Shown: positions 1 through 64,000 of the stretch, piece after piece
How the letters are laid out: every line of letters begins with the position of its first letter
Numbering within the stretch: the first letter of the stretch is position 1
Origin: Vampirovibrionaceae bacterium NZW_1234
Lineage (GTDB): Bacteria; Cyanobacteriota; Vampirovibrionia; Vampirovibrionales; JAGQHJ01
DNA: 64,000 nt
Assembly (NCBI GenBank): GCA_041697335.1
Contig: JBGUGD010000039.1
Span: forward strand, 128,001 to 192,000
Reading direction: 5' to 3'
Translations under genes and position numbers: made by a program
Notes under the pieces: model-generated
What the model saw: only the letters and a program-made list of their open reading frames with translations
Database searches by the model: none
Told to the model about the DNA's origin: nothing

Positions 1-1266
1 TATGAGCTTAAACTCAAGAGTGGCTGGCAGCTCCACGCGCTAACAGCTGAGCCTTTGGTGCAGACAGAACAGATGCTCATTCTGCCGTCGGAGCATCCTG
101 TTGTCGTGGATTTAACTGCACCTTCCCAAATTTCTATGATGAACTCCGGAACAGGCATTCAGGCCCAAGCTCGAAACGAAAAACTGACTGTATCAGTCCC
201 CCACCCCATGCCGGCTGATGAATTAACCTATATTCATTTGGGAAGCCTCCATATTTACTTCCTCGGAAGCCATCTGGCCGATCGCATCTGGCCATTGTCA
301 GATGGCCGATATGTCATTGGCCCGGATCTGGTTATGGGCGATAACGAGTTTTATCTCTCTCAAAACCGCCCTTGCTGGATCACAACTCTGGACGGAAATA
401 TCCAGCCACTTAACCGTTTCGAGCGTCTCCCCTCGTATCTGTTGCCGATGTTGGAAGATTGGACGCTTCAACCCGGAGGCAAACCCTTAGTTGATTCTCA
501 GGGCTTCAAACCACTTGCTCCCAAAGGTTGTACCATGGACAGTCACGAACTCTTTGAGGGTGCTGCCTGGTATCGCTACCCATTTGAGGGACCTGCCGAG
601 CGATTGACTATCTATGCTCAACATATTTGGGCCGTTTTCCTCAACGGCCATGGCCTCATCCAAAACCATACCTTCCATGTCCACCCGGAAGTGGGCAGCC
701 CGGGCGATGCTGTAAGCATACAACTGCCACAAGACCACTTAAACGAGGAAGGTCTTAACGAGTTGGTCATCTTCACAGAGAGCTTGGGTCATCATAAAGG
801 CTTTTACGAAGATACCCATGACCCGCGCGGGGTTTTAGGGCTTGTCCTGGATGGAAAAAATATCCATTTAGATGGCAGTATCCAGGTTGCACCGCTAACC
901 GCTTCCGAAGACACAATCCCCACAGAAAAGGCTCCGAACGAAGCACCCATAGTGTATGCGTCAACAACGTTTCAGCTGAATATCAATGATGATTTTAAAT
1001 TGCCTTTGGGCCTCGAAATAGACTTCTCAAATATTGAGCGGGTGAATATTCGGTTAAATGGGGTTCTCATTGGTAAGTACTGGGAGGCTTGTGGCAACCA
1101 GAAAATGTTCTATCTCCCGGAAGGCGTACTCAACACCAATGGGCCTAACCATTTAGAGTTGGCCCTTATAAACTTTATCCCCCTGTTATCCCTTGAAAAA
1201 CCCTTCCCCAAAGGGTATGGTAGAGTAAGTCTTGTTCCATATCAGGCGTTTTTTAAACTTTCCTAA
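1..1266 (+). CDS. Beta-galactosidase (GH35-like) C-terminal jelly-roll domains, 5'-truncated by the window
   Basis: Frame is open from base 1. C-terminal RVNIRLNGVLIGKYW...GNQKMFYLPEGVL resembles GH35 beta-galactosidase domain 4/5. The catalytic domain is not in the window. Confidence 0.65.
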   Translation, partial: YELKLKSGWQLHALTAEPLVQTEQMLILPSEHPVVVDLTAPSQISMMNSGTGIQAQARNEKLTVSVPHPMPADELTYIHLGSLHIYFLGSHLADRIWPLSDGRYVIGPDLVMGDNEFYLSQNRPCWITTLDGNIQPLNRFERLPSYLLPMLEDWTLQPGGKPLVDSQGFKPLAPKGCTMDSHELFEGAAWYRYPFEGPAERLTIYAQHIWAVFLNGHGLIQNHTFHVHPEVGSPGDAVSIQLPQDHLNEEGLNELVIFTESLGHHKGFYEDTHDPRGVLGLVLDGKNIHLDGSIQVAPLTASEDTIPTEKAPNEAPIVYASTTFQLNINDDFKLPLGLEIDFSNIERVNIRLNGVLIGKYWEACGNQKMFYLPEGVLNTNGPNHLELALINFIPLLSLEKPFPKGYGRVSLVPYQAFFKLS

Positions 1267-1317
1267 AAAATGTTCGATACATGGTCTAACGTAGGATAAC
1301 AACCAACGAGTGAAGGC

Positions 1318-1686
1318 ATGTCAATCATTCCGAAATTTTTGCTTAAACGCGTCTACGTCTCTGGAAGCCTTCGGGAAACCACGGACGGGGTAGCGTTTGA
1401 CTTATTTAATTCTATTGGTCCGGGGATTTTAACACGGCTGAATAATATCAAGCTCAATGATCATAGCTTTTCGCCCCAGCAAATCCTGCTAAAAATCGGC
1501 GATAAAATCTTCCACGGCCATGAAATTTCCGACAGCAATCCGGCGATTTTCTTCCACAACCAAAAAACCACGTGCATTATCCTCGGTGCCAAGTTGGCCC
1601 AAGGGCTTCACACTATAACAGTGGATCTTTTCAGCCGTGAAGCTGGAAAAGTCGTGGTGACCATTCAGGATAATCCTGCAACCTAA
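1318..1686 (+). CDS. Small beta-rich hypothetical protein (possibly DUF6379-like)
   Basis: 122-aa ORF with ATG after GAAGG. N-terminus IPKFLLKRVYVSGSLRE; family call from memory only. Confidence 0.5.
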   Translation: MSIIPKFLLKRVYVSGSLRETTDGVAFDLFNSIGPGILTRLNNIKLNDHSFSPQQILLKIGDKIFHGHEISDSNPAIFFHNQKTTCIILGAKLAQGLHTITVDLFSREAGKVVVTIQDNPAT

Positions 1687-1962
1687 CCCATCCGTCTTAT
1701 TTTGTCTTTCGACTCTGTTGCCACCCCCCTCAGCCGAGGTCCTATCTGGGCTGGATTGAAAGGCATTTCAAAGAATTCACGGCTGGTCATTAGATTCGCT
1801 CTGATTCAAAAAACAGCCTTAAAATCCATTCACATCAAGCCAACTGGGGCTTTATCCCTGCTGCGACTTATGTCATTATGAAGAGCCCGCAAAGCGCAAT
1901 TTTTTCCTTTGAGGGTTTTTAAATACTGACAGATGCAGGAATAAGGGATAACGGCAGGTCGG

Positions 1963-3111
1963 GTGTATACCACGTTAAACGGGCGATATCACATCATGCC
2001 TCCACCAGCCTTTGGCTATACCGGTGTAGGTATCCCTGCCATGGCACCACAAATCCCCTCCTATGGATTGCAGCAGCCAAGCCAGCAGCCCAACCCCAAA
2101 GAGGTATTAACAAATCTAGCTCGGATTATCGACGAGAAAAAAGCCTATGATGCCCTTCAACTCCGACGAAAACAAATTCCAACCGATGTTCTGCTCGACT
2201 ACAGTATCTTCGATAAAGTCGCCCATCGTCTTAAAACAACCTTTGTTACCCTGCCCAAAAGTGTCTGGAAAGGCTTAATCGGGTCAAAAGATTTTACCTT
2301 TGCCGATGCCATGTTGGTGGCGAAAGTTCCCTACTATCTGGGTGGCCTGGGTCTTACGCTAAGCCCGTTTATTGGTGGCAATAAAGGGGAAGGTATCCGA
2401 CAAGGTGCTGCCGTCTTACTGTATTTATTGGGTGCCATGGGCACCAATGGTGTCATTAATGGGCTCTACAAGTGGCGCTACGGCATTGATTTGACCATGA
2501 TGTATCGCTCCAAAAACGGCCCCACGGAATACGTCTTTGCCAGCAGCAATTTCCCCCGATTTGACCTGCTTCAGAATAAACACTACCGCGCCCTGGCTGA
2601 AAAAATGGGGATCCCCTTCCACATTCAAGATCCCCAGGATGCCGTAAGAGACCAATTGCGCTATGCCATTGTCACCAGTCGCACCTTGAAACTCATTGTC
2701 GGTAACATCATCAGTGCCATCGGAGCTGGCTATCTGGCCAAAAGCGATCGCTGGGCCGATGTCCCGAAAGCATTCCCGGTTATTCGCCAAATCTGGCAAA
2801 ACCGGGGCTTAGGCGTCTGGGGGAAACTGTCTAATTCGGCTGCCACCTTAGGCGAAGCTTTCCGGGCCGTTCTGATAGAACGCCTGAATGTCGCAAGCGC
2901 CCCTCTCTGGCGAAAAGTGGTGGTTTACGGCGGACTGGCAAGCATTCTGGGCACTATCGGCTTTATTCTGACCCGAGGTGTCCCCCATAAACGCTATGTC
3001 ACCACAACCGAAAAACCCAAAATCCCGTATCTGAACCTGCAACAAAATCCCCAGTTGGAGGCTCTCCTTCAACAATTAACCCAGACTCGAGCCCAAGGAG
3101 GTCAGGTATGA
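1963..3111 (+). CDS. Orphan membrane-associated protein, paralog of the next gene
   Basis: 382-aa ORF with Pro/Gln-rich N-terminus and several Gly-rich hydrophobic segments. ATGA overlap with the next gene. True start may be the ATG near 1996. Confidence 0.75.
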   Translation: MYTTLNGRYHIMPPPAFGYTGVGIPAMAPQIPSYGLQQPSQQPNPKEVLTNLARIIDEKKAYDALQLRRKQIPTDVLLDYSIFDKVAHRLKTTFVTLPKSVWKGLIGSKDFTFADAMLVAKVPYYLGGLGLTLSPFIGGNKGEGIRQGAAVLLYLLGAMGTNGVINGLYKWRYGIDLTMMYRSKNGPTEYVFASSNFPRFDLLQNKHYRALAEKMGIPFHIQDPQDAVRDQLRYAIVTSRTLKLIVGNIISAIGAGYLAKSDRWADVPKAFPVIRQIWQNRGLGVWGKLSNSAATLGEAFRAVLIERLNVASAPLWRKVVVYGGLASILGTIGFILTRGVPHKRYVTTTEKPKIPYLNLQQNPQLEALLQQLTQTRAQGGQV

Positions 3112-4619
3112 CGAACACCTACCTCCAGAACCATTTGCCTGCCGGCAGTCGTCATGCCGTCTACCTCCCACCGAAGGCACGACTGGCCACATGGCAGGAA
3201 GCTGCCCAGGACAAACTGTGGAAATACCCTGAAGCAGTTAAAACTGCAGCCTGCGGCTTAGCACATGGTCATGCTCAAGACCATGCCCTGGCCCGCCTGG
3301 ATGATGTTAGCCGGACCTTGGGCGTTGCAACCATTGCAGGATTAGGCAGCTTGGGCACGTCTCAAGTCGGTGGTTCTTTGCCCTTATGGCTGGGTGGTGC
3401 AAGCTGGCTAGGCGCCATGGCCATTACCCCCATGCTTATTAATGCAGCCGTATATGCCAAAACGGGCGTCAACCCAGGGCTGAAATACATCAACAGTAAT
3501 GGGCAAATGGTTCGGCTGTACCAAGATCCAAGCTATCTCCCCCTGGACGTACTGTCCCAAAACACCCGGGAATCCATCTCCAATCAAACCGGCATCCCTG
3601 TAAAAGATCCAGATCACGAGACCTTGTTTCAGGACAAAATGAAACAAATTGCCGTGCAAACCCACACCTGGTGGATGTTGATGGCAGGCTTGGCCACGCC
3701 GGTTCTGGCCTCTGTGATTTGCGATCGTTTGGAAGACCCCTTTAAGTCCCTGACCAGTCGCCTACGGCAATGGGCCGCCTACCAGAAACTGACGCCGGCC
3801 CTGAAAACCAAAAATGCAGACAAGATTGCCAAGGCCGTCAGCAACACCATTCAGGCATCCGTGGGCTCCGGCAATGAGGTCACTCTCTTGTCCCGCTGGT
3901 GGAAGGCCCTGCCCGAGGACTTGGTTGAAACGCTGAATCTGAAAAAATTAGCGCAAGCCGATCTCTTACACCCCTCCAGCAACCACCGCTTCAGTAAAGT
4001 GGTCAACCATCTGACCTCAGAACTTCAGCAGACCTCCCAGCGAGCCTCTCTGGAGAACCTGCTTTTCAGGCAGCAAGAGCGTTTAGACAGTATCCTGACA
4101 CCTCTGGAAAAGCTTCTGGAACGCAAGGACGTAAAACGCTTTCTACCCAAAGGGGTTTATGACAAGTTAACGCAACAATTAGGCCTCTATCGCGGGGCTG
4201 CCGAGGGCACCCTACGGCATTTTAACACCTTATTGCAACTGCCGCTAAACAAGCTCCCAAAGGCACAGTCTCAGCAACTCATCCGCAAGCACATGGAATC
4301 GGCAGTGTTAGGCTATGTGGAGCAAGCCAGCCGCTTGGGTGAAATCAGCAAGGCCAGTCGGGCTGCCGGCGGCACTAATGGCCTAAAAAATGTCATGGGT
4401 GCATTTTCCTCCGGACGCTTTGGCCCTGCGTTTGATCAAATGGGAGCCTCTCCCAAGAGCTTCCTGCTGAAAGCGGCCAACAACCTTGGTCTTCGTCGAC
4501 GCTGGTTCCAACGTTTTCCCCTGCTGCTGGGAGCCACAATGGTTATCTCCACGGCAATTTACATGGCGCTGTTCCTGGGGCGTGATTTGGAAGCCCCGAA
4601 GTCCGGAGGAAAAGCCTGA
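3108..4619 (+). CDS. Orphan membrane-associated protein, paralog of the previous gene
   Basis: 503-aa ORF with GGAGG RBS inside the upstream gene, hydrophobic segments and a C-terminal TM helix. TGATG overlap with the amylase. Confidence 0.8.
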   Translation: MTNTYLQNHLPAGSRHAVYLPPKARLATWQEAAQDKLWKYPEAVKTAACGLAHGHAQDHALARLDDVSRTLGVATIAGLGSLGTSQVGGSLPLWLGGASWLGAMAITPMLINAAVYAKTGVNPGLKYINSNGQMVRLYQDPSYLPLDVLSQNTRESISNQTGIPVKDPDHETLFQDKMKQIAVQTHTWWMLMAGLATPVLASVICDRLEDPFKSLTSRLRQWAAYQKLTPALKTKNADKIAKAVSNTIQASVGSGNEVTLLSRWWKALPEDLVETLNLKKLAQADLLHPSSNHRFSKVVNHLTSELQQTSQRASLENLLFRQQERLDSILTPLEKLLERKDVKRFLPKGVYDKLTQQLGLYRGAAEGTLRHFNTLLQLPLNKLPKAQSQQLIRKHMESAVLGYVEQASRLGEISKASRAAGGTNGLKNVMGAFSSGRFGPAFDQMGASPKSFLLKAANNLGLRRRWFQRFPLLLGATMVISTAIYMALFLGRDLEAPKSGGKA

Positions 4620-6244
4620 TGTGGAGCCCTGTGAGCTATACTCCCTGGACGGCCTATGCCAGTATGCCTCCCCATGCCCCCCGCTCTGCATATGGCCAGT
4701 GGGCATCGCAACAATACGCCTATATACCTGCACCATGGCAAAGCTATTTTCCGGCCCGTACCACTTGGCTACCCAACCGGCCTTTGATGAAACCTGCTGC
4801 CGTAACAAAAGTCACAACCAAACCAGCTGCGCCTCCCTTTAAAAACCGTTTGAAAGAATTGTTCTTTAACCGGGAAGCCGTCACTTATGCTCTGCATATA
4901 CGGACCTTTGGTGCTCGGGACAAAAATGGGGATATGATCATTGATCCCAACAAAAACGAAAGCGGGACCTTTCTAAAAGCGATTCAGGGCCTACCGGAAC
5001 TAAAGGCTATGGGCATCAATAACATCCACTTGTTGCCCATTCTCCCCGTTGGGAAAAAAGAACGCTTAGGCGACTTTGGTTCTCCGGGCAGTGTGTATGC
5101 TCCGGAGGCCTATGACAGTTTGAACGAAGAATACAAAGAGCCTAACAGCCCGTATACTCTAGTTCAAGAAGCCAGAATGTTTGTGGACGCCGCCCATAAA
5201 CTGGGCATTCATGTGATGGTGGACATCCCCAGTTGTGCTTCGGTAGACTTGGCCGAAACCCGCCCTGACCTGTTGGCGCGAGATGCCCAAGGCAATACTC
5301 TGACCCCAACCAATTGGGTCGACATTCGGATGTTTGTGAAAGATTCCCCCGCATTACGAGATTATTACCAGAAGTTCTTTGATTTGATGATCAATGATGT
5401 CGGCGTTGACGGCTTCCGGGCGGATGTTGCTCGGGCCAGGACCATGGATTTCTGGCGCTACTTCATCGGCAAATACCCGGATAAAGCCTGGCTTGCAGAA
5501 ACCTACACCGAAGAAGACGCCTCTCCCATGAAAAATATTCCCCGAGATGTTCCGGAAGATCTGATGAAAGCCGGTTTCGACAGTATTTACGGACAGTTCC
5601 ACATCTTCCATGATATGGACGCCCACCAATACATCGAATATCTTCAACAGCACCAGGCACTATTCAATCGTATTGGGCCTCAAAAATCGCTGATTGGCAG
5701 TTTCTTAACCCATGATGACCCCAGCACCATGAAGCATGGCGGTGCCCTTTATTGCAAGCTAATTTCGGGCCTAATGGCGACCCAGCCTCACGCAAACCCG
5801 TATATTTTAGACGGTTTTACAACCGGCTACACCCACGAATTTGATATCTTTAACTGGCGTCAGCGCCCAACCGGCCAGCACCCCGATATAGGCGAGTTCC
5901 TAACCAAGATGCTGGCCATCCGCCAAAGCAAAACCTATGGTCCGGTTCTGACCCGAGGGCAATTTATTCCTCTCGAAGTCAGCCAAAACAAAAAAGACCC
6001 GAGTATTATTGCCTTTTTACGCCAACACCAGGGAAAAACCCTCTTAGTGGTGGCCAATAAGAACATGAACAGCATCGCCAAAGGGACTATTGAAGTTCCC
6101 GGCCTCAACCCGCGTCAAAAGCTCTTCAATCTGGCGCCGAGCTACGGCGGCACCAGTACTTTTGTCGTTAACAGCGGCACCATTGAAACCACCATGGCCC
6201 CGGGGCGATTCTATCTCTTTGATCTGACCATGCCGCAACTCTAA
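4619..6244 (+). CDS. GH13 alpha-amylase-family glycosidase with low-complexity N-terminal extension
   Basis: GH13 catalytic motifs DGFRADVA (Asp), WLAETY (Glu), FLTHDD (Asp); also IHLLPI and AHKLGIHVMVD. Confidence 0.88.
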   Translation: MWSPVSYTPWTAYASMPPHAPRSAYGQWASQQYAYIPAPWQSYFPARTTWLPNRPLMKPAAVTKVTTKPAAPPFKNRLKELFFNREAVTYALHIRTFGARDKNGDMIIDPNKNESGTFLKAIQGLPELKAMGINNIHLLPILPVGKKERLGDFGSPGSVYAPEAYDSLNEEYKEPNSPYTLVQEARMFVDAAHKLGIHVMVDIPSCASVDLAETRPDLLARDAQGNTLTPTNWVDIRMFVKDSPALRDYYQKFFDLMINDVGVDGFRADVARARTMDFWRYFIGKYPDKAWLAETYTEEDASPMKNIPRDVPEDLMKAGFDSIYGQFHIFHDMDAHQYIEYLQQHQALFNRIGPQKSLIGSFLTHDDPSTMKHGGALYCKLISGLMATQPHANPYILDGFTTGYTHEFDIFNWRQRPTGQHPDIGEFLTKMLAIRQSKTYGPVLTRGQFIPLEVSQNKKDPSIIAFLRQHQGKTLLVVANKNMNSIAKGTIEVPGLNPRQKLFNLAPSYGGTSTFVVNSGTIETTMAPGRFYLFDLTMPQL

Positions 6245-6428
6245 CCACTCACGAAACCGGCAATTTACATTTTGTAATAAAAACGATTCTGGAAAACTGC
6301 GCTACGACAGGCTATTGCATGAAATACAGTTGATAGCCTTTCGGGAAGGCGCAAGAACCATAAAAAACCGTTTGTTTCCCTAAACCTTTGAAAGATAATG
6401 ACGGCATCAATTTGAGTTTAGGGGAGAA

Positions 6429-8603
6429 ATGATTGTGGGCAGTATTTCGACTCAAGGAGCGGTATTAACCCAAAGCAAGCCTGTACAGGCATCCAAAATC
6501 AATACAAGATTTAAAGTAAACCATCCTCTACCGCCATTAACAGGCGATAAGCTGGCATTACGTTTTGGATCCTCCGGCTCGTTGCTCTCGCTGAATCCGA
6601 ATTACCGTCACTTTATCGGCGATCTTAAACAAGCCATCAAGCCCTTCAGCCTTTATGACGTTCAACAATGGGACCATTCCTGGACCCCTCCACTGCCTGT
6701 GCTTCATGCGCTGACCCGAGAAGGCAAAAACGTCACCTGTGTGCCGGTCCCGGATCATCGTCCCGGCAAAAGCTATTTGTCCGATCCGGCGGTCATGCAG
6801 AATGTTCCTTCCGACGTCGCGAAATCCCTTCAAAATCTTTTTGTTGACGATACCAAACTGGACACAGCCAACCAATATTTGGCTGAACTTGGCAAAGATG
6901 GCTATGCCAAACCTGCGGCCTTGGCCACGCTGGAAATCACAGAAAGCCTCGGCGTTGGCGTAGGCACCTTCTTAGGGGTCAGTAACGGGCTGGCCGCAGA
7001 ATCCATCTCAAAAATGGGGACGGAAGCCCAGAAGGCCTTTTTTCTCAATGCGGCAAACCACGGCGCGCTGAGCTATGCCTTTGCCCTGACGGAAGAAAAC
7101 ATCGGCTCGGATGCTCGGGGATTGGAAACGACGTATACCGAGACCACGGATGAACGTGGCAATACCCAGTACATTCTCAATGGCAACAAAAAATTTATTG
7201 GCAACGCAGCCCAAGTCACCGATGCCACTGGCAAAATCATCCACCGAGGCGCAGACTTTATTGTCGTGTTTGCCGCCGAAAAGCCCAAGTATGCCCCACC
7301 GGATTGGCACGCCAGTAAAGTTCCCCCGGCCAAGCGAAACTTTAAGGCCTTTTTGGTGCCTCGAACCTTGATTGGGGAAGAAAATATCCGCCACACCGGG
7401 ACCGATGTCGTCACGGGCATTAAATACAACAAAATGGGACTTCGGGAAGTCAACAACGGCGACTTCGATCTCAAGAATGTCAAAGTGCCACAGTCTTTGA
7501 TGCTTGGCGATCCCAAGGACAATATCTATGAAAAATTGATGACCTTACTGGATGAAACCCGTTTACATGTGGCCTGTTTTGGTCAAGGGACCAGCCAGGC
7601 CGCCCTTAATGTGGCTACAAAGTGGGCCACTCAACGCCGACAAGGTGGCAATCTGCTTCAAAAGTATCAGGCTATTGCTGATCCCCTGAAAGATTTGTCT
7701 GCAAAGTCTATGGCAGGCCGTCTTTTAATTATGGAATGTGCCCGACTTGCGGATATTTCGGCTGTAGAGCGAGAAGCCTTTGAAAAAAGTGGTGGTAAAG
7801 GCAAAAAGCCTTTGGTCTTCCGGACCGAAGGTGCCATGGCTAAATATTTCAACACGGAACTGGGCAAAAAATGTGTGGAAGAAGCCATGAGTATCAAAGG
7901 GGGCCGTGGCTACCTGGCCAACGTTCGAGAAGGTGATGGCCTGGAAAAACGTTCCCGGGATGCGGAAGTCACCACCATTTATGAAGGCCAAAGCCGGATT
8001 CAAAAGAACCTCATTGTCGCCGGGGTCCTCATTGAAGAGCGAAAGAAGCATGCATGGCGTATGGGTTTAACCAAGCTCACCAACAGCCGACTCTTTTATC
8101 CCACCCCGTTGTTGCCCATGACCCTGGGCGGCATCCTCAAAGGCAAAGGGAGCCCTCAAGAAACCGTTGAAAAAGCCTTCCAATATGCTCTGTCCACATG
8201 CGTGCCTCCCTATCTGGAGTCCATGAACCGATTGGAAGCCGCGTATAGCAAGCGCAAGGCCCATTGGAAAAAAGAAGGGATCGCCAATCCCTATGAGGGC
8301 TGGGATCGCAAGAGCCTGGAACGGGAGTTTGCGGAAAAGGCGATGCTGCCCATCCAGACCCGCTTACATCATCTGGCGGATATTGCCACCTACCGGAAAC
8401 TCACGCAATTGGTGTCGTCAGAACTAAAACACCTAAAGTCAGCCAGCCATTTAACCGACGAAGAAGCTCTTCGCAAAGAGCAATGCGAGGATTTTCTGAA
8501 AATTGCCGCCAAAGAGGTCCGCAAAACTCTGATCGATATGACCGATCCACTGCTGGTACAGCGTGAAAAAGCTTATTTAAAAACCTATCGGCCTATCGAT
8601 TAG
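6429..8603 (+). CDS. Acyl-CoA dehydrogenase with N- and C-terminal extensions
   Basis: FALTEENIGSDA, YILNGNKKFIGN, KMGLR, GGRGY and RDAEVTTIYEG motifs; GGGGAG RBS. Confidence 0.9.
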   Translation: MIVGSISTQGAVLTQSKPVQASKINTRFKVNHPLPPLTGDKLALRFGSSGSLLSLNPNYRHFIGDLKQAIKPFSLYDVQQWDHSWTPPLPVLHALTREGKNVTCVPVPDHRPGKSYLSDPAVMQNVPSDVAKSLQNLFVDDTKLDTANQYLAELGKDGYAKPAALATLEITESLGVGVGTFLGVSNGLAAESISKMGTEAQKAFFLNAANHGALSYAFALTEENIGSDARGLETTYTETTDERGNTQYILNGNKKFIGNAAQVTDATGKIIHRGADFIVVFAAEKPKYAPPDWHASKVPPAKRNFKAFLVPRTLIGEENIRHTGTDVVTGIKYNKMGLREVNNGDFDLKNVKVPQSLMLGDPKDNIYEKLMTLLDETRLHVACFGQGTSQAALNVATKWATQRRQGGNLLQKYQAIADPLKDLSAKSMAGRLLIMECARLADISAVEREAFEKSGGKGKKPLVFRTEGAMAKYFNTELGKKCVEEAMSIKGGRGYLANVREGDGLEKRSRDAEVTTIYEGQSRIQKNLIVAGVLIEERKKHAWRMGLTKLTNSRLFYPTPLLPMTLGGILKGKGSPQETVEKAFQYALSTCVPPYLESMNRLEAAYSKRKAHWKKEGIANPYEGWDRKSLEREFAEKAMLPIQTRLHHLADIATYRKLTQLVSSELKHLKSASHLTDEEALRKEQCEDFLKIAAKEVRKTLIDMTDPLLVQREKAYLKTYRPID

Positions 8604-9325
8604 GACGCCGTTCCCTGGTCGAGTTGTAAAAGTGCTTCTGCCAGGCGACGATCCGCGGCAGTGGTAATTTTAATGTTGCTCGGATCATCCAGGACCATGC
8701 GAACAACAGGTTGCCCTTCAAAATAACGCTCCACCAGCTCGGCATCATCGCGAATGGGGAGCGTTTCATCAATATGACAATGGGCTTTGAACAAAATTTC
8801 GGGCCGGAAGACCTGAGGCGTATGCACTTGCCAAAGGCGCTCTCGATCCAGCGTCATTTCCACCCATGGCGGATCACCGGGAGCTACTTGCTTCACCGTA
8901 TTCTGACACGGAACCCCTAAACTGGCCCCAACCGCTTCGCCTGCCAGAATTGGTGCCAAAGCGGCCTCAATATGCTTCGGCTTTACCAACGGACGAGCAG
9001 CATCATGCACAATGACGGCATTCACCGTTGACGGCATAACTTGGAGCCCCTGCATCACAGAGCCCCGTCGGGTTTCACCACCAATCACCCAGATCAGGGG
9101 AAGTTGGTACTGAAAGGGTTCTAAACACTCGCGATAGGCTTCTTCCCATTGGGGATGGTACACAATCGACACACCACACATATTGGGAACAGCCACCAAG
9201 GCCTCCATGCTTCGGACAATGACGGGCTTTCCTGCAATGGGCTCAAGTAGTTTGGATTGCAAAGGGCTGTAGCGTTGTCCAGAACCCCCGGCCACCAGAA
9301 TGGCCCAGACCACCGGTAATGTCAT
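8600..9325 (-). CDS. ispD: 2-C-methyl-D-erythritol 4-phosphate cytidylyltransferase
   Basis: AGGSGQR, GGETRRGSV, VHDAARP, VHTPQVF and NIKITT motifs. Confidence 0.93.
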   Translation of the reverse strand: MTLPVVWAILVAGGSGQRYSPLQSKLLEPIAGKPVIVRSMEALVAVPNMCGVSIVYHPQWEEAYRECLEPFQYQLPLIWVIGGETRRGSVMQGLQVMPSTVNAVIVHDAARPLVKPKHIEAALAPILAGEAVGASLGVPCQNTVKQVAPGDPPWVEMTLDRERLWQVHTPQVFRPEILFKAHCHIDETLPIRDDAELVERYFEGQPVVRMVLDDPSNIKITTAADRRLAEALLQLDQGTAS

Positions 9326-10338
9326 GACATTAGGTGAGACTCAATGGCATCATCCGACGGCCACGGATGCGCTCCCTCTTGGGGTGCCGGAGACTCTGCA
9401 AAATGCTGAAAGAGTTTTTCGGGCTCCAAAGGACGCACGGTCCCGTCCACATGTTTCAACAAAGCATTTCCGGGACCCGGCCGGTTCTTGGGCAGCACAT
9501 ACCCCACGGGCTTTAATTCCGGAAACAAAACCAGTGTTTCTGGCGGCAAGGAGACCACCAATTCAAAATCTTCGCCACCATACAGCAGCCATTCCTTCGG
9601 ATCGATACCCATACGCTCGGCGACCTGCTGAACTTCCAGGTGTGGTACCAGACGTTTATCTTCCAGGACAATGTCTACCCCACTGGCTTCGGCAAACCTC
9701 ACCATGGCATCAGCCAAGCCATCACTGGAGTCCATCATGGCAAAATGAGGTAAAACCTTGGCCACACGCTGCCCCAGCGACAATCTCGGAATCGGGCGCA
9801 AGTGAGCCTGCTTTGCAACATTAAAGCCGGAGATATTATTCTTCAGGACCTCAAATCCTGCCCGACTCAGGCCATGATCCCCGCTCACAGCAATAACATC
9901 ACCAGGTTGAGCGGTGTGACGCCGACCGGGCAAGCTGCCTGAAGGCAACAGCCCCATAATGGTAATCGACAAGGTCGTTTTATCGGACCGCACTGTATCG
10001 CCTCCGACAACGACACATTGAAATTCCTGACAAATGGCTTCAATCCCTTCATAAATGCCTTCAAGCCTGTCCATTTGAACGTGCTCGGGCATCCCCATGC
10101 TGATGAGAATCCAGCGAGCAACACCCCCAGTTGCCGCAATATCACTGAGACTGGCCGCAATGCTTCGCCAGCCCAAGTCTTGGGGCTGAAAATAATCCCA
10201 GCAGAAATGGACGTCCTCCACCAACATATCGGTGGTTAAAATCGCCCGAGAACTCGGGTCATAAAAGGTATCGTGCCGCAAATCCACTTGAGGCAAGCGG
10301 GATTGTAGACGATTCAGCCATGTGCGTTCCATATTCAT
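9322..10338 (-). CDS. thiL: Thiamine-monophosphate kinase
   Basis: TDMLVEDVHF, LSDIAATGG, VGGDT, MDSSDGL and GGEDFEL motifs. Start placed at ATG 10338. Confidence 0.92.
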   Translation of the reverse strand: MNMERTWLNRLQSRLPQVDLRHDTFYDPSSRAILTTDMLVEDVHFCWDYFQPQDLGWRSIAASLSDIAATGGVARWILISMGMPEHVQMDRLEGIYEGIEAICQEFQCVVVGGDTVRSDKTTLSITIMGLLPSGSLPGRRHTAQPGDVIAVSGDHGLSRAGFEVLKNNISGFNVAKQAHLRPIPRLSLGQRVAKVLPHFAMMDSSDGLADAMVRFAEASGVDIVLEDKRLVPHLEVQQVAERMGIDPKEWLLYGGEDFELVVSLPPETLVLFPELKPVGYVLPKNRPGPGNALLKHVDGTVRPLEPEKLFQHFAESPAPQEGAHPWPSDDAIESHLMS

Positions 10339-10414
10339 ACCGATTACCTTATGGCAAACAATGGGGTGATGCAATGCCGCACCACCCCATTGTGGAATCT
10401 TTTATGGAGAATTT

Positions 10415-10621
10415 CTAGGCCGAAATGTTGAGCCGGTTGCCAGCCGCACCCGGGTACCCGCCCTGTTGAGGCATATTTAGGTTACCGGCAACTTGAAAAG
10501 GATTGCCCGCACCCTGAGGGGCCTTCATTTGCGGCATTCCGCCACCAAATTCCGGTCCGCCCGCATTGGCCGGGGGCTTTTTGAACATGGCCTGCATGTC
10601 GAAATTTTGTCCAATCTTCAT
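10415..10621 (-). CDS. 68-aa Gly/Pro/Gln-rich protein ending GNRLNISA
   Basis: GGAGG RBS upstream of ATG; C-terminal motif shared with 11479..11853. Confidence 0.7.
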   Translation of the reverse strand: MKIGQNFDMQAMFKKPPANAGGPEFGGGMPQMKAPQGAGNPFQVAGNLNMPQQGGYPGAAGNRLNISA

Positions 10622-10865
10622 CCCGTGAACAACCTCCAGGTTTCTGTCCCAAATATCTGTCGTAGTCGATATAAAGCATTATACTCTCACTTCGCCTGCC
10701 CTGCCTAGCTGCTTGGCCTAGAAATAAGGTTTTTTTAAGATTCCAAGCCAAACAAAAGGCTTGAAATTTCTTCGCCTTCTTCCTATGCTTCCTAATACGT
10801 AAAAATGGGTTACATACAGTCATACCAGTCATCGTGCAATTGAAATAGAAGGAGTGCATAGACTC

Positions 10866-11384
10866 ATGATTCAAATTGGCAAACCCGCTCCCGAGTTTAC
10901 CGCCCAAGCGGTTGTTGACGGGCAAATCAAAGACGTTTCCTTGAGAGACTACCGTGGCAAATGGGTGGTCCTGTTCTTCTACCCCTTGGACTTCACCTTC
11001 GTGTGCCCCACCGAAATCACCGGCTTCAACGACAAGCTGAACGAATTCGAAAAAATCAATTGCCAAGTGTTGGGCGCTAGTGTTGACAGCGTTTACTCTC
11101 ACTTGGATTGGATGAAAGACTTGGGCCAACTGCGCTTCCCGCTGTTGAGCGACTTGACCAAGCGCATCAGCCGTGACTATGGCATCTTGAGCGAAGAAAA
11201 AGGCATCAGCTTCCGCGGCGCCTTCATCATCGACCCCGATGGCAACCTCAGAAGCTACGTCGTTAACGACTTGTCCGTGGGCCGCAACGTAGATGAAATT
11301 CTGCGTAACGTCCAAGCCTTCCAAACCGGCGAACTCTGCCCGGTTGGCTGGAAGCCCGGCGAAAAAACCTTGGGTAAAGCCTAG
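10866..11384 (+). CDS. ahpC: 2-Cys peroxiredoxin (AhpC/TSA)
   Basis: [14 protein letters not shown] and GELCPVGW motifs; AAGGAG RBS. Confidence 0.95.
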
Positions 11385-11413
11385 TCACCCAAGCGCACAG
11401 GGTATTAACCCTT

Positions 11414-11452
11414 AACGAAAACGAGACAGTCATTGACTGTCTCGTTTTCGTT
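11414..11452. terminator. Bidirectional intrinsic terminator between convergent genes
   Basis: Perfect 19-nt inverted repeat AACGAAAACGAGACAGTCA-T-TGACTGTCTCGTTTTCGTT. Confidence 0.85.
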
Positions 11453-11478
11453 TAAAGCTTGTTTTGGTTAGCAGTTAC

Positions 11479-11853
11479 TTAGCCAACCACGTTTAATTGG
11501 CTTCCAGCAACGCCCATCTGACCAAAGCGACGGGCAAACTGCTCACCATCGGTCCCGCTTTCTAAGGGGCCACGGGAATTAATGCCAGCATACAACTCGT
11601 TAACGCCACCGGCTTGACCAACGCCTTGGGTTCTACCGACTTGGCCAACACCAAAAGGATTACTACCGCCCTGGACACCAGAGGTTCCAGCGCCAGCGCC
11701 AGAAGCACCATCAACGCCACCGGCAAAGCGGGTGGGATTGGCGCCGTTGGAGCCAAATGGATTGGCAGAACCAGACTGGGCGTTTAAGGACGCAGCATAC
11801 TCTGCGGCTTTCCGCCAACTATCTAATCCTGATGCGCCACCGATAGGTGCCAT
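11479..11853 (-). CDS. 124-aa Gly/Ala/Ser-rich protein ending GSQLNVVG
   Basis: GGAG RBS before ATG 11853 (MAPIGG...); NPFG occurs twice; followed by the terminator. Confidence 0.72.
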   Translation of the reverse strand: MAPIGGASGLDSWRKAAEYAASLNAQSGSANPFGSNGANPTRFAGGVDGASGAGAGTSGVQGGSNPFGVGQVGRTQGVGQAGGVNELYAGINSRGPLESGTDGEQFARRFGQMGVAGSQLNVVG

Positions 11854-12026
11854 GTTGTACTCCATGCGTATCCAACTATATATATGAATAAAAACAATGT
11901 CATGGCAAATCTTGCTACGACACAGATCACAAACCCACAAAATTCAACCACCCAAAATCAAGCCTGGTGGGAACTTCTGGGAATTCTTAAAACATCCTTA
12001 AGGTTTACAATCCGCGACAAAATCCC

Positions 12027-12473
12027 TTAAATGTGAATGCTTTTGTTTTCACACAAGGGGTCGCATTGCTCATCTTTATGCTGTTTGCAGACGGCACACT
12101 CGTCTAAAATCCTCAACGATATGTCCACTTCCCGGTTCATATCGGCCATCTCAATGAGTTTTTGGGTAATTTTCTCTTTTTTAATCAACAAGGCCTGCCG
12201 TGTACGCTCAATAACGTCTTTATCGGACTGGAGCGTATCGGACGTTCCAATGATTTCCCGGATCTCTTCCAGGGAGAAATCCAGCTTTTTGAGCGAATTG
12301 ATGAACTGAACCCGGCGAATAACCGAGGGATGGTAGAGCCGGAAATTACCCTTGGTCCGATTATCCGGCTCAATCAGACTCAGCTCTTCATAGTAGCGCA
12401 GCGTGCGCAAGGTAATGCCAGTTTGCTTGGCAACGTCTCCAATTTTGAGCAATTGCGGCTCTGTGGTCGTCAT
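12027..12473 (-). CDS. MerR-family transcriptional regulator with Cys-rich C-terminus
   Basis: KIGDVAKQTGITLRTLRYYE HTH; C-terminal CAVC...CDPLC. Confidence 0.92.
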   Translation of the reverse strand: MTTTEPQLLKIGDVAKQTGITLRTLRYYEELSLIEPDNRTKGNFRLYHPSVIRRVQFINSLKKLDFSLEEIREIIGTSDTLQSDKDVIERTRQALLIKKEKITQKLIEMADMNREVDISLRILDECAVCKQHKDEQCDPLCENKSIHI

Positions 12474-12737
12474 CGGGTTCAGTGGCCTGTGTCACGGGAC
12501 ATCACACGTTTCAGTATAGCACACAAGCAGTTGCCCTTCAGGGGGAAAGAACCCAGAGGTCCCGTTTTCAACCCCATTCGTTAAGGCTTTGTAATATCAG
12601 GTTTTATCCCGGACCCCGGAGGGAATAAGGGGGTTAAAGGGTTGATTCTCTTACCCAAGGCATCTCACGGAAGAGACGCTTTACCATAACTGAGTACGGT
12701 TTACTGCAAATTTAAAAGAATTAAAGGAGTGCTGTCA

Positions 12738-12935
12738 ATGCAAGACTGGATGAAACGCATGCCTCTGCAAAAACAGGCTGGACAAGGTGTTATCGAGTAC
12801 GCAGGCGCCATGATTGTTGCTGCCTTAATTGTTGCGGCCGTATTGGTCATTGGCCAGCAAGGGATGGGCAACGTCTATAACAGTATCTTTGGTGGTGTTC
12901 AAAGCTTCTTCACCACCCAGTCAGGTAACTTATAA
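12738..12935 (+). CDS. flp: Flp (type IVc) pilin
   Basis: G/QGVIEY prepilin motif followed by a hydrophobic helix; AAGGAG RBS; first gene of the Tad locus. Confidence 0.85.
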   Translation: MQDWMKRMPLQKQAGQGVIEYAGAMIVAALIVAAVLVIGQQGMGNVYNSIFGGVQSFFTTQSGNL

Positions 12936-12953
12936 AGAATTTGTTCCTTTGCA

Positions 12954-12989
12954 GCAGAGAGAGAGAGTGGCGTGCCCATCTCTCTCTGC
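12954..12989 (+). terminator. Stem-loop after the pilin gene (attenuator or mRNA stabiliser)
   Basis: GCAGAGAGAGA...TCTCTCTCTGC inverted repeat; no strong U-tract. Confidence 0.55.
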
Positions 12990-13070
12990 GCTCTCCTATA
13001 TTTCATTTCAGACCGAATGTATCCCCCTAGAACGCCAACCATCCCATCAAGAATAAAGAGGCAACCTTTC

Positions 13071-13556
13071 ATGGCACCGTGTTTCAGGTATTTCAAGAGT
13101 TTTCATCGTTCCAAAAAGCAAGGGCAGGGCACCGTGGAAATGGTCATGTCCATGTTGCTGTTTACGGCCATGATTGGCGCCCTGGTGAGTTTGAGTTTAT
13201 ACCTTTACATCAATCACTCCTTCCTCACAGCGGCCAAAGAAGGTGCTCGGGTAGCTGCAGCCGACAGTAACTTTGCCAATACGGCAACCATCAATACCGG
13301 CATTACTAATGTTCGAAATTGGGTGCGTACCTTTGTATCGAACAGCACGGGCATTCAGCTATCAAACAGCAATATCAACGTCACGGGACCGACCGGGAGC
13401 TCAACCGGAAACCGCCGTATGACGGTGACGATTACCTATCAGTTTCAAAATCCGGTGCAAATCCGCACTTTTCTGAATCGTTTAAGTGGAGGATCCGCGA
13501 CCGGATTGGATACCTTTACGATTACCAATACGGCAACAATGCGCTACGAGGAGTAG
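13071..13556 (+). CDS. tadE: TadE-like pseudopilin
   Basis: QGQGTVEM motif, hydrophobic helix, then AAKEGARVAA. Confidence 0.85.
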   Translation: MAPCFRYFKSFHRSKKQGQGTVEMVMSMLLFTAMIGALVSLSLYLYINHSFLTAAKEGARVAAADSNFANTATINTGITNVRNWVRTFVSNSTGIQLSNSNINVTGPTGSSTGNRRMTVTITYQFQNPVQIRTFLNRLSGGSATGLDTFTITNTATMRYEE

Positions 13557-13565
13557 GATCACACA

Positions 13566-14672
13566 ATGAGTTCCAAGCCAGGATCAGGCGGCCCCAAGCT
13601 GCGTCGTCTTAATATGGGTCAGGTGTTTATCATTTTGGCCGTGGTCAGTGCCGTATTGACCATGGTGGTTTTCAAAAGCATCATGAGCGGCCCTGCTCCG
13701 CAAAAGGCCGAAAAGGTCAAAACAAAGCCCTTGGTGGTTGCGGCGCAACAGCTATACTCGGGAGAAGTCTTACAAGCTAACAGTTTAAAAGTAATTGAAT
13801 GGCCTGCCGATCATTATCCAGAAGGAGAAAACGTATTTGATTCACCTCAAAAGCTTATTGGCCGTGCCCTTAAACGAGACATTTATCCCGGTGAGCCCCT
13901 TTTCAAAATGAGCTTGGCCAATGAATCATCCAATGGCGGTATGCCTGTGGTCATTCCACCCGGCCATCGAGCCATGACCATATTGGTTCGGGAAGACAAA
14001 GGTGTTGGCGGCTTCATCAAACCCGGTGATCACGTGGATGTGCTGGGGACCTTTAACCTCAAGCTGTCTCAAACCAGTGAAAAAGCAGTGGCTGAAAACA
14101 CCGGTGTCTTGTTGGAAGACAGCATCGATGTTTCCCAAACCGTCTTACAGGATGTCTTGGTTCTGGCGATCGCCCAGGAAATGTATGACAAGAAAAATGT
14201 CATCGAAGAAGGCTTAGAAGGGTCAAATTCAGGCAATCCCCCCGCCGAGACCAATGGCAATGGCACCACCCCGGCAAATAACAACAACGCCCCCAAAGGC
14301 GATGTGACTAAAGGTAAAGTGGTTTCCTCCATTACCTTGGCTGTAACACCGGAAGAAGCTGAAAAGCTGGCCTTTGCCGATACTCGTGGCCAACTCCGCC
14401 TGGCTTTACGCCCGGAAAACGAGCACGAAGAAGTCAGTCTGCTTGGGGCTTTCAGTCAGGACATGCTGCCTTTTAACAAAATGATGGAAAAGCTGGCCCA
14501 GATGACCGCCGGAATGGATCCATCCCTGTTTGGCCCCAAGCCCTCGGCCGCATCCTCCGAGTCCATGCCGCCCGCTCCCATGGCAGCCGCATCGGCCCCC
14601 CCGCCGGTCTTTACCAGCGGAAAAGAAATTCAACTGATTGAAGGAACCTCAAAAAGCAGTATCAGTTTCTAA
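13566..14672 (+). CDS. cpaB: Flp pilus assembly protein CpaB/RcpC
   Basis: N-terminal TM, SAF domain, PPGHRAMTI, GVGGFIKPGDHVDV, VLQDVLVLAI, TLAVTPEEAEKL. Confidence 0.93.
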   Translation: MSSKPGSGGPKLRRLNMGQVFIILAVVSAVLTMVVFKSIMSGPAPQKAEKVKTKPLVVAAQQLYSGEVLQANSLKVIEWPADHYPEGENVFDSPQKLIGRALKRDIYPGEPLFKMSLANESSNGGMPVVIPPGHRAMTILVREDKGVGGFIKPGDHVDVLGTFNLKLSQTSEKAVAENTGVLLEDSIDVSQTVLQDVLVLAIAQEMYDKKNVIEEGLEGSNSGNPPAETNGNGTTPANNNNAPKGDVTKGKVVSSITLAVTPEEAEKLAFADTRGQLRLALRPENEHEEVSLLGAFSQDMLPFNKMMEKLAQMTAGMDPSLFGPKPSAASSESMPPAPMAAASAPPPVFTSGKEIQLIEGTSKSSISF

Positions 14673-14803
14673 TAAAGAAGAAAGAACACACGTTCACAAC
14701 AAACACAACCGTAAACCCAATCGACCCCTAGAATAAAAGGTGTGCTTATTTTTTAGACAAACAGAGCAGAGTTGGAGACAAGGCGAGGAGTTCGTTTTTT
14801 ACA

Positions 14804-17350
14804 ATGAAGACTAAGTTAATGGCACTGGCCCTGACCATGGCCTTATGCAACAGCAGCACACTGGCTCCGCTGGCACTGGCCGCAGCCACAAAAGCACCGC
14901 AAAGTCCGGTTATTCGAAGCACCATTAGCCAAAATACAACCCAATTGGAACTCACCATGGGCAAAGCCCAGGTTATCCGACTCAGTAGCCCTGCTAGCCG
15001 TGTCTCTATAAGCGATCCCCAAGTTGTGGGTGTTGTCCTCATCAGTCCCACCGAAGTCGAGCTAATCGGTAAAGCCGTCGGAGTAGCAAACCTGCTTATC
15101 TGGAACGAAAACAGCGGCTCAAACTACACCACCATCGACTTATCCGTTCATCGTGACGTATCAACCCTTGCCAACAAGATTCAAATGATTGACCCCGGCA
15201 TCAATATCCTGCCGGTCGCTGCGGAAGATTCCGTTATTTTGACCGGTGTCGCCGAGTCCCAGGACAAAGCCCAACTGGCGTATGATTTAGCCAAAGCTTT
15301 CTTCTCCGAAGATCGTGCTGGACAAGGGCAGGCCAATGAAGTCAGCAGTAACTCCCCAGGCAGTGCACTGCAGGCCCAGAGTTCAACAAAAATCATTAAC
15401 CTGATTCGCGTGATGGGCCAGCCCACCACCAAAGCCGAAATGGTTCAGGAGCAGCTGAAGAACATTGATCCCAACATCAAACTCAGCATCGTTCCAGGCT
15501 TTGGCGGCAAGGAGAAAGCCATTTTAATGGGTCGGGTGAAAAACAGCAGTGCCGTCTCCAAGGCCATCAACCTGGCCGGTGTGTTCTATGGCACACCGGG
15601 CATTAAAATTCTTGCCGGCCAAGGTGGAAACCTGGTCAAAGAAGAGGGCGGCAGCAGCTCTTCTTCAAACGACAGCAGCTTTACAGCAGGCAGTGGCGGC
15701 GATCTGGTCAGCAATTTTGCCGGTAACATCCTCCATGGCTCCATTATGACCGATGCCTCTGGCAACGTGGTCAGTATGCTGGAAGTGGAAGAGCGCCCCC
15801 AGATCAAATGCACCATCAAGTTCCTGGAAGTCCAGAAAACCAACGTCAATAATTACACCATTTCTCATTTCCTCGCCGGTGAAACCGCCCGGTTTGCCTC
15901 CTATCAAGGTGGCCTGGGCCAAGGTGTCGTTGCCGGGACCACCACCAATGTCTTGTTTACCACCATCGAAAGCTTTTTTAACCAGGTCAACGGGGCCAAC
16001 AACGCAACATTGGGGATCCGCTATGGTGGAGACTTCTCCAGCGTCTTAAACGGTCTGGTTAGCAACGGTGTGGCCAAGGTCCTGGCGGAGCCAACGCTGA
16101 CCAGTATCAGCGGTGAGCCTGCCTCCTTCCTCGCTGGCGGTGAGTTTCCCATTCCCTTAATCAACAGTACCGGTGGGGTCAGTATTATCTTTAAAGAGTT
16201 CGGTATTCGCCTCAACATGTTGGCCACCGTCACCGACCGCGGCACCGTCCACATGCAGGTCAGCCCTGAAGTCAGTGCTTTGGACGCAAACTCCTCCGTA
16301 AACATCAGCGGGTTCCGGGTTCCCGGCTTAAGCACCCGCCGCAGTCAAAGCGTTCTGGAGATGAACAATGGCGACTATTTCGTCTTAAGCGGGCTCTATA
16401 ATGACAGTTCGACCCGAAACCTGATTAAAACCCCCTTACTGGGACAGCTCCCGATTTTAGGAACCTTGTTCCGCAGCAAAGCTTTCCAGGAAGCCAAAAC
16501 GGAGATTGTCATTGTGGTTCACCCTGAGATCCAATCTCAAATGAATCTCAGTGCCGTGGAATCCCGCAGAGATGCCAATGCCCCTAAAATTAGCGCCGAT
16601 GCCGAAGCCGTTTTGAAGGCCTATCAAATCCCGGGAAGCACCACAACCGCCTCCGAAGGCAAGCCTGAAACCAAGGCCGATACAAAAATCCTGGCCAGCA
16701 CCGATCCCAAGGCTGAGCTGAAAGCGGCAGCCGGGTCGGGAACCACTTCGGACGGCAAACCCACCCGAGAATTCAAACGTGCTTTGAAAAAAGCACAAAA
16801 AGAAGCACAACGGCTTGCCAAAGAAGCCCAAGAGGCAAAAGCTGCTGAACCCCAACCAACTGCCAAGCCCGATTCGACAGCAACAGCCCCATCAACAGAT
16901 TTAGGGACAGTTAGTGGCGCTGCAGGCCAGGTCATCCTTCCCGCAGGTCTGGAAGATTACCTTAGCACTCAAAAGCAAGAACTAACCAACCTGCTAGGGC
17001 GTCTCGAGGCATCCGTAACCCCAGAAGTGGTTGAATCCAGCCCGAAGCCAAGTCCCCAGACCCCAACTGCCAAAGCCCCCCAAGCTACGGCTCCGGCAGC
17101 GGCCCAGAAAGCACTCCCCTCGGCAAAGCCTGGCCAGACCAGTGCCAAAGTGAGTGACATTCCGGCTAAAAGTCTCAATAAGGCAACCACCAGCGGTAAA
17201 CCACTGGCGCCAAAAACCAAAGCCACAAACGTTCCCAAACGTGTAAAACCCACAACCACTGGGGTTCTTCCTCCCCGTAAACCGGATGTGGCCGTACATG
17301 TCAACAAAATCCGACAAAGCCTCACCCAATTGTTAAGTTTCAATCCTTAA
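14804..17350 (+). CDS. cpaC: Tad secretin CpaC/RcpA with duplicated N-module and long P/A/K/T-rich tail
   Basis: Signal peptide; LAEPTLTSISGEPASFLAGGEFPIP, FKEFGIRL and PLLGQLPILGTLFRS secretin motifs. Confidence 0.92.
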   Translation: MKTKLMALALTMALCNSSTLAPLALAAATKAPQSPVIRSTISQNTTQLELTMGKAQVIRLSSPASRVSISDPQVVGVVLISPTEVELIGKAVGVANLLIWNENSGSNYTTIDLSVHRDVSTLANKIQMIDPGINILPVAAEDSVILTGVAESQDKAQLAYDLAKAFFSEDRAGQGQANEVSSNSPGSALQAQSSTKIINLIRVMGQPTTKAEMVQEQLKNIDPNIKLSIVPGFGGKEKAILMGRVKNSSAVSKAINLAGVFYGTPGIKILAGQGGNLVKEEGGSSSSSNDSSFTAGSGGDLVSNFAGNILHGSIMTDASGNVVSMLEVEERPQIKCTIKFLEVQKTNVNNYTISHFLAGETARFASYQGGLGQGVVAGTTTNVLFTTIESFFNQVNGANNATLGIRYGGDFSSVLNGLVSNGVAKVLAEPTLTSISGEPASFLAGGEFPIPLINSTGGVSIIFKEFGIRLNMLATVTDRGTVHMQVSPEVSALDANSSVNISGFRVPGLSTRRSQSVLEMNNGDYFVLSGLYNDSSTRNLIKTPLLGQLPILGTLFRSKAFQEAKTEIVIVVHPEIQSQMNLSAVESRRDANAPKISADAEAVLKAYQIPGSTTTASEGKPETKADTKILASTDPKAELKAAAGSGTTSDGKPTREFKRALKKAQKEAQRLAKEAQEAKAAEPQPTAKPDSTATAPSTDLGTVSGAAGQVILPAGLEDYLSTQKQELTNLLGRLEASVTPEVVESSPKPSPQTPTAKAPQATAPAAAQKALPSAKPGQTSAKVSDIPAKSLNKATTSGKPLAPKTKATNVPKRVKPTTTGVLPPRKPDVAVHVNKIRQSLTQLLSFNP

Positions 17351-17359
17351 AGGAAACAC

Positions 17360-17388
17360 ATCGCCATCCCAAAAATCGGGATGGCGAT
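17360..17388 (+). terminator. Stem-loop after cpaC
   Basis: ATCGCCATCCC-N7-GGGATGGCGAT perfect 11-bp stem. Confidence 0.6.
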
Positions 17389-17650
17389 CCCCCCCTGGAT
17401 CTGTCAACCTCAACTCCCTGCGCTCTATTGGCCCCTATCCGATGAGAAGGTCAAAGACGTGATAGCGAAGGTGCATCTCCTTCAGGTGAGCGACCGCCAT
17501 AAAGAAAATGACAGCTTGGTCGATACCTTCAGTGTATGAGGAAGTTCATCGCCAACGCTCAGAGACGACTGTGAAACCGATGGGTCATATGAACCGACAG
17601 CCCGATAGCTTGGACACCTCAGGCCCCATGACACTTGAGACACTATACCT

Positions 17651-18886
17651 ATGAGAGTAATTGCTGTCGCCAGCACCGAAGAAACCCGAAATATGCTTAC
17701 TAAGCAGCTCCAGCAGCTTAGTTTCATTAAGTTCGACGGTGTTGTGACAGAGCTTTCCGACGCCCAATCGTTGTGGCAAAAGCAAAAGCCCGATTTGCTC
17801 ATTATCGACCTGACCGACCGAGAGCTCGATGCCTGTCTCTTTATCGAAGTCATCAACTACAACGTCGAGAGCAAAACCGTGGTGTTCGGTCTGCACCGGG
17901 AACTGGATCCCAACATCATTGTCAAAGCCGTCTCCAGTGGTGTGAAAGAGTTTATTCAATACCCCAAAGACCCAGCAGCCCTGGAAGCTGCTATCGAAAA
18001 GCATTGGAACTTCCATCAAAAGCTGGCCTTGAAACAAAAAGGCGAAACAGAGCGCGACTACGGCAAAGTCATCCCAGTCTTTGGCAGTAAAGGTGGGGTC
18101 GGGGCCTCCACGGTGGCCGTTAACCTGGCTCACCAGCTACGCTTAGTGACCCGAAAACCGGTTCTCATCTTTGATATGGACCAGGTTTTTGGCAATACAG
18201 CCGTCATGCTCAACTTTAAGGCCAGCTATGCCCTGTCCGATCTGGTGAATGAAAACCCCAACGACATTGATGATGCCGTCTTGGATAAAATCATCGTCCA
18301 CCACGAAACCGGCATCGACCTGATTGTGGCTTGTAAAAGCGTGTTGGATGAAAACCCGCTCATCCCTCCCGAGCTTCTCGAGCGGGTCATGACCTACATC
18401 AAATCCCGGTATGAGTTCATCATCATCGATTTACCCACCCATGTCGTGGATCCGTACCACCAGTACTTTGTGGAAAGTGCCGATGATATTCTCCTGGTGT
18501 CGTCCTTGGACATTCCCGGCCTCTATCGGACCCGCCAGTACATCGAACTGGTGAAGCGCCACCTGGACACCAACAAGGTCAAGCTGATCCTCAACCGCTG
18601 CGACCTCAAAGCTGCGGTAGGAATGTCAAACGAAAGCATTGAAGAAGAGTTTAAATACCCGATCTACTTCCGTCTGCCCAACAATTGGCCGTTAAACGTG
18701 GAAGCCATGAGCCTGGGCCAGGCTCTGGGGATGGTATCTCCCCAGGCGGATTTGGTAAAGGCCTTTCAGGAACTGGCCACCAAGTTGTCCGGCATTGCCA
18801 CATCCTTGGAACCTGAGCGCCAGTCGGAAAAATCCACCGGATTCTTTGGACGATTAACACGGAGAAGCAGTCATGTCGCTGGTTAG
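17651..18886 (+). CDS. cpaE: CpaE/TadZ (receiver-like plus MinD/ParA-like ATPase)
   Basis: N-terminal REC-like domain; GSKGGVGASTVAVNLA; located in the Tad locus. Confidence 0.9.
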   Translation: MRVIAVASTEETRNMLTKQLQQLSFIKFDGVVTELSDAQSLWQKQKPDLLIIDLTDRELDACLFIEVINYNVESKTVVFGLHRELDPNIIVKAVSSGVKEFIQYPKDPAALEAAIEKHWNFHQKLALKQKGETERDYGKVIPVFGSKGGVGASTVAVNLAHQLRLVTRKPVLIFDMDQVFGNTAVMLNFKASYALSDLVNENPNDIDDAVLDKIIVHHETGIDLIVACKSVLDENPLIPPELLERVMTYIKSRYEFIIIDLPTHVVDPYHQYFVESADDILLVSSLDIPGLYRTRQYIELVKRHLDTNKVKLILNRCDLKAAVGMSNESIEEEFKYPIYFRLPNNWPLNVEAMSLGQALGMVSPQADLVKAFQELATKLSGIATSLEPERQSEKSTGFFGRLTRRSSHVAG

Positions 18887-20294
18887 ACAAGGTTGGGGCG
18901 GGTTCAACAAAAAACCCGGTGAATCGGGCCCAGGCCAAGAGCCTGAAACCCCGCATACCGAAGAAACGGCAAGTGAACTGACGGCAAAAAAAGACCAATC
19001 GGCAACAGCCTTGGCTGTAAAAACCGAAAAAGAGAGTGAATCCGAGCAACTGCGGGTCCGGATTCATCGCAGATTGATTGAAGAAATGGATACCACGCAG
19101 CTCAACGATATTAATCCCACAGAGCTGCGTAAACAAATCCGCCAGGCCGTCAATGAACTCCTGTTGGAAGAAAATGCCTTGCTAACCCAAATCGAGCGGG
19201 ATCGGCTGGTCGATGAAATTCTGGACGAAACCATGGGCTTGGGTCCCTTGGAGCCGTTACTGCGGGACAAAACCATCAGCGAAGTCATGGTCAACGGCGC
19301 CAAACACGTCTACGTGGAGCGCAAGGGCAAGCTCGTACTCACCGATGTGCAGTTCAAAGATGACGGCCACTTGATGCAAATCATCGATCGCATTGTCTCT
19401 CGCATCGGTCGCCGGGTCGATGAAAGCACCCCTCTCTGTGACGCCCGTCTTCAGGATGGCTCAAGGGTCAACGTTATCATTCCGCCCCTGGCCATTGATG
19501 GCCCGGCGCTGACCATTCGGAAGTTTTCGGCAGACCCCTACAAGGTCCAGGATCTGATTAATTTCGGCTCCCTCTCGCCTATGGCGGCCGAGGTCCTAAA
19601 AGCCTGTGTTTATGGCCGATTGAATATCATCATCTCCGGCGGTACGGGCTCCGGGAAAACCACGCTCCTTAACGTGGTCTCCAGCTTTATCCCCGATGAC
19701 GAGCGGATTGTCACCATTGAGGACGCCGCCGAGCTACAACTGCAACAGGAGCACGTGGTGCGCCTGGAAACCCGACCACCCAACATTGAAGGCAAAGGCC
19801 AGATTACCATGCGAGATCTGGTCAAAAACTCCCTTCGGATGCGCCCCGAGCGGATTGTTGTCGGGGAGGTCCGGGCCGGAGAAGCCCTGGACATGCTTCA
19901 AGCCATGAACACCGGTCACGATGGCTCTTTGACAACGCTTCACGCCAACACCCCTCGAGACGCCCTTCGTCGCCTTGAGACGCTGGTGATGATGGCAGGC
20001 TTTGACCTGCCGCAACGCGCCATTCGGGAGCAGATTGCCTCGGCCGTCGACTTGATTGTTCAGGCTTGCCGCCTGAGTGACGGAAGCCGCAAGGTCATGA
20101 GCATTACGGAAATCGTCGGCATGGAAGGCGACGTGGTGTTACTGCAGGATATCTTCCTCTTTCGCCAGGAAGGTGTGGATGAAAATGGCAAAATCATTGG
20201 CGAATTCAAATACACCGGTGTCCGACCCAAGTTCCTCGAACGAGTGCTGGCGTCGGGGGCCAAGCTGGATGTCTCGATGTTTGAGCAATTCTAG
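18873..20294 (+). CDS. cpaF: Tad pilus ATPase CpaF/TadA
   Basis: [30 protein letters not shown] and AMNTGHDGS motifs. Confidence 0.96.
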
Positions 20295-20324
20295 ACATCA
20301 AAGTGATGGAGGCACGTAGGCGCG

Positions 20325-21266
20325 ATGGATCCCTTGTATATTGTACCGGTCATCCCCATTCTCTTTGCCTTTGCGGGGGTGTACTACCTGTTCTTTGCCA
20401 AAAAAGACCAGGCCCGTGAGTTTGTTCATCAGCTCTTCAACGAAGAAGACCGCGCAGAGCAGATGCGGCGGATGCAGCAACAACATTACATCCTCAAAAA
20501 GCGCAACAAAGATCAAAGCAAGTTTCTCCAACGCCTGGATATGGATTTAGAGCGGGCCAACCTGATGATCAAACCCAACGAATTCATCATGTTGGCCGTT
20601 GGCGCCGCTTTTTTCTGCGGCCTGATTACTCTGGCCATGGGAAAAGGCCTTTTCCTGACCATTCTCGCTGGCACGGGCGGTTTCTTTTTACCCCAAATGT
20701 ACCTTAAAATCCGCATCATGATGCGGATGAGCAAAGCCCGGGCCCAGTTTGCCGATGTTCTGGACATGATGGTCAGCTGTTTCAAGTCCGGCTACGGCTT
20801 TGCTCGCGCCGTGCAAGTGGTGGCCGAAAACTTTACCGACCCCTGGTCCACGGAACTGAGTAAAGTGGCGGCAGAAATGAATTTCGGCTCTACCCAGGAA
20901 GATGCCCTATTGGCCCTGGCCAAACGGATTCCGAACCCGGATGTGGCCTTATTTGTGACCGCTGTTTTGATTCAGAAAGAAACCGGCGGCAACCTGGCAG
21001 AATTGCTGAGCAATCTGAGCCACACCATCCGGGATCGCTACAAGCTCCTCAGCAAAGTCAGCGCCTTATCGGCACAAGGCAAGCTTTCGGCCATTATTGT
21101 ATTTCTGATTCCCTTTGGTCTGGCCGGGGTATTTACCTTGATTATGCCCGAAATGATGAACAACTTTGCCCATAACCCCATTGGCATCTGTCTTATCGGG
21201 TTTGCCCTGGTGATGCAGGCCATTGGTGGCGTTGTACTCAAGAAAATCGTCTCATTGGAGGTGTAG
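20325..21266 (+). CDS. tadB: TadB (T2SSF domain)
   Basis: IQKETGGNLAELL and LSAQGKLSA motifs; TM helices. Confidence 0.92.
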   Translation: MDPLYIVPVIPILFAFAGVYYLFFAKKDQAREFVHQLFNEEDRAEQMRRMQQQHYILKKRNKDQSKFLQRLDMDLERANLMIKPNEFIMLAVGAAFFCGLITLAMGKGLFLTILAGTGGFFLPQMYLKIRIMMRMSKARAQFADVLDMMVSCFKSGYGFARAVQVVAENFTDPWSTELSKVAAEMNFGSTQEDALLALAKRIPNPDVALFVTAVLIQKETGGNLAELLSNLSHTIRDRYKLLSKVSALSAQGKLSAIIVFLIPFGLAGVFTLIMPEMMNNFAHNPIGICLIGFALVMQAIGGVVLKKIVSLEV

Positions 21267-21270
21267 TGCC

Positions 21271-22242
21271 ATGGAAATGATTATTCTCGGTGCGCTCATC
21301 TTCTTCACCTTGGCCATGGCCGCCTTCGGGGTCATCCAGTCGAAAAACGAAAGCCAGGTCAAAGCCCGCGTATCAAACCTGAACCCAGGTGCGGCACCGA
21401 GCAAAGCCCTGACGGGCCGCCAGAAAAATTTTGATGACAGCTTCACCCAGCGGGTCATTATTCCCTTTGCCCAAAACCTGTCGGATAAAATCCAAACCCT
21501 CATTCCTTTGTCCGGCAAATCCTGGATTCGAATGAAGCTGATGCAGGCCGGATACTTGCGCCCGCAGTACCAGCGAACCTTCATGGGCGTTCACTGTATT
21601 ACCACCGTGGCCCCGTTGTTGTTTGTGGCCTTTCTGGTCCTCATTACCCACTCGGTATCAGGCCTGGTCGCGACGCTTCTGTTTGTCATGTTTGGCGGAA
21701 TGGGCTTCTTTATGCCCATCCTGTGGCTCATTCAGCAAGCGTCCAAACGGCAAAACAGCATCCGAAAAGCCCTGCCGGATTTTCTCGATCTCCTGGTCAT
21801 CTGCGTGGAGGCTGGCTTGGGCTTGGATGTGGCCATTGCCAAGATTTCCAAGATCGAGTCCGTACAGACCTCTGAGTATTTAAGAGAGGAACTGCTGCGG
21901 TATTCCAAAGACATCAGCTTTGGCAAGCCTCGTAAGGATGCGTTGATGGATTTGGCCAACCGGACCGGGATTGACGACCTCAATGCCATCGTCAACGCCT
22001 TGATTCAGGCTTATGAAATGGGCACCGGCGTGGTTCAGGCCTTGAAAGTCCAGTCGGAAGGTCTTCGCCAGAAGCGCCTTCACCGGGCCGAAGCGGCTGC
22101 CAACAAGATTTCGGTCAAAATGGTGCTGCCCATCTACATGTTCTTCTTTCCGGGCATCTTTATCGTGATTCTCGGCCCCTTAATCCTGCATGCCTTCCAG
22201 CAGATTACGCAAACCATGCACCAGACCGGCGGTGGCCCTTAA
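21271..22242 (+). CDS. tadC: TadC (T2SSF domain)
   Basis: LPDFLDLLVICVEAGLGLD and KISVKMVLP motifs. Confidence 0.92.
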   Translation: MEMIILGALIFFTLAMAAFGVIQSKNESQVKARVSNLNPGAAPSKALTGRQKNFDDSFTQRVIIPFAQNLSDKIQTLIPLSGKSWIRMKLMQAGYLRPQYQRTFMGVHCITTVAPLLFVAFLVLITHSVSGLVATLLFVMFGGMGFFMPILWLIQQASKRQNSIRKALPDFLDLLVICVEAGLGLDVAIAKISKIESVQTSEYLREELLRYSKDISFGKPRKDALMDLANRTGIDDLNAIVNALIQAYEMGTGVVQALKVQSEGLRQKRLHRAEAAANKISVKMVLPIYMFFFPGIFIVILGPLILHAFQQITQTMHQTGGGP

Positions 22243-22256
22243 AGCCGTCCACCCTG

Positions 22257-23015
22257 TCAGAGCGCATCTGCGCCGTTGCTTTGCGCCTCATCCTCATCAA
22301 CAGGTTGATCCATGCAAATCAAGGCCATCTTGGCCGCCATTTGCTGGGCTTCTTTTTTGGATTTTCCCTGGCCACAGCCCATCACTTCGCCATTAATGAC
22401 CACTTCCACGTGAAACGTCCGGGAATGGGCGGGGCCTTCTTCCAGTACCGTCACATATTCCGGCAGACCAAAGCCGTCCCCTTGGGTCAATTCCTGAAGG
22501 GCCGCCTTGTAATTATCCTTGGTCTTGCTCAAATCCACTTTGGTGACTTCGTCTTCCACCAGGTCCTCGATAAATTGCGTGGCAAAGGCCATTTGGCCAT
22601 TCAGAAACAGCGCTCCCAAAAAGGCTTCCAGGGCACAAGCCAGGTTGGATACCTTGTTCCGTCCCCCACTTTTAGCCTCACAGGGGCCGAAAATCATATA
22701 CTCGCCAATCTGAATGCGACGGGCAAAATTGGCCAGAACAGCATCACTCACAATCACGGAGCGTATCTTCGTGAGTTCGCCTTCCCGGTAATGGGGAAAG
22801 CGCTCGAACAGATATTGGCTGATGATGATCTTGAGAACGGCATCTCCCAAAAACTCAAGCCGTTCATAGTTTTTCAGGGATGACATCTTGAATTCGTAAG
22901 TATAGGAACTATGCGTCAGCGCCTGTTGGTACAAGGGCAAAGCGTCGTCCGTGTACTCAACACCTAACGACTCTAGAAAAGCCTGAATCTGTTGTAACTC
23001 AGAGTCCTTCATCAT
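22257..23015 (-). CDS. rnc: Ribonuclease III
   Basis: ALTHSSY and NYERLEFLGDAVL motifs; C-terminal dsRBD (GKSKKEAQQMAA). Confidence 0.97.
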   Translation of the reverse strand: MMKDSELQQIQAFLESLGVEYTDDALPLYQQALTHSSYTYEFKMSSLKNYERLEFLGDAVLKIIISQYLFERFPHYREGELTKIRSVIVSDAVLANFARRIQIGEYMIFGPCEAKSGGRNKVSNLACALEAFLGALFLNGQMAFATQFIEDLVEDEVTKVDLSKTKDNYKAALQELTQGDGFGLPEYVTVLEEGPAHSRTFHVEVVINGEVMGCGQGKSKKEAQQMAAKMALICMDQPVDEDEAQSNGADAL

Positions 23016-23887
23016 CGGAACAATTCAATGACCTCATGGGCCAAGCCCTGATGCAACACAAACCAGATAATATAATAATACCCGACCGCCCCAGAGAAAA
23101 TATAGCTGTCGGTTCGATCCAACAGTCCCCCATGCCCGGGGATAACACTCCCGGAATCTTTCAACCCGGCATCTCGCTTAATCAGCGACTCGGACAAATC
23201 CCCCATCTGCCCCACCAGCGAAATCAAGGCGGCAAAAATCAGGCCATGATACCACGGCAGGTGGAACGCCAAGGCCGCCACCAGCCCCACCAAAACGGCG
23301 GCAGAGGTCCCCACCACAGAGCCTTCGACAGTCTTTTTCGGACTGATTTGGGGGGAGAGCAGGTTTTTCCCGAAGCGCTTTCCGCCGTAATAGGCAAAAA
23401 TGTCGGAAGCACTGACAACCAACAGGATAAGCATCAGGTAAAAGACCCCGGACTGTTGCCAAACAGGCAAATGACTGTCATGGCCCAGCTGCCGGATGAG
23501 AATGAAGTGGGCTGGCAGGAAGCCCAGGTAGAAAAACATCATAATGGTCCCCCCGATATCGGAGATGGACGCGGGTTTCTTGCGCAGAAGCAGCCAGGCA
23601 AAGGTAAAAATAAGGCCCACCGTCACGGCCACCTGAAAATGGCGCTCCCACCCCATATAGGCCATCAGATAAAAAATGGGGCTAAACACACAGACGGTTA
23701 ACCGAGACGGCCGAATCCCCTTGGCCGTCATCAAGGCCAGCATTTCCTTGTAGGCAATGGGATAAAAGCCGACGGTAATCAATAATGCCCAGACCCCGCC
23801 ACCTAAAACGGCGCCAAGGGTCACCAGGGCTCCCATCAGGATCCCGGAAACCACGCGTGAATTCTTGGGGCGTTGTGCCGTCATCAT
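23012..23887 (-). CDS. cdsA: Phosphatidate cytidylyltransferase
   Basis: SDIFAYYGG, ISPKKTVEG and GDLSESLIKRDAGLKDSG...PGHGGLLDR motifs. Start is approximate. Confidence 0.95.
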   Translation of the reverse strand: MMTAQRPKNSRVVSGILMGALVTLGAVLGGGVWALLITVGFYPIAYKEMLALMTAKGIRPSRLTVCVFSPIFYLMAYMGWERHFQVAVTVGLIFTFAWLLLRKKPASISDIGGTIMMFFYLGFLPAHFILIRQLGHDSHLPVWQQSGVFYLMLILLVVSASDIFAYYGGKRFGKNLLSPQISPKKTVEGSVVGTSAAVLVGLVAALAFHLPWYHGLIFAALISLVGQMGDLSESLIKRDAGLKDSGSVIPGHGGLLDRTDSYIFSGAVGYYYIIWFVLHQGLAHEVIELFR

Positions 23888-24080
23888 CCGCTCATGCCAA
23901 ACGATGCCCACCAAAGGCGTTCTTTCATCATAGCAAAAAGCCAGTCATCACGAAATGAGAACACACCCTCGCCAAGACCGGTACCTGCGGCATCACCGCT
24001 TAAGGCGTTGCCAAAACCAGCACGAGAAAGGCCCTCTCTGGCCAGGCAGACGGCTTGTAAAGGCGGATTGAGAAAAAAGC

Positions 24081-24524
24081 TTACTCGGCGGCAGCTTCTT
24101 CAGCAGCTGGGGCTTCTTCAGCGGCAGGGGCCGGCTCTTCGGCAGGAGCAGCAGCGGCAGCTTCTGCTGCAGCTTTTTGGGCTTCAGCAGCTTCAGCGGC
24201 GGCGGCTTTCGCCTCTTCCTGTTCCTTCAAGCGCGCTTGGGCTTTCTTGGAAAGGCGCTCTTTTTGCGCTTTTTCCAGAACAATCAATTCACCGGTTTCA
24301 GGAGCTTGCTTAATCAGGCGAACCACAACCTCGGTCGGCACAGCACCTTTACCCAACCAGTCGTTGGCAGCTTGCTTATCCAATTTCAGCTCGCGGGACA
24401 AGGGGTTGAAATATCCCAGTTCTGCCAAGGGAGCGCCGTTACGACGAGCCCGAATGTCCATCACCACGATACGGTAAAACGGTCTTTTCTTTCTGCCTAA
24501 ACGCTTTAAACGAATTTTAACCAT
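24081..24524 (-). CDS. rpsP: 30S ribosomal protein S16 with Ala/Glu-rich tail
   Basis: MVKIRLKRLGRKKRPFYRIVV...LGYFNP; AGGAG RBS. Confidence 0.97.
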   Translation of the reverse strand: MVKIRLKRLGRKKRPFYRIVVMDIRARRNGAPLAELGYFNPLSRELKLDKQAANDWLGKGAVPTEVVVRLIKQAPETGELIVLEKAQKERLSKKAQARLKEQEEAKAAAAEAAEAQKAAAEAAAAAPAEEPAPAAEEAPAAEEAAAE

Positions 24525-24711
24525 TCCTAAAGTAATCTCCTAGTTCACATGTGAAGTTTTATCTATATAGCACAAAGCCCAAAGGGACTCAAGACAAGCT
24601 CAGGTCTGGAAACACCTCAAAACGGGCCCCGGTCATAAACCGGTCAGGGGTATTATAGAACAAAGGCATCGAAAGATCTTGTCTTTGTGCCCCACGCCCC
24701 CGAAAACCCAG

Positions 24712-24741
24712 AAAACAGCTCCCGTCAGTGGCGGGAGCTGT
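24712..24741 (-). terminator. Intrinsic terminator of the 24766..25245 gene
   Basis: ACAGCTCCCG-N7-CGGGAGCTGT stem followed by a T-run on the minus strand. Confidence 0.7.
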
Positions 24742-24765
24742 AAAATGATAACTCAGATTCTGCGT

Positions 24766-25245
24766 TTAGAAAAAGCGAGGGGGCTGAGCGCCTTGATTCT
24801 GCCCGGCAAAAATTTGGCTGAACAAGAACACCAACAAGAACTTGAGGATCTCATCCAGTTTGTCATTTTTCGGGGGCTTCGGTGGTTTGGGCGGCTCGGG
24901 TTGACTGACGCCAAAGTCAGACAACTCAATGAGTCGGTTCCTGCCGGCCAGATCATCCAGTTCCGTCCGGTTCGATGACGAGAACATCCCGCGCATGATC
25001 AAGAGCTTACCGTCGCTGTTGGAATCCACCAGGCGGTCGCCGGACTCTAATCCAATGGCCAAATTTTCCAACACATTGGCCAGGTTGCGATCGGCAACCA
25101 ACGAGGCCTTATCACGTAAATCCTTGGCACTGACGTTTAAATCCCGTATCGGCGCACCGGCAAGGGGTGAAATAAATAAACCACGTACACGATCCACCTC
25201 AACAGGAGTGATTTGACGATACTGTGGCCGGGGTCGAATCATCAT
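24766..25245 (-). CDS. Hypothetical protein with a PPKPPKPPK linker
   Basis: AGGAGG RBS, AT-rich upstream region and its own terminator. Confidence 0.7.
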   Translation of the reverse strand: MMIRPRPQYRQITPVEVDRVRGLFISPLAGAPIRDLNVSAKDLRDKASLVADRNLANVLENLAIGLESGDRLVDSNSDGKLLIMRGMFSSSNRTELDDLAGRNRLIELSDFGVSQPEPPKPPKPPKNDKLDEILKFLLVFLFSQIFAGQNQGAQPPRFF

Positions 25246-25428
25246 GTCTCAATTCCTCCTAAAATCCAAAGGAGCACCTAATTTAACTCTCTTGCATGCA
25301 TTAAAACAAACATTAGATATTTTTTGATATCTATCTTCATACTTATTTAATATTTCGCAAGGATGCCTCAAAACCGAGAAACCGCTGAATACAGGCACCC
25401 GCAGGAATAATAAGACTATCCAGCACGA

Positions 25429-26244
25429 TTAATCCAGAATCAAAGGCGCATTACGCTCGTGAGGCAAGCGGTACAGCCCCGGCGGCGGGGCTGCCTGCTG
25501 GCCTTGGGTTCTTGTCAGATCCAACGGCACATTAAGGCGCACCACCAGATTATGATTCAGCTGATTGCGACCGGGGCTGGCCACATCCACAAACTGCAGC
25601 ATATATCCGGCCTCGACAAAGGACTTGTTCTTAAACGTCCGACGAAACCCCGTAAACACCCGCTCCTGGTTAAACCCTGAATCAATGTGAGGCGTATCAT
25701 TAAGGTTCATCAGCAGCTCATTACTGGCCACCCAGGACCAGGGTCCTTTACGAAGGGGCACGAGTGCCCGAATCAAATAACGTCCCCGGACCGACACCTC
25801 GGCCTGATCCTCGATAAACCGTTGCTCCAGGCGAAACTGATGATTAAACCGGACCTTTTTAACGGCATGATTAATCATCGCCTGCTGCCACACCCGTTGC
25901 TCAAACTGCACACTTGAATCCCCAGCATCATCGGTCGGAAAAATGGGGGACCATAAATAACCGGCGGTCAGGCTCAGATGCGTGTTCACATCATAGGTCA
26001 CAGACGGGCGCACCCGGACCAAGGCCAAATGGGTGACGTTCTCTGAAATACGAGGCTGCACCTCCACCGACAACCGGAATTTCTTGACCGGAACCTCCAG
26101 GGTTACCGGCAGCCAAAGCTGCAAATCGTCTTCTAGAGCCCATGCGCTTAGCCCGCTCTGGGCAATCAGCAGCACCCCAAGCAGCAACCCCATCCCCCAC
26201 CTGAAAAAAATCATTTCTATAGACCTGAGTTCAATGACACACAA
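25429..26244 (-). CDS. DUF2490-family outer-membrane beta-barrel
   Basis: Signal peptide; EQRVWQQ, HQFRLEQRF, RGRY and GFNQERVFTG motifs. True start is probably somewhat downstream. Confidence 0.8.
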   Translation of the reverse strand: MCVIELRSIEMIFFRWGMGLLLGVLLIAQSGLSAWALEDDLQLWLPVTLEVPVKKFRLSVEVQPRISENVTHLALVRVRPSVTYDVNTHLSLTAGYLWSPIFPTDDAGDSSVQFEQRVWQQAMINHAVKKVRFNHQFRLEQRFIEDQAEVSVRGRYLIRALVPLRKGPWSWVASNELLMNLNDTPHIDSGFNQERVFTGFRRTFKNKSFVEAGYMLQFVDVASPGRNQLNHNLVVRLNVPLDLTRTQGQQAAPPPGLYRLPHERNAPLILD

Positions 26245-26522
26245 GGAAGAGAAATCTGCCGCAGCAATCCACTCCGGGGCACCAGATCACCGCTTAGACC
26301 TTCATCGACTCTGGAACCAAGGTTCCCAATCCGGAAAAATACTGAACAAAGACAAATTGAGACACGTGAGCGTTTCATAAAAGATGCTCCCGACTATGCT
26401 ACTGGAATCTCAAACATCCACTCAGGCAGAAACAGCTACCTTACCGAGAATCAACCCGAAGAATCCGATTTCGCTCGGCCTGCGGGAATCCCAAGCCCCT
26501 ATGCCGTGGGCTCAACGTCTGT

Positions 26523-26741
26523 TTAGGATTTTTTGTGGCCCTTGCCCAGAAACACCGAATACAGCAGCAAGGCCATACAAATTCCCAGAATAATGACAAT
26601 GGACCAGAGCACCAGGCTGCTACTCAGGAAGAGGGTGGGCAAGAACAAGGTCATCAGGAAGAACAACCCAAAAAAGAACAGCACCCAGTGTTCATCAACA
26701 AATTCGGTGAACGTCATATGATCATGATCGTGATCGGACAT
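26523..26741 (-). CDS. 72-aa two-TM microprotein with HDHDH N-terminus (last gene of the respiratory operon)
   Basis: GAGGGAG RBS; two hydrophobic helices. Confidence 0.7.
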   Translation of the reverse strand: MSDHDHDHMTFTEFVDEHWVLFFFGLFFLMTLFLPTLFLSSSLVLWSIVIILGICMALLLYSVFLGKGHKKS

Positions 26742-26762
26742 AATGTGTGATGCTCCCTCTGA

Positions 26763-26891
26763 TTACGCTTCTGCAATGAGACCGAAACTGGCAATCATCA
26801 ACAGCAGGAAAAAGAAAAAGGAATAAAACCAGATATATCTCATAAAGAGACCGATTTCTTGCTGTGAATCGACTTTGGCGGCTCGAACCAT
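26763..26891 (-). CDS. 42-aa single-TM microprotein (not in ORF track)
   Basis: Hand translation MVRAAKVDSQQEIGLFMRYIWFYSFFFFLLLMIASFGLIAEA*; AAGGAG RBS; fills the operon gap. Confidence 0.7.
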   Translation of the reverse strand: MVRAAKVDSQQEIGLFMRYIWFYSFFFFLLLMIASFGLIAEA

Positions 26892-26917
26892 GGTGTCAGC
26901 GACTCCTTCTATCTATC

Positions 26918-27331
26918 TTACGACTTTGCGCCAGCGCCGGCGTCATACGTATTGAGGAAGCTGACAAACTCCGTTGCCATTTCCCCAAAGCGGCTGTACT
27001 CCAGAGCCGATAACCAGTAGGCCTGAATGCGCTTACGATCGATGCTGGCACGCAGTTTGGGCTGACGCTCACCTTCCAGGCGAGCCTTGAGAAACTTGTT
27101 GCCTTCGCGGTAATAGCAATCACCAATACGGCAACCCGTGGTAATAACGCCTTCGGCGCCCTGTTTCAAGGCCGACTCAATCATGGCCGGTTGAATATGG
27201 CCACTGCATGGGACCTGAATGACATGGACATCAGGGCATTCAGACAGACAGCGATTGTTATCGAGTCTGTTTTTGAAATCAACACTCCGTTCGCAAACCA
27301 GAGCGATTACTTTAACTTTTTTGGCATTCAC
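26918..27331 (-). CDS. MvhD/FlpD-like [2Fe-2S] protein
   Basis: LVC, VPCSGHI, ALKQGAEGV, GCRIGDCYYREGN and RIQAYWLSALE match the MvhD pattern. ATGA-coupled to the upstream gene. Confidence 0.85.
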   Translation of the reverse strand: MNAKKVKVIALVCERSVDFKNRLDNNRCLSECPDVHVIQVPCSGHIQPAMIESALKQGAEGVITTGCRIGDCYYREGNKFLKARLEGERQPKLRASIDRKRIQAYWLSALEYSRFGEMATEFVSFLNTYDAGAGAKS

Positions 27332-28488
27332 GATTGGGTGCTCCCTGCTAAAGCAACTTGTATCTCTTTCAGTACAACATCCGTAGTCATGCGGGGAATT
27401 TCAATGGCCTTAAAGGCACAGGCCCCAACGCAAAGACCACAGTTGGAACAGCGATCGGCGTTCACCACAGCCAAGCGCTTGAATCGGCTGTCATCATCCC
27501 GATCGACCATCTCAATGGCTTCGTAAGGACAGTCGTGGTAGCACAAGGAGCAACCGGTACAGTTGTCGGTCACCACCTGAGCAAACTGGCCCTGGAACTG
27601 TTTCTTTTGAATATAGGGCAAGAGTAACATTGCGACCGGGATGCCCAGGGTCACAGCCCATGCGGCCTGGAGACTGGCACCATTGGCAATCAGGCCATGG
27701 GGCAGCATGTAAAGCCAGTCAATCTCCAGTACACCACCCGGATTGGTCAGGTTCGGCGGGGCACCGACTTTAATCGGCATCAGGCCACAGGCCACCAACA
27801 AGCCACCGAACATCATCAGGTTCAACACCAAGGGGGCATTGGTCACCGGGCGGGTAATGCGCAGGTAATGCCACCAGAGGAAGAAGAGCATGGAGGTGGG
27901 GATAGCCAGGTGGAGAAACAGATAGCGGGTCAGCGTGAAATCGGTGACGATGCTGCCGCCAATCAACAGCTCTGCCAAGGCCTTTCCGCCAAAGGGAAAC
28001 GCTTGGAGGAAGTTGGTGGTGACATAGGTCAGGGTCACGGAGTTGTCATCCCAAATCAGCATGTACCCGGTCAAACCGGCCAAAAAGAGAATCGTAAACA
28101 GGATGACCCCGGTGATCCACGGTAAAATCCGATACTCCCGGTAGCGATCCGTAAACCAGACGCGGAAGAAGTGCAGCAGCACGAAGATCATCATCCCATC
28201 GGCCGCATACCGGTGCATGGCCCGAAACAGCGCCCCGGACGGAATCTGATTGGTCATATAGAGAATCGACGGGTAGGCCCGTTCCAAGGTGGGGTTGTAG
28301 TAGGCAAACAACAGCAGCCCGGAAATGAACAACACCCATAAAAAGAAGTTGGGCAACGCACCATGGTAATAGAACGGATTGAACTTTTGTGAAAACACGA
28401 CGTTCAACAAACGCTCAATACCCAGCGTCAGCCGTTGCAATTGAGAGATCAACCCTCGATAAGCATCAGAAATGGCTTGGCGTACCAC
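27328..28488 (-). CDS. Cytochrome b fused to a C-terminal 2x[4Fe-4S] ferredoxin
   Basis: All four heme His present (MHRY..LLHF; LHLA..WWHY). CTGCSLCYHDCP and CSNCGLCVGACA motifs. GTG start 28488 follows AGGAG. Confidence 0.88.
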   Translation of the reverse strand: MVRQAISDAYRGLISQLQRLTLGIERLLNVVFSQKFNPFYYHGALPNFFLWVLFISGLLLFAYYNPTLERAYPSILYMTNQIPSGALFRAMHRYAADGMMIFVLLHFFRVWFTDRYREYRILPWITGVILFTILFLAGLTGYMLIWDDNSVTLTYVTTNFLQAFPFGGKALAELLIGGSIVTDFTLTRYLFLHLAIPTSMLFFLWWHYLRITRPVTNAPLVLNLMMFGGLLVACGLMPIKVGAPPNLTNPGGVLEIDWLYMLPHGLIANGASLQAAWAVTLGIPVAMLLLPYIQKKQFQGQFAQVVTDNCTGCSLCYHDCPYEAIEMVDRDDDSRFKRLAVVNADRCSNCGLCVGACAFKAIEIPRMTTDVVLKEIQVALAGSTQS

Positions 28489-28501
28489 CTTGTTTAATCT
28501 C

Positions 28502-28732
28502 CTATGATCTATCCGCTTCAGACTTGGTGACGACATTATCCTCTTTGTCCAAAGCGGTCAGTGCGGCCCCAATGGCAACAAAGACCAACCCGGCACCCAA
28601 CGCCCAGCGAAAATATTCGTGGGGATTGTTGGCTGTCAGTGTTTCGGCATTGAACATGAGATAAAGCCCGACGAAGCCTAGCGCGGAAAAAACGACGGCA
28701 ACTGCGACTTTCAGAACTTGAAGAACAGGCAT
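28502..28732 (-). CDS. 76-aa two-TM microprotein
   Basis: TAATG overlap with the upstream gene; two TM helices. Confidence 0.72.
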   Translation of the reverse strand: MPVLQVLKVAVAVVFSALGFVGLYLMFNAETLTANNPHEYFRWALGAGLVFVAIGAALTALDKEDNVVTKSEADRS

Positions 28733-29010
28733 TATTGGCTTTTCTCCCGATGTCGTAATTTACAATACTGATGATCGATCCATTCAAACAACCCGACCTG
28801 GCGGACCAGTTTATCTTCGCGCTTGGCCTTCATATAGGCGTCATGACCGAGGATAATCAGGGTGAGGACCAGAATGCTCAACCACAAAATGAAGTTCGGC
28901 ACACTGGCCTCGGGCGACTCGGACGTCAAGAGGCGCGAAGCGGCAAAGACCTTGGACAGAGCAAAGGTCGATACCAGAAACCAGGTCCACCATAGCAGTC
29001 GTTGGATCAT
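28732..29010 (-). CDS. 92-aa two-TM microprotein
   Basis: ATGA overlap with the cytochrome b stop; starts MIQRLLWWTWF. Confidence 0.72.
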   Translation of the reverse strand: MIQRLLWWTWFLVSTFALSKVFAASRLLTSESPEASVPNFILWLSILVLTLIILGHDAYMKAKREDKLVRQVGLFEWIDHQYCKLRHREKSQ

Positions 29011-30437
29011 GCGGCTTTGGCCTCCTGTGCCACTTGGCGCTTGGAGCCGGTGGCCATAAAGATCAGGCTTAAGCCCAAGAGCAGCAACGAGTAAATGAAC
29101 CACATCGTAAAGTAGGGATGTTTGGCAAATTCAAAGGTGTTGTGAACGATGCTCGGATGATCGGCATACAAGAGATTCATAAACCCTTGCGGTGCCGGTT
29201 TGGGCATCACGTACAGGAAGAAGTACCAGCCGCTCAGCAACAGGTTGGGAACCACAAAGAACAACCAAACATGGATTTGACGGTAGATGGCGTAATGCCA
29301 CAATTCGGCAACGGTCATCATCACGATCATTTGGGCATACCAGATTGGCGGATCCCGGTTAATGTCGGCCACGTTCATGATGATCAGGATGGAGAACAGG
29401 ATAAAATCGATCAGACCGATAATGGCCGCCACGGTAAAGATGGGCCGTTTCCAGGGATCCCGCTCGGGACCGAAATCCAGAAACATTAAGGCAATGGTAA
29501 TAAACGGAATACCCACGGTCCAAATGGTTGCCCAGTAAGGATCCATGTACTTCAGCAATTGGTACAGCGCCAGGAAGTACCAGTCCGAAAGAATCGGCAG
29601 GGGAGTAACCTCCGGGTTGGCCCGGCTGCCCATTTCCGCGGGCAACACAATGGTGGTCAACAGCAGCATCCCGATAAAGGTCAGCACTGACCAGCGGGGC
29701 AGGTTAATACGCTTGTACCGGTTTTTGTAGAAATACAGTTCGGAAATCACCAGGGCAATCAGGGAGATCCCAAAGTGCAGGGAGAAGAAGCGAGTCATCG
29801 TCGCCTGACCGATGGAGGCCCCTCCCAGAAGCATCTGGGAAACGTTGTTGCCTTGATTGGTGTATTGGCCTAACAGAAACGTGGTCGTCCCCACAAGCTT
29901 GGGGAAGAACCAGTATTCTGTAGGGGCTTTCACATCGAGGTAGGTGGGGAAGGTTCCGAAGATCTTGGTCGCCCAGAAGGCCCGTTGGTTCCAGATCAAC
30001 AGGTACCCGGTCAGACCGGAGTACATGGCGGCCACCAGGATGATCATCGCAAGAATAAAGGCAAATTCACCTTTATTCTTGTACTCGGCCCGGAACCACA
30101 TCCGATAAACCTTCAGGGTGGAGGCAATGATAATGGCGTCGCCACCATACTTGTGCATCCCCCGGATGATTCCCAGAATCAGGTTTTCCTTGATGGCAAT
30201 AATGGAATCATAGGCCTGAAAGGTACTGGGAATGTAAAACGCCACCAGAATCAGACCGGTAATCACCGTAATGATCCAGTACAAATAGGCGATACTGCCC
30301 AGTTGATACCAGGGGGAACTGGCTTGAAGGTCCGTTTTGGTTTCGTCAAAGACGTCGATTTTAGCAAACCGATCGGAGACGTAGCGAAACGCCTTGTCCA
30401 GCATCTGAGGGGGGTTAAAGGGTAAATTAACGCCCAC
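29007..30437 (-). CDS. Cytochrome b (b6 + subunit IV fused, extra C-terminal TMs) lacking the heme bH His pair
   Basis: IRGMHKYG, GLTGYLLIWNQRAFWA, TRFFSLHF and PILSDWYF (PEWY-like) motifs; GTG start after GAGGAGG. Confidence 0.88.
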   Translation of the reverse strand: MGVNLPFNPPQMLDKAFRYVSDRFAKIDVFDETKTDLQASSPWYQLGSIAYLYWIITVITGLILVAFYIPSTFQAYDSIIAIKENLILGIIRGMHKYGGDAIIIASTLKVYRMWFRAEYKNKGEFAFILAMIILVAAMYSGLTGYLLIWNQRAFWATKIFGTFPTYLDVKAPTEYWFFPKLVGTTTFLLGQYTNQGNNVSQMLLGGASIGQATMTRFFSLHFGISLIALVISELYFYKNRYKRINLPRWSVLTFIGMLLLTTIVLPAEMGSRANPEVTPLPILSDWYFLALYQLLKYMDPYWATIWTVGIPFITIALMFLDFGPERDPWKRPIFTVAAIIGLIDFILFSILIIMNVADINRDPPIWYAQMIVMMTVAELWHYAIYRQIHVWLFFVVPNLLLSGWYFFLYVMPKPAPQGFMNLLYADHPSIVHNTFEFAKHPYFTMWFIYSLLLLGLSLIFMATGSKRQVAQEAKAA

Positions 30438-31052
30438 TTATGCAATACCTCCTCGTTCTAAATCCGTAATAACCAGCGTCTTGGACGCCTCATCCAAGTG
30501 GAAGGCAAATTGCCGGGGCGGACGAGGTGCAGGACCACTGACCACCTTACCGGACATGGATTTTCCATCCACGTTTTGATCCTGCAAGGGGTCATAAACG
30601 CTTAAGTGGCAAGGACAGCCAAAAACAGGCAACCCTTGCGGGGGCTTATAGTTAAAACTGGCGGCCGACTCTGCCGGATCCGGCAGGTAGCGGAAGATAC
30701 ACCCCATGTGCGGGCAGATGCGGCTGTAGGCCACAAACTGATAATCATCGGGGCTCTTGCCGGGAATCCGAAGGACGTAACCGGGAATTTTACTGATTTG
30801 GGCCCCTTGCCGGGTGTACTCCGGCGCTTTTTGCTCGTAGACGAATTCCTGAACCACCCAGGGTTCAGGGAATGCCGACAGAGGGAAGGTAATGGGCTTC
30901 ACACTGGAGGGCATATCGGGCTTGGAAACCATCCCATGGGGGAAGGGTCCGGCCGTGGGCTTCAGGTACCGGAACAAGGGTGACACAAACAGCAGGAGCG
31001 CTCCAAAAAGCGGGACGCTCAGCGCAAATTTCAAAAATAAACGTCGATTCAT
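30438..31052 (-). CDS. Rieske [2Fe-2S] protein of the bc complex
   Basis: Tat signal NRRLFLK; CPHMGC and CPCHLSVY; GPAPRP. Confidence 0.93.
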   Translation of the reverse strand: MNRRLFLKFALSVPLFGALLLFVSPLFRYLKPTAGPFPHGMVSKPDMPSSVKPITFPLSAFPEPWVVQEFVYEQKAPEYTRQGAQISKIPGYVLRIPGKSPDDYQFVAYSRICPHMGCIFRYLPDPAESAASFNYKPPQGLPVFGCPCHLSVYDPLQDQNVDGKSMSGKVVSGPAPRPPRQFAFHLDEASKTLVITDLERGGIA

Positions 31053-31915
31053 CGGATACGATTCTCCCCGGATTCAGGCATCAGGGCACTGACTTCACGC
31101 ACAGGCTTTTTGGGCAAGGCGGAGGTCTTGGGTGCCTCTTTGGCTGGCGCAGCCTCTAAGTCATAGTCATAGGCAAACCCGCGGATGTATTTCACCAGGT
31201 CCGTAATGGTGGCCCGATCAAACACCACGTTCTTGTCCCGATCCGCTCGGCCTTTCCAGCTTGGCATGGCCGACGGATAGAGGCCTTCTTCAATAAACTT
31301 GATCAATTCGTTATTGGTCCGGTTGTACATCCGGGCATAGCTGTGGAAGTTGGCCGGCGGCGGGTTAAATTGGTTTTTCACCGGCGCCATGCCCAACTCG
31401 TGAGCCGACCCGTGGCCCGAATGCAGCGGACCGTCGGCAAAGCCTTTGGCCCCGTGGCAAACGGCACAGTTTCCACCAAACACGGCCGCAATGTCCTTGT
31501 TGGCAATCTGGGATTCACCGGCCAGGTGACGGGCATAGAAAACCGCTTCCCAACGCTGGTCTCGGGTCAATTGACGAAAAGCCGGGTGCTTGCCCCCATC
31601 GCCCTTGGTCAGAAACAGGTAGGTATCAATGGGGCGAGAGGCCATCATTTTTTCCGTGGCCATAGCCTTACCGGCGTGGCAGGAAGCACAGTTTTGCTCA
31701 AACACCACTTTGCCGCGGCTTAAGCGAGGCGGGCGCTCGGGGAAGGCAAAATCTTCCTCAACCAGCTTCTTGTTCAGCTCCGGAACAGCCACCAGAGTCT
31801 TGGCATTTTTAATCTGCTTTTCTTGCGTCGCACACCCGGCCAAGGTTCCCACCATCAGGACCCCGGCCAGAAGGGAGGCAAAAAGCGTTTGAAACGTCAG
31901 TGTCGTTTTGTACAT
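31049..31915 (-). CDS. Di-heme cytochrome c lipoprotein
   Basis: Lipobox LAGC; CASCH and CAVCH; SAMPSW. Confidence 0.88.
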   Translation of the reverse strand: MYKTTLTFQTLFASLLAGVLMVGTLAGCATQEKQIKNAKTLVAVPELNKKLVEEDFAFPERPPRLSRGKVVFEQNCASCHAGKAMATEKMMASRPIDTYLFLTKGDGGKHPAFRQLTRDQRWEAVFYARHLAGESQIANKDIAAVFGGNCAVCHGAKGFADGPLHSGHGSAHELGMAPVKNQFNPPPANFHSYARMYNRTNNELIKFIEEGLYPSAMPSWKGRADRDKNVVFDRATITDLVKYIRGFAYDYDLEAAPAKEAPKTSALPKKPVREVSALMPESGENRIR

Positions 31916-31926
31916 GGGTCTATCAC

Positions 31927-32097
31927 CTAGTAACCAAAAAACTTAATCCACGAAATGGAGGCCCAGCTAATGATGATGGCAAAAAAGACCCACAAAAACC
32001 AAGGCACCCGATGCTTTCCGATTTCAAACTCAACGTAATCATCGGTGGAAACATCCTGGGTATGACCTTGGGTCGGGTTGGCGTGTTCTTCACTCAT
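31927..32097 (-). CDS. 56-aa single-TM microprotein resembling the CcoP/FixP N-terminal helix (not in ORF track)
   Basis: Hand translation MSEEHANPTQGHTQDVSTDDYVEFEIGKHRVPWFLWVFFAIIISWASISWIKFFGY*; GAGGT RBS. Confidence 0.65.
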   Translation of the reverse strand: MSEEHANPTQGHTQDVSTDDYVEFEIGKHRVPWFLWVFFAIIISWASISWIKFFGY

Positions 32098-32127
32098 GGT
32101 CTCGTTACCTCAAGCCTCTTTCGCTTC

Positions 32128-32298
32128 TTAATCATCTAACATGCGGTATTTCGTATCTTCCAGCGCTTCCAGCCGCCCACTGCGTGAGGCAATAAACATG
32201 GCCCCCACAGCACCGACGAAGAAGAGGGCACAGATCAGCAGGGCAATGATGTAGCCGGGAGACAATGCTGACAGTGCCGGAAAACAGTTGGGACACAT
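32128..32298 (-). CDS. CcoS-like cbb3 maturation microprotein with N-terminal CxxC (not in ORF track)
   Basis: Hand translation MCPNCFPALSALSPGYIIALLICALFFVGAVGAMFIASRSGRLEALEDTKYRMLDD*. The C-terminus resembles CcoS RSGQ...R.L.DD. ATG directly follows the ccoO stop. Confidence 0.7.
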   Translation of the reverse strand: MCPNCFPALSALSPGYIIALLICALFFVGAVGAMFIASRSGRLEALEDTKYRMLDD

Positions 32299-33252
32299 TT
32301 ATCGATTCCCCAAGTTACGGCTGGAACCATAGGTATTACCCTCGTCTGTGCCCAGCTTATCCACAGAGCGGTAGTTCTGATCCAGGGCAAAGGGGTTGTC
32401 CACCTGCTCGATGCTTTGGATTTCCTCTCCGGCAGCCTGGGCATCCTGCGGCAGGGTTTTCAGGAAGGCCACCAGATACAGCATCTGCTCGCGACCCAAG
32501 GAGAGACCCCAGCGAGGCATCCGGGTTCCGGGAACCCCTTCCTTGACCCGGTAGTACCACATGGCATCGGTAAAGTTGTTGTAGAAGGGCCGGGTAAAGT
32601 TGGCCGGTTTCTTTTCCATGGTCAAACTCATCGGACCGTTGCCCTTGCCTTGAATGCCGTGGCAGACAGAGCAGTTTTGCATGTAAATGCCTCGACCGGC
32701 GTTGGCGGCCGCAGGCGAATTCACGTTGACGTGGGTTTTCACATGATCGTATTCGTCCCGCATTTCCTGAGGCGGCATCACCCAATGCTCCACCTTCCGG
32801 TTGGCCCCGAGGGTCTGGAGGTAAGCCACCAGCTGATCCATTTCCTCATCGGTCAGATAGGAGTAGCTGGGCATAATCGAACCCGGTTTCACCTTACGCG
32901 GGTACATATGGTGGGTGCGGTGCCATTGACTGGGGTACTTGCCCCCGATGTTGGACAGATCCGGACCGGTCCGCTCGGTTCCCAAGACGTGGGGGGTTTC
33001 AAACATGTAATCGCCGGCAGCCACCATCTCGCCGCCGCCACGGTCTTGGTAGCGGTTAAACTGGGTATGGCAGTAGAAACAGCCTTCCCGACGATAGATG
33101 TTCCGACCGGCCAATTCTTTGGGCGTGTACTGATGCGCCGCAGCGGTCGGAGTCGGACGAAAGGTACTGGCCGGCAGAACCGTGGTAACAAAGATAATGA
33201 CTAAGAAGATGAGAACCACAAAGCTTCCAGCAACCAGATAATTTATTCTCAT
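32299..33252 (-). CDS. ccoO: cbb3 oxidase subunit II fused to an extra cytochrome c domain
   Basis: GRNIYRREGCFYCHTQ, GTERTGPDLSNIG, PGSIMPSY; second heme motif CSVCH with MP ligand. Confidence 0.9.
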   Translation of the reverse strand: MRINYLVAGSFVVLIFLVIIFVTTVLPASTFRPTPTAAAHQYTPKELAGRNIYRREGCFYCHTQFNRYQDRGGGEMVAAGDYMFETPHVLGTERTGPDLSNIGGKYPSQWHRTHHMYPRKVKPGSIMPSYSYLTDEEMDQLVAYLQTLGANRKVEHWVMPPQEMRDEYDHVKTHVNVNSPAAANAGRGIYMQNCSVCHGIQGKGNGPMSLTMEKKPANFTRPFYNNFTDAMWYYRVKEGVPGTRMPRWGLSLGREQMLYLVAFLKTLPQDAQAAGEEIQSIEQVDNPFALDQNYRSVDKLGTDEGNTYGSSRNLGNR

Positions 33253-33309
33253 AACCGAAGGTCCTTTTTCTATCCTATTCTTCTGCCGATTCTACTGCTC
33301 GGGCCGATA

Positions 33310-34740
33310 CTAAACGTAGACAATGCCCGTGGGGGAATGCGGGAGCGCCTCGCATTGCTCACGGCTGAAGACGGTTTTGTACACATTAAACATAAAGAGA
33401 ATTTGACCCAGAACAATCATCACGCCCGACAGGGAGCGGATCCACCAGTAGGGTACCAGCTCGATAACCCACTGATCCAGGGGAATCCCGTGGTGCCAGC
33501 CTGCCGACTGAACCAGACCGGCAATGGTCAAATCGATCATCATCAAAATCCAGCCATACAGGGACAACCAGAAGTGCCACACAGCCAGGCGCTTGCTGTA
33601 CATCTTGCGCCCCGTAATCCGGGGGATGATGTAATAGGTGGCGGCAAAGACAAAGAAGGAGAAGGTTGCCAGCAAGGCCATGTGGGCGTGGGCCACAACC
33701 CAGTTGGTAAAGTGAAGATACCAGTTAACCCATCGGGTCGCCTGAAAGGGCCCTTGAATACAGGTTAAGAGATACGCAATCCCGCCGGCCATGGCAAAGC
33801 GAAGCGGAATGTGTTCAGCCGCCGTATGCCATTTGCCTTTCAAGGTCATAAAGAAGTTGGTCAATACCGTCAATACCGGCACCAACAAAAAGACACTGGA
33901 GATAACGGCCACCGATTTCAGCCACTCGGGAACCGGGGACTGCAAAATGTGGTGCGTCCCGGTGGGGGCATAGAACATCCCGATGGTCCAGAACCCGATC
34001 ATGGATAAGGTGTGGCTATAAAGCGGGTTGCCGGTAAACTTGGGAATCAGGTAGTACATAATCCCAACCCCACCGACGGTAAACCACATCCCTAAGATAT
34101 TGTGTCCGTAGAACCAACCGGTAATGGCATCGTTCAAACCTTCCAGCTGAACAAAGGCCCGGTTGCCGATAATGTAAACGATGGGAAACCAGAAGAGCGC
34201 CCCAAGGAAGTACCAGATGGAGACGTACCATTTTTTCTCCGTCCCGGTCATCACGGTCATCCAGCAATTGACGCCCAACATCAACAAGGCCAGCAAAACG
34301 GCCCAATCCAAAACCTGAATGGCGGCGCCACCAATATAGATGGTCCCAGCCAGTTCCGCATATTCACGGGCTTCCGTGTCCCCGTTCAAAATGCCCCAGA
34401 TCCCCCAGAACATCACCAGGTTCCAGGCAAACATGGTCACGTTACCCAGACGCTCGCTCCACAAGCCACGACGTCCCGAAAGGACGGGAATAATGTAGAA
34501 CATACAAGCGGCATAACCCATCGAGAGCCAGCCGACCAAGACAGCGTTGGTGTGAACCGGGCGCAAACGACCAAAGGACAGCTGGGCGACACCGGCCAGG
34601 GCATCCGGCACATCAAACTGCATGGAAGCCAACAAACCGATAGACGTCCCAAACACCAGCCAAAAGATGGCCGTGATCATGAAATTCCGACTCGCACTGT
34701 ACGGTTCTCGACTAAAAATGGCAGATAAAACGCGTTCCAT
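33310..34740 (-). CDS. ccoN: C-family (cbb3) heme-copper oxidase subunit I
   Basis: FGRLRPVHTN, EAREYAE, WFYGHN, YAPTGTHH and WVVAHAH: all six His plus the helix VII Tyr. Confidence 0.94.
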   Translation of the reverse strand: MERVLSAIFSREPYSASRNFMITAIFWLVFGTSIGLLASMQFDVPDALAGVAQLSFGRLRPVHTNAVLVGWLSMGYAACMFYIIPVLSGRRGLWSERLGNVTMFAWNLVMFWGIWGILNGDTEAREYAELAGTIYIGGAAIQVLDWAVLLALLMLGVNCWMTVMTGTEKKWYVSIWYFLGALFWFPIVYIIGNRAFVQLEGLNDAITGWFYGHNILGMWFTVGGVGIMYYLIPKFTGNPLYSHTLSMIGFWTIGMFYAPTGTHHILQSPVPEWLKSVAVISSVFLLVPVLTVLTNFFMTLKGKWHTAAEHIPLRFAMAGGIAYLLTCIQGPFQATRWVNWYLHFTNWVVAHAHMALLATFSFFVFAATYYIIPRITGRKMYSKRLAVWHFWLSLYGWILMMIDLTIAGLVQSAGWHHGIPLDQWVIELVPYWWIRSLSGVMIVLGQILFMFNVYKTVFSREQCEALPHSPTGIVYV

Positions 34741-34925
34741 AAACTATAGGGACTCCTCTACTGTGGGGGCTTTACCCAGCATCCTTCGGGCATACTTTGA
34801 GCCACGATATAGCATAGTATCCCAAGAGCTGTGTTTGCAGAATATGATATTTCGCAAATGGCCCCGATCGCCTTGACGCCAAGCCTCCTCGCTCTGGGGT
34901 CAGAATCGGGTATAATACCTGTGTT

Positions 34926-35909
34926 ATGACACACACCGACTCAGCGTTAATTTCCATTCACGATCTGACCGTCGCCTTTCCCACGGAGGACGGGCCCGCT
35001 TATGCAGTCAACGAGCTGAATATCAGCGTGGCCTCCCAAAGCGTGCTCGGTCTGGTGGGCGAATCCGGGTGCGGCAAAAGTATGACCAGCCTGGCCATCC
35101 TGGGCCTCATCCCCAAGCCCGGCTACATTGCCCATGGCCACATCCACTTTAACGGCCGGGACCTGACCACGCTCTCCCAGGAACAACTTCGCCACATCCG
35201 GGGCAAGGAAATCGCGTTAATCCCCCAGGACCCGCTCACCTCCTTGAATCCGGTCTACACCATTGGCGACCAGCTCTCGGAAGTGCTGATGCTCCATCAG
35301 GGCCTGTCAAAAAAAGACGCCCTGGCCCGTGCCGTGGAGCTCTTAGACCAGGTTCGCCTGCCGAACGCCAAAAATCGCCTGAACGATTACCCCCACCAGT
35401 TCTCCGGCGGCATGCGCCAGCGCGTCATGATTGCCATGGCCTTGTCCTGCCACCCCAAGCTGCTGATTGCCGATGAGCCGACCACGGCCCTGGATGTGAC
35501 GGTCCAGGCCCAGATCCTGGCCCTGATGAAAGAAATACAACAGGACATGAAGACGGCCATTATCCTGATTACCCATGACCTGGGGGTGGTGGCCGAAATG
35601 TGCGATGATGTCGCCGTCATGTACGCAGGCCGGGTGGTGGAACATGCCCCGGTCAAGGCCTTGTTTGCCTCGCCCTGGCACCCCTACACCCAAGGGCTCT
35701 TGAACTCCTTGCCCAAAGCCGACCGAAGCCGCCTGGAACCCATCGAGGGCCAGCCTCCGGCCTTAACCAAAATCCCGGTCGGATGCAGCTTTGAACCTCG
35801 CTGCCCCAAGCGCATGGACGTCTGCACCACGGCTTTTCCCCCCATTACGGCCAAAAGCAGCGATCATGACGTCCGCTGCTATGCCGTCATGAACACTCCC
35901 AGCGCCTAG
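34926..35909 (+). CDS. oppD: Oligopeptide/dipeptide ABC transporter ATPase (orphan here)
   Basis: [33 protein letters not shown] and C-terminal Cys motif. Confidence 0.9.
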
Positions 35910-36098
35910 ATTTTGACAACGGTCTTGCCCTTTCCCGAAAGGTCGTCCTGAGACGGGTTCGGGCTGAACGTCACATCACGAGGTATTGAAACGGTTTTGT
36001 TACATTTGGCCTGCCCCAAGCATGCCGGAGGCTTCAGCCCCGTTCTCTCCCTTAGATAACAATTCCCCCCACGTACAGCGCTATAAAGGAAATCCTCC

Positions 36099-36575
36099 AT
36101 GACTCCGTTTGATCTTCGCTTTGGCCGTTCCCACGTCGTTCGCCTCCATGATTACCAGCCCAAAAACCCGACCCCGAATTCGGTTGCCGAAGACGAGGCC
36201 CGCCAGGAGATCCTTCAGGGCTTAGGGCTCAAAGGCCTGGGCCACGGCCAGGTGGATGGCCAGGATGTCTTTGTCGGCATCATTCCCCAGCATGGCAACT
36301 GTTACCCGGAACTGATCATCAATACCGGCCGGGGCAACGATACCCCCGTGGATCGCAAAATTATCGAGGTCATCCAACAGGCTCTGGCCACCATGCTGAA
36401 AAAACAGGACATGCCTGAAGGCAACCTGAAGTACCTTTACGACCCGAAACAGGACTGTGGCGGCTTTTTTGAACAAGAAGGCACCCAAACCAAAGCCATG
36501 GTCGGCCTGGGGATGTATCACTTCGGCCCCACCCATGAGGATGGCCGCCGAACCTCAGGGGCTCTCGTTCTCTAG
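36099..36575 (+). CDS. Hypothetical protein with N-terminal LRFG motif
   Basis: 158-aa ORF, AAGGA RBS, genome-like codon use. Confidence 0.65.
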   Translation: MTPFDLRFGRSHVVRLHDYQPKNPTPNSVAEDEARQEILQGLGLKGLGHGQVDGQDVFVGIIPQHGNCYPELIINTGRGNDTPVDRKIIEVIQQALATMLKKQDMPEGNLKYLYDPKQDCGGFFEQEGTQTKAMVGLGMYHFGPTHEDGRRTSGALVL

Positions 36576-36593
36576 CAACCTCAATTCAAGACT

Positions 36594-37892
36594 TTAGGAC
36601 GCCTTGGCCAACAGCTGTTTCTTGAGATAGGCCACCGCCGCATCCTTTTGCGGGTCCCGGTTGTTCATCAGGTCGGCCGTGGTGATCGGCACCTCAATGT
36701 CCGGGTGAATGCCCTTCTTGTCAATGTCCTGGCCGGAAGGGGTATAGTACTTGGAGACCGTCAGGTTCAATTCAGAGCCATCTTGCAGGTAATTGATCTT
36801 CTGAACCAGCCCCTTGCCAAAGGTCTTGGCCCCAAGAAGCGTAGCCCGGCCGTTGTCTTTCAAGGCGCCGCCCAGAATTTCACTGGCGCTGGCACTGCCT
36901 TCATCAATGAGCAGGACCACGGGCTTGAGATAAATCGGAGAACGCTTGGCTTGAAAAGGCCGCCGCTTGCCATCGCGATCCACAATCGACACGATTTCGC
37001 CCTGAGCCAGCAGCATGCTGGAAATTTCCAGGGCATTGGGCAAAAGCCCCCCGTTATTACCCCGTACATCAATGATCATGGCCTTCGTATCGCGCTGTTC
37101 CATCAGTTTCTGGCGCATTTCCTGGGCCGTGTCCTGGCTGATAAAGCTTGCCAGACGAATATAGCCGATGTCCTTGGAAACCGGCTCGCCAAACACGGTT
37201 TTCAACACAATTTCTTCCCGGACCAGCTTGAACTGAAGCACCTGGGCCTTGCGCTGAACCTGCAAGGTCACGCTCGTTCCCTTGGGGCCCCGAATGCGCT
37301 CGACCGCATCATCAATGGACATATTGGCCGTGGGCTCGCCGTTGATCTTGATGATCTTGTCCAGGGGCATCATCCCGGCCTTTTTGGCCGGCGAGCCTTC
37401 CAGGGGGGCAACCACGATAATCTGGTTGTCCTTGGGGGCGATCTGAATCCCCACGCCCGACAGGCGCGAGTCAATCTGCATGTTCTGATCCTGGGCCCGT
37501 TTGGGGTTTAAAAACCGGCTGTAGTTGTCGTTCAAACTGGCCAACATGGTGCTGATGGCCGCATAGGCATCATCCCGGGTCTGGATGTGTTCGTTATAGC
37601 GATCTTTCCATTTATACCAATTCTGGCCATTAAACGACGCATCGACGTATTCTTCAAACACCGTCTGCCAGGCTTCGTGGTAGAGGGCCAAGGCCTGCTG
37701 GCGCTCGGACATCTCCACCCCCGAGGTCCCGGGCACTCCCGGCACCAGCCCGTGGCGGGCGAAATCGCACCCGGTCAGCGATGCCAAGGATCCCAAGACC
37801 AGCGTCAGCAATACCAGGACAACGACACCTTGCTTGGAGCGGGCATCGGCCCAGGCAACAGTGGCATGAAGCAAACGAATCAGCGGGCCCAT
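36594..37892 (-). CDS. ctpA: S41 carboxy-terminal processing protease (lipoprotein)
   Basis: LTGC lipobox, PDZ domain (SGVGIQI), DVRGNNGG, SASASEIL, TFGKGLVQ. Confidence 0.92.
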   Translation of the reverse strand: MGPLIRLLHATVAWADARSKQGVVVLVLLTLVLGSLASLTGCDFARHGLVPGVPGTSGVEMSERQQALALYHEAWQTVFEEYVDASFNGQNWYKWKDRYNEHIQTRDDAYAAISTMLASLNDNYSRFLNPKRAQDQNMQIDSRLSGVGIQIAPKDNQIIVVAPLEGSPAKKAGMMPLDKIIKINGEPTANMSIDDAVERIRGPKGTSVTLQVQRKAQVLQFKLVREEIVLKTVFGEPVSKDIGYIRLASFISQDTAQEMRQKLMEQRDTKAMIIDVRGNNGGLLPNALEISSMLLAQGEIVSIVDRDGKRRPFQAKRSPIYLKPVVLLIDEGSASASEILGGALKDNGRATLLGAKTFGKGLVQKINYLQDGSELNLTVSKYYTPSGQDIDKKGIHPDIEVPITTADLMNNRDPQKDAAVAYLKKQLLAKAS

Positions 37893-37932
37893 GGGATCAC
37901 AACATCACAGAAGAACAAGCACACGAAGGCGA

Positions 37933-38460
37933 CTAGTAGCCGCTGTTGTACTCGGTCCGGTCCATTTGCGGCATATTGGGCGACGCGTTGGACAGAATAA
38001 AGAGGTCGATGATTTCCGACAGTTCGTTGGCTTTGCTCTGGTGGAAGCGAATTTCGGATTCCAGCTTACGAATGACGGTTTTGTACTCTTCAATCTTTTT
38101 AATGTTGGAGCGCACCGCGTCCAGGAGCTGGCTTTGAGCGGCCTGAGCATCGGACAGGACGTTTTCCATGGAGATGCCCATGGCTTCCATGGTCAGGCGG
38201 ATGATCTGGGCGCCGGTTTGTTTGGTGACGCCTTCAGGCAAATCCTGCACCAACTGGACCAGGGTTTTCACATTGCCGCTGTATTCGGCGTAATCGAAAT
38301 CTTCGTTCATTTCCGGGTGACTGGTGTACTGACCGCTGGTCATCGAGCTCATTTTTAAATACTCCGTTTCCACTGCATAAGAAGGTTGAGACGCAGAATC
38401 TTGATTGCCCACCGTTTCCGGGGGTTTAGTTAAATCCTTGTAATCGGTTAAATCGACCAT
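37933..38460 (-). CDS. Hypothetical coiled-coil protein
   Basis: GGAGGAG RBS before ATG 38460; helical, heptad-like C-terminal half. Confidence 0.75.
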   Translation of the reverse strand: MVDLTDYKDLTKPPETVGNQDSASQPSYAVETEYLKMSSMTSGQYTSHPEMNEDFDYAEYSGNVKTLVQLVQDLPEGVTKQTGAQIIRLTMEAMGISMENVLSDAQAAQSQLLDAVRSNIKKIEEYKTVIRKLESEIRFHQSKANELSEIIDLFILSNASPNMPQMDRTEYNSGY

Positions 38461-38797
38461 AGCTCCTCCATTACCTTTGGGACGTGCGCCCCGCACATCG
38501 GGATGATTACAGATATGATACGACAAATGATCCAATTCGGACACACACGGCCCGAAAGGGGGCTTGTGCCGAGGACTCACTGGACATGGACCGCTGAGGA
38601 GAATCACCCCCCGTGAGCGCGAAAGCAAACGATCCTACTTGATTTTACCGTGTTCGGTCCGTCTTGAAAAGGGGCCCCATGGCCCAAATCAAGCCCACCT
38701 ACCGGGCTAGGCCATGAGGGGACTCATCCAGGGCATTGCCCGGATGGGGCGTTTTTAACCCCACTTTCGGGCCCAACCTCCGCCTTGGATAAGAAGC

Positions 38798-38806
38798 TGG
38801 TATAAT
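38798..38806 (+). promoter_or_regulatory. Extended -10 promoter (TGgTATAAT) for nagA
   Basis: Perfect TGn-TATAAT ending 6 nt before the ATG at 38813. Confidence 0.6.
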
Positions 38807-38812
38807 CGGGGT

Positions 38813-40039
38813 ATGATTCCTCACTACGACACACCATGGCTGATGATTACCGGGGGCGATATCGTCCTTCCCGGCGGCGGTGTGTTGGCCCGAGGCACCC
38901 TGCTCATCAACCAGGGCAAGATTCAAGAGGTTACCGATGCCACCCCGGCCTCGCTGGTGCTGGGGCAAAACGAGGTGACCATTATTGATGCCACCGATTG
39001 CTGGGTGACCCCGGGGTTGATTGACCAGCATCTGCACGGGGCCTTTGGTGTAGACTTCAACCAATCCGGTCTGGATGACATCCATGAACTCTTGACGGTG
39101 CTTCCGCACAAGGGCATTACCACCTTGCTGCCCACGCTGATTACGGCGCCCAAGCTGGATCTGCTGGTGAGCCTGGCCAAGCTGGAGGAAGTGATCCAGA
39201 ACCAGGTGCCGCATCAGGCCCGGATTTTCGGGATTCACCTGGAAGGCCCGTTTTTGAACCCCGAATATCGAGGGGCCCATCCGGCGGAAGATTTACTGAG
39301 GCTCACGGAGAACAACTTGGAAGGGTTGATTTCGCCCAGCCTCAAACGCCTGACCCTGGCACCGGAGCTGGATCCGACCGGAGAGTTTATTCGGGCCTTT
39401 CGGCAGGACAATATTCTGTGTTCCATAGGCCATTCCGGTGCCGATTACGTGACGGCCATGACGGCGTGCAAGGCCGGGGCCACCTGTGCAACCCATCTGT
39501 TTAACGCCATGGGTCGCCTGGATCACCGCAATCCCGGGATTCTGGTGGCGTCTCTGGTGAATGACGAGATGTATGTCGAACTCATTGCCGATGGCCATCA
39601 CCTCTCCCCGCCGGTGGTGGAGATGACCCTCAAGACCAAGCCCTTTGAAAAAACCATTCTCATCAGCGACTGCAACGCCTTAACCGGCATGCCTTCAGGC
39701 TCCTCGTTTCGATTCGGCAAGCAAAGCATTACTATGAAAGCGCATGGGGCCGTGAACGAGGAAGGTCGCCTGGCGGGCAGCACGGCGTTTATCACCGACT
39801 GTGTCAGAAACATAGCACAGTGGGGGCTGTTGTCCTTCCCGGACGCCGTGCAGCTGGCCACCTATCATCCGGCCCAGCATCTGGGGGCAACGCCCAAGCT
39901 CGGGCAGATTGTGCCGGGGGCCACGGCCGATCTGATCTTGTGGCACAAAGACGATCTCAGTATCAGTACCGTCTTTTTGGCCGGGCAGGAGTTGCCGGAG
40001 CTTTCCCCGACGGGCAAGCTCAAGATGGCTATGGCTTAA
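38813..40039 (+). CDS. nagA: N-acetylglucosamine-6-phosphate deacetylase
   Basis: PGLIDQHLHG, GIHLEGPF, GAH, LAPE, ATHLFNAM and IADGHH motifs. Confidence 0.95.
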   Translation: MIPHYDTPWLMITGGDIVLPGGGVLARGTLLINQGKIQEVTDATPASLVLGQNEVTIIDATDCWVTPGLIDQHLHGAFGVDFNQSGLDDIHELLTVLPHKGITTLLPTLITAPKLDLLVSLAKLEEVIQNQVPHQARIFGIHLEGPFLNPEYRGAHPAEDLLRLTENNLEGLISPSLKRLTLAPELDPTGEFIRAFRQDNILCSIGHSGADYVTAMTACKAGATCATHLFNAMGRLDHRNPGILVASLVNDEMYVELIADGHHLSPPVVEMTLKTKPFEKTILISDCNALTGMPSGSSFRFGKQSITMKAHGAVNEEGRLAGSTAFITDCVRNIAQWGLLSFPDAVQLATYHPAQHLGATPKLGQIVPGATADLILWHKDDLSISTVFLAGQELPELSPTGKLKMAMA

Positions 40040-40063
40040 GGCAAACCTCAAGCGTTATCAAGA

Positions 40064-40774
40064 TTAATCGGCAAAGACCATGCGCTTTAAATAGGTGGCA
40101 CCGGATTTGGAGCGATGCAGGGCCTGTTTCAGGCGGAAGCACGAAGGGCATTGGCCGCATTGGACATCGGCATCGGTGTAGCAGCTCCAGATGAGGTGCA
40201 GGGGCACATCCAGCTCGACCGCGGCATCCACAATCTCGGTTTTGTTCAAGTCACCTACCGGGCAGACCACCTCGGGGTGATTGAGGGTCGAGAGTTCAAA
40301 GGCGGCATTGATGCGATCGCGAAACTCGGGGGTGTTGTCCGGGAAGCGCTCGGCCTCTTCGGCATTGGCCCCGAACAGGATAATCGAGGCTTCAAGAGCT
40401 TCGGCGTAGGTGGCGGCGATGTTCAGAAACAGCCCGTTACGGTTGGGAACCCAGACGGGTTTGGCGTCAAAAAAGGCGTCATCGATAGAGCCCTTCATCC
40501 AGTCCATGGGCACCACGGGCTCCTGGCCATTGCGGCGCATAACCAGGTTTTTGGGCAGCAGGGACGACAGCCAGGGCAGGGCAATGATTTCGTGCTTGAC
40601 CCGATAATGCTCGGCCACCAGGCGGGAGGCTTTGACTTCCTTGCCAAAGGCACGCTGGCCATAATTGAAGGTCAGGGCGAGAACCACCTCGTATTCCTGA
40701 ACTGCTTTGGCCAGGGCCACGGTAGAATCCAGGCCGCCGGAGAGTAGAATCACCGCATTTTGTCTATGGAACAT
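40064..40774 (-). CDS. queC: 7-cyano-7-deazaguanine synthase
   Basis: LLSGGLDS, FNYGQR, VPNRN, PDN and WSCY...CGQCPSC motifs. Start placed at ATG 40774. Confidence 0.93.
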   Translation of the reverse strand: MFHRQNAVILLSGGLDSTVALAKAVQEYEVVLALTFNYGQRAFGKEVKASRLVAEHYRVKHEIIALPWLSSLLPKNLVMRRNGQEPVVPMDWMKGSIDDAFFDAKPVWVPNRNGLFLNIAATYAEALEASIILFGANAEEAERFPDNTPEFRDRINAAFELSTLNHPEVVCPVGDLNKTEIVDAAVELDVPLHLIWSCYTDADVQCGQCPSCFRLKQALHRSKSGATYLKRMVFAD

Positions 40775-41714
40775 AGGTTTCAAGCTCCTGTCTGATAAAG
40801 TTCGGTAAATTTTCCTGGGTATCCAGAATCTCGCGGATGAGGGCTTCGCCACCCAGCTGGTAGAGGGTCGAGGCGGCGGCAATGGCCACATCGTCATCGG
40901 AATCAAAGAGGCGTTCGCGAAGGACCCCGATACAGCTTTCATCGCCGATTTCGGCCAGCGACTCGACGGCCGACAGGCGGATGGAGGCGGCGTCATCGTT
41001 CAAGGCTTCCAGCAACGCTTTTTGGGCCTTGTTATGATTGGACCCCAAGCGGCCAATGGCCTCGACAATCTGCTCTTTCAAGAAGTTGAACTTGTTTTTC
41101 AGCCCTTTTTGGGATTCAAACATTTCCAACAGGGGATCCAGGGCCCGGATGTCACCCAGCATCCCCAAGGCCTTAATGGCCGATTCTTTCAAGTACTGAC
41201 TGGACTCTTTGTCATCCTGCACAATATTAATCAACGGATTTAAGGCCTGGGAATCGCCCAATCGGCCCAAACTTTCGGCTGCAGCCAGCCTCAGGCGGTA
41301 ATTTTCCTTCTGGTTTCCGAGCACGCTCATCAGCGGCACCAGCGCCCGGTCGTCGCCCATCCGTCCCAGGGCCTGGATGGCGGTAATGCGAATTCGCATG
41401 CCCACGTCGCTTTGGGCAAAGTCTTTGTGGGATTGTTCAATGGTGGTTTTACCCGAGCACAGCACCAGATCGATCAAGGGCATCACGGCACTGTAGATTT
41501 TCTTGCGGGCCAGGATATTGATGACATGCATCATGACCCGGGGCTCGGCATCGTGATTGATGACACTGAGCAGGGCATGGACAGATTGGGGTTCGGCCCG
41601 ATCGGCGAGTTGGGTGGCCGCTTCGATGCGGACGGTGACCGATTCCTCAGCCGAAAGCACTTGCTGGAGCAAGACCTCAAGGCTCTTCGGTTGGTTTTTG
41701 TCAGGTGGCGCCAT
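40764..41714 (-). CDS. HEAT/PBS-lyase repeat protein
   Basis: Repeated R..A..ALG.(L/M)GD..A(L)..L units. Start may instead be ATG 41795. Confidence 0.85.
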   Translation of the reverse strand: MAPPDKNQPKSLEVLLQQVLSAEESVTVRIEAATQLADRAEPQSVHALLSVINHDAEPRVMMHVINILARKKIYSAVMPLIDLVLCSGKTTIEQSHKDFAQSDVGMRIRITAIQALGRMGDDRALVPLMSVLGNQKENYRLRLAAAESLGRLGDSQALNPLINIVQDDKESSQYLKESAIKALGMLGDIRALDPLLEMFESQKGLKNKFNFLKEQIVEAIGRLGSNHNKAQKALLEALNDDAASIRLSAVESLAEIGDESCIGVLRERLFDSDDDVAIAAASTLYQLGGEALIREILDTQENLPNFIRQELETYVP

Positions 41715-41959
41715 AACCACGTTTAATCCGGTTTCCCATTCCACAGCGCTGGACTCCTCACTGGCGAGGCCCCGTTCACACCGAGGGATTCGCATTGTGA
41801 GTAGTGTAGCAGAGACATGGTAAACGCTCCAGAGGGAACTGCCTACCCCACTCATTGTACTGAAATCTGGCAATCCCGGTAATCCTTCAAATCCGGCAGA
41901 TCCGATCATGGTTCAATTCCCTTGGTCCATTCCCCTTATTCTCCCGATGCGGGTGGGTT

Positions 41960-42904
41960 TTAATACCGGTACTCGTCGGATTCGGGCGGATTCATGCGCC
42001 GGTGTGCCAGCTCAGACACGCGGTGGTATTCTCGTTGGGCGTGGTGGGCCAGGGTTTGAAAGACTTCTTCCACCAGGTACAGGCGCTGGGGGGAATAGAC
42101 CACTTCCCAGTCGATGCCCTGTTTCAGGTACTCGATGATGGCTTTAAATTGTTCCAGGTCGATCTTCAGGGGTGGGGGTGTTTCAAAGGGTCTTTTATAC
42201 CGAGGTTTTTTGGCTTGGAGCAGATAGAACCGCAAGACGGACTCGGGTTCTTGTGCGGCCTGCATGGCTCGCCGCAGCTCTTCCTGGACGATAGGCGGGT
42301 ATTGGAGCAGGCGACAGACGTCGGTTTTTTTGGCGCCAATGGATTTAAGTTCCGGGAAACGTTTGACGCATTCACCCACCTTGATGTCCCGACGAATGGT
42401 GCGAGTACCAGCGCCAAGAGACTTTGCTTTAAGAGATACAAAGGACTTATTCACCGTGTGGCCAAATTGGCCACACGGTGCTCCTCGGTTAGCACCATGC
42501 TTTGTTTCCGGGTAAACGGCTTCGTAAATATCGCGTTCGCGCACTAAGGCTTCGCAGGCCTCCAAGTCGGGGAGGTTTTTGCGTTTGGTATTGGCGTGGA
42601 GTTTGAGGAGGAACTCGGCTTCATCGGAGGCCGGGGTCAGGACCAGGCAGGGAGCCTCTTTAAAGTTACTGGCCTTGAGGGCTTCATAGCGGTGGTGGCC
42701 GCTGAGGATCTGGTAGCGCCCCTGGCCCAGGGGTTTGACCAGCAGCGGGTGCAGGGGGCCGCGGCCCAGAGTTTGGAAGCTTTCCACCAGATCCGCCACG
42801 TGGGCGGCATCAAGTTCCTGGCGTAGCGGGTCCGGATCGGGGACCAGGCAGTCCAGTTTAATGGGTTGAATGCGCAGATGGCTTGTTGCGAGGGTGGGGA
42901 ACAT
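41960..42904 (-). CDS. Orphan ParB N-terminal-domain protein (phage/plasmid-like subtype)
   Basis: LVESF...LHPLLV...YQILSGHHRYEAL, HANTKRKNL, YEAVYPETKHG and an HTH-like RTIRRDI segment. Confidence 0.8.
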   Translation of the reverse strand: MFPTLATSHLRIQPIKLDCLVPDPDPLRQELDAAHVADLVESFQTLGRGPLHPLLVKPLGQGRYQILSGHHRYEALKASNFKEAPCLVLTPASDEAEFLLKLHANTKRKNLPDLEACEALVRERDIYEAVYPETKHGANRGAPCGQFGHTVNKSFVSLKAKSLGAGTRTIRRDIKVGECVKRFPELKSIGAKKTDVCRLLQYPPIVQEELRRAMQAAQEPESVLRFYLLQAKKPRYKRPFETPPPLKIDLEQFKAIIEYLKQGIDWEVVYSPQRLYLVEEVFQTLAHHAQREYHRVSELAHRRMNPPESDEYRY

Positions 42905-43133
42905 GGCATAAATCCTTTTTTTCGAGGGTATGAGGGAAGCTTTATTTTTTGTGAGGGTGTATGGGTTGTGCTGCGGGCATTTTCTTTATTTTATATCCAT
43001 ATTATATATTATGGTTTCAAAACCGGCTTGTTTTTAATAAAAAATTAATATTTTGGCTTGATACAAGAGGGTTTTCGGGTTTTAAACGGGTATTTTTGTC
43101 TGATATTTTTGGTTTTGAGGTTTTTTGGGGTGA

Positions 43134-43417
43134 GTTTTTTGAAGAGTGTTGGTGATGGGGTTTTGTGGTTGATTGGGTCCGAGAGGGGGGTCTCCCTCTC
43201 GGGCTCTCCCCACTGGAACCGGTTTCGCCCGGTTCCAGACCTCCGACGAAGTTTGGATCTTGGGTGCGGTGTTAGGGTTCGGTTTTTGGGTTGTCTGGCT
43301 TTTCGGCAAGTGCGGGGCATGGTTTTTTGAAGGGTGTTGGCGATGGGTTTTAAGTGGTTGATTGGGTCCGAGAGGGAAGCCACCCTCTCGGACCTAATCA
43401 AACACTTAAAACCCATC
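43134..43417. repeat. Two ~70-bp imperfect direct repeats (43134-43204, 43322-43393); the second is part of a 35-bp inverted repeat (43342-43417)
   Basis: Both copies share GTTTTTTGAAG.GTGTTGG.GATGGG...GTGGTTGATTGGGTCCGAGAGGG-N6-CCCTCTCGG. Confidence 0.9.
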
Positions 43418-43790
43418 TCCCACAACAAAAACCCCGCAGACAAAAAAATAAACCCTTGTCATCGCAAGACAACAAGGGCTCTATCGAGTAGAGAAGTAGA
43501 AGAAGAGAAGAAGCGAACCAATCTGTAAGCATAAAACCCGTTTTTCACGATTTGATGACCTTTTGTTACTTTTTATGAAGCCTGAAAATTGGCTTCCAGA
43601 GACCCTTTTAACCATTTTTTAATTTTTATAAATAATTAAAACCTGGGAATTATTTAGGTAGGCCCGAAAAGGGCCTTGAGCCAAGGGCTTTGTCCTGGTA
43701 GAATGAGCTTTCCTCCAAACACGCGCCCTACAGACGCGTTGAAGGATGGGAGGTACTGGGAATGATTGGGAACCGTGGGGACTGTATGCC

Positions 43791-45149
43791 ATGAATCATC
43801 GAATCACGTTGGGGACCAACCCCGTTCGCTTTGGTCAGAAAAACTCGTTTCAACCCATTGCCTGGACACCAGGCCAAGGCCTGAAGGTGCCGGATCAGGT
43901 GATTATCCCGTCCGTGGCCGGGGACGGCATTGGGCCGGAAATTATGCCCGAAGCCCAACGCGTGGTCAACGCGGCCGTGAAAAAAGCCTATGGGATGGCC
44001 CGATCCATTCAATGGCTGCCCCTGACCATTGGGGAAAAAGCCCTGGCCGCGGGGAAAAAACTCATCCCCGATGAGGTCCTCGACCAGATCAAACAACACC
44101 ATGTCTTTGTGAAAGGCCCCGTGGGAACCCCCATCGGCAAGGGCTTTCGCAGCGTTAACGTGGAGCTGAGGAAACAACTGGATCTCTACGCCTGTATCCG
44201 CCCGGTCAAGGCCCTGGCAGGCGTGATGACGCCCATGAAAGTGGACCAGACCGACATCGTCCTGTTTCGGGAGAACACGGAGGATGTCTACCAGGGCGTC
44301 GAATTTAAAGCAGGCTCGCGTCCGGCACGGATTTTGGCCTGGACCCTCAACACTGTTTTTCCGTGGGTCAACCGGCTTTTTGGCAACCGCGACGGCAGCG
44401 ACGGTCCCAGCACCATTGCCATTCACCCCGATAGCGCCATCGGCATCAAACCGGCCAGCGAAGAAGCCTCCAAGCGCCTGGTGCGTCGGGCCATTCAGTA
44501 TGCCATCGACCACAAGCGCCCGTCGGTGACCCTGGTGGGCAAGGGCAATATTATGAAATTTACCGAAGGCGAATTTTTGGAATGGGGCAAGCAGGTGGCC
44601 CGGGAGGAGTTTCCGGGACAGACCATCAGCGACGAGGACTTTCGTAAAACCTACGGCGGGGATTACAAAAAAGCCATGGCCGACGGGAAAGTCGTCATCC
44701 AGGAACGCCTGACCGATGCCATGTGCCAGGATATCGTTCTGAACCCGCAGTGGCACAGCGTGATTGCCACCACCAACCTGAACGGCGACTTGATGTCCGA
44801 CATTCTCGCCGCCACCGTCGGGGGCTTGGGCATTGCCCCCGGGGCCAACATCGGCGAAAAATACGCCATGTTCGAGTCCACCCACGGCACGGCCCCCACG
44901 ATTGCCGGGAAAAATATCGCCAATCCCACCGCCCTGATGCTGACCATGGGCATGATGCTGGATCACCTGGGCTGGAAAGAGGCCGCGCAAAAACTCCGCC
45001 ACGGGATCGAAAAAACCCTGGCCCAAGGCAAAATGACCGGCGATCTGGCCGTCAAAGCCGGAAAACCGGCACTGTCAACCACGGATTACACCCAGGCCGT
45101 GATCGAGGCCATTGAGTCTGACGATTCTAAAACAGCCAAGGTCGCGTAG
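43791..45149 (+). CDS. icd: Isocitrate dehydrogenase (E. coli Icd type) with N-terminal extension
   Basis: GDGIGPEI, KGPVGTPIGKGFRSVNV, RENTEDVY, KGNIMKFTEG, NLNGD and HGTAP motifs. Confidence 0.88.
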   Translation: MNHRITLGTNPVRFGQKNSFQPIAWTPGQGLKVPDQVIIPSVAGDGIGPEIMPEAQRVVNAAVKKAYGMARSIQWLPLTIGEKALAAGKKLIPDEVLDQIKQHHVFVKGPVGTPIGKGFRSVNVELRKQLDLYACIRPVKALAGVMTPMKVDQTDIVLFRENTEDVYQGVEFKAGSRPARILAWTLNTVFPWVNRLFGNRDGSDGPSTIAIHPDSAIGIKPASEEASKRLVRRAIQYAIDHKRPSVTLVGKGNIMKFTEGEFLEWGKQVAREEFPGQTISDEDFRKTYGGDYKKAMADGKVVIQERLTDAMCQDIVLNPQWHSVIATTNLNGDLMSDILAATVGGLGIAPGANIGEKYAMFESTHGTAPTIAGKNIANPTALMLTMGMMLDHLGWKEAAQKLRHGIEKTLAQGKMTGDLAVKAGKPALSTTDYTQAVIEAIESDDSKTAKVA

Positions 45150-45164
45150 AGCAAAGCATACGCC

Positions 45165-45398
45165 TTACGGTTCGGGCGGCTTGGGCAAAACGGGGGGATA
45201 TTTGTCTACCCCGGGAGACGGCGCTGTGGGCAAGGGAGCTGTATTGAAGGAATTCTGCAACGGGAGCGGGATGTCGTTAGGCAGGGTAGACGGAATGAAA
45301 GCCCGATCCTGAAAAATCAAGGGCGGCGGCGTAGGTTTCGCCACTTCTCTGGCTGAAGATAGGAGAGGTAAGGGTTTAGGTGGGATAGGTCCTGCCAT
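45165..45398 (-). CDS. 77-aa proline-rich protein
   Basis: GGAGGT RBS before ATG; about 30% Pro; converges on icd. Confidence 0.55.
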   Translation of the reverse strand: MAGPIPPKPLPLLSSAREVAKPTPPPLIFQDRAFIPSTLPNDIPLPLQNSFNTAPLPTAPSPGVDKYPPVLPKPPEP

Positions 45399-45517
45399 AA
45401 AAGGATACCTCCGGACTGGCCCCGTATTCTAGAACCGCTGTTGTCAGGGTAGCAAGATACGGGGGTGCGTGACTACCTGATCACCATATCGGCAACCATG
45501 GCCAACCCTTGAATGGG

Positions 45518-46456
45518 TTAGCGGGTGGTCAGGGCCAGATCGCCGTTGAGGTACATGGGCATCAGGGACCGGATGGTCGCGGTGAGGGTGGTGATGCGGG
45601 TCAGCTCGTCAGCATCCGGCGCCACCAGGGGCAGGCGCAAGAATGGCTCTATCATGCCCAGTTGACTCAGGCAGGTTTTCACCACCGTGGGGTTGGGCAG
45701 GAAGAACAGCTCCTTGAAGACCGGCATCAGTTGAAGGTGTAGGGCCAGCGCGGTTTTGTGATCCTGGGCCCGGAAGGCATCGACCATCTGACGAATGAGG
45801 GTGCCCACCACATGAGAAGCCACGCTGAAGACCCCATCGGCACCCAAGGCCAACATGGGCAGGGTCAGGCTGTCATCGCCACACCACAGGCGGAAGGACG
45901 AGGGCGTTTTCAAACGGATATCACTGACCAGATCCATATCCGGGTTGCTTTGCTTGACGCCAATCAGGTTGTCATGGGCATTGGCGAGAGTCGCCATGGT
46001 CTCGGCCGTCATATTGACCACACTGCGCCCCGGAATGTTGTAGATGATGACCGGGCTGCTGACGGCCTGGGCCACGGCCCCAAAGTGGGCCACCATGCCT
46101 TTTTGAGAGGGCTTGTTGTAATAGGGCACCACTACCAAGAGGGCATCCACCCCGGCTTTTTCGGTTTGCCGGGACAGCTCGATGGTGGACTGGGTGTCGT
46201 TGGTGGCACTCCCGGCAATGAGCTTAACCGGCTGCTGGCCAATGACGCCTTTCACGGTTTTGAGAACCGCGAGCTTTTCCTCGGTCGTCACCGTGGGGTT
46301 TTCGCCCGTGGAGCCGTTGACCAGAATGGCATCGGATCCGGTATCAATAAGATGTTGGGCCAGGCGCTCCAGGGCGCCATGATCCACACTAAAATCCGAC
46401 TTAAACGGCGTAACAATCGCCGTACACAGTGTCATATCCAAGGTATTCTGCCCCAT
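45518..46456 (-). CDS. dapA: 4-hydroxy-tetrahydrodipicolinate synthase
   Basis: TAIVTPF, GSTGE, PYYNKP, YNIPGRS and GVKQS motifs. Confidence 0.96.
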   Translation of the reverse strand: MGQNTLDMTLCTAIVTPFKSDFSVDHGALERLAQHLIDTGSDAILVNGSTGENPTVTTEEKLAVLKTVKGVIGQQPVKLIAGSATNDTQSTIELSRQTEKAGVDALLVVVPYYNKPSQKGMVAHFGAVAQAVSSPVIIYNIPGRSVVNMTAETMATLANAHDNLIGVKQSNPDMDLVSDIRLKTPSSFRLWCGDDSLTLPMLALGADGVFSVASHVVGTLIRQMVDAFRAQDHKTALALHLQLMPVFKELFFLPNPTVVKTCLSQLGMIEPFLRLPLVAPDADELTRITTLTATIRSLMPMYLNGDLALTTR

Positions 46457-46489
46457 ATCCGTGTCTCCTCCTTAAGAAACCCGATAATA

Positions 46490-47539
46490 CTAAACCGCTT
46501 CCACGACGCGGTCGGTGGCTCTGATCAAATTCATCTGGTGCAGTTTTTCGGCAATACGAACGGCATTCAAGGCCGCCCCAATCCGAAGGTTGTCGGCCAC
46601 CACCCACAGGTTGACGCCATAACCCGGATTGGACGAGTCTTCCCGAACCCGACCCACCAGAACCGGGTCGATTCCGGCCGCATCACGCGGGGTGGGAAAT
46701 TCCTCCTGCTTTTCAAAGACCTGCACATCAGGCACCTGCTTGAGGGCCGCAATGACCTGCTTAGGCGTGGTGGGCTTTTCAAAGTCCACGGTGACCGATT
46801 CACTGTGGCTGATAAGCACAGGCACCCGGACGGCGGTACAGGTGATGCGCAAGTCAGGCTTGTGAAGCATCTTGCGGCTTTCGGCAATGACTTTGAATTC
46901 TTCCTTGGTGTAGCCATCGTCCATGAACTTGTCAATCTGGGGAATCAGGTTGAAGGCCAACGGGCGAGAGAAGAGGTGGTGCGTGATCTCCCCTTCAAAG
47001 TTTGTGGTGGCAAAGGCCTTGATGGTCTGGCACAGCTCGTCCATGGCATTCTTTCCGGCGCCACTGGCCGACTGATAAGTGCTGACGACAACCCGTTTCA
47101 AGCCGCCCAAGTCATCCAGGGCTTTCAGGACCGGCATGAGTTGGGCCGTGGAACAGTTGGGGTTGGCCACAATGCCTTTGTGCCAGGTCAAGTCCTCATC
47201 GTTAACACCGGCCACCACCAGAGGAACCTCTTCGTGCAAGCGGAAAAAGCTGGTGTTGTCTACCACGACGGCACCCCGCTTGACGGCTTCGGGGACCAGC
47301 TTTTCGCTGACAGACCCACCGGCGGACGCCAAAACCAAATCCACCCCGTCGAAGGCTTCGGGGCGAGCTTCTTCGATGGTGTAGGACTTGCCCATAAAGG
47401 TCAGGGTACCACCGGCACTCTTGGCACTGGCCAAAGGCTTTAACGTGCCTACCGGAAACTGACGTTCTTCCAGGATTTGCAAAATCCGCTGGCCCACCAA
47501 TCCCGTGGCTCCCAGTACCGCAACCGTATATGTTTTCAT
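46490..47539 (-). CDS. asd: Aspartate-semialdehyde dehydrogenase
   Basis: GATGLVG, ANPNCST, STYQSASGAG and VVADNLRIGAALNAV motifs. Confidence 0.97.
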   Translation of the reverse strand: MKTYTVAVLGATGLVGQRILQILEERQFPVGTLKPLASAKSAGGTLTFMGKSYTIEEARPEAFDGVDLVLASAGGSVSEKLVPEAVKRGAVVVDNTSFFRLHEEVPLVVAGVNDEDLTWHKGIVANPNCSTAQLMPVLKALDDLGGLKRVVVSTYQSASGAGKNAMDELCQTIKAFATTNFEGEITHHLFSRPLAFNLIPQIDKFMDDGYTKEEFKVIAESRKMLHKPDLRITCTAVRVPVLISHSESVTVDFEKPTTPKQVIAALKQVPDVQVFEKQEEFPTPRDAAGIDPVLVGRVREDSSNPGYGVNLWVVADNLRIGAALNAVRIAEKLHQMNLIRATDRVVEAV

Positions 47540-47756
47540 CGCCGCATCGTCCTTACATGGTCTGACACATCCCCCTCAGTGTAGTACAGCCAAGGCCGGG
47601 CGACAATGCCTGGACGATTGTCGAAGTCCGGGGAAAAAAATCCACCGTACAGTTGTTTGTTTTATGTCATGCATTTTGGAATAATGAACTTGCCCCTCAA
47701 AGCATCCATGCTGAGGTACGATTGAGGAAGAGTAACGTCACGACTGAAGTCCCCCT

Positions 47757-48863
47757 ATGAGTGCAACCAAAGCCGTTTTAGACAAACTGTCCACCGCCGC
47801 CCTGGTCTTTGAACAAAAGGAACCGGGACAATGGGTAGTGATCGACTGGAACCCCGCCCTGGAAACCCTGCGAGAAGGCCCAGGGAAAGACCTGAAAGGC
47901 CGGGAAGCCAAGAGCTTTATTGAGGTTGAAGCCAAGGCCAACAACCCCTTGCCCCTGTTTCAAGAGAAAAGCGTCAAGCCCATGACCCCCTTGAACATCC
48001 ATACGGGCTTGTTTGAAACTGCCTCGCAGCAACAGGTGCGGGTCAAAATCAAGTACGACTGGGTGGATGCCGACACCCTGGTAATGTGGATCGAGCTGTT
48101 CTCCGAAGATATGGCCCTGACCCAGGCCCATGCCGACTTTGTCAGCACCGTCAGCCACGAGTTTCGTACCCCGCTGACCAGCATTAAAGGCTTTGCCGAT
48201 ACGCTCTTGCGCTACGGCTCGAACCTGGATCCCGAACAACAAAAACGCTTTATCAACATTATTAAGCACCAGGCCGACCGTTTGACCCGCCTGGTTGAAA
48301 ATATGTTGACCGTCTCCAAGCTGGGTGCCCAGAAAACCCAGTTTATCTATCGGCCTATTCCGCTGAAAAAGACCATCGAGCGGATTGTGCAAAGTGTGGA
48401 AGCCAAAATCCCGGACCCGCGGGAGTTCAAGATCAAGATTTCCGAAGACCTGGTGGAAGTCTGGGCCGACCCGGACAAATTGGAGCAGGTGCTGTTAAAC
48501 CTCATCGACAACGCCGCCAAGTACTCCTATGCCGAATCCACCGTCACCATCCAGGCCGATTTGCTGGAAGACGACAACGACAAGATTGAAATCAACATCA
48601 GTGACCAGGGTGTGGGGATTCCCAAGGAACACTTGCCCAATATCTTCAACAAGTTCTCCCGGATTGATAACCCCTTGACCCGGGAAGTGGAAGGCACAGG
48701 CCTAGGTCTGTACATCACCAAGTCGCTGACCAACGCCATGGGCGGCCAGATTTCCGTGACCAGCGAAGAGAAAAAAGGCACCACTTTTACCGTTATTCTG
48801 CCGGTCGCCACCCCTGAACGACAAGCCGCAGCCCGACTCCAGGGAGAAGAGGAGACGGCCTAA
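47757..48863 (+). CDS. Cytoplasmic sensor histidine kinase (PAS-like, HisKA, HATPase)
   Basis: VSHEFRTPLTSI, NLIDNAAKYS, DQGVGI and GTGLGL motifs; no TM helix. Confidence 0.93.
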   Translation: MSATKAVLDKLSTAALVFEQKEPGQWVVIDWNPALETLREGPGKDLKGREAKSFIEVEAKANNPLPLFQEKSVKPMTPLNIHTGLFETASQQQVRVKIKYDWVDADTLVMWIELFSEDMALTQAHADFVSTVSHEFRTPLTSIKGFADTLLRYGSNLDPEQQKRFINIIKHQADRLTRLVENMLTVSKLGAQKTQFIYRPIPLKKTIERIVQSVEAKIPDPREFKIKISEDLVEVWADPDKLEQVLLNLIDNAAKYSYAESTVTIQADLLEDDNDKIEINISDQGVGIPKEHLPNIFNKFSRIDNPLTREVEGTGLGLYITKSLTNAMGGQISVTSEEKKGTTFTVILPVATPERQAAARLQGEEETA

Positions 48864-50173
48864 TGGCATTTCAACTGGTCCAGCTCATCGGCACCCCCCC
48901 GCCCGAACTGGTCGAGGTGTTACGACAGGAGCTTAACCAGGAATCCCTGGTGCAATCCATTGAAACCCCCACCATTATGGAAGCCCAAAGCATCCTGCCC
49001 AAAGTGCTGCCGGATTTGGTGGTGTTTTTTATTGATTCGCTGGAAGAAAACGTCAGCCAGTTTTGTCAGGAAATCCGGGCCCAGATTACCGAACACCGGC
49101 CTATTATCGTTATCTCCTCATCCCAAGCCAACAAGGACCAACGCATCGAGTTCTTCCTGAGTGGGGCCGACGATTACCTGACCACCGACATTGAACCGGA
49201 AGAATTTGCGGTGCGTCTCTTGGTGCACCTGCGCCGCAACGTGGAGCTTCTCTCCAACAGCCAGACCCGCCTGCCCGGTCTGCCCCTGTTTGCACGCCTC
49301 ATCCAGCGTAAGATCAACCTGGATTTACCGTGGGCCTTGATTCTGATTGAATTGAACAATTTTGGCGTCTACACCGAAGTGTATGGACGTATTCCCAGCG
49401 AACAGATTTTGAAAACCCTGGCTGCATTGCTTAAACAGCTCATTCTTCCTCCCGATATCGTTGGCCAGATTGACACCGAAAACTTCCTGGTACTGACCAC
49501 CCCGGAAAAAGCCGAGCGCATCGCCGAGTTGATGTGCAAGCAGTTTGATGACGTCGTCATCAACTTTTATTCGGAAAAAGACCAGAAACGGGGCTATATT
49601 ATTTCCGTGGTCAACGAGTCCATCAGCCAGCGCGTGCCCTTTGTCTGCCTGAGCATGGGCATTGTGACCAGCGAGAACAAGCTGTTCCGAAACTACATGT
49701 CCGTCTTCAGCAGCTCGGTAGAGATGAAAAACATTGCCAAGGGCAACTACGGCAGCAACTGGGTCAGCGAGCGCCTGAAACTAACGGGCAGCATAACCGC
49801 CGATGCCGACCGTCTGAAGAAGATTTTGATTGTAGAAGAAGATGCCGCCCTGGCCTTTTTGCTGAAAAGCACCCTGGAAATGCAAGGCTACCACGTCGAA
49901 ACCTGCATCAATCACAGCGAAGCCAAATCGTCGCTGGAAAAAGAGCGCGCCGATATGCTGCTCTTCGACCCGGCGATTCCCGGGCTCTTCAAGGGCTGGG
50001 ACCTGTGCCAATGGATTCGCCAGACCGAAGGCCTGAAGCTGATGCACATCATCTGTATGTCCAGTATCCACGACCGGGAGCAGGCGTTGAACGCCGGGGC
50101 CGACCTCTACTTGCCCAAACCCTTTGAGCTGTCCTCCCTGTTTACCTGGGTCGATCGCTTCCTGAAACGTTAA
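48863..50173 (+). CDS. Response regulator: REC, degenerate GGDEF, REC
   Basis: GADDYL; TRLPG..NNFGVYTEVYG..GQIDTENF; C-terminal REC with LLFD and GADLYLPKPF. TAATG-coupled to the kinase. Confidence 0.85.
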   Translation: MAFQLVQLIGTPPPELVEVLRQELNQESLVQSIETPTIMEAQSILPKVLPDLVVFFIDSLEENVSQFCQEIRAQITEHRPIIVISSSQANKDQRIEFFLSGADDYLTTDIEPEEFAVRLLVHLRRNVELLSNSQTRLPGLPLFARLIQRKINLDLPWALILIELNNFGVYTEVYGRIPSEQILKTLAALLKQLILPPDIVGQIDTENFLVLTTPEKAERIAELMCKQFDDVVINFYSEKDQKRGYIISVVNESISQRVPFVCLSMGIVTSENKLFRNYMSVFSSSVEMKNIAKGNYGSNWVSERLKLTGSITADADRLKKILIVEEDAALAFLLKSTLEMQGYHVETCINHSEAKSSLEKERADMLLFDPAIPGLFKGWDLCQWIRQTEGLKLMHIICMSSIHDREQALNAGADLYLPKPFELSSLFTWVDRFLKR

Positions 50174-50364
50174 TGGGGCTGACTCCTCCGGAAACCGTGC
50201 GACCAATGCACCTGCGAAAGACTCTCAACCAAATAGGGGAGATTTTTGCCCATCTCTTTAGTCATCCAGGTGGTGGCCGATACCGTGGGTGGCCCGCGAG
50301 GTCTGATTTTTTGCATGCACGTATTGACCGCGCCCATTCCTGAAGGAATAAACCGGATGCCTCC

Positions 50365-51258
50365 ATGGAACCTATGAATGTGAACAAAGGCTATGAGATT
50401 AGCCTGAAACGTGTGTTGGATTTACCCTCGCTGCCTGACGTCGTCAACAGTATTATTGAGATTGTCGGCGATGACGCTACACCGGCATCGGAAATTGCCA
50501 AGCTCATCAGCTATGACCCCGGCTTGACCTCCAAATGCCTTCGCATGGTTAATTCTGCGGCCTACGGCTTTCAGCGGCAAATCAGCTCGGTGCAGCATGC
50601 CATTATGATCCTGGGCTTCAATACCGTGCGGGGGGTGGTTCTGAGCGCCAGCATCTACAAAATGTTCTCGGATAAAAAAGGGCAAAAAGGCATCGATCCC
50701 ATCCAGTTCTGGCGCCATTCCTTCGGTACCGCCATTGCCAGCCGGGTGCTGGCCAATAAATTCCGCATCCGTTATGCCGAAGACGCCTTCAGTGCGGGCA
50801 TGCTTCACGACATCGGCAAGATGATCCTGGACTATTACTTTGCCATGGAGTATCAGGACGTGCTGACCACGGCCCGGTCCAACCGAATCCCCTTCAGCGG
50901 ACGCCTTTTCGTGGCCCTGGAACACAAGATTCTTAAAACCGATCACACGCATCTGGGCTACCAGATTGCCCAGCGCTGGAAACTGCCGGTGACCTTCAAC
51001 GAAGTCATTCGCTGGCATCATCATCCTGAGCGGGCAACCGATGCGCCGGAGCTGGTGTATGTGGTGGCCCTGGCCAATGCCTTTAGCCATATTCTTCAGC
51101 ACAACCACGGGGTTTTCTCTGATGCCTACCTGACCCCGGCTCTGAGAGAGTATTTTCAATACGACCCTGAAGACCCGGAGCCCTTTATTGCACTGTTTAA
51201 AGAAGTGGCCGCCGAAATGGAATCCCTGGACGATCTGTTGATCTCCCTCAAGCACTAA
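50365..51258 (+). CDS. HDOD-domain protein
   Basis: LPSLP, DPGLTSKCLRMVNSA, FWRHS, GMLHDIGK and WKLP..IRWHH motifs. Confidence 0.93.
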   Translation: MEPMNVNKGYEISLKRVLDLPSLPDVVNSIIEIVGDDATPASEIAKLISYDPGLTSKCLRMVNSAAYGFQRQISSVQHAIMILGFNTVRGVVLSASIYKMFSDKKGQKGIDPIQFWRHSFGTAIASRVLANKFRIRYAEDAFSAGMLHDIGKMILDYYFAMEYQDVLTTARSNRIPFSGRLFVALEHKILKTDHTHLGYQIAQRWKLPVTFNEVIRWHHHPERATDAPELVYVVALANAFSHILQHNHGVFSDAYLTPALREYFQYDPEDPEPFIALFKEVAAEMESLDDLLISLKH

Positions 51259-51479
51259 CCCCCCTTTTCCCTCGATTTTCCAAACCAGACGTCACATGCA
51301 CATGCCCCTCCTGTCCGGCTTGACTTGATGGGAGCGCCAAAGGACATCCACTATGAACAACTATGAACGCGAGGTCCGAGGCTTAAATGCTTTCAGGATA
51401 AGGGATTAATATTTTCTTTCTTTTTGTCCGGGCAATTCTAAAGATTTTTCCGTTTTTTTAATAATACAGGCGAGCGTTA

Positions 51480-51916
51480 AACAAAACGCCCTTGGGAGAG
51501 AGAAAATCGCATAGTAAAAGGAGAAATCAATCCCTTAAACGGTATTGTGCACTGTTTGTTGGTAATAAGGAGGATCAGAGAGCAACAATTCTTTTGATGT
51601 GTTTTAGGAACGAGTCAACGTTAAAGGATTCAAAGGAGGTTACTAGCCGTTTAAATCAAGCTTTTTGTACAAACAAGATGTTTTATTCAAATGGTTAAGT
51701 AGAAAAACAAGGAGGTCTTCATCGGGAGAAAACCAATACCGTGTTTATGATGAACTTTTAGGACGTACACTTTAGGATAAGTAAGGAGGCAAAGCCTAGA
51801 TCAGATAGCGTTATTAGTTTCGTGAATTGATCTTGAATTTTAGACGATTGCCACGATGGCAAACGCAATATGCGTCAATGACACCCGACTTCAACTGGAG
51901 TCGGGTGTTCGTCATT
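51480..51916 (+). ncRNA. Candidate GGA/AAGGAGG-repeat sRNA (CsrB/RsmZ-like); boundaries approximate
   Basis: No convincing ORF. 12 GGA vs 1 TCC in 51480-51800, four AAGGAGG without a following start codon, and a terminal hairpin. Confidence 0.45.
51877..51916. terminator. Hairpin between the GGA-rich region and the convergent fliI
   Basis: ACACCCGACTTC-AACT-GGAGTCGGGTGT stem. Confidence 0.7.
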
Positions 51917-51935
51917 AAAGGAATAACCCTGCTTT

Positions 51936-53261
51936 TTAACCAGGCACCTGCTGCGCCAGTTGCGCCAAGCCCTTGACCGTCTCATCAAAGCCCACCGCTT
52001 CATCAACCTGCTGCTTCAAAAAGGCGTCAATTTTGTCTTTAAGCTGAATGGACAGATCGATCTTCGGGTTGGTGCCCCGGACATAGGCACCAATATTGAT
52101 AATGTCCTCGGATTTCCGGTAGGTGGCCATCAGATCTCGGATTTTTCCGGCCGCAGCACGGTGCTCAGGAGCCGTAATGCCAATCATTAATCGGCTGATA
52201 GATCCGAGGACATCCACCGCCGGGAAATGGTTTTGATGGGCCAAATCCCGGGACAGAATGACGTGGCCATCCAAAATCCCGCGAACCGTATCGGAAATGG
52301 GTTCGTTGAAGTCGTCCCCTTCAACCAAGACCGTATATAAGCCCGTAATTGAGCCTTCATCGCTGGTCCCGGCCCGCTCAAGAAGTTTCGGCATAAAGGC
52401 AAAAACACTGGGAGTGTAGCCTCGGCTGGTCGGCGGTTCGCCCACGGACAAACCCACTTCCCGTAAGGCCATCGCCACCCGAGTGAGCGAATCGAGCATC
52501 AGAATGACATTTTTACCTTGGGCCCGGTAGTATTCGGCAATCGTTGTGGCCGTCAAGGCGGCCTTAATTTTCATCAGGGCGGGTTGTTCAGACGTAGAGA
52601 CAACCACCACGGCACGCTTCATCCCTTCGGTTCCCAGGGCCTCTTCAATAAACTCCTTGACCTCCCGGCCCCGCTCACCAACCAGGGCAATGACGGTCAG
52701 ATCCGCCTCGGTATTGCGGGTAATCATCCCAAGCAACGTCGATTTTCCGACCCCGGAGCCTGCAAATATCCCAACCCGCTGGCCCTTTCCGACTGTTGTA
52801 AACCCGTCCAGACTCCGGACCCCCAAGGGCAAGGGCTCGGATATTGAGCGACGGTGCAGAGGCGATGGCGCTTCGGTGGCCACCGGCAAGGCATCATCAC
52901 AGCACAGCTCTCCTCGGTTGTCGATGGGACGCCCCAGGCCATCCAGAACACGCCCCAAGAGGTTTTGACCCACCGGCACTTCCAGGGCCCGATTGGTGTT
53001 CACCACCCGATTACCGGGAGCCAGGGCAATCATCTCGCCCAAGGGCATCATCATCAGCCGGCCGGCTTTGAATCCCACCACCTCGGCTGCCAAGGGAGGC
53101 ACGCCCGGCTGGTCGGAATGAATGTAGCACAGATCGCCCATCTTGGCCCGAGGGCCTTTGGTTTCGATGACCAAGCCCACAATCTGCTCGACATAACCCA
53201 CTTCCGGGTAGGGGGATTGCTGCTTAATCGCCTGCTCAAATGTCGATAAATCCAGCGTCAC
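51936..53261 (-). CDS. fliI: Flagellar export ATPase
   Basis: GIFAGSGVGKS, GERGREV, DSLTR, GEPP..RGY and ILDGH motifs. Confidence 0.96.
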   Translation of the reverse strand: MTLDLSTFEQAIKQQSPYPEVGYVEQIVGLVIETKGPRAKMGDLCYIHSDQPGVPPLAAEVVGFKAGRLMMMPLGEMIALAPGNRVVNTNRALEVPVGQNLLGRVLDGLGRPIDNRGELCCDDALPVATEAPSPLHRRSISEPLPLGVRSLDGFTTVGKGQRVGIFAGSGVGKSTLLGMITRNTEADLTVIALVGERGREVKEFIEEALGTEGMKRAVVVVSTSEQPALMKIKAALTATTIAEYYRAQGKNVILMLDSLTRVAMALREVGLSVGEPPTSRGYTPSVFAFMPKLLERAGTSDEGSITGLYTVLVEGDDFNEPISDTVRGILDGHVILSRDLAHQNHFPAVDVLGSISRLMIGITAPEHRAAAGKIRDLMATYRKSEDIINIGAYVRGTNPKIDLSIQLKDKIDAFLKQQVDEAVGFDETVKGLAQLAQQVPG

Positions 53262-54151
53262 GAAAGGGCCTCGTCACTCTCCTGAACCATCAGGGGCTCT
53301 TGTTCTGAGATCTCTTCTGCAGGCCCGTTTTGAATAAAGCTCACCATGGCCTCCCGATCGGCGTCGGCCTCGGCTTTAAGCACGGCCTCCACCGACGCCA
53401 TATAGGCTTCGGCTTGGCTTTCCGGAGAAATGGCATACATCGCCTCGGTTCCGAACAAGTACATATCATACCCCGTACACGTGGGGTCCGGTTGAATGAT
53501 AACCCTTCGATTGGCCGAAAGCTGGGCTATCGCCTCGGCACAGTGTTCTTGTAAAAGTTGAAACACATCATAGCTGACGGCAATCTTGGCTTCCCCAGTT
53601 ACCTGAAGCTGACGCACCGCCCGTTCCAGGAGATTAAGCACCTGGTCAGGCGTGGTTTTTAGCTCTTCCCCCAAAATGGTCTGAACCAGATACCGAATGA
53701 GATTTGCCAGTTGAAAGCGATGTTTGAAGATAACGGATTGCTGGGCTTCCAGCGCCCGCTCAAAAACCTGCTCGGCCACATACACGTGGGCTGCCATTTC
53801 CTCACGCATCTGGGCAATCCCTTGGGACAACCCGGCACGAAAACCTTCTTCCTGAGCTTGCTGTAAGATGGCATCACGCTGTTGCTGCCCTTCTTCCACA
53901 ACAATACGTTGCGCCCGCTCTTCGGCCGCAGCTAAGATCTGTTGGGCCTGTTGCTGAGCTTCTTCAATCATTTGTTGCGCCTGGGCTTGGGCCTGAGTCA
54001 GGAGCTGCTTGGCCTGAATTTCCTGCTGCAAGGGCTTATGGTGAGCCACCAGATAATCATGGTCCAGGACAACCTCGTTGCCCACATCAACTTGTTTATA
54101 CGTATTGGAGCGAAGCACTTTACTCAATGAAGTCTTCCTCTTCCGTGCCAC
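53258..54151 (-). CDS. fliH: Flagellar assembly protein FliH
   Basis: AQEEGFRAGLSQG GxxxG repeats; lies between fliG and fliI. GTG start is approximate. Confidence 0.85.
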   Translation of the reverse strand: MARKRKTSLSKVLRSNTYKQVDVGNEVVLDHDYLVAHHKPLQQEIQAKQLLTQAQAQAQQMIEEAQQQAQQILAAAEERAQRIVVEEGQQQRDAILQQAQEEGFRAGLSQGIAQMREEMAAHVYVAEQVFERALEAQQSVIFKHRFQLANLIRYLVQTILGEELKTTPDQVLNLLERAVRQLQVTGEAKIAVSYDVFQLLQEHCAEAIAQLSANRRVIIQPDPTCTGYDMYLFGTEAMYAISPESQAEAYMASVEAVLKAEADADREAMVSFIQNGPAEEISEQEPLMVQESDEALS

Positions 54152-55142
54152 GTGCCACCATAATTTCACCCGCAGCCTCCAGAGCCCGGATGACGCCTAC
54201 AATGTAGGTCTGTTTTTCCTGAACATCGCGAGAGCGAACCGGTCCCATGTAATCCATGTCCTCTTGCAGCATGGCAGCCGCCCGCTCGGACATATTGCGG
54301 AAAATCTTGTCTTTGACGGCTTCAATGGAGCCTTTGAGGGCCAAGGCCAGATCCTTGGTTTCCACTTCACGAAGCACCCGCTGAATGGCCCGATCGTCGA
54401 GGTGAATAATGTCCTCAAAGACGAACATCAGCTCACGGACCCGCAGTGCGCTATCCGGATCGCGCATTTCCATTTCGTCCAGAATGTGTTTTTCCGTGGT
54501 GCGGTCGCTGCGGTTCAGAATCTCGGCCAGCGCTTCCACCCCACCGGATTTGGTAAAGTCCGTGCTCACCACCGAGGAGAACTTGTTTTCCAAAATCCGC
54601 TCCACTTCGCGCAAGACTTCCGGGTTGGTGCGATCCATGGTGGCAATGCGTCCGGCCACTTCAATCTGCATTTCCGGTGCCAGGCCACTCAAAATCGCAG
54701 CCGCATTTTCAGGCCGCAAGTATGCCAAAACCAGGGCAACCATCTGCGGGTTTTCATTCTGAAACGATGCGGACAACTGGGCGGGATCGGCGTTGTTGAA
54801 AAAGTCAAACGGATTGGTTTTCAGCGAGGACACCAGACGATCCAAAATCCCATCGGCCCGACTGGAACCATAGGCACTTTCCAACAAGGTCCGGGCATAG
54901 GCCACCCCACCACTGGCCAGGTAATCGCTGGCCTGGAACACGGTGTAAAATTCTTCCAAAATCTGAACCAACAAGTCCTGATCCAATTTGCGCATGGTGG
55001 CAATTTCCAGGGCAATGTGTTCCACCTCGCCCTCGTCCTTGATGTTCTTTAATACCTCGGTGGCCGTATCCGGCCCGAGGGCAATCAAGAGCGCAGCGAC
55101 TTTTTGCGCATTGGTCATATTGTGAATGCTAACAGCAGGCAT
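54120..55142 (-). CDS. fliG: Flagellar motor switch protein FliG
   Basis: QKVAALLIALG, GGVAYA, ENPQ and MFVFED motifs. Confidence 0.97.
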   Translation of the reverse strand: MPAVSIHNMTNAQKVAALLIALGPDTATEVLKNIKDEGEVEHIALEIATMRKLDQDLLVQILEEFYTVFQASDYLASGGVAYARTLLESAYGSSRADGILDRLVSSLKTNPFDFFNNADPAQLSASFQNENPQMVALVLAYLRPENAAAILSGLAPEMQIEVAGRIATMDRTNPEVLREVERILENKFSSVVSTDFTKSGGVEALAEILNRSDRTTEKHILDEMEMRDPDSALRVRELMFVFEDIIHLDDRAIQRVLREVETKDLALALKGSIEAVKDKIFRNMSERAAAMLQEDMDYMGPVRSRDVQEKQTYIVGVIRALEAAGEIMVARGTEEEDFIE

Positions 55143-55213
55143 CGTTGACTCTCTCCAACAAACAGGTTAATCGCTCAATTCAGTAGTGTGTGTATCGACC
55201 GGATTGGGAATTT

Positions 55214-56809
55214 CTACATATCTTTCATGTACGCCACCAGGACACGAGCCGCTTCTGAGGGGTCTTTGGTGACCAGGTTGTGAAGCGATTCGCGCATCAC
55301 CTCAATCTCCGGATCAAGCTTGGCTTCCAGGGCCGGCAGCTGGACCGAAGACAAGAGGGGTTGGGACTCTTCCGGCAAGACCGCATAATCCACCTCTTCC
55401 ACCAATTCGCCTTCCACCGGGCGCTGGATCAGCTTGTAGAGGATAAACAGGGCCAGAATGCCGAGCACAAAGATACCGGCCATCTGTACCAGACTCAGAA
55501 TCAGATCCTGCTGGCTGGTTTGCTTCAAGATATCCAGAGACTGTTTTTGCTGCTCCTGGTTTTCCGGCGAGAACTGCAAACCACTGACGGTGATGGTATC
55601 CCCGCGACCCAGATCGGCGCCACTGGCAGAGGCCACCAACTGGGTCAATTCTTTGGTCTGACTTTCCGTCAGCACTTTATTCACAACCACGGCAATGGTC
55701 ATCCGCTCCACGGTCCCCGGGGCATGAACAATGGTTTTTTCTTCACTGGAAATTTCGTAGTTCGTGGTAGTGTTGATATTTTCGTAATTGGAATTTTTAC
55801 CCTCTGCACCGGTGTTTTGGGCGGCATAGGTGGGGACATTGGATGCCGTTCCGGGCTGTCCGGAATCAGATTTTGGCCCTTGGCCGTCTTTACCCTGGCC
55901 GGTGTAAGCTTCACTATTGCGCTGCACACTTACCGGAATGCCGGTGGGATTTTCAGGCGTACCCCCCGAGGGGATAAAGCGTTTAATGCGAGACTGGGTT
56001 TGATCAAAATTCATCACCGCACTGACCTTGACAACCGCATTGTGAGGCCCGACCACTGCGGTCAGCATTTCCAAGATGTCTTTGGATTTCTGCTTTTCAA
56101 GACGAGTCCGGGCATTGTCGCCATTTTCATCGGTATCACTCTGGGCCATCGCCATGTGATCGTTCAACTCATTGCCCATGGAGTCGGACAAGGCAACATT
56201 TTCCGGTTTTAATCCCGGAACCGAATGGGCCACCAGGTTTCGAATGGTCCCCACCTGCTCCGGTTTCAGCCGAAAACCCGGCTCCACAATCAACATCACA
56301 GAGGCTTTTGGATCCACTTTTTCAGTGGCAAACAGCGAATCCTGGGCTTGAGCCAGAATGACACGGGCCTTTTTGATCCCACGTATTTTTTCCAGGGTAC
56401 TGACCACTTCGTCGCTAATGATTTTTTGATCGTATTTTTGTTGTTGCCAGTCCGTCATCCCAAAGGGCAGGGATTTTAGCGCCCCATAGCCCACGGTGCG
56501 ATCACTTTTAACCAAATCTTCTTTAAACACGTTTAAGCGCATTTCTTCTTTACGGCTGCGAGGCACCAGAATGGTGGTTCCATTTTCAGCCAAGCGATAG
56601 GCTACGCCCTGTTGTTTAAGGTTATGCACAATGGCGGCGGCATCGGCTTCATCCAAACCGGACAGCATGACATCAAAATCTTCCTGCGAATGGTTATAGA
56701 AAAAGGTGACCATCAATATGGCCGCAACCGTCAAGGTTCCCAGCAAAATTTTCTGGTTAAAGCTGAGATTCCCAAACACCGCCAAAAACTTTTTAAGTTG
56801 TTCCATCAT
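55214..56809 (-). CDS. fliF: Flagellar MS-ring protein FliF
   Basis: Two TM helices; FGMTD, ARVILA, ASVML, HSVPGL and ERMTIAVVVN motifs. Confidence 0.93.
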   Translation of the reverse strand: MMEQLKKFLAVFGNLSFNQKILLGTLTVAAILMVTFFYNHSQEDFDVMLSGLDEADAAAIVHNLKQQGVAYRLAENGTTILVPRSRKEEMRLNVFKEDLVKSDRTVGYGALKSLPFGMTDWQQQKYDQKIISDEVVSTLEKIRGIKKARVILAQAQDSLFATEKVDPKASVMLIVEPGFRLKPEQVGTIRNLVAHSVPGLKPENVALSDSMGNELNDHMAMAQSDTDENGDNARTRLEKQKSKDILEMLTAVVGPHNAVVKVSAVMNFDQTQSRIKRFIPSGGTPENPTGIPVSVQRNSEAYTGQGKDGQGPKSDSGQPGTASNVPTYAAQNTGAEGKNSNYENINTTTNYEISSEEKTIVHAPGTVERMTIAVVVNKVLTESQTKELTQLVASASGADLGRGDTITVSGLQFSPENQEQQKQSLDILKQTSQQDLILSLVQMAGIFVLGILALFILYKLIQRPVEGELVEEVDYAVLPEESQPLLSSVQLPALEAKLDPEIEVMRESLHNLVTKDPSEAARVLVAYMKDM

Positions 56810-56869
56810 GCGCTCAATTCCATGTCGTTGTTAAAACCTTCTCGATAACCCATTCACGAATCATCCCCG

Positions 56870-57199
56870 CTAAATCGCCATGTGACTGATTTCCTGGTAC
56901 GCGGTCAGCAATTTGTTGCGAATCTGCATGGTCATTTCCATAGACAGCTCGGCACGTTCCGTGGCAATCATTACATGGTGCAGCTGGACATCGCCTCCGG
57001 TAGCATAGCTTTGTTTTAATTGCTCGGCGCTGTTTTGTAACTGGTTGACGCTGCCCAGACTGTCTTTCAACAATTGGCCAAAATCCGCCAGCGATTCTCC
57101 CGGAGTCTGGCCATCGGATTTAGAAGCAGTCGAAGATTGCATCAGTTGATGCTGAATTTGTAATCCACCGACTTTGGTAATATCAGCTGAATGCACCAC
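56870..57199 (-). CDS. fliE: Flagellar hook-basal body protein FliE
   Basis: LHHVMIA...QIRNKLLTAYQEISHM. Confidence 0.93.
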   Translation of the reverse strand: MVHSADITKVGGLQIQHQLMQSSTASKSDGQTPGESLADFGQLLKDSLGSVNQLQNSAEQLKQSYATGGDVQLHHVMIATERAELSMEMTMQIRNKLLTAYQEISHMAI

Positions 57200-57217
57200 T
57201 CACTCTCCTTCTCATCG

Positions 57218-57748
57218 TTAAATTTCCATGGCCGCTTTGCCCATTGAGCGAGCCGCTTGAATGGAATTGACGTTAGCTTCATAGGCCCGTGTGGCTGAGA
57301 TCATATCGACCATCTCGGTCACGGGGTTGATATTGGGAAACTCGACATAGCCGTCTTTATTGGCATCCGGGTGTGAAGGATCGTAGACAAGACGCATGGG
57401 GGTCTTCTCATCTTCCACGATCTGGGTCACCTGAACCCCTGAAAATCCGGGCATATCCGTCCGAGTCAAGGAGGCCTTCAAGACCGGTGACCCGTTTTCC
57501 ATACTCATTTGTCGCGCCCCATCCACCGTCATTAAACTGGATTGACGCAGTGGCAACGAACTTGCAGTACTTGCACCCTGCATCCGATTATCCAGAATGG
57601 GAGCGAAAACCACATTATGTTTCCGATAAGCACCCAAGGAGCCATCGGCTTTGCGCGTGGTATTCATATTGGCCAGGTTACTGGCAATGGTATCCAGCCG
57701 CAGTCGATGGGCCGTCAAGGCTGATGCACTGATATCATAGGCGTCCAT
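57218..57748 (-). CDS. flgC: Flagellar rod protein FlgC
   Basis: ISASAL..NLAN, YDPSHPDA..GYV..PNIN and RAYEAN motifs. Confidence 0.96.
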   Translation of the reverse strand: MDAYDISASALTAHRLRLDTIASNLANMNTTRKADGSLGAYRKHNVVFAPILDNRMQGASTASSLPLRQSSLMTVDGARQMSMENGSPVLKASLTRTDMPGFSGVQVTQIVEDEKTPMRLVYDPSHPDANKDGYVEFPNINPVTEMVDMISATRAYEANVNSIQAARSMGKAAMEI

Positions 57749-57751
57749 GGA

Positions 57752-58195
57752 TTACTGACCTCCCTTGATGATGCCACGCAACGCGGCAAATTCCTTGCTT
57801 TCCAAGCGGGCCAAAACCTGGTATTTTCCACTGTTTCGGGTCAGCTTGGCCATTTGCGATTCGACATCCACCCCGTTGTTATCCATGCGAAACTGAAACT
57901 GACTGCGCTCCACCTGAGCCCGGGCCTCATCCAGATTCCCCGGGATGGGGTTGGGATTGTAATGCTTTTGACTGGTCACTTTTAACGACCCAGGCGGCAA
58001 AAACCGACTTGCTTGCTGCCCGTGATTTTCGGCCTGAATAGCCTGCTTGAGGTTCTCCTCAAACAGAACCTCACGGGCTTGATATCCGGGCGTTTCCGCA
58101 TTGGCCAGATTACTGGCAATGGCTGTATGACGAGCATACAACCCATCCATGGCCTTGGCTAAAACACGCGATGTTTGTGATGTGAGAAAATCCAT
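57752..58195 (-). CDS. flgB: Flagellar rod protein FlgB
   Basis: IASNLANAETPGY and DNNGVD motifs. Confidence 0.94.
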   Translation of the reverse strand: MDFLTSQTSRVLAKAMDGLYARHTAIASNLANAETPGYQAREVLFEENLKQAIQAENHGQQASRFLPPGSLKVTSQKHYNPNPIPGNLDEARAQVERSQFQFRMDNNGVDVESQMAKLTRNSGKYQVLARLESKEFAALRGIIKGGQ

Positions 58196-58454
58196 AATTA
58201 TCCACTTTACCCACGAAGACTCTCTCTCTATATTTCACTTTACGTGACAGCCCGTCGGCTTACCTCATCTGAGAACAGGAACTTAAAGACATCCCCTCCA
58301 CCATTCAGAGGAGTACTGCCATGGCAAATCGCCAAGGGCATTGAAAAAAAAGCTTATTGGGCTTCAGTGGAGATTTTTAATATCAAATAAGCGAATTTGG
58401 GGCCCTCGCGATGTCGGCCAGTCCTGCAAGAAAAACCCCCAATATCCTTGGGGC

Positions 58455-59030
58455 TTAGGATCTCGACCCGTGTGAGCCTCCATGACCTGCGGAGGTAGGT
58501 TGGGTTTGATTATTTGATGGCCTGTTTTGAAGCATTCGTCGATATTGGGCTTCTAAAGGCCCAATAGGAAGAATTGGATGAGAGAATGGTTGACGAACCA
58601 TTGTTTCATCGGTTAAGTCAGCACTTAAAAAACCTGATTCGGCTAAAAACGGGTTCTGGCCGTTTGGCCCTAAACGTGCGTCTGGACGAATAATTGCAAA
58701 TGGCCGCATGTAATCTACATGGCGCTCCTGTTGCTCCTGAGGTGGATGGTATGGCTGCCCGGTCAACTTACACCAGGCCGCTTTGGGCAATTCAATAAAA
58801 ACATCGCGAAGCACCGTCTTAACGGATTTAAAAAATCCAGAAATGCCGTTGGACACCCAATCCACAAACTTTTGGCCCAAATTGCGATTATCCGGTGCGG
58901 GCGGTCTTGGGTTTAAAGCTTCAAAACTGTCTTCCGGTGTGTCAAAGAGATACGGGTGCAACATCGTGTTGCCACGTGACTCCGAATGTGAGCCGTTAAC
59001 ACCATGTCCTGCTGAAACGGGTTGAACCAT
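58455..59030 (-). CDS. Hypothetical protein with a repeated terminal SAGHG motif
   Basis: GAGGGG RBS; 191 aa. Confidence 0.7.
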   Translation of the reverse strand: MVQPVSAGHGVNGSHSESRGNTMLHPYLFDTPEDSFEALNPRPPAPDNRNLGQKFVDWVSNGISGFFKSVKTVLRDVFIELPKAAWCKLTGQPYHPPQEQQERHVDYMRPFAIIRPDARLGPNGQNPFLAESGFLSADLTDETMVRQPFSHPILPIGPLEAQYRRMLQNRPSNNQTQPTSAGHGGSHGSRS

Positions 59031-59169
59031 TTGCGCCCCTCTGCACCCCTTTAAAACACTAATCCCCTATGGGTATAAAAACCAACCGGACGAGAGTTGT
59101 GTCGGATTATTTCGAATGTTTCTAGAGTTGTTTTATAAATATAACCAGCATTTAAGTCGATTTTACAAA

Positions 59170-59736
59170 CTATGATTTTGATTTTTGCTTCTTCGTGGAC
59201 TTACTGACTTCTTTGGCAAGGGCATTGACCAGGTCTTTTTGCTTTTTGCTCTTAAATTTGGTCTTGGGCAGCTTGTTGGGCAACTCCGAGACATTTTGAT
59301 TCTTAAATACCCAGTAATCCAATCCATAGCAACGGCCCGAATCCGCCAGGACCAAGACCCCGAAAATGGTGGTTAGCAGAAACCACAGATTGTGATGAAA
59401 CGGGCTCAGATGTCCGCACAAAAACCATAATCCCACGGCCACCATCAGACCCAAACCAGCAGCTTGCCGCGTAAAAAACCCCAAACCAATAGCCCCAGCA
59501 AGCAACAGCTGGCCTACGGAAAAAATAGTGCCAATCTGCTCGGCATAAGGATACACCACCTGATGCAAAACCCAGCGTACTGGGCCATAGGGATTTGCCT
59601 GAGCAAACACATCCAGGGTCGCCGGCAATTGTTCGATAAAACTGCGATCCAAATTGGGTAAAGCAGACCAAAGCAACCAGCCACCCACCACCACTCGGAG
59701 CAAGGCAACCGACTTTGTTACAGTGGGCTCGCTCAT
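59170..59736 (-). CDS. DoxX-family membrane protein
   Basis: LLRVVVG, IGLGFFTR and GRCYGLD motifs; four TM helices; GGGGAG RBS. Confidence 0.8.
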   Translation of the reverse strand: MSEPTVTKSVALLRVVVGGWLLWSALPNLDRSFIEQLPATLDVFAQANPYGPVRWVLHQVVYPYAEQIGTIFSVGQLLLAGAIGLGFFTRQAAGLGLMVAVGLWFLCGHLSPFHHNLWFLLTTIFGVLVLADSGRCYGLDYWVFKNQNVSELPNKLPKTKFKSKKQKDLVNALAKEVSKSTKKQKSKS

Positions 59737-59823
59737 CGAAAAAGAACTCTCCCCATTTTGTCTAAAGGCTGTACAATCTGTGTTTAGAAGCTTACCATTA
59801 TCTCTAGGAAAGAGGAAGGCAGT

Positions 59824-61284
59824 ATGCCAAACCCACAATGTCTTATTATTCCAATTGACTCTCGACCAGTCTGTTATGACCAGGTTTTGGACCTTGCAGC
59901 GATTGGAAACGTAGAAGCTCTCTTGCCTCCTCGTAGCCTTCTTAGCTATATGAAAGAAGCCGCACCGATCCCACAACTTTGGGAGTGGTGGCAAAAGGCA
60001 CTCAATCAATATAAAGAAGCCCCTATCATTATGGCCTTGGACATGATTTCCCATGGCGGTCTGATCCCGAGCCGGTTGACACAAGATCCGCTGGAGGATT
60101 TAAAGGCTCGCGTCCAAGTTTTCTTTGATGAGCTTAAGAAAACACACCGTCCCCGCTACGGCTTTACATCCATTCTCAGACTCCCTAATTACAATAATGC
60201 CGAAGAAGAACCTCACTACTGGGAAGGCTTTGGAACTTTGCTGCATGAGTTCAGTGTCATTACTCATCAGCGCGGCAGTATGCCGGAACATATTTTGAAC
60301 CAGGTACCAGGTCCTTATATGCAGGATTTTCTGGAACGTCGGCAACGCAACTTTCAGTTGAATCAATCTCACATAAGCTTGTTGGAAAAAGGCTTATTGG
60401 ACTTCCTGATTTACTGTCAGGATGACACAGGGCCAGTTGGTCTTCCGGTACAGGAGGCTGACTTTTTCAAAAATGAACTTCGTAAGCGCCGACTCCATAT
60501 GAAAGGCGTGGTTCAGACGGGCGCAGATGAAGTTGCACTCCTTCTTTTAGCCAAGTCACTTTGGGCAAAAGAAGTACAAACCTTAAAAGTTTATCCATGG
60601 TTCTTTCCTGACCACGGACGAAAAATTATGGCGTTATTCGACGGCGTTCCTGTTGGCAACGTCGTACAACGCCATTTACAATCTGTTGGTGCAACACCAT
60701 GCCTGGCACCCAAAGATGCGGATTTTATTTTGATGATAAACGCGCCTCACACTAAAATGGGTGATCACTGTGTCAACGAATCTCACATTGACAATAAATC
60801 CTACATTCCTGAAGCTGTTGAAGCCCTTAAAACCTGGCTGCCTTCGAAAAACATTGTTTTGGCTGATGTTGCCTTTGCAAATGGGGGCGACCCAGCTCTA
60901 ATGAATGCATGCCTGGATGCAGGTGTACCCTTAGACAAGTTATCCGGCTACTCAGGCTGGAACACACCTGGAAATGCCATTGGGACAGCCATAGCTATTG
61001 GAGCAATGACTACCTGGGCTCAACGCCATAATTGTTACAACCCAGAAGCCAAGCAGCGCCTCCTATTTAAACGACTCCTGGATGATTGGCATTATCAAGG
61101 CGAGGTCCGGATGCAGTTACGGCAAAAATCACAAAAAGACAGCCTGATTAGCATTGATGAATTACAACAGGTTTTACAGCCACGAATCGATAACTTGAAA
61201 GGGCTTTTAGGGTTGCCAACACTTCAAGCAGATGTGAGTTTTCCTTGCTTCCGCTTATTTGAGATCGACGTCAAACTAACCTAG
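59824..61284 (+). CDS. DUF4127-family protein
   Basis: IPIDSRP, DMISHGGLIPSR, QDD, GADE, ADVAFANG, YSGWNT and DDWHY motifs. Confidence 0.8.
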   Translation: MPNPQCLIIPIDSRPVCYDQVLDLAAIGNVEALLPPRSLLSYMKEAAPIPQLWEWWQKALNQYKEAPIIMALDMISHGGLIPSRLTQDPLEDLKARVQVFFDELKKTHRPRYGFTSILRLPNYNNAEEEPHYWEGFGTLLHEFSVITHQRGSMPEHILNQVPGPYMQDFLERRQRNFQLNQSHISLLEKGLLDFLIYCQDDTGPVGLPVQEADFFKNELRKRRLHMKGVVQTGADEVALLLLAKSLWAKEVQTLKVYPWFFPDHGRKIMALFDGVPVGNVVQRHLQSVGATPCLAPKDADFILMINAPHTKMGDHCVNESHIDNKSYIPEAVEALKTWLPSKNIVLADVAFANGGDPALMNACLDAGVPLDKLSGYSGWNTPGNAIGTAIAIGAMTTWAQRHNCYNPEAKQRLLFKRLLDDWHYQGEVRMQLRQKSQKDSLISIDELQQVLQPRIDNLKGLLGLPTLQADVSFPCFRLFEIDVKLT

Positions 61285-61289
61285 TCTTC

Positions 61290-62072
61290 ATGAATTGCCT
61301 GTCCAGTCTTCAGAATCCTAAAGTCAAAGCAGTGGTGCGGCTTCATCAGCGAAAGCATCGGGATGCCGAAAATCGTATCCTTGTGGAAGGTCAGCATCCG
61401 GTGGCAGAAGCCTTGGCCTTAGGGGTGGTTTTGGAGGATCTGTTTGTCACGGATCCCACCTTCATTCCACCGGGCTATCCCGATTCATTCACGGTTGTTT
61501 CCCCGGACGTTATGGCAAAAATGAGCACCACCGACTCGCCCGCACCTATCTTGGCTGTTGCCCAAAAACCCGCTCAACCGGAGCGCTCCTTTCTAAAAAA
61601 ACCCCAAGTGAAGCTCCTGGCATTACTGGATCTACAAGATCCCGGCAATGTGGGAACCCTGATTCGAGCCGCCTGTGCCTTTGGCTTGCAGGGTCTCATC
61701 ATGGTGGGGCAGGCTGTCGATCCCTTTCATCCCAAGATCATCCGGTCGTCGGCAGGCATGATTTTTAAACTGCCGGTGTTATCCGAGCCCAATGTATCTT
61801 CCTTATTCTCGACCCTGGACACCTATGGTCCGTTTCAGATTTGGGCAGCCGATGCCCATCAGGGCCAATCCTATAAGCACACAAACTTTGGCACGAAATG
61901 GGTGTTATTAATGGGCAGCGAAGCCCATGGCATTCCACAAGACGCATGGGATAAAGCACAGGCCATTCATATTCCTTCGGAGCCCCAGGTGGAATCGCTC
62001 AATGTGGCTGTGGCAGGGGCTATCTTAATGGCTGAAGCCTACCAGCAAGAACGCCCGTTATCACCACGATAA
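61290..62072 (+). CDS. TrmH/SpoU-family RNA methyltransferase
   Basis: SLQNPKVK, QDPGNVGTLIR, GSEAHG and ESLNVAVA motifs. Confidence 0.93.
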   Translation: MNCLSSLQNPKVKAVVRLHQRKHRDAENRILVEGQHPVAEALALGVVLEDLFVTDPTFIPPGYPDSFTVVSPDVMAKMSTTDSPAPILAVAQKPAQPERSFLKKPQVKLLALLDLQDPGNVGTLIRAACAFGLQGLIMVGQAVDPFHPKIIRSSAGMIFKLPVLSEPNVSSLFSTLDTYGPFQIWAADAHQGQSYKHTNFGTKWVLLMGSEAHGIPQDAWDKAQAIHIPSEPQVESLNVAVAGAILMAEAYQQERPLSPR

Positions 62073-62106
62073 TTCATGAGTAAATTTTAAAAAACAATTT
62101 TTCAAA

Positions 62107-62143
62107 ATCCGCTAAAAAACCAGCGTGGTGTTTTCTAGCGGAT
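62107..62143 (+). terminator. Stem-loop after the TrmH-family gene
   Basis: ATCCGCTA...TAGCGGAT arms enclosing an imperfect inner stem. Confidence 0.5.
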
Positions 62144-62219
62144 AGGAATCTCATGAAAAAACTTCATAAATTGAAATAAAATATAAATTTTTTCATCACA
62201 AAAGGTTTAATTCATGTAG

Positions 62220-62664
62220 ATGTTCGTGTCACTGATTTAGAAGATAAACATGGGAGAACTGAGGATATAGGTTACGCACGGATCTAGGAACACGATTGAC
62301 AAAAAAAATCGGAACGTTGGCTTTCACAAATTAACAGACCACTTTGTCGTTTGCACGATTCAGGACCGTTTGGCCTGAACCGGACGACGTGTGGGTAAGA
62401 AGAAAGTTTTGTTTTGATCATACCAGGACTGTTCACGCGACATGCTGCGGATGGACATTCTTAGACGACGATGGACCCCATCGTTTCTGGGAAGAAACCA
62501 TGGCATTCAAACATGTCCAACCCGATGTTTCCGTGATGAGCCTTGGGTAATGATACTCGTTTTAACTGATCACATTAGCCAGTGTGTTGCCGCTCCAATA
62601 AACTGACCATACGGTTAGTCTAACTCGGAGAACCCTTCTTCCACCCGGAAGAAGGATTTTTTTT
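62220..62664 (+). ncRNA. Candidate GGA-repeat sRNA (CsrB/RsmZ-like); 5' end approximate
   Basis: 12 GGA vs 0 TCC in 62250-62495; no credible ORF; ends in a plus-strand terminator with a T8 tail. Confidence 0.5.
62634..62664 (+). terminator. Rho-independent terminator
   Basis: CCTTCTTCC-ACCC-GGAAGAAGG followed by A and T8. Confidence 0.85.
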
Positions 62665-62675
62665 GCAAAGGGTTG

Positions 62676-63287
62676 CTAGGGCTTGTTTAACGCCACTCTG
62701 GGATCCTGAGAGACTTTGGGCATTTGTGATAAAAAGTTGGCCACATTGCGAGAATCCTCAGCCGGTGTATCCCCGATAGCCACGAAGAGCATCTGACTTT
62801 TTTCCAGATTTAAAATCCCCGCTTGAGAAATTTTACCCTGAGAATCGGTATATTTAATGGCATTGACCGTTTGCTTGCCGAGCTTGAAGGTACTGACTTT
62901 TCCCTGCTCAATGCCCTTGAGTGTTTCCTTGATTTCCGGGCGTACCTGAAAGGACGAAATGGCTTTCTGGACATCGGGCTCAGAAAAGGGACGTTGTGTC
63001 TGCTCTTGATTTTCAGACGCCTGCGCGGCTTTGGGTTCCACCAACACCATGGCCAACTGATTTTGCGAATCTGCAAAGATGGCCAGGCGATTGTCCTCCA
63101 AGTCAAAGCCAATCAAGGACATCACATGGCTGGGCGTCGGGCCGCCATACACTTCTTGTGCCACCACACGCATCTGCTGCATAACCTGCCCGCCAAAATA
63201 AAAGAGCGCTCCAAGGGCAAGGACACACAGCCCAATAACAACAGAAACAATGGTTAGCGCAATTTTCCACTTTTTACTTAACGCCAT
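62676..63287 (-). CDS. Hypothetical protein with N-terminal membrane anchor
   Basis: MALSKKWK followed by a hydrophobic helix; about 203 aa. Confidence 0.7.
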   Translation of the reverse strand: MALSKKWKIALTIVSVVIGLCVLALGALFYFGGQVMQQMRVVAQEVYGGPTPSHVMSLIGFDLEDNRLAIFADSQNQLAMVLVEPKAAQASENQEQTQRPFSEPDVQKAISSFQVRPEIKETLKGIEQGKVSTFKLGKQTVNAIKYTDSQGKISQAGILNLEKSQMLFVAIGDTPAEDSRNVANFLSQMPKVSQDPRVALNKP

Positions 63288-63374
63288 TGTGATCAAACCT
63301 TCACCAATACCAACGCTAGGTTTTGTATCGGCCCATCCTCCTAAAACTTGAAGAGAAAAGCAGCAGACCGGCCA

Positions 63375-64000
63375 TTAAAGGATGGTTTCTAAACCATAAT
63401 AAAAACCTTGAAGCGTCACCATTTTTCTGACGGCCAAGGCCACACCCGGCATAAAGGAGGTCCGATCCAGACTGTCATGGCGAAGGGTCAGCGTCTGGCC
63501 AACGCCACCAAAAATGACCTCCTGATGCGCGACGAGCCCCGGCAGGCGGACACTGTGAATCCGAATACCAGCGTCCGTTTTTCCACCCCGTGACCCGGCC
63601 AGAATTTCCTTTTCCTGAGCTTCCGGGATATTGGTGCTGGCAAACCGGGACTGGGCTTCTTCCATTAATAACGCTGTCTTCAAGGCCGTTCCGCTGGGAG
63701 CGTCCACTTTCTGGTTGTGATGGAATTCGATGATTTCCGCATGATCAAAATATTGACTGGCCTGCTGGGCAAATTTCATCAACAACACAGCCCCAATGGC
63801 AAAGTTGGGGACCACAATGGCCGACGTTTTCTTGTCCTCAACCATCGCCCGAATCTGCGCCATCCCCTCATCCGAAAGCCCTGTCGTCCCAATGACACAG
63901 CGCCCTCCATGGCGAAGGATTTCGAGCGAATTGTTTAAGACAAAGGCAGGGGCCGTAAAGTCAACCACAACCTGGGGTTGATACTTGGCCATAGCCTCAC
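63375..64000 (-). CDS. dapB: 4-hydroxy-tetrahydrodipicolinate reductase, 5'-truncated by the window
   Basis: VDFT, VIGTTG, PNFAIG, EFHHNQKVDAPSGTA and HSVRLPG motifs. Confidence 0.95.
   Translation of the reverse strand, partial: EAMAKYQPQVVVDFTAPAFVLNNSLEILRHGGRCVIGTTGLSDEGMAQIRAMVEDKKTSAIVVPNFAIGAVLLMKFAQQASQYFDHAEIIEFHHNQKVDAPSGTALKTALLMEEAQSRFASTNIPEAQEKEILAGSRGGKTDAGIRIHSVRLPGLVAHQEVIFGGVGQTLTLRHDSLDRTSFMPGVALAVRKMVTLQGFYYGLETIL

Follow-up and report, generated by a model that had tools for sequence, protein, structure and literature searches.

Two cytochrome b genes, here called A and B, lie in one operon of the 64,000-nucleotide stretch of DNA analysed (the window), and each encodes a protein that lacks what the other keeps. 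Do the two proteins act as one complex, and where would its electrons go? The sequence-only reading had proposed a heterodimer that oxidises quinol at one Qo site and sends one of the two electrons through Fe-S clusters to a cytoplasmic acceptor, or, alternatively, an Fe-S arm that serves as an electron input. At a little under even chances, we propose an A-B heterodimeric Rieske/cytochrome b complex in which menaquinol is oxidised at the single Qo site of A and the second electron crosses the dimer to a cytoplasmic carrier.

Complementary losses in A and B

The operon contains 13 genes at positions 26523-34740 (Table 1) and thus extends beyond the region first singled out (26918-31052). The Rieske gene abuts A, and the stop codon of B overlaps the start of mvhD. 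B starts at GTG 28488, with a GGAG ribosome-binding site upstream. The dihaem cytochrome c is the predicted acceptor of electrons from the Rieske protein. In distant A proteins (P0130, P0131 and P0134; L073-L075), the C-termini resemble the 42-aa peptide encoded downstream of mvhD.

Table 1. Genes and individual sites of the operon, with positions in the window.
Feature	Position	Strand	Evidence
CcoN, cbb3-type (C-family) oxidase catalytic subunit, 476 aa	33310..34740	-	TIGR00780 E 1e-76, under curated cut-off; PF00115
CcoO fused to second cytochrome c domain, two CxxCH	32299..33252	-	PF02433 + PF00034
CcoS/FixS maturation protein, 56 aa	32128..32298	-	PF03597 E 3e-5
Membrane peptide, 56 aa, conserved, without family	31927..32097	-	tblastn match in 27/28 genome loci
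Dihaem cytochrome c, lipoprotein-like N-terminus	31049..31915	-	two CxxCH; PF13442/PF00034
Rieske protein, twin-Arg N-terminus, box II CPCHLSVY	30438..31052	-	PF00355
Cytochrome b A, 476 aa; bL ligands and Qo site present, bH ligands gone	29007..30437	-	alignments; AlphaFold2 model
Lys109 of A, at helix-B bH histidine position	30111..30113	-	Arg 99, Lys 4 of 103 orthologues
Glu233 (invariant) and Tyr235 (helix-D bH histidine position) of A	29733..29741	-	Glu 103/103; His at 235 in 4/103
Qo motif SDWY of A	29577..29588	-	103/103 orthologues; 120/120 homologues
Membrane protein, 92 aa, predicted accessory subunit	28732..29010	-	matches in genome and metagenome loci
Membrane protein, 76 aa, predicted accessory subunit	28502..28732	-	matches in 3/28 genome loci; comparable-length ORFs there in other loci
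Cytochrome b B, 386 aa; four haem His, degenerate Qo, C-terminal ferredoxin domain	27328..28488	-	motifs, domain matches, orthologue alignment
Leu153 of B, at small Qo residue position	28030..28032	-	Leu 68, Ile 13, Val 3 of 84
2x[4Fe-4S] domain of B, two CxxCxxCxxxC	27418..27561	-	matches HdrA2 model positions 566-644
MvhD/FlpD-like [2Fe-2S] protein, 137 aa	26918..27331	-	PF02662 E 1e-23; HdrA2 model positions 646-770
Membrane peptide, 42 aa, downstream of mvhD	26763..26891	-	tblastn match in 23/28 loci
His-rich membrane peptide, 72 aa, final gene of operon	26523..26741	-	3/28 loci, closest relatives only

A carries PF00033 and PF00032 on a single chain, without a split into b6 and subunit IV, and its AlphaFold2 model (pLDDT 93) has the cytochrome b fold. 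As first read, His95 and His221 are retained (CAC codons at 30153-30155 and 29775-29777), Lys109 (AAG) and Tyr235 (TAT, 29733-29735) replace the other two histidines, and residues 284-287 form the PEWY-like SDWY. In an ungapped alignment with solved cytochrome b6, Lys109 falls on the bn/bH ligand His100. Because position 109 is Arg or Lys in each of the 119 homologues spanning it and in all 103 distinct locus-derived orthologues, Lys109 is not due to chance or a sequencing error. The claimed double histidine loss thus holds for helix B and is not universal for helix D, where position 235 is Tyr in 50 orthologues, Phe in 31, Arg in 12, Leu in 5, His in 4 and Met in 1. The family-wide lesion is therefore the His-to-Arg change in helix B. 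The His-Arg/Lys-His pattern occurs with SDWY in 103/103 orthologues, and so does Trp155-Ala156 (cd1 W-G/A) together with SDWY and the bL ligands His95 and His221.

B is a paralogue of A (26% identical). It retains four histidines (His92, 106, 193 and 207; 84/84 orthologues), shows IDWLY where the Qo motif would lie, and bears a 2x[4Fe-4S] domain next to the MvhD-like gene, all of which agrees with the earlier claims. The four cysteines of MvhD are present in 80/80 orthologues. Leu153 of B matches Ala156 of A and, by offset, Gly158 of Rhodobacter. This Qo glycine position is bulky in all 84 orthologues of B, with no preceding Trp, and is Ala or Gly in 98 of 104 four-His relatives. Among 77 A/B pairs, mean conservation of the Qo region is 0.90 in A vs. 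0.49 in B (0.66 and 0.58, respectively, for the entire membrane parts). Six membrane helices are predicted for B, which puts its C-terminus on the same side as its N-terminus; the prediction bears out a cytoplasmic Fe-S arm.

The Qi site of bc1 is marked by a long D-E linker, a His five residues after the last ligand and an Asp at the start of helix E. This His is absent from A and B, and the residue at that place is variable in B. The distance from the fourth-His position to the Qo-Trp position is 51 residues in 74/77 A and 48/77 B proteins, compared with a median of 74 in 95 canonical relatives. This linker contributes to the quinone-reducing site (PMC5600118). A D228-like Asp motif is a weak test, being present in just 49 of the 95 canonical relatives. 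The Cys for haem ci is missing from both proteins (Gln45 in A, Tyr41 in B), as had been noticed, and occurs in one A and no B of the 77 paired orthologues. Judged by alignment, neither A nor B appears to have Qi features.

A proposed route of the second electron

In the proposed heterodimer, menaquinol would be oxidised at the lone Qo site, in A. One electron would pass from the Rieske protein to the dihaem cytochrome c, the cbb3 oxidase and O2, and the other from bL of A to bL and then bH of B, through the two [4Fe-4S] clusters, to MvhD. If the dimer forms, the balance tips modestly towards exit of the second electron to free ferredoxin, because neither chain would have a working Qi site. From ferredoxin, it would reach NADP+ via an FNR-like protein, or return to menaquinone via complex I without NuoEFG. 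The internal Q-cycle would thereby give way to a loop that runs through the cytoplasm.

Two findings slightly favour outflow to the ferredoxin/NAD(P) pool: the apparent lack of Qi features and a high-potential Rieske signature in a genome with a menaquinone pathway (futalosine genes and a single UbiA-family match). The Rieske boxes are CPHMGC and CPCHLSVY, and the box II signature is Ser-Tyr in 75 and Ser-Phe in 20 of 95 orthologues. Such signatures have been read as at least 260 mV, whereas PDWY-type Qo sites accompany low-potential Rieske proteins; PEWY-type menaquinone complexes cover all Rieske potentials (PMC4122944). The signature is a predictor of potential only, and by it the window protein is predicted to be of high potential. 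Possible ferredoxin sinks in the genome are nuoABCDHIJKLMN without NuoF, an FNR-like gene and small ferredoxins.

Bifurcation is plausible and has a published anammox analogue, but a dedicated acceptor was not found. The suggested search for an HdrA-like or flavoprotein partner of MvhD yielded short partial matches only, and no full-length HdrA, in a genome that is 94.75% complete. Among the neighbours shared by 82 loci, of which 18 representatives were scanned, there was no conserved flavoprotein. Nor did the window operon or the scanned neighbours contain a dedicated NAD(P) oxidoreductase subunit. Typical low-potential ferredoxins lie at about -400 mV or lower. They would be hard to reduce because bH has been estimated at about -345 to -315 mV in anammox complexes (PMC12954380) and because an electron moving inward opposes the membrane potential.

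The main rival to outflow is input or buffering by the Fe-S arm. The same A-B heterodimer would then have an unusual Qi site in B, which could be formed by the invariant n-side residues Asn37, Tyr40, Arg109, Thr113, Arg115, Arg120, Arg210 and Pro214. One electron would arrive from Qo via bL-bL'-bH' and its partner from reduced ferredoxin through the arm, as in Mitchell's original Q-cycle and as proposed for b6f; or the arm would hold the first electron instead of haem ci. This route is energetically downhill and requires no dedicated partner gene. Two 2-oxoacid:ferredoxin oxidoreductases in the genome supply reduced ferredoxin and therefore suit it. The accessible text of PMC7908018 discusses n-side ferredoxin/FNR input for b6f, and MvhD in Hdr-Mvh adapts interchangeable electron donors (PMC6019823). 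Against it, the D-E linker of B is shortened, the ci Cys is missing and the residue five places past the fourth His varies, and a high-potential Rieske signature would be unneeded. Ferredoxin electrons entering here would also bypass the pumping complex I, an argument made for anammox as well (PMC12954380). We consider input or storage rather unlikely.

Evidence for pairing of A and B

A and B probably pair up, giving a dimer that contains three b haems and a single working Rieske head. Of 83 loci that extend 2.5 kb or more downstream, 80 have B and MvhD beside A; two of the other three have them elsewhere in the same genome. Of 49 genomes in the order, 30 carry all three genes and 17 carry none of them; in two incomplete ones A lies near a contig end. 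Pairwise identities of A and B correlate with r 0.97 (77 pairs), much of which is explained by shared ancestry alone. When B was predicted against two copies of A, the score was 0.42 (best control 0.00), with at least 63% of contacts shared between runs and partner pLDDT of at least 73. Among solved complexes, 116 of 157 attain the mark used, against 2 of 215 mismatches; at scores of 0.60 or lower, it is attained by only 18 solved complexes and both mismatches, and the pass of B may stem from likeness to solved bc1/b6f dimers. The prediction weakly supports the pairing and gives no interface. The earlier overall reading is thus partly supported: the complementary losses are conserved, the arm is predicted to be cytoplasmic, the genes are strictly co-inherited, and the heterodimer is likely.

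It is improbable that A and B form separate homodimers, A2 being a bL-only quinol oxidase with a broken Q-cycle into cbb3, and B2-MvhD an independent, merely co-transcribed ferredoxin:quinone oxidoreductase or trans-membrane wire. A b6f mutant without bh and ci still grows, according to the accessible part of PMC3112540, a Pyrobaculum cytochrome b lacks one bH ligand (PMC4122944), B-type proteins are known without A, and the two genomes with B split from A fit as well. Against this, A without B was not found in any complete context among the loci and the 49 genomes, the complementary losses are hard to explain if A and B never meet, and B scored above controls, weakly, even against the second A copy.

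Slightly less probable still is that A binds a second haem via non-histidine ligands or that the Fe-S arm is non-catalytic (redox sensing, or reductant for oxidase or cytochrome assembly): Gly47, Arg112 and Glu233 are invariant around the former bH pocket, B-type genes lie beside SCO and haem-O synthase in Defluviimonas and the module adjoins ccm genes in one lineage, but a long basic residue at 109 and any of six residues at 235 do not resemble axial ligands, the series of three clusters suggests a wire, and conservation of the module does not depend on an adjoining oxidase.

Known relatives and meaning

The statement that Melainabacteria have III-IV operons with two cytochrome b genes proved correct second-hand: bioRxiv 10.1101/531145 cites the operon of Soo et al. 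2017 in Melainabacteria/Vampirovibrionia, and PMC6349859 discusses it. The accessible parts of these sources describe a non-photosynthetic cyanobacterial relative whose operon encodes a C-family oxidase, a Rieske protein and two cytochrome b proteins; this operon is very probably that of the window. They mention neither lost ligands, an Fe-S/MvhD arm nor a heterodimer. The b6f-like annotation in PMC6349859 does not fit because the ci Cys is missing and subunit IV is fused.

Canonical bc1, b6f and b6c (PDB 2qjp, 1q90, 2zt9) share the cytochrome b fold, the bL ligands, the Qo residues of A, the Rieske protein and a cytochrome c acceptor. They are homodimers with four His, Qo and Qi in each monomer and no Fe-S arm; four His and Qo, on one cytochrome b in bc1, are here split between A and B. 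Another likeness is an engineered Rhodobacter bc1, one half of which has Qo disabled by G158W and the opposite half bH disabled by H212N; by the accessible text of PMC4330944, it turns over via bL-bL transfer as the sole link. The A/B pattern is its natural counterpart. The engineered enzyme is a laboratory construct with a normal Qi end, whereas the window system is natural and conserved and ends in a ferredoxin domain and MvhD.

The domain order of four-His cytochrome b, 4Fe-4S and MvhD is that of the PDWF-FeS clade (PMC4122944), or subfamily H (PMC5600118). A Defluviimonas member is 33% identical to B over 334 residues, and the tree, with this one member, groups both (SH-aLRT 98). In contrast to the window, where a Rieske gene is in the operon and MvhD is separate, these proteins are described without a Rieske protein or bH-less partner and with MvhD fused. 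The Defluviimonas protein is accompanied by neither A nor Rieske and neighbours a different haem-copper oxidase, so a B-type protein can work in another setting.

The anammox complexes Kuste4569-4574 and Kustd1480-1485 (PMC12954380) have likewise been proposed to bifurcate quinol electrons through Fe-S to a cytoplasmic low-potential acceptor. They have high-potential Rieske proteins (+303 and +335 mV, argued to permit NAD(P)+ reduction) in a menaquinone host, with which the pathway genes of this genome and the sequence signature of its Rieske protein would agree. They differ in modelled homodimeric b6-like cores, haem cN and their own flavin subunit, and their function is still a proposal. With HdrABC-MvhAGD, the ferredoxin domain of B and MvhD share matches to consecutive parts of the HdrA2 model; the HdrA flavin domain and NuoF were not found in this genome, and the arm sits on a dihaem cytochrome b.

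The operon and cytochrome b-FeS-MvhD proteins were already published, and the complementary losses of A and B were not found in the accessible literature that was searched. It may be, and we say so tentatively, that the main complex III of aerobic Vampirovibrionia, and of two or more further bacterial lineages, is an obligate heterodimer without a Q-cycle that performs O2-driven quinol bifurcation into the cytoplasmic ferredoxin/NAD(P) pool. If true, the cross-wired bc1 mutant would have a natural equivalent, and the sister group of cyanobacteria would hold a source of low-potential electrons that needs no light.

Ligand losses in A and the Qo site of B

The two cytochromes b of the operon, A and B, differ in what they have kept. 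A retains the bL histidines and an SDWY Qo motif, and has lost the bH histidines; B has four His, a degenerate Qo motif and a C-terminal 2x[4Fe-4S] domain, and is followed by mvhD. In cytochromes b the first His pair binds bL and the second pair binds bH. Re-reading of the sequence bore out the sequence-only reading on the four codons in A, the Qo motifs of A and B, the two ferredoxin motifs of B and the missing heme ci Cys in both. When A is aligned to a solved cytochrome b6, Lys109 falls on the helix-B bn ligand with no gap, and one gap is needed to bring Tyr235 onto the helix-D ligand. The helix-D His spacing is 14 in A and B, compared to 15 in 104 of 108 four-His relatives.

Among the best 120 of 839 matches, position 109 was Arg in 98 and Lys in 21, position 235 was Tyr in 119 and Trp in one, and SDWY was found in all 120; these counts are biased upward because the search gathers sequences by shared words. 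In the full-library search the A family was compact (25 of 2578 clusters at E 1e-30 or better), and below it the four-His pattern predominates. Genome loci (28), metagenome loci (80 of 552, chosen by the presence of two A motifs) and two further loci together gave an orthologue set of 103 distinct A proteins. The double His loss read from the window stood in part: the helix-B bH His is lost throughout the family (Arg in 99, Lys in 4), but the helix-D loss is not universal, with His kept in four of the 103. Loss of both His everywhere was thus ruled out by these four and by five distant representatives. Position 235 is variable, and His95, His221, Glu233, WNQRA.WA and SDWY are invariant. This conservation also ruled out a sequencing error or pseudogene as the cause of the lost His in A.

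Four His are kept in 84 of 84 distinct B proteins and four Cys in 80 of 80 MvhD. At 61 residues past the first His, B has Leu, Ile or Val where A has Ala and canonical relatives have Ala or Gly (98 of 104). We take this position to be Gly158 of Rhodobacter, by offset from His97, which was located by alignment. Replacement of Gly158 by Trp is the standard Qo knock-out (PMC4330944).

Three cytochrome b sequences (P0140, P0141 and P0145) have a His-Arg-His-Tyr/Phe pattern with a PDWY motif and lie outside the A clade; their bH loss is possibly independent of that in the A family. In a midpoint-rooted tree of 68 selected rows, the sister grouping of A and B had an SH-aLRT of 94, below the 95 mark. 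This value, with the three sequences lying outside, goes as far as suggesting a single origin.

The A-B system works like other Rieske/cytochrome b complexes at Qo, but it is neither a canonical bc1 nor a b6f complex. For Melainabacteria, a C-family oxidase accompanied by two cytochrome b genes is reported (bioRxiv 10.1101/531145 citing Soo et al. 2017; PMC6349859). Cytochrome b-4Fe-4S-MvhD fusions without a Rieske partner are known as the PDWF-FeS clade, and a Pyrobaculum cytochrome b lacks a bH ligand (both PMC4122944). In a published ligand table one planctomycete protein combines H-Q-H-Q with PEWY, and H-R-H-Y does not occur (PMC5600118). A b6f mutant without bh supported growth (PMC3112540). 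The accessible text of PMC5700660 and PMC6431628 has nothing on the A-B-MvhD system. No description of complementary losses or of a natural heterodimer was found in searches of full-text literature, which covered few subscription papers.

Operon setting and co-inheritance

The A/B/MvhD feature is genuine and ancient, and its conservation is strict. In the host genome (3.7 Mb, 94.75% complete; nearest named relatives Vampirovibrionales MAGs and Vampirovibrio chlorellavorus) it lies in a 13-gene run with intergenic gaps of -4 to 57 bases, in which promoter and terminator scans gave no signal above chance level. No cytochrome b match other than A and B turned up in this genome, which also encodes a bd oxidase.

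Locations of the operon, its neighbors and the compared loci
Feature	Location	Strand	Description
13-gene run	window 26523-34740	minus	ccoN, ccoO, ccoS, 56-aa peptide, diheme cytochrome c, Rieske, A, two small membrane proteins, B, mvhD, two peptides
A	window 29007-30437	minus	cytochrome b
B	window 27328-28488	minus	cytochrome b with ferredoxin domain
mvhD	window 26918-27331	minus	
DUF2490 gene	window 25429-26244		downstream of operon; two paralogues elsewhere in host genome
Three large ORFs	window 1963-6244		in succession (382, 503, 541 aa), no Pfam match at E 1e-5; acyl-CoA dehydrogenase-like gene downstream
Tad/Flp pilus cluster	window 12972-22242		TadE, RcpC, secretin, ATPases, TadB/C-like
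Flagellar genes	window 51936-57748		basal body and export (FliI-type ATPase, FliG, FliF, rod protein)
LdpA homologue	L042:967-1989 (host genome, C26)		cyanobacterial clock protein, 2x[4Fe-4S], below curated cut-off; organism non-photosynthetic
Module-less order members	L160:7114-11326; L161:1725-6069		four-His PEWY cytochrome b beside Rieske-like gene and two membrane proteins, one with CxxCH; different complex III type
Defluviimonas fusion	L153:9945-16484 (plasmid NZ_CP156080.1)		stand-alone cytochrome b-ferredoxin-MvhD, no Rieske protein

In 25 of 28 genome loci B and MvhD lie downstream of A, as they do in 80 of the 83 loci with enough downstream DNA. Two of the three exceptions have B-mvhD on another contig; in the third (L149) unrelated DNA interrupts B at residue 267 and MvhD is missing, which may be an assembly chimera or a real disruption. 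Within the order, 32 of the 49 genomes carry A, 30 of these also carry B and MvhD, and 17 have none of the three; kin are not independent. Both genomes with A alone are incomplete (56% and 84%), and in each A lies close to a contig end. Two of the 17 genomes without the module (A, B and MvhD with the Rieske protein and neighbors) were inspected and have a four-His PEWY cytochrome b instead. A tie between the module and NuoF absence was dropped as anecdote: the single NuoF-family match of the order is in a module-less genome, G334, which has a four-His PEWY cytochrome b. By reading, that match adjoins an Fe-S protein of the hydrogenase/formate-dehydrogenase type, outside any nuo operon.

Class-wide, A occurs in 161 of 401 sampled genomes. 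The same operon is present in two other families of the class whose loci were inspected, and in the named, sequenced isolate V. chlorellavorus (L020). Module carriers look to include at least two lineages unlike Vampirovibrionia; in the atlas, the cluster for B has Armatimonadota as its commonest label, a lead only, with 17 named members. A search for an A orthologue on plasmids gave none, and a weak search for longer MvhD fusions also returned none. Across metagenome loci the core of the module stays the same and the oxidase varies, being cbb3 upstream, a divergent heme-copper oxidase downstream, or none. In eight loci (L083, L088, L092, L116, L134, L135, L141 and L144) a divergent CcoN-like heme-copper subunit (129 bits vs. 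the 583 cut-off), accompanied by two small cytochromes c, directly follows the 42-aa peptide of the module. In the window operon this peptide, encoded just after mvhD, is similar to the C-terminal end of some distant A proteins, with low scores in a hydrophobic sequence. The similarity suggests that the far end of the operon belongs to the same complex.

Direction of electron flow

As the best explanation we propose, at somewhat less than even odds, a heterodimer in which the second electron would leave through bL of A, bL and bH of B, the two [4Fe-4S] clusters and MvhD. The two PF02621 genes of the host, and an MqnP-like prenyltransferase as its sole UbiA-family match, point to menaquinone as the likely quinone. 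Of 95 Rieske proteins, 75 carry a Ser-Tyr signature and 20 a Ser-Phe one; PMC4122944 classes these as high and mid-high potential and reports PDWY sites with low-potential Rieske proteins only. In anammox bacteria, which are menaquinone hosts, Rieske potentials of +303 and +335 mV were measured, and bL as low as -475 mV with bH near -345 to -315 mV was argued as an estimate (PMC12954380). The D-E linker is about 20 residues shorter in both A and B, which both lack the ci Cys. Because of the Rieske signature with menaquinone, the anammox values, the short linker and the absent ci Cys, exit through the Fe-S arm (the ferredoxin domain of B plus MvhD) is slightly favored.

Several results speak against exit through the arm. 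The HdrA partner of MvhD looked for after the sequence-only reading was not found in the host genome, nor was NuoF; there was no flavoprotein among the 18 shared neighbors scanned, and the energetics are tight. Invariant n-side residues in B might bind quinone, the host has two ferredoxin-reducing oxidoreductases, and the Defluviimonas fusion stands alone, its operon also encoding a CuA subunit, divergent heme-copper subunit I, heme-O synthase, SCO and hemerythrin. A heterodimer whose arm instead feeds in or stores electrons is less likely but deserves real weight. In either direction the most economical partner of the arm is the free ferredoxin pool, because complex I of the host is nuoABCDHIJKLMN only and the genome has an FNR-like gene and small ferredoxins (named from translations and family matches).

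The probable A-B pair and its meaning

Single-chain models were confident (pLDDT 93 for A and 89 for B) and matched cytochrome b folds only. Six membrane helices are predicted in B and would put its ferredoxin domain on the N-terminal, cytoplasmic side; because a hydropathy scan gave only four clear peaks, this predicted topology rests on model and homology. A periplasmic Fe-S domain was not supported by the six helices. When the membrane part of B was predicted in complex with two A copies, the score was 0.42 and that of the best control 0.00, weak support, with runs agreeing in at least 63% of contacts and partner pLDDT of at least 73. Of 157 solved complexes, 116 reached that mark, as did 2 of 215 mismatches. 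Just 18 of the solved complexes did so with scores no higher than 0.60, as did both mismatches, and a pass can arise from likeness to solved bc dimers. Searches by sequence and by fold turned up no comparable pair among solved structures. We consider an A-B heterodimer quite probable, and separate homodimers of A and of B improbable; other explanations together carry even less weight.

The debate over the in vivo importance of bL-bL transfer between the halves of cytochrome bc dimers has so far drawn mainly on engineered mutants. A natural family whose sole route would be bL-bL transfer would make the question testable in a wild-type enzyme, whichever way electrons flow. If the outflow is true, this would be a second Rieske/cytochrome b complex making a low-potential reductant, beside the still unproven anammox proposal, and the scheme of aerobic respiration would have to be redrawn for the non-photosynthetic bacteria most closely related to cyanobacteria.

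Follow-up and report, generated by a model that had tools for sequence, protein, structure and literature searches.

A conserved orphan non-coding element beside fliI in a Vampirovibrionaceae bacterium, plausibly a CsrA decoy of unusual architecture

What is the role of a gene-free stretch at the end of a flagellar operon that repeats a perfect Shine-Dalgarno (SD) word with no ordinary start codon behind it? The stretch lies in a 64,000-nt window of the genome of Vampirovibrionaceae bacterium NZW_1234. The window is the whole stretch of DNA that was analysed, and positions given without a contig name refer to it. A sequence-only reading had offered two answers, a Csr-type sponge RNA or a decoy binding the anti-SD of 16S rRNA. 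Judged from its sequence, the locus is a real, selected, orphan non-coding element, and a CsrA decoy with an unusual architecture is plausible. The gene-free, conserved and SD-repeating stretch is probably a non-coding RNA, and the element very probably encodes a functional RNA of some kind. Our favoured reading, to which we assign a probability of about 0.4, is a genus-restricted plus-strand RNA of ~580 nt that would titrate a FliW-type CsrA by mimicking SD-overlapping sites.

The 677-nt intergenic gap at 51259-51935 separates two convergent genes. The upstream neighbour on the plus strand is an HDOD-domain gene (50365-51258), which closes a series made up of a histidine kinase gene, a receiver/GGDEF-like gene and the HDOD gene itself. 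The downstream neighbour on the minus strand is a fliI-type flagellar export ATPase gene (51936-53261), the last gene of the flagellar operon. No terminator was found between the HDOD gene and the element. Gap and element have a GC content of 35-40%, compared with about 51%, and the GC skew of the gap is positive, reaching 0.29 against a contig-wide -0.06. The element is single copy in the genome, and a hot-spring metagenome run (X3), possibly of the sample of origin, has contigs identical to the window over the element. Upstream of the flagellar operon, the minus strand carries a 191-codon open reading frame (58455-59030) without a Pfam match.

The motif array is as first described. AAGGAGG was found at 51567, 51633, 51709 and 51783, AAGGAGA at 51518, and TAGGA or AAGGA at 51605, 51624, 51759 and 51773, all at the positions reported earlier. 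A recount of 12 GGA against 1 TCC in 51480-51800 agrees, and the three 3' hairpins (51848-51862, 51863-51875 and 51878 to ~51916) are present. The absence of normally spaced starts behind the SD-like motifs also holds, with none of the nine listed motifs followed by ATG, GTG or TTG at a distance of 3-14 nt. The starts that do occur there are the rare ATC, ATT and ATA, with frames of 2-36 codons. What has to be corrected is the start of the region, placed at 51480, since conservation sets in some 150 nt further upstream, near 51332. This added part, outside the range first considered, contains AAGGA at 51340, followed after 8 nt by the ATG of an 18-codon frame on the plus strand (51353-51409).

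When the gap was shuffled 20,000 times with dinucleotide counts kept, neither four AAGGAGG (shuffle mean 0.08) nor 13 AGGA (mean 4.1) were ever reached. Plain GGA is only mildly enriched, with the count of 18 reached by 639 of 20,000 shuffles, so that the signal lies in the SD-like word more than in GGA as such. Our own crude gene calls yielded 1,364 intergenic strands with a length of 250 nt or more, and the element ranks first among them for AGGA (10 per 300 nt, next 7), AAGGAG (5, next 3) and WAGGA (9, next 5). Related words occur elsewhere in the genome. An intergenic module on contig C2 (207575-207645, plus strand), outside the window, carries TAGGA and AAGGAGG ahead of a 15-bp hairpin whose loop contains GGA. 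It has an 11-mer in common with the element, which occurs only these two times in the genome, and the similarity of the flanks is within the null. On contig C30 (75052-75560, plus strand), six copies of AAAGGAGG lie ~100 nt apart as degenerate tandem units in an A/G-rich low-complexity stretch. Similar short peptides can be read from it in different frames, so that it might be either a repeat gene broken by frameshifts or an array at the RNA level. Kinship of the element with the C30 array or the C2 module (at 207586) was rejected, with flank scores of 10-18 falling within the null.

Conservation speaks for a function. In a related organism represented by one contig of a single metagenome run (X10) at a depth of about 4, 28 of 513 sites differ over 51332-51844 (~94.5% conserved), plus two 1-nt insertions. 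On the same contig, the 3' end of the HDOD gene shows 28 differences in 215 nt (Fisher p 0.001 against the element), and about 80 nt at 51251-51332 are swapped for 66 other letters. The fliI gene of this relative has a synonymous divergence of 0.50 over 74 codons, compared with 0.058 in the element, and third codon positions hold 26 of the 28 fliI differences listed. The contrast between 28 of 513 sites in the element and ~50% of fliI synonymous sites indicates that the sequence itself is under selection. The longest plus-strand frame in the gap (68 codons, 51492-51698, no SD) is shifted by the insertion at 51588, and the element is not protein-coding in this frame. The element thus behaves like a functional non-coding element under purifying selection at the nucleotide level. 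We delimit the candidate RNA of ~580 nt to 51332-51916 on the plus strand, with the 5' end taken from the onset of conservation and the 3' end from the last hairpin. Even with a partner other than CsrA, an orphan of ~500 nt that is about eight-fold better conserved than synonymous sites would be a real candidate for an unknown RNA.

The element appears to be restricted to its genus, as neither a homologue nor an analogue was found outside the close relative. BLAST recovered only chance pieces of 17-43 nt in 48 other genomes of the order and 400 genomes of the class. A single-sequence covariance model of 51539-51742, weak by construction, matched none of the 48 genomes. Phages and plasmids gave no match, a viral pattern search gave none either, and the six matches of a GTDB pattern search were unrelated. 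A metagenome scan with the HDOD protein led to one distant locus. No AGGAGG cluster was found downstream of fliI in 29 relatives' loci (three of which end within 112 nt), and HDOD does not stand beside fliI in any of the 18 of 30 relatives' loci listed. Pattern searches for analogues, with 30 of 38, 5 of 5, 30 of 102 and 50 of 80 matches inspected, returned coding sequence, ordinary SD leaders or a dispersed repeat and no analogue. In the set with 50 of 80 matches inspected, ORF-free matches have at most 6 AGGA per 300 nt. A GGA-rich look-alike in one genome (L143) proved to be the antisense of a Ser/Pro-rich gene. The dispersed repeat is an observation of its own. It is intergenic, ~200 nt long and MITE-like with a purine/pyrimidine hairpin, and it occurs in five genomes of one genus (L154, L155, L157-L159; genus g6, family f2), with up to ~10 pattern matches per genome.

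None of the known RNA classes tested here accounts for the element. Rfam gave no match at the gathering score and no match to a Csr or Rsm model at E up to 10. A tmRNA was rejected by ARAGORN, RF00023, RF01851 and a profile built from the tmRNAs of five relatives, all of which miss the element. The 6S, RNase P and SRP RNAs were each found elsewhere in the genome above the cut-off. The c-di-GMP-I riboswitch (RF01051) had no match at the element, with 150 of 368 genome-wide candidates scored and 51720-51850 scanned directly. A fourU-type thermoswitch was likewise discarded, as AGGA opening from 25 to 72 C rises no faster than the background. Separately, the tmRNA gene was not found in the assembly though smpB is present, which probably reflects an assembly gap. 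In all five relatives examined (L125-L129), the tmRNA is of the one-piece type, measures 418-459 nt and has a long basic tag.

The genome provides the setting that a CsrA decoy would require. A search for csrA and fliW, suggested by the earlier reading, recovered both genes, with csrA directly after fliW. The CsrA protein, encoded on contig C5 (229831-230073), has 80 residues (PF02599 at 86.5 bits), with Arg44, Asn55 and a C-terminal extension, and its Arg44 aligns with that of solved CsrA structures. From its sequence, it is an intact FliW-type CsrA with the RNA-binding residues kept, and the consulted part of PMC13407953 describes a FliW-binding CsrA type with these features. Both csrA and fliW are found in 47 of 49 genomes of the order. 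Three tandem flagellin genes (contig C26, 158262-162008, minus strand) each have a GGA-rich leader, one of them with GGA in a hairpin loop. AAGGAG is present in the SD of all three, compared with 233 of 2,618 gene starts. When the 1,364 strands are ranked by AGGA, AAGGAG and WAGGA, two flagellin leaders come third, on two of the three lists. On the A(N)GGA statistic, one leader takes or shares the top rank at four of the eight window sizes, an internal sign that CsrA reads this motif in this genome. By sequence, the flagellin leaders are likely CsrA targets and possibly titrators of the flaA type. Hfq (PF17209) gave no match in all 11 genomes of the order searched, which weakens models of a base-pairing sRNA.

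We compared the element with the criteria for the CsrB family of PMC1488887, using E. coli csrB as control. Agreement was found in the intergenic location and in a cognate CsrA with intact RNA-binding residues. The element ranks first of 3,926 strands on the AGGA/ANGGA statistic at 240-300 nt (9 per 240 nt, with a background maximum of 8 and 16 in CsrB) and just third to fifth in windows of 60-180 nt. The statistic barely sets it apart, and it is a clear outlier for AGGA and AAGGAG only. GGA density is 2.7-4.0 per 100 nt, compared with 6.0 in CsrB. The earlier proposal to fold the region and see whether GGA is single-stranded gave a divided answer. Under local folding with an 80-nt span, GGA is on average 0.21 unpaired versus 0.69 in CsrB, with 2 of 16 above 0.5 compared with 16 of 22, and this openness is no better than in motif-preserving shuffles (140 of 200 reach it). 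Under global folding, about 7 of 12 AGGA are open, and AGGA is 0.54 unpaired versus 0.42 in motif-fixed shuffles, a value reached by 1 of 70. No UvrY/GacA box was found within three mismatches of a consensus in 51000-51600 (the box of csrB is recovered by a similar pattern). AAGGAGG can be read both as a perfect SD and as an ANGGAX hexaloop plus closing G. Two pairs can close around the hexaloop in 2 of 4 copies, which is not significant. We do not file the element as a member of the CsrB family. By analogy, it may nevertheless work like one, because N-less and single-stranded sites bind usefully and buried ones do not, according to the portion of PMC4005645 consulted. The same portion reports that RsmE binds N-less and single-stranded A(N)GGAX sites and that AAGGA loops bind well.

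The proposal of a Csr-type sponge thus survives in part. The conserved non-coding element, the csrA/fliW pair and the GGA-rich flagellin leaders support it; the display of GGA in hairpin loops under local folding, motif density and separation from the background lend it little or nothing, and no U-tailed terminator was called. The decoy reading is based on the motif cluster, the nucleotide-level conservation, csrA and fliW, and the GGA-rich flagellin leaders. The motif given for Campylobacter jejuni CsrA, (C/A)A(A/T)GGA and AAGGA in the consulted part of PMC4894983, also counts for it. Transcription might start at a promoter of the element's own or read through from the kinase-receiver-HDOD operon, and would end at the 3' hairpins. 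Long-range helices would hold about 7 of the 12 AGGA open in loops and linkers. CsrA dimers could then bind pairs of open AGGA, with the AAGGAGG copies taking the part of CsrA sites that overlap an SD. This would release flagellin and other CsrA-repressed mRNAs, a second and RNA-based input beside FliW. Two further points speak against a decoy. Conservation over the whole length seems to exceed what a loose motif array would need, and no homologue or analogue was found in relatives that likewise have CsrA and FliW.

Such whole-length conservation is what a large structured RNA with another protein partner would show, its purine motifs forming mainly the 3' sides of helices in which U-rich tracts are the partners. 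We consider this rather unlikely, and the predicted fold is where it can be weighed. The fold model, which has marginal support, consists of a closing stem around two domains, followed by the three hairpins. The 5' arm of the long-range closing stem (51352-51395, overlapping the 18-codon frame) would pair with 51785-51826, so that the stem runs end to end. The arm duplex reaches -34.1 kcal/mol on the plus strand and -21.7 on the minus strand. The best-window closing duplex (-31.3) beats all of 25 shuffles narrowly (-23 to -31.2), and about 29 expected pairs are predicted to be kept from 37 to 55 C. Domain A (51399-51537) is closed by a perfect 9-bp helix (51399-51407/51529-51537), with AAGGAGA at 51518 mostly paired. 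Domain B (51539-51742) is closed by another (51539-51547/51734-51742) and holds four hairpins, including a long central one at 51640-51702 (-16.2 kcal/mol on plus, -6.6 on minus).

Within this model, the first AAGGAGG (51567-51573) is predicted in the loop of a hairpin at 51553-51584, with its GGA 0.64 unpaired in the global fold and 0.23 in the local fold. The second closes a TAGGA - AAGGA - AAGGAGG cluster (51605-51639) and is predicted to pair with a U-rich tract. The third (51709-51715) has a context in which C-G and A-U pairs can close an ANGGAX hexaloop. The fourth ends a TAGGA - TAGGA - AAGGAGG cluster (51759-51789) in which both TAGGA are predicted single-stranded or in a loop and the AAGGAGG lies in the closing stem. 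Several AAGGAG are predicted to pair with U-tracts, as the structured RNA would have it, and G-U wobble pairing to these tracts would also yield the asymmetry of GGA over TCC. The plus strand has 68 pairs at P of at least 0.9, compared with a null mean of 37 (reached by 4 of 70 shuffles). The fold statistics are marginal, however. The z-score of -2.76 on the plus strand falls to about -2.0 (-1.99) without the 3' hairpins, which alone have -6.2, and two perfect 9-bp helices are at chance level (reached in 367 of 2,000 shuffles). Pairing would also leave the four identical 7-mers, which no shuffle of 20,000 reached, unexplained.

The four 7-mers are the starting point of the anti-SD decoy of the earlier reading. 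This idea stays in play because the outlier is the SD-like 7-mer over the generic A(N)GGA. Several perfect SDs without start codons would bind or store 30S subunits through the 3' end of 16S rRNA. The 7-mer is complementary to the 16S tail of this genome, one copy matches at 9 of 9 positions, and AAGGAGG is found at just 41 of 2,618 gene starts. The spacing of 66-76 nt might give room for one subunit per site. The reading is unlikely nonetheless. The 16S match extends on the 5' side in 1 of 4 copies and on the 3' side in 2 of 4, two of the four AAGGAGG are predicted to be buried by pairing in the global fold, and the same word serves equally as a CsrA hexaloop with its closing G. Where a start codon is lacking, 30S binding through SD pairing is unstable. 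Our literature search found no report of an SD-array RNA without start codons acting as a 30S decoy. Equally doubtful is a broader version, in which an independently evolved structured RNA serves as a multivalent 30S sink or CsrA and the ribosome compete for the same SD sites. If true, flagellar control would be tied to ribosome availability.

A reading with no RNA function is slightly less probable again. The conservation would then stem from a recent exchange of DNA or from a site that acts as DNA, and the motif cluster would be decayed or due to chance. The conservation does come from that one shallow contig, and the element is AT-rich with no homologue found elsewhere. On the other side, what is conserved is the very unit that bears the motifs and the fold, with a replaced spacer and diverged genes around it, and the element has the single copy noted above. 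Searches for a replication origin, dif or parS with consensus patterns revealed neither an inflection of the GC skew nor a cluster of DnaA boxes, and no dif, parS or polar motif bias. Elsewhere in the genome, a site on the minus strand of contig C14 (~19100 of the reverse complement) agrees well with a dif consensus. C14 is one of few large contigs whose net GC skew is close to zero, and it likely contains the terminus.

The decoy reading places the RNA on the plus strand, which the predicted fold makes likely rather than settled, given its marginal support. A minus-strand RNA would be a 3' extension of the flagellar operon whose CCUCCUU anti-SD motifs repress mRNAs by base pairing. Anti-SD base-pairing RNAs are known from cuckoo and RNAIII-like families. 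The minus strand sits directly behind fliI without a classical terminator and folds somewhat above shuffles (z -1.93, or -0.9 without the 3' hairpins; 60 confident pairs reached by 2 of 40), and the two strands cannot be told apart by their G-U pairs (10 of 98 versus 9 of 113). Its local hairpins are much weaker, however, flagellin starts rank only 299th to 2,274th of 3,086 as targets, Hfq is missing, and transcription would have to pass through the 3' hairpins (51848-51916). The last of these, with ~15 bp and no adjacent U-tract, is strong on both strands (-22.5 kcal/mol on plus, -17.9 on minus) and may end both converging transcripts. We regard the minus-strand RNA as quite improbable. On the plus strand, no U-tailed (rho-independent) terminator was called despite the strong hairpin at 51878-51916, and among the sigma-70, sigma-28 and sigma-54 matches for the element, none is a convincing promoter. 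Least probable is a peptide-coding or leader RNA. In this reading, the SD-led 18-codon frame, located right where the conserved unit begins, would be translated under the control of the closing stem, similar to fold-back type I toxin mRNAs. This frame does pair with the 3' arm, but its peptide is short and hydrophilic and the motif array downstream would go unexplained.

How would a CsrA decoy at this locus compare with known systems? The element resembles CsrB/CsrC and RsmX/Y/Z of Gammaproteobacteria in being intergenic, in carrying multiple A(N)GGA on one strand over a few hundred nt and in having CsrA in the genome. It differs in about half the GGA density and in AAGGAGG and TAGGA instead of CAGGA (1 CAGGA versus 10). 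Its GGA lie outside short hairpin loops under local folding, and the predicted fold is long-range and multi-domain. A U-tailed terminator, UvrY box and Rfam match are all missing, and the host has FliW. According to the consulted parts of several sources, Csr sRNAs are typical of Gammaproteobacteria and anti-correlated with FliW, and for FliW systems the flaA leader is given as the known RNA titrator (PMC7652899, PMC4682653, PMC4894983, PMC13407953, PMC13443453, PMC1488887, PMC4005645, PMC3627812). The sRNA-activating BarA-UvrY system is described as strongly anti-correlated with fliW in the section of PMC4682653 used here. Whether FliW and sRNAs act jointly on CsrA in any species was still to be determined according to an excerpt of a 2020 review (PMC7652899). 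Our literature search, with most subscription journals outside its scope, found no CsrB-type sRNA in a FliW species, nothing on CsrA in Vampirovibrio and nothing relevant on noncoding RNA motifs of Melainabacteria.

Closer parallels come from FliW species themselves. Computational CSRNA_FIND predictions of Csr sRNAs in Helicobacter pylori and Bacillus subtilis (PMC1488887, in part) likewise concern FliW-type species without a UvrY site. The candidates were reported there to satisfy terminator and loop criteria, where the element instead has evidence of purifying selection. Such sRNAs were later called absent in the consulted portions of PMC4894983 and PMC13407953, the latter a 2026 paper that still applies this to CsrB-type sRNAs of FliW species. 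The C. jejuni flaA leader shares with the proposed role of the element an RNA-based titration of CsrA beside FliW, an AAGGA-type motif and an SD-overlapping site (PMC4894983, same portion). That portion describes flaA as an mRNA leader with two hexaloop sites before a gene. The element carries 12 AGGA with no gene behind them, and it is directed away from the flagellar operon. The merRNA of Bdellovibrio bacteriovorus is similar in being lineage-restricted, stand-alone, of comparable size (445 nt) and proposed as a sink (PMC3627812, in part). It is described there as containing a c-di-GMP riboswitch, with expression shown, whereas our candidate has no c-di-GMP-I match and is known from sequence only. 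If the favoured reading is true, a CsrA decoy RNA of a different architecture in an inferred non-photosynthetic relative of cyanobacteria would point to an independent origin of such decoys, and it would place an RNA decoy in a lineage thought to control CsrA by a protein, FliW.
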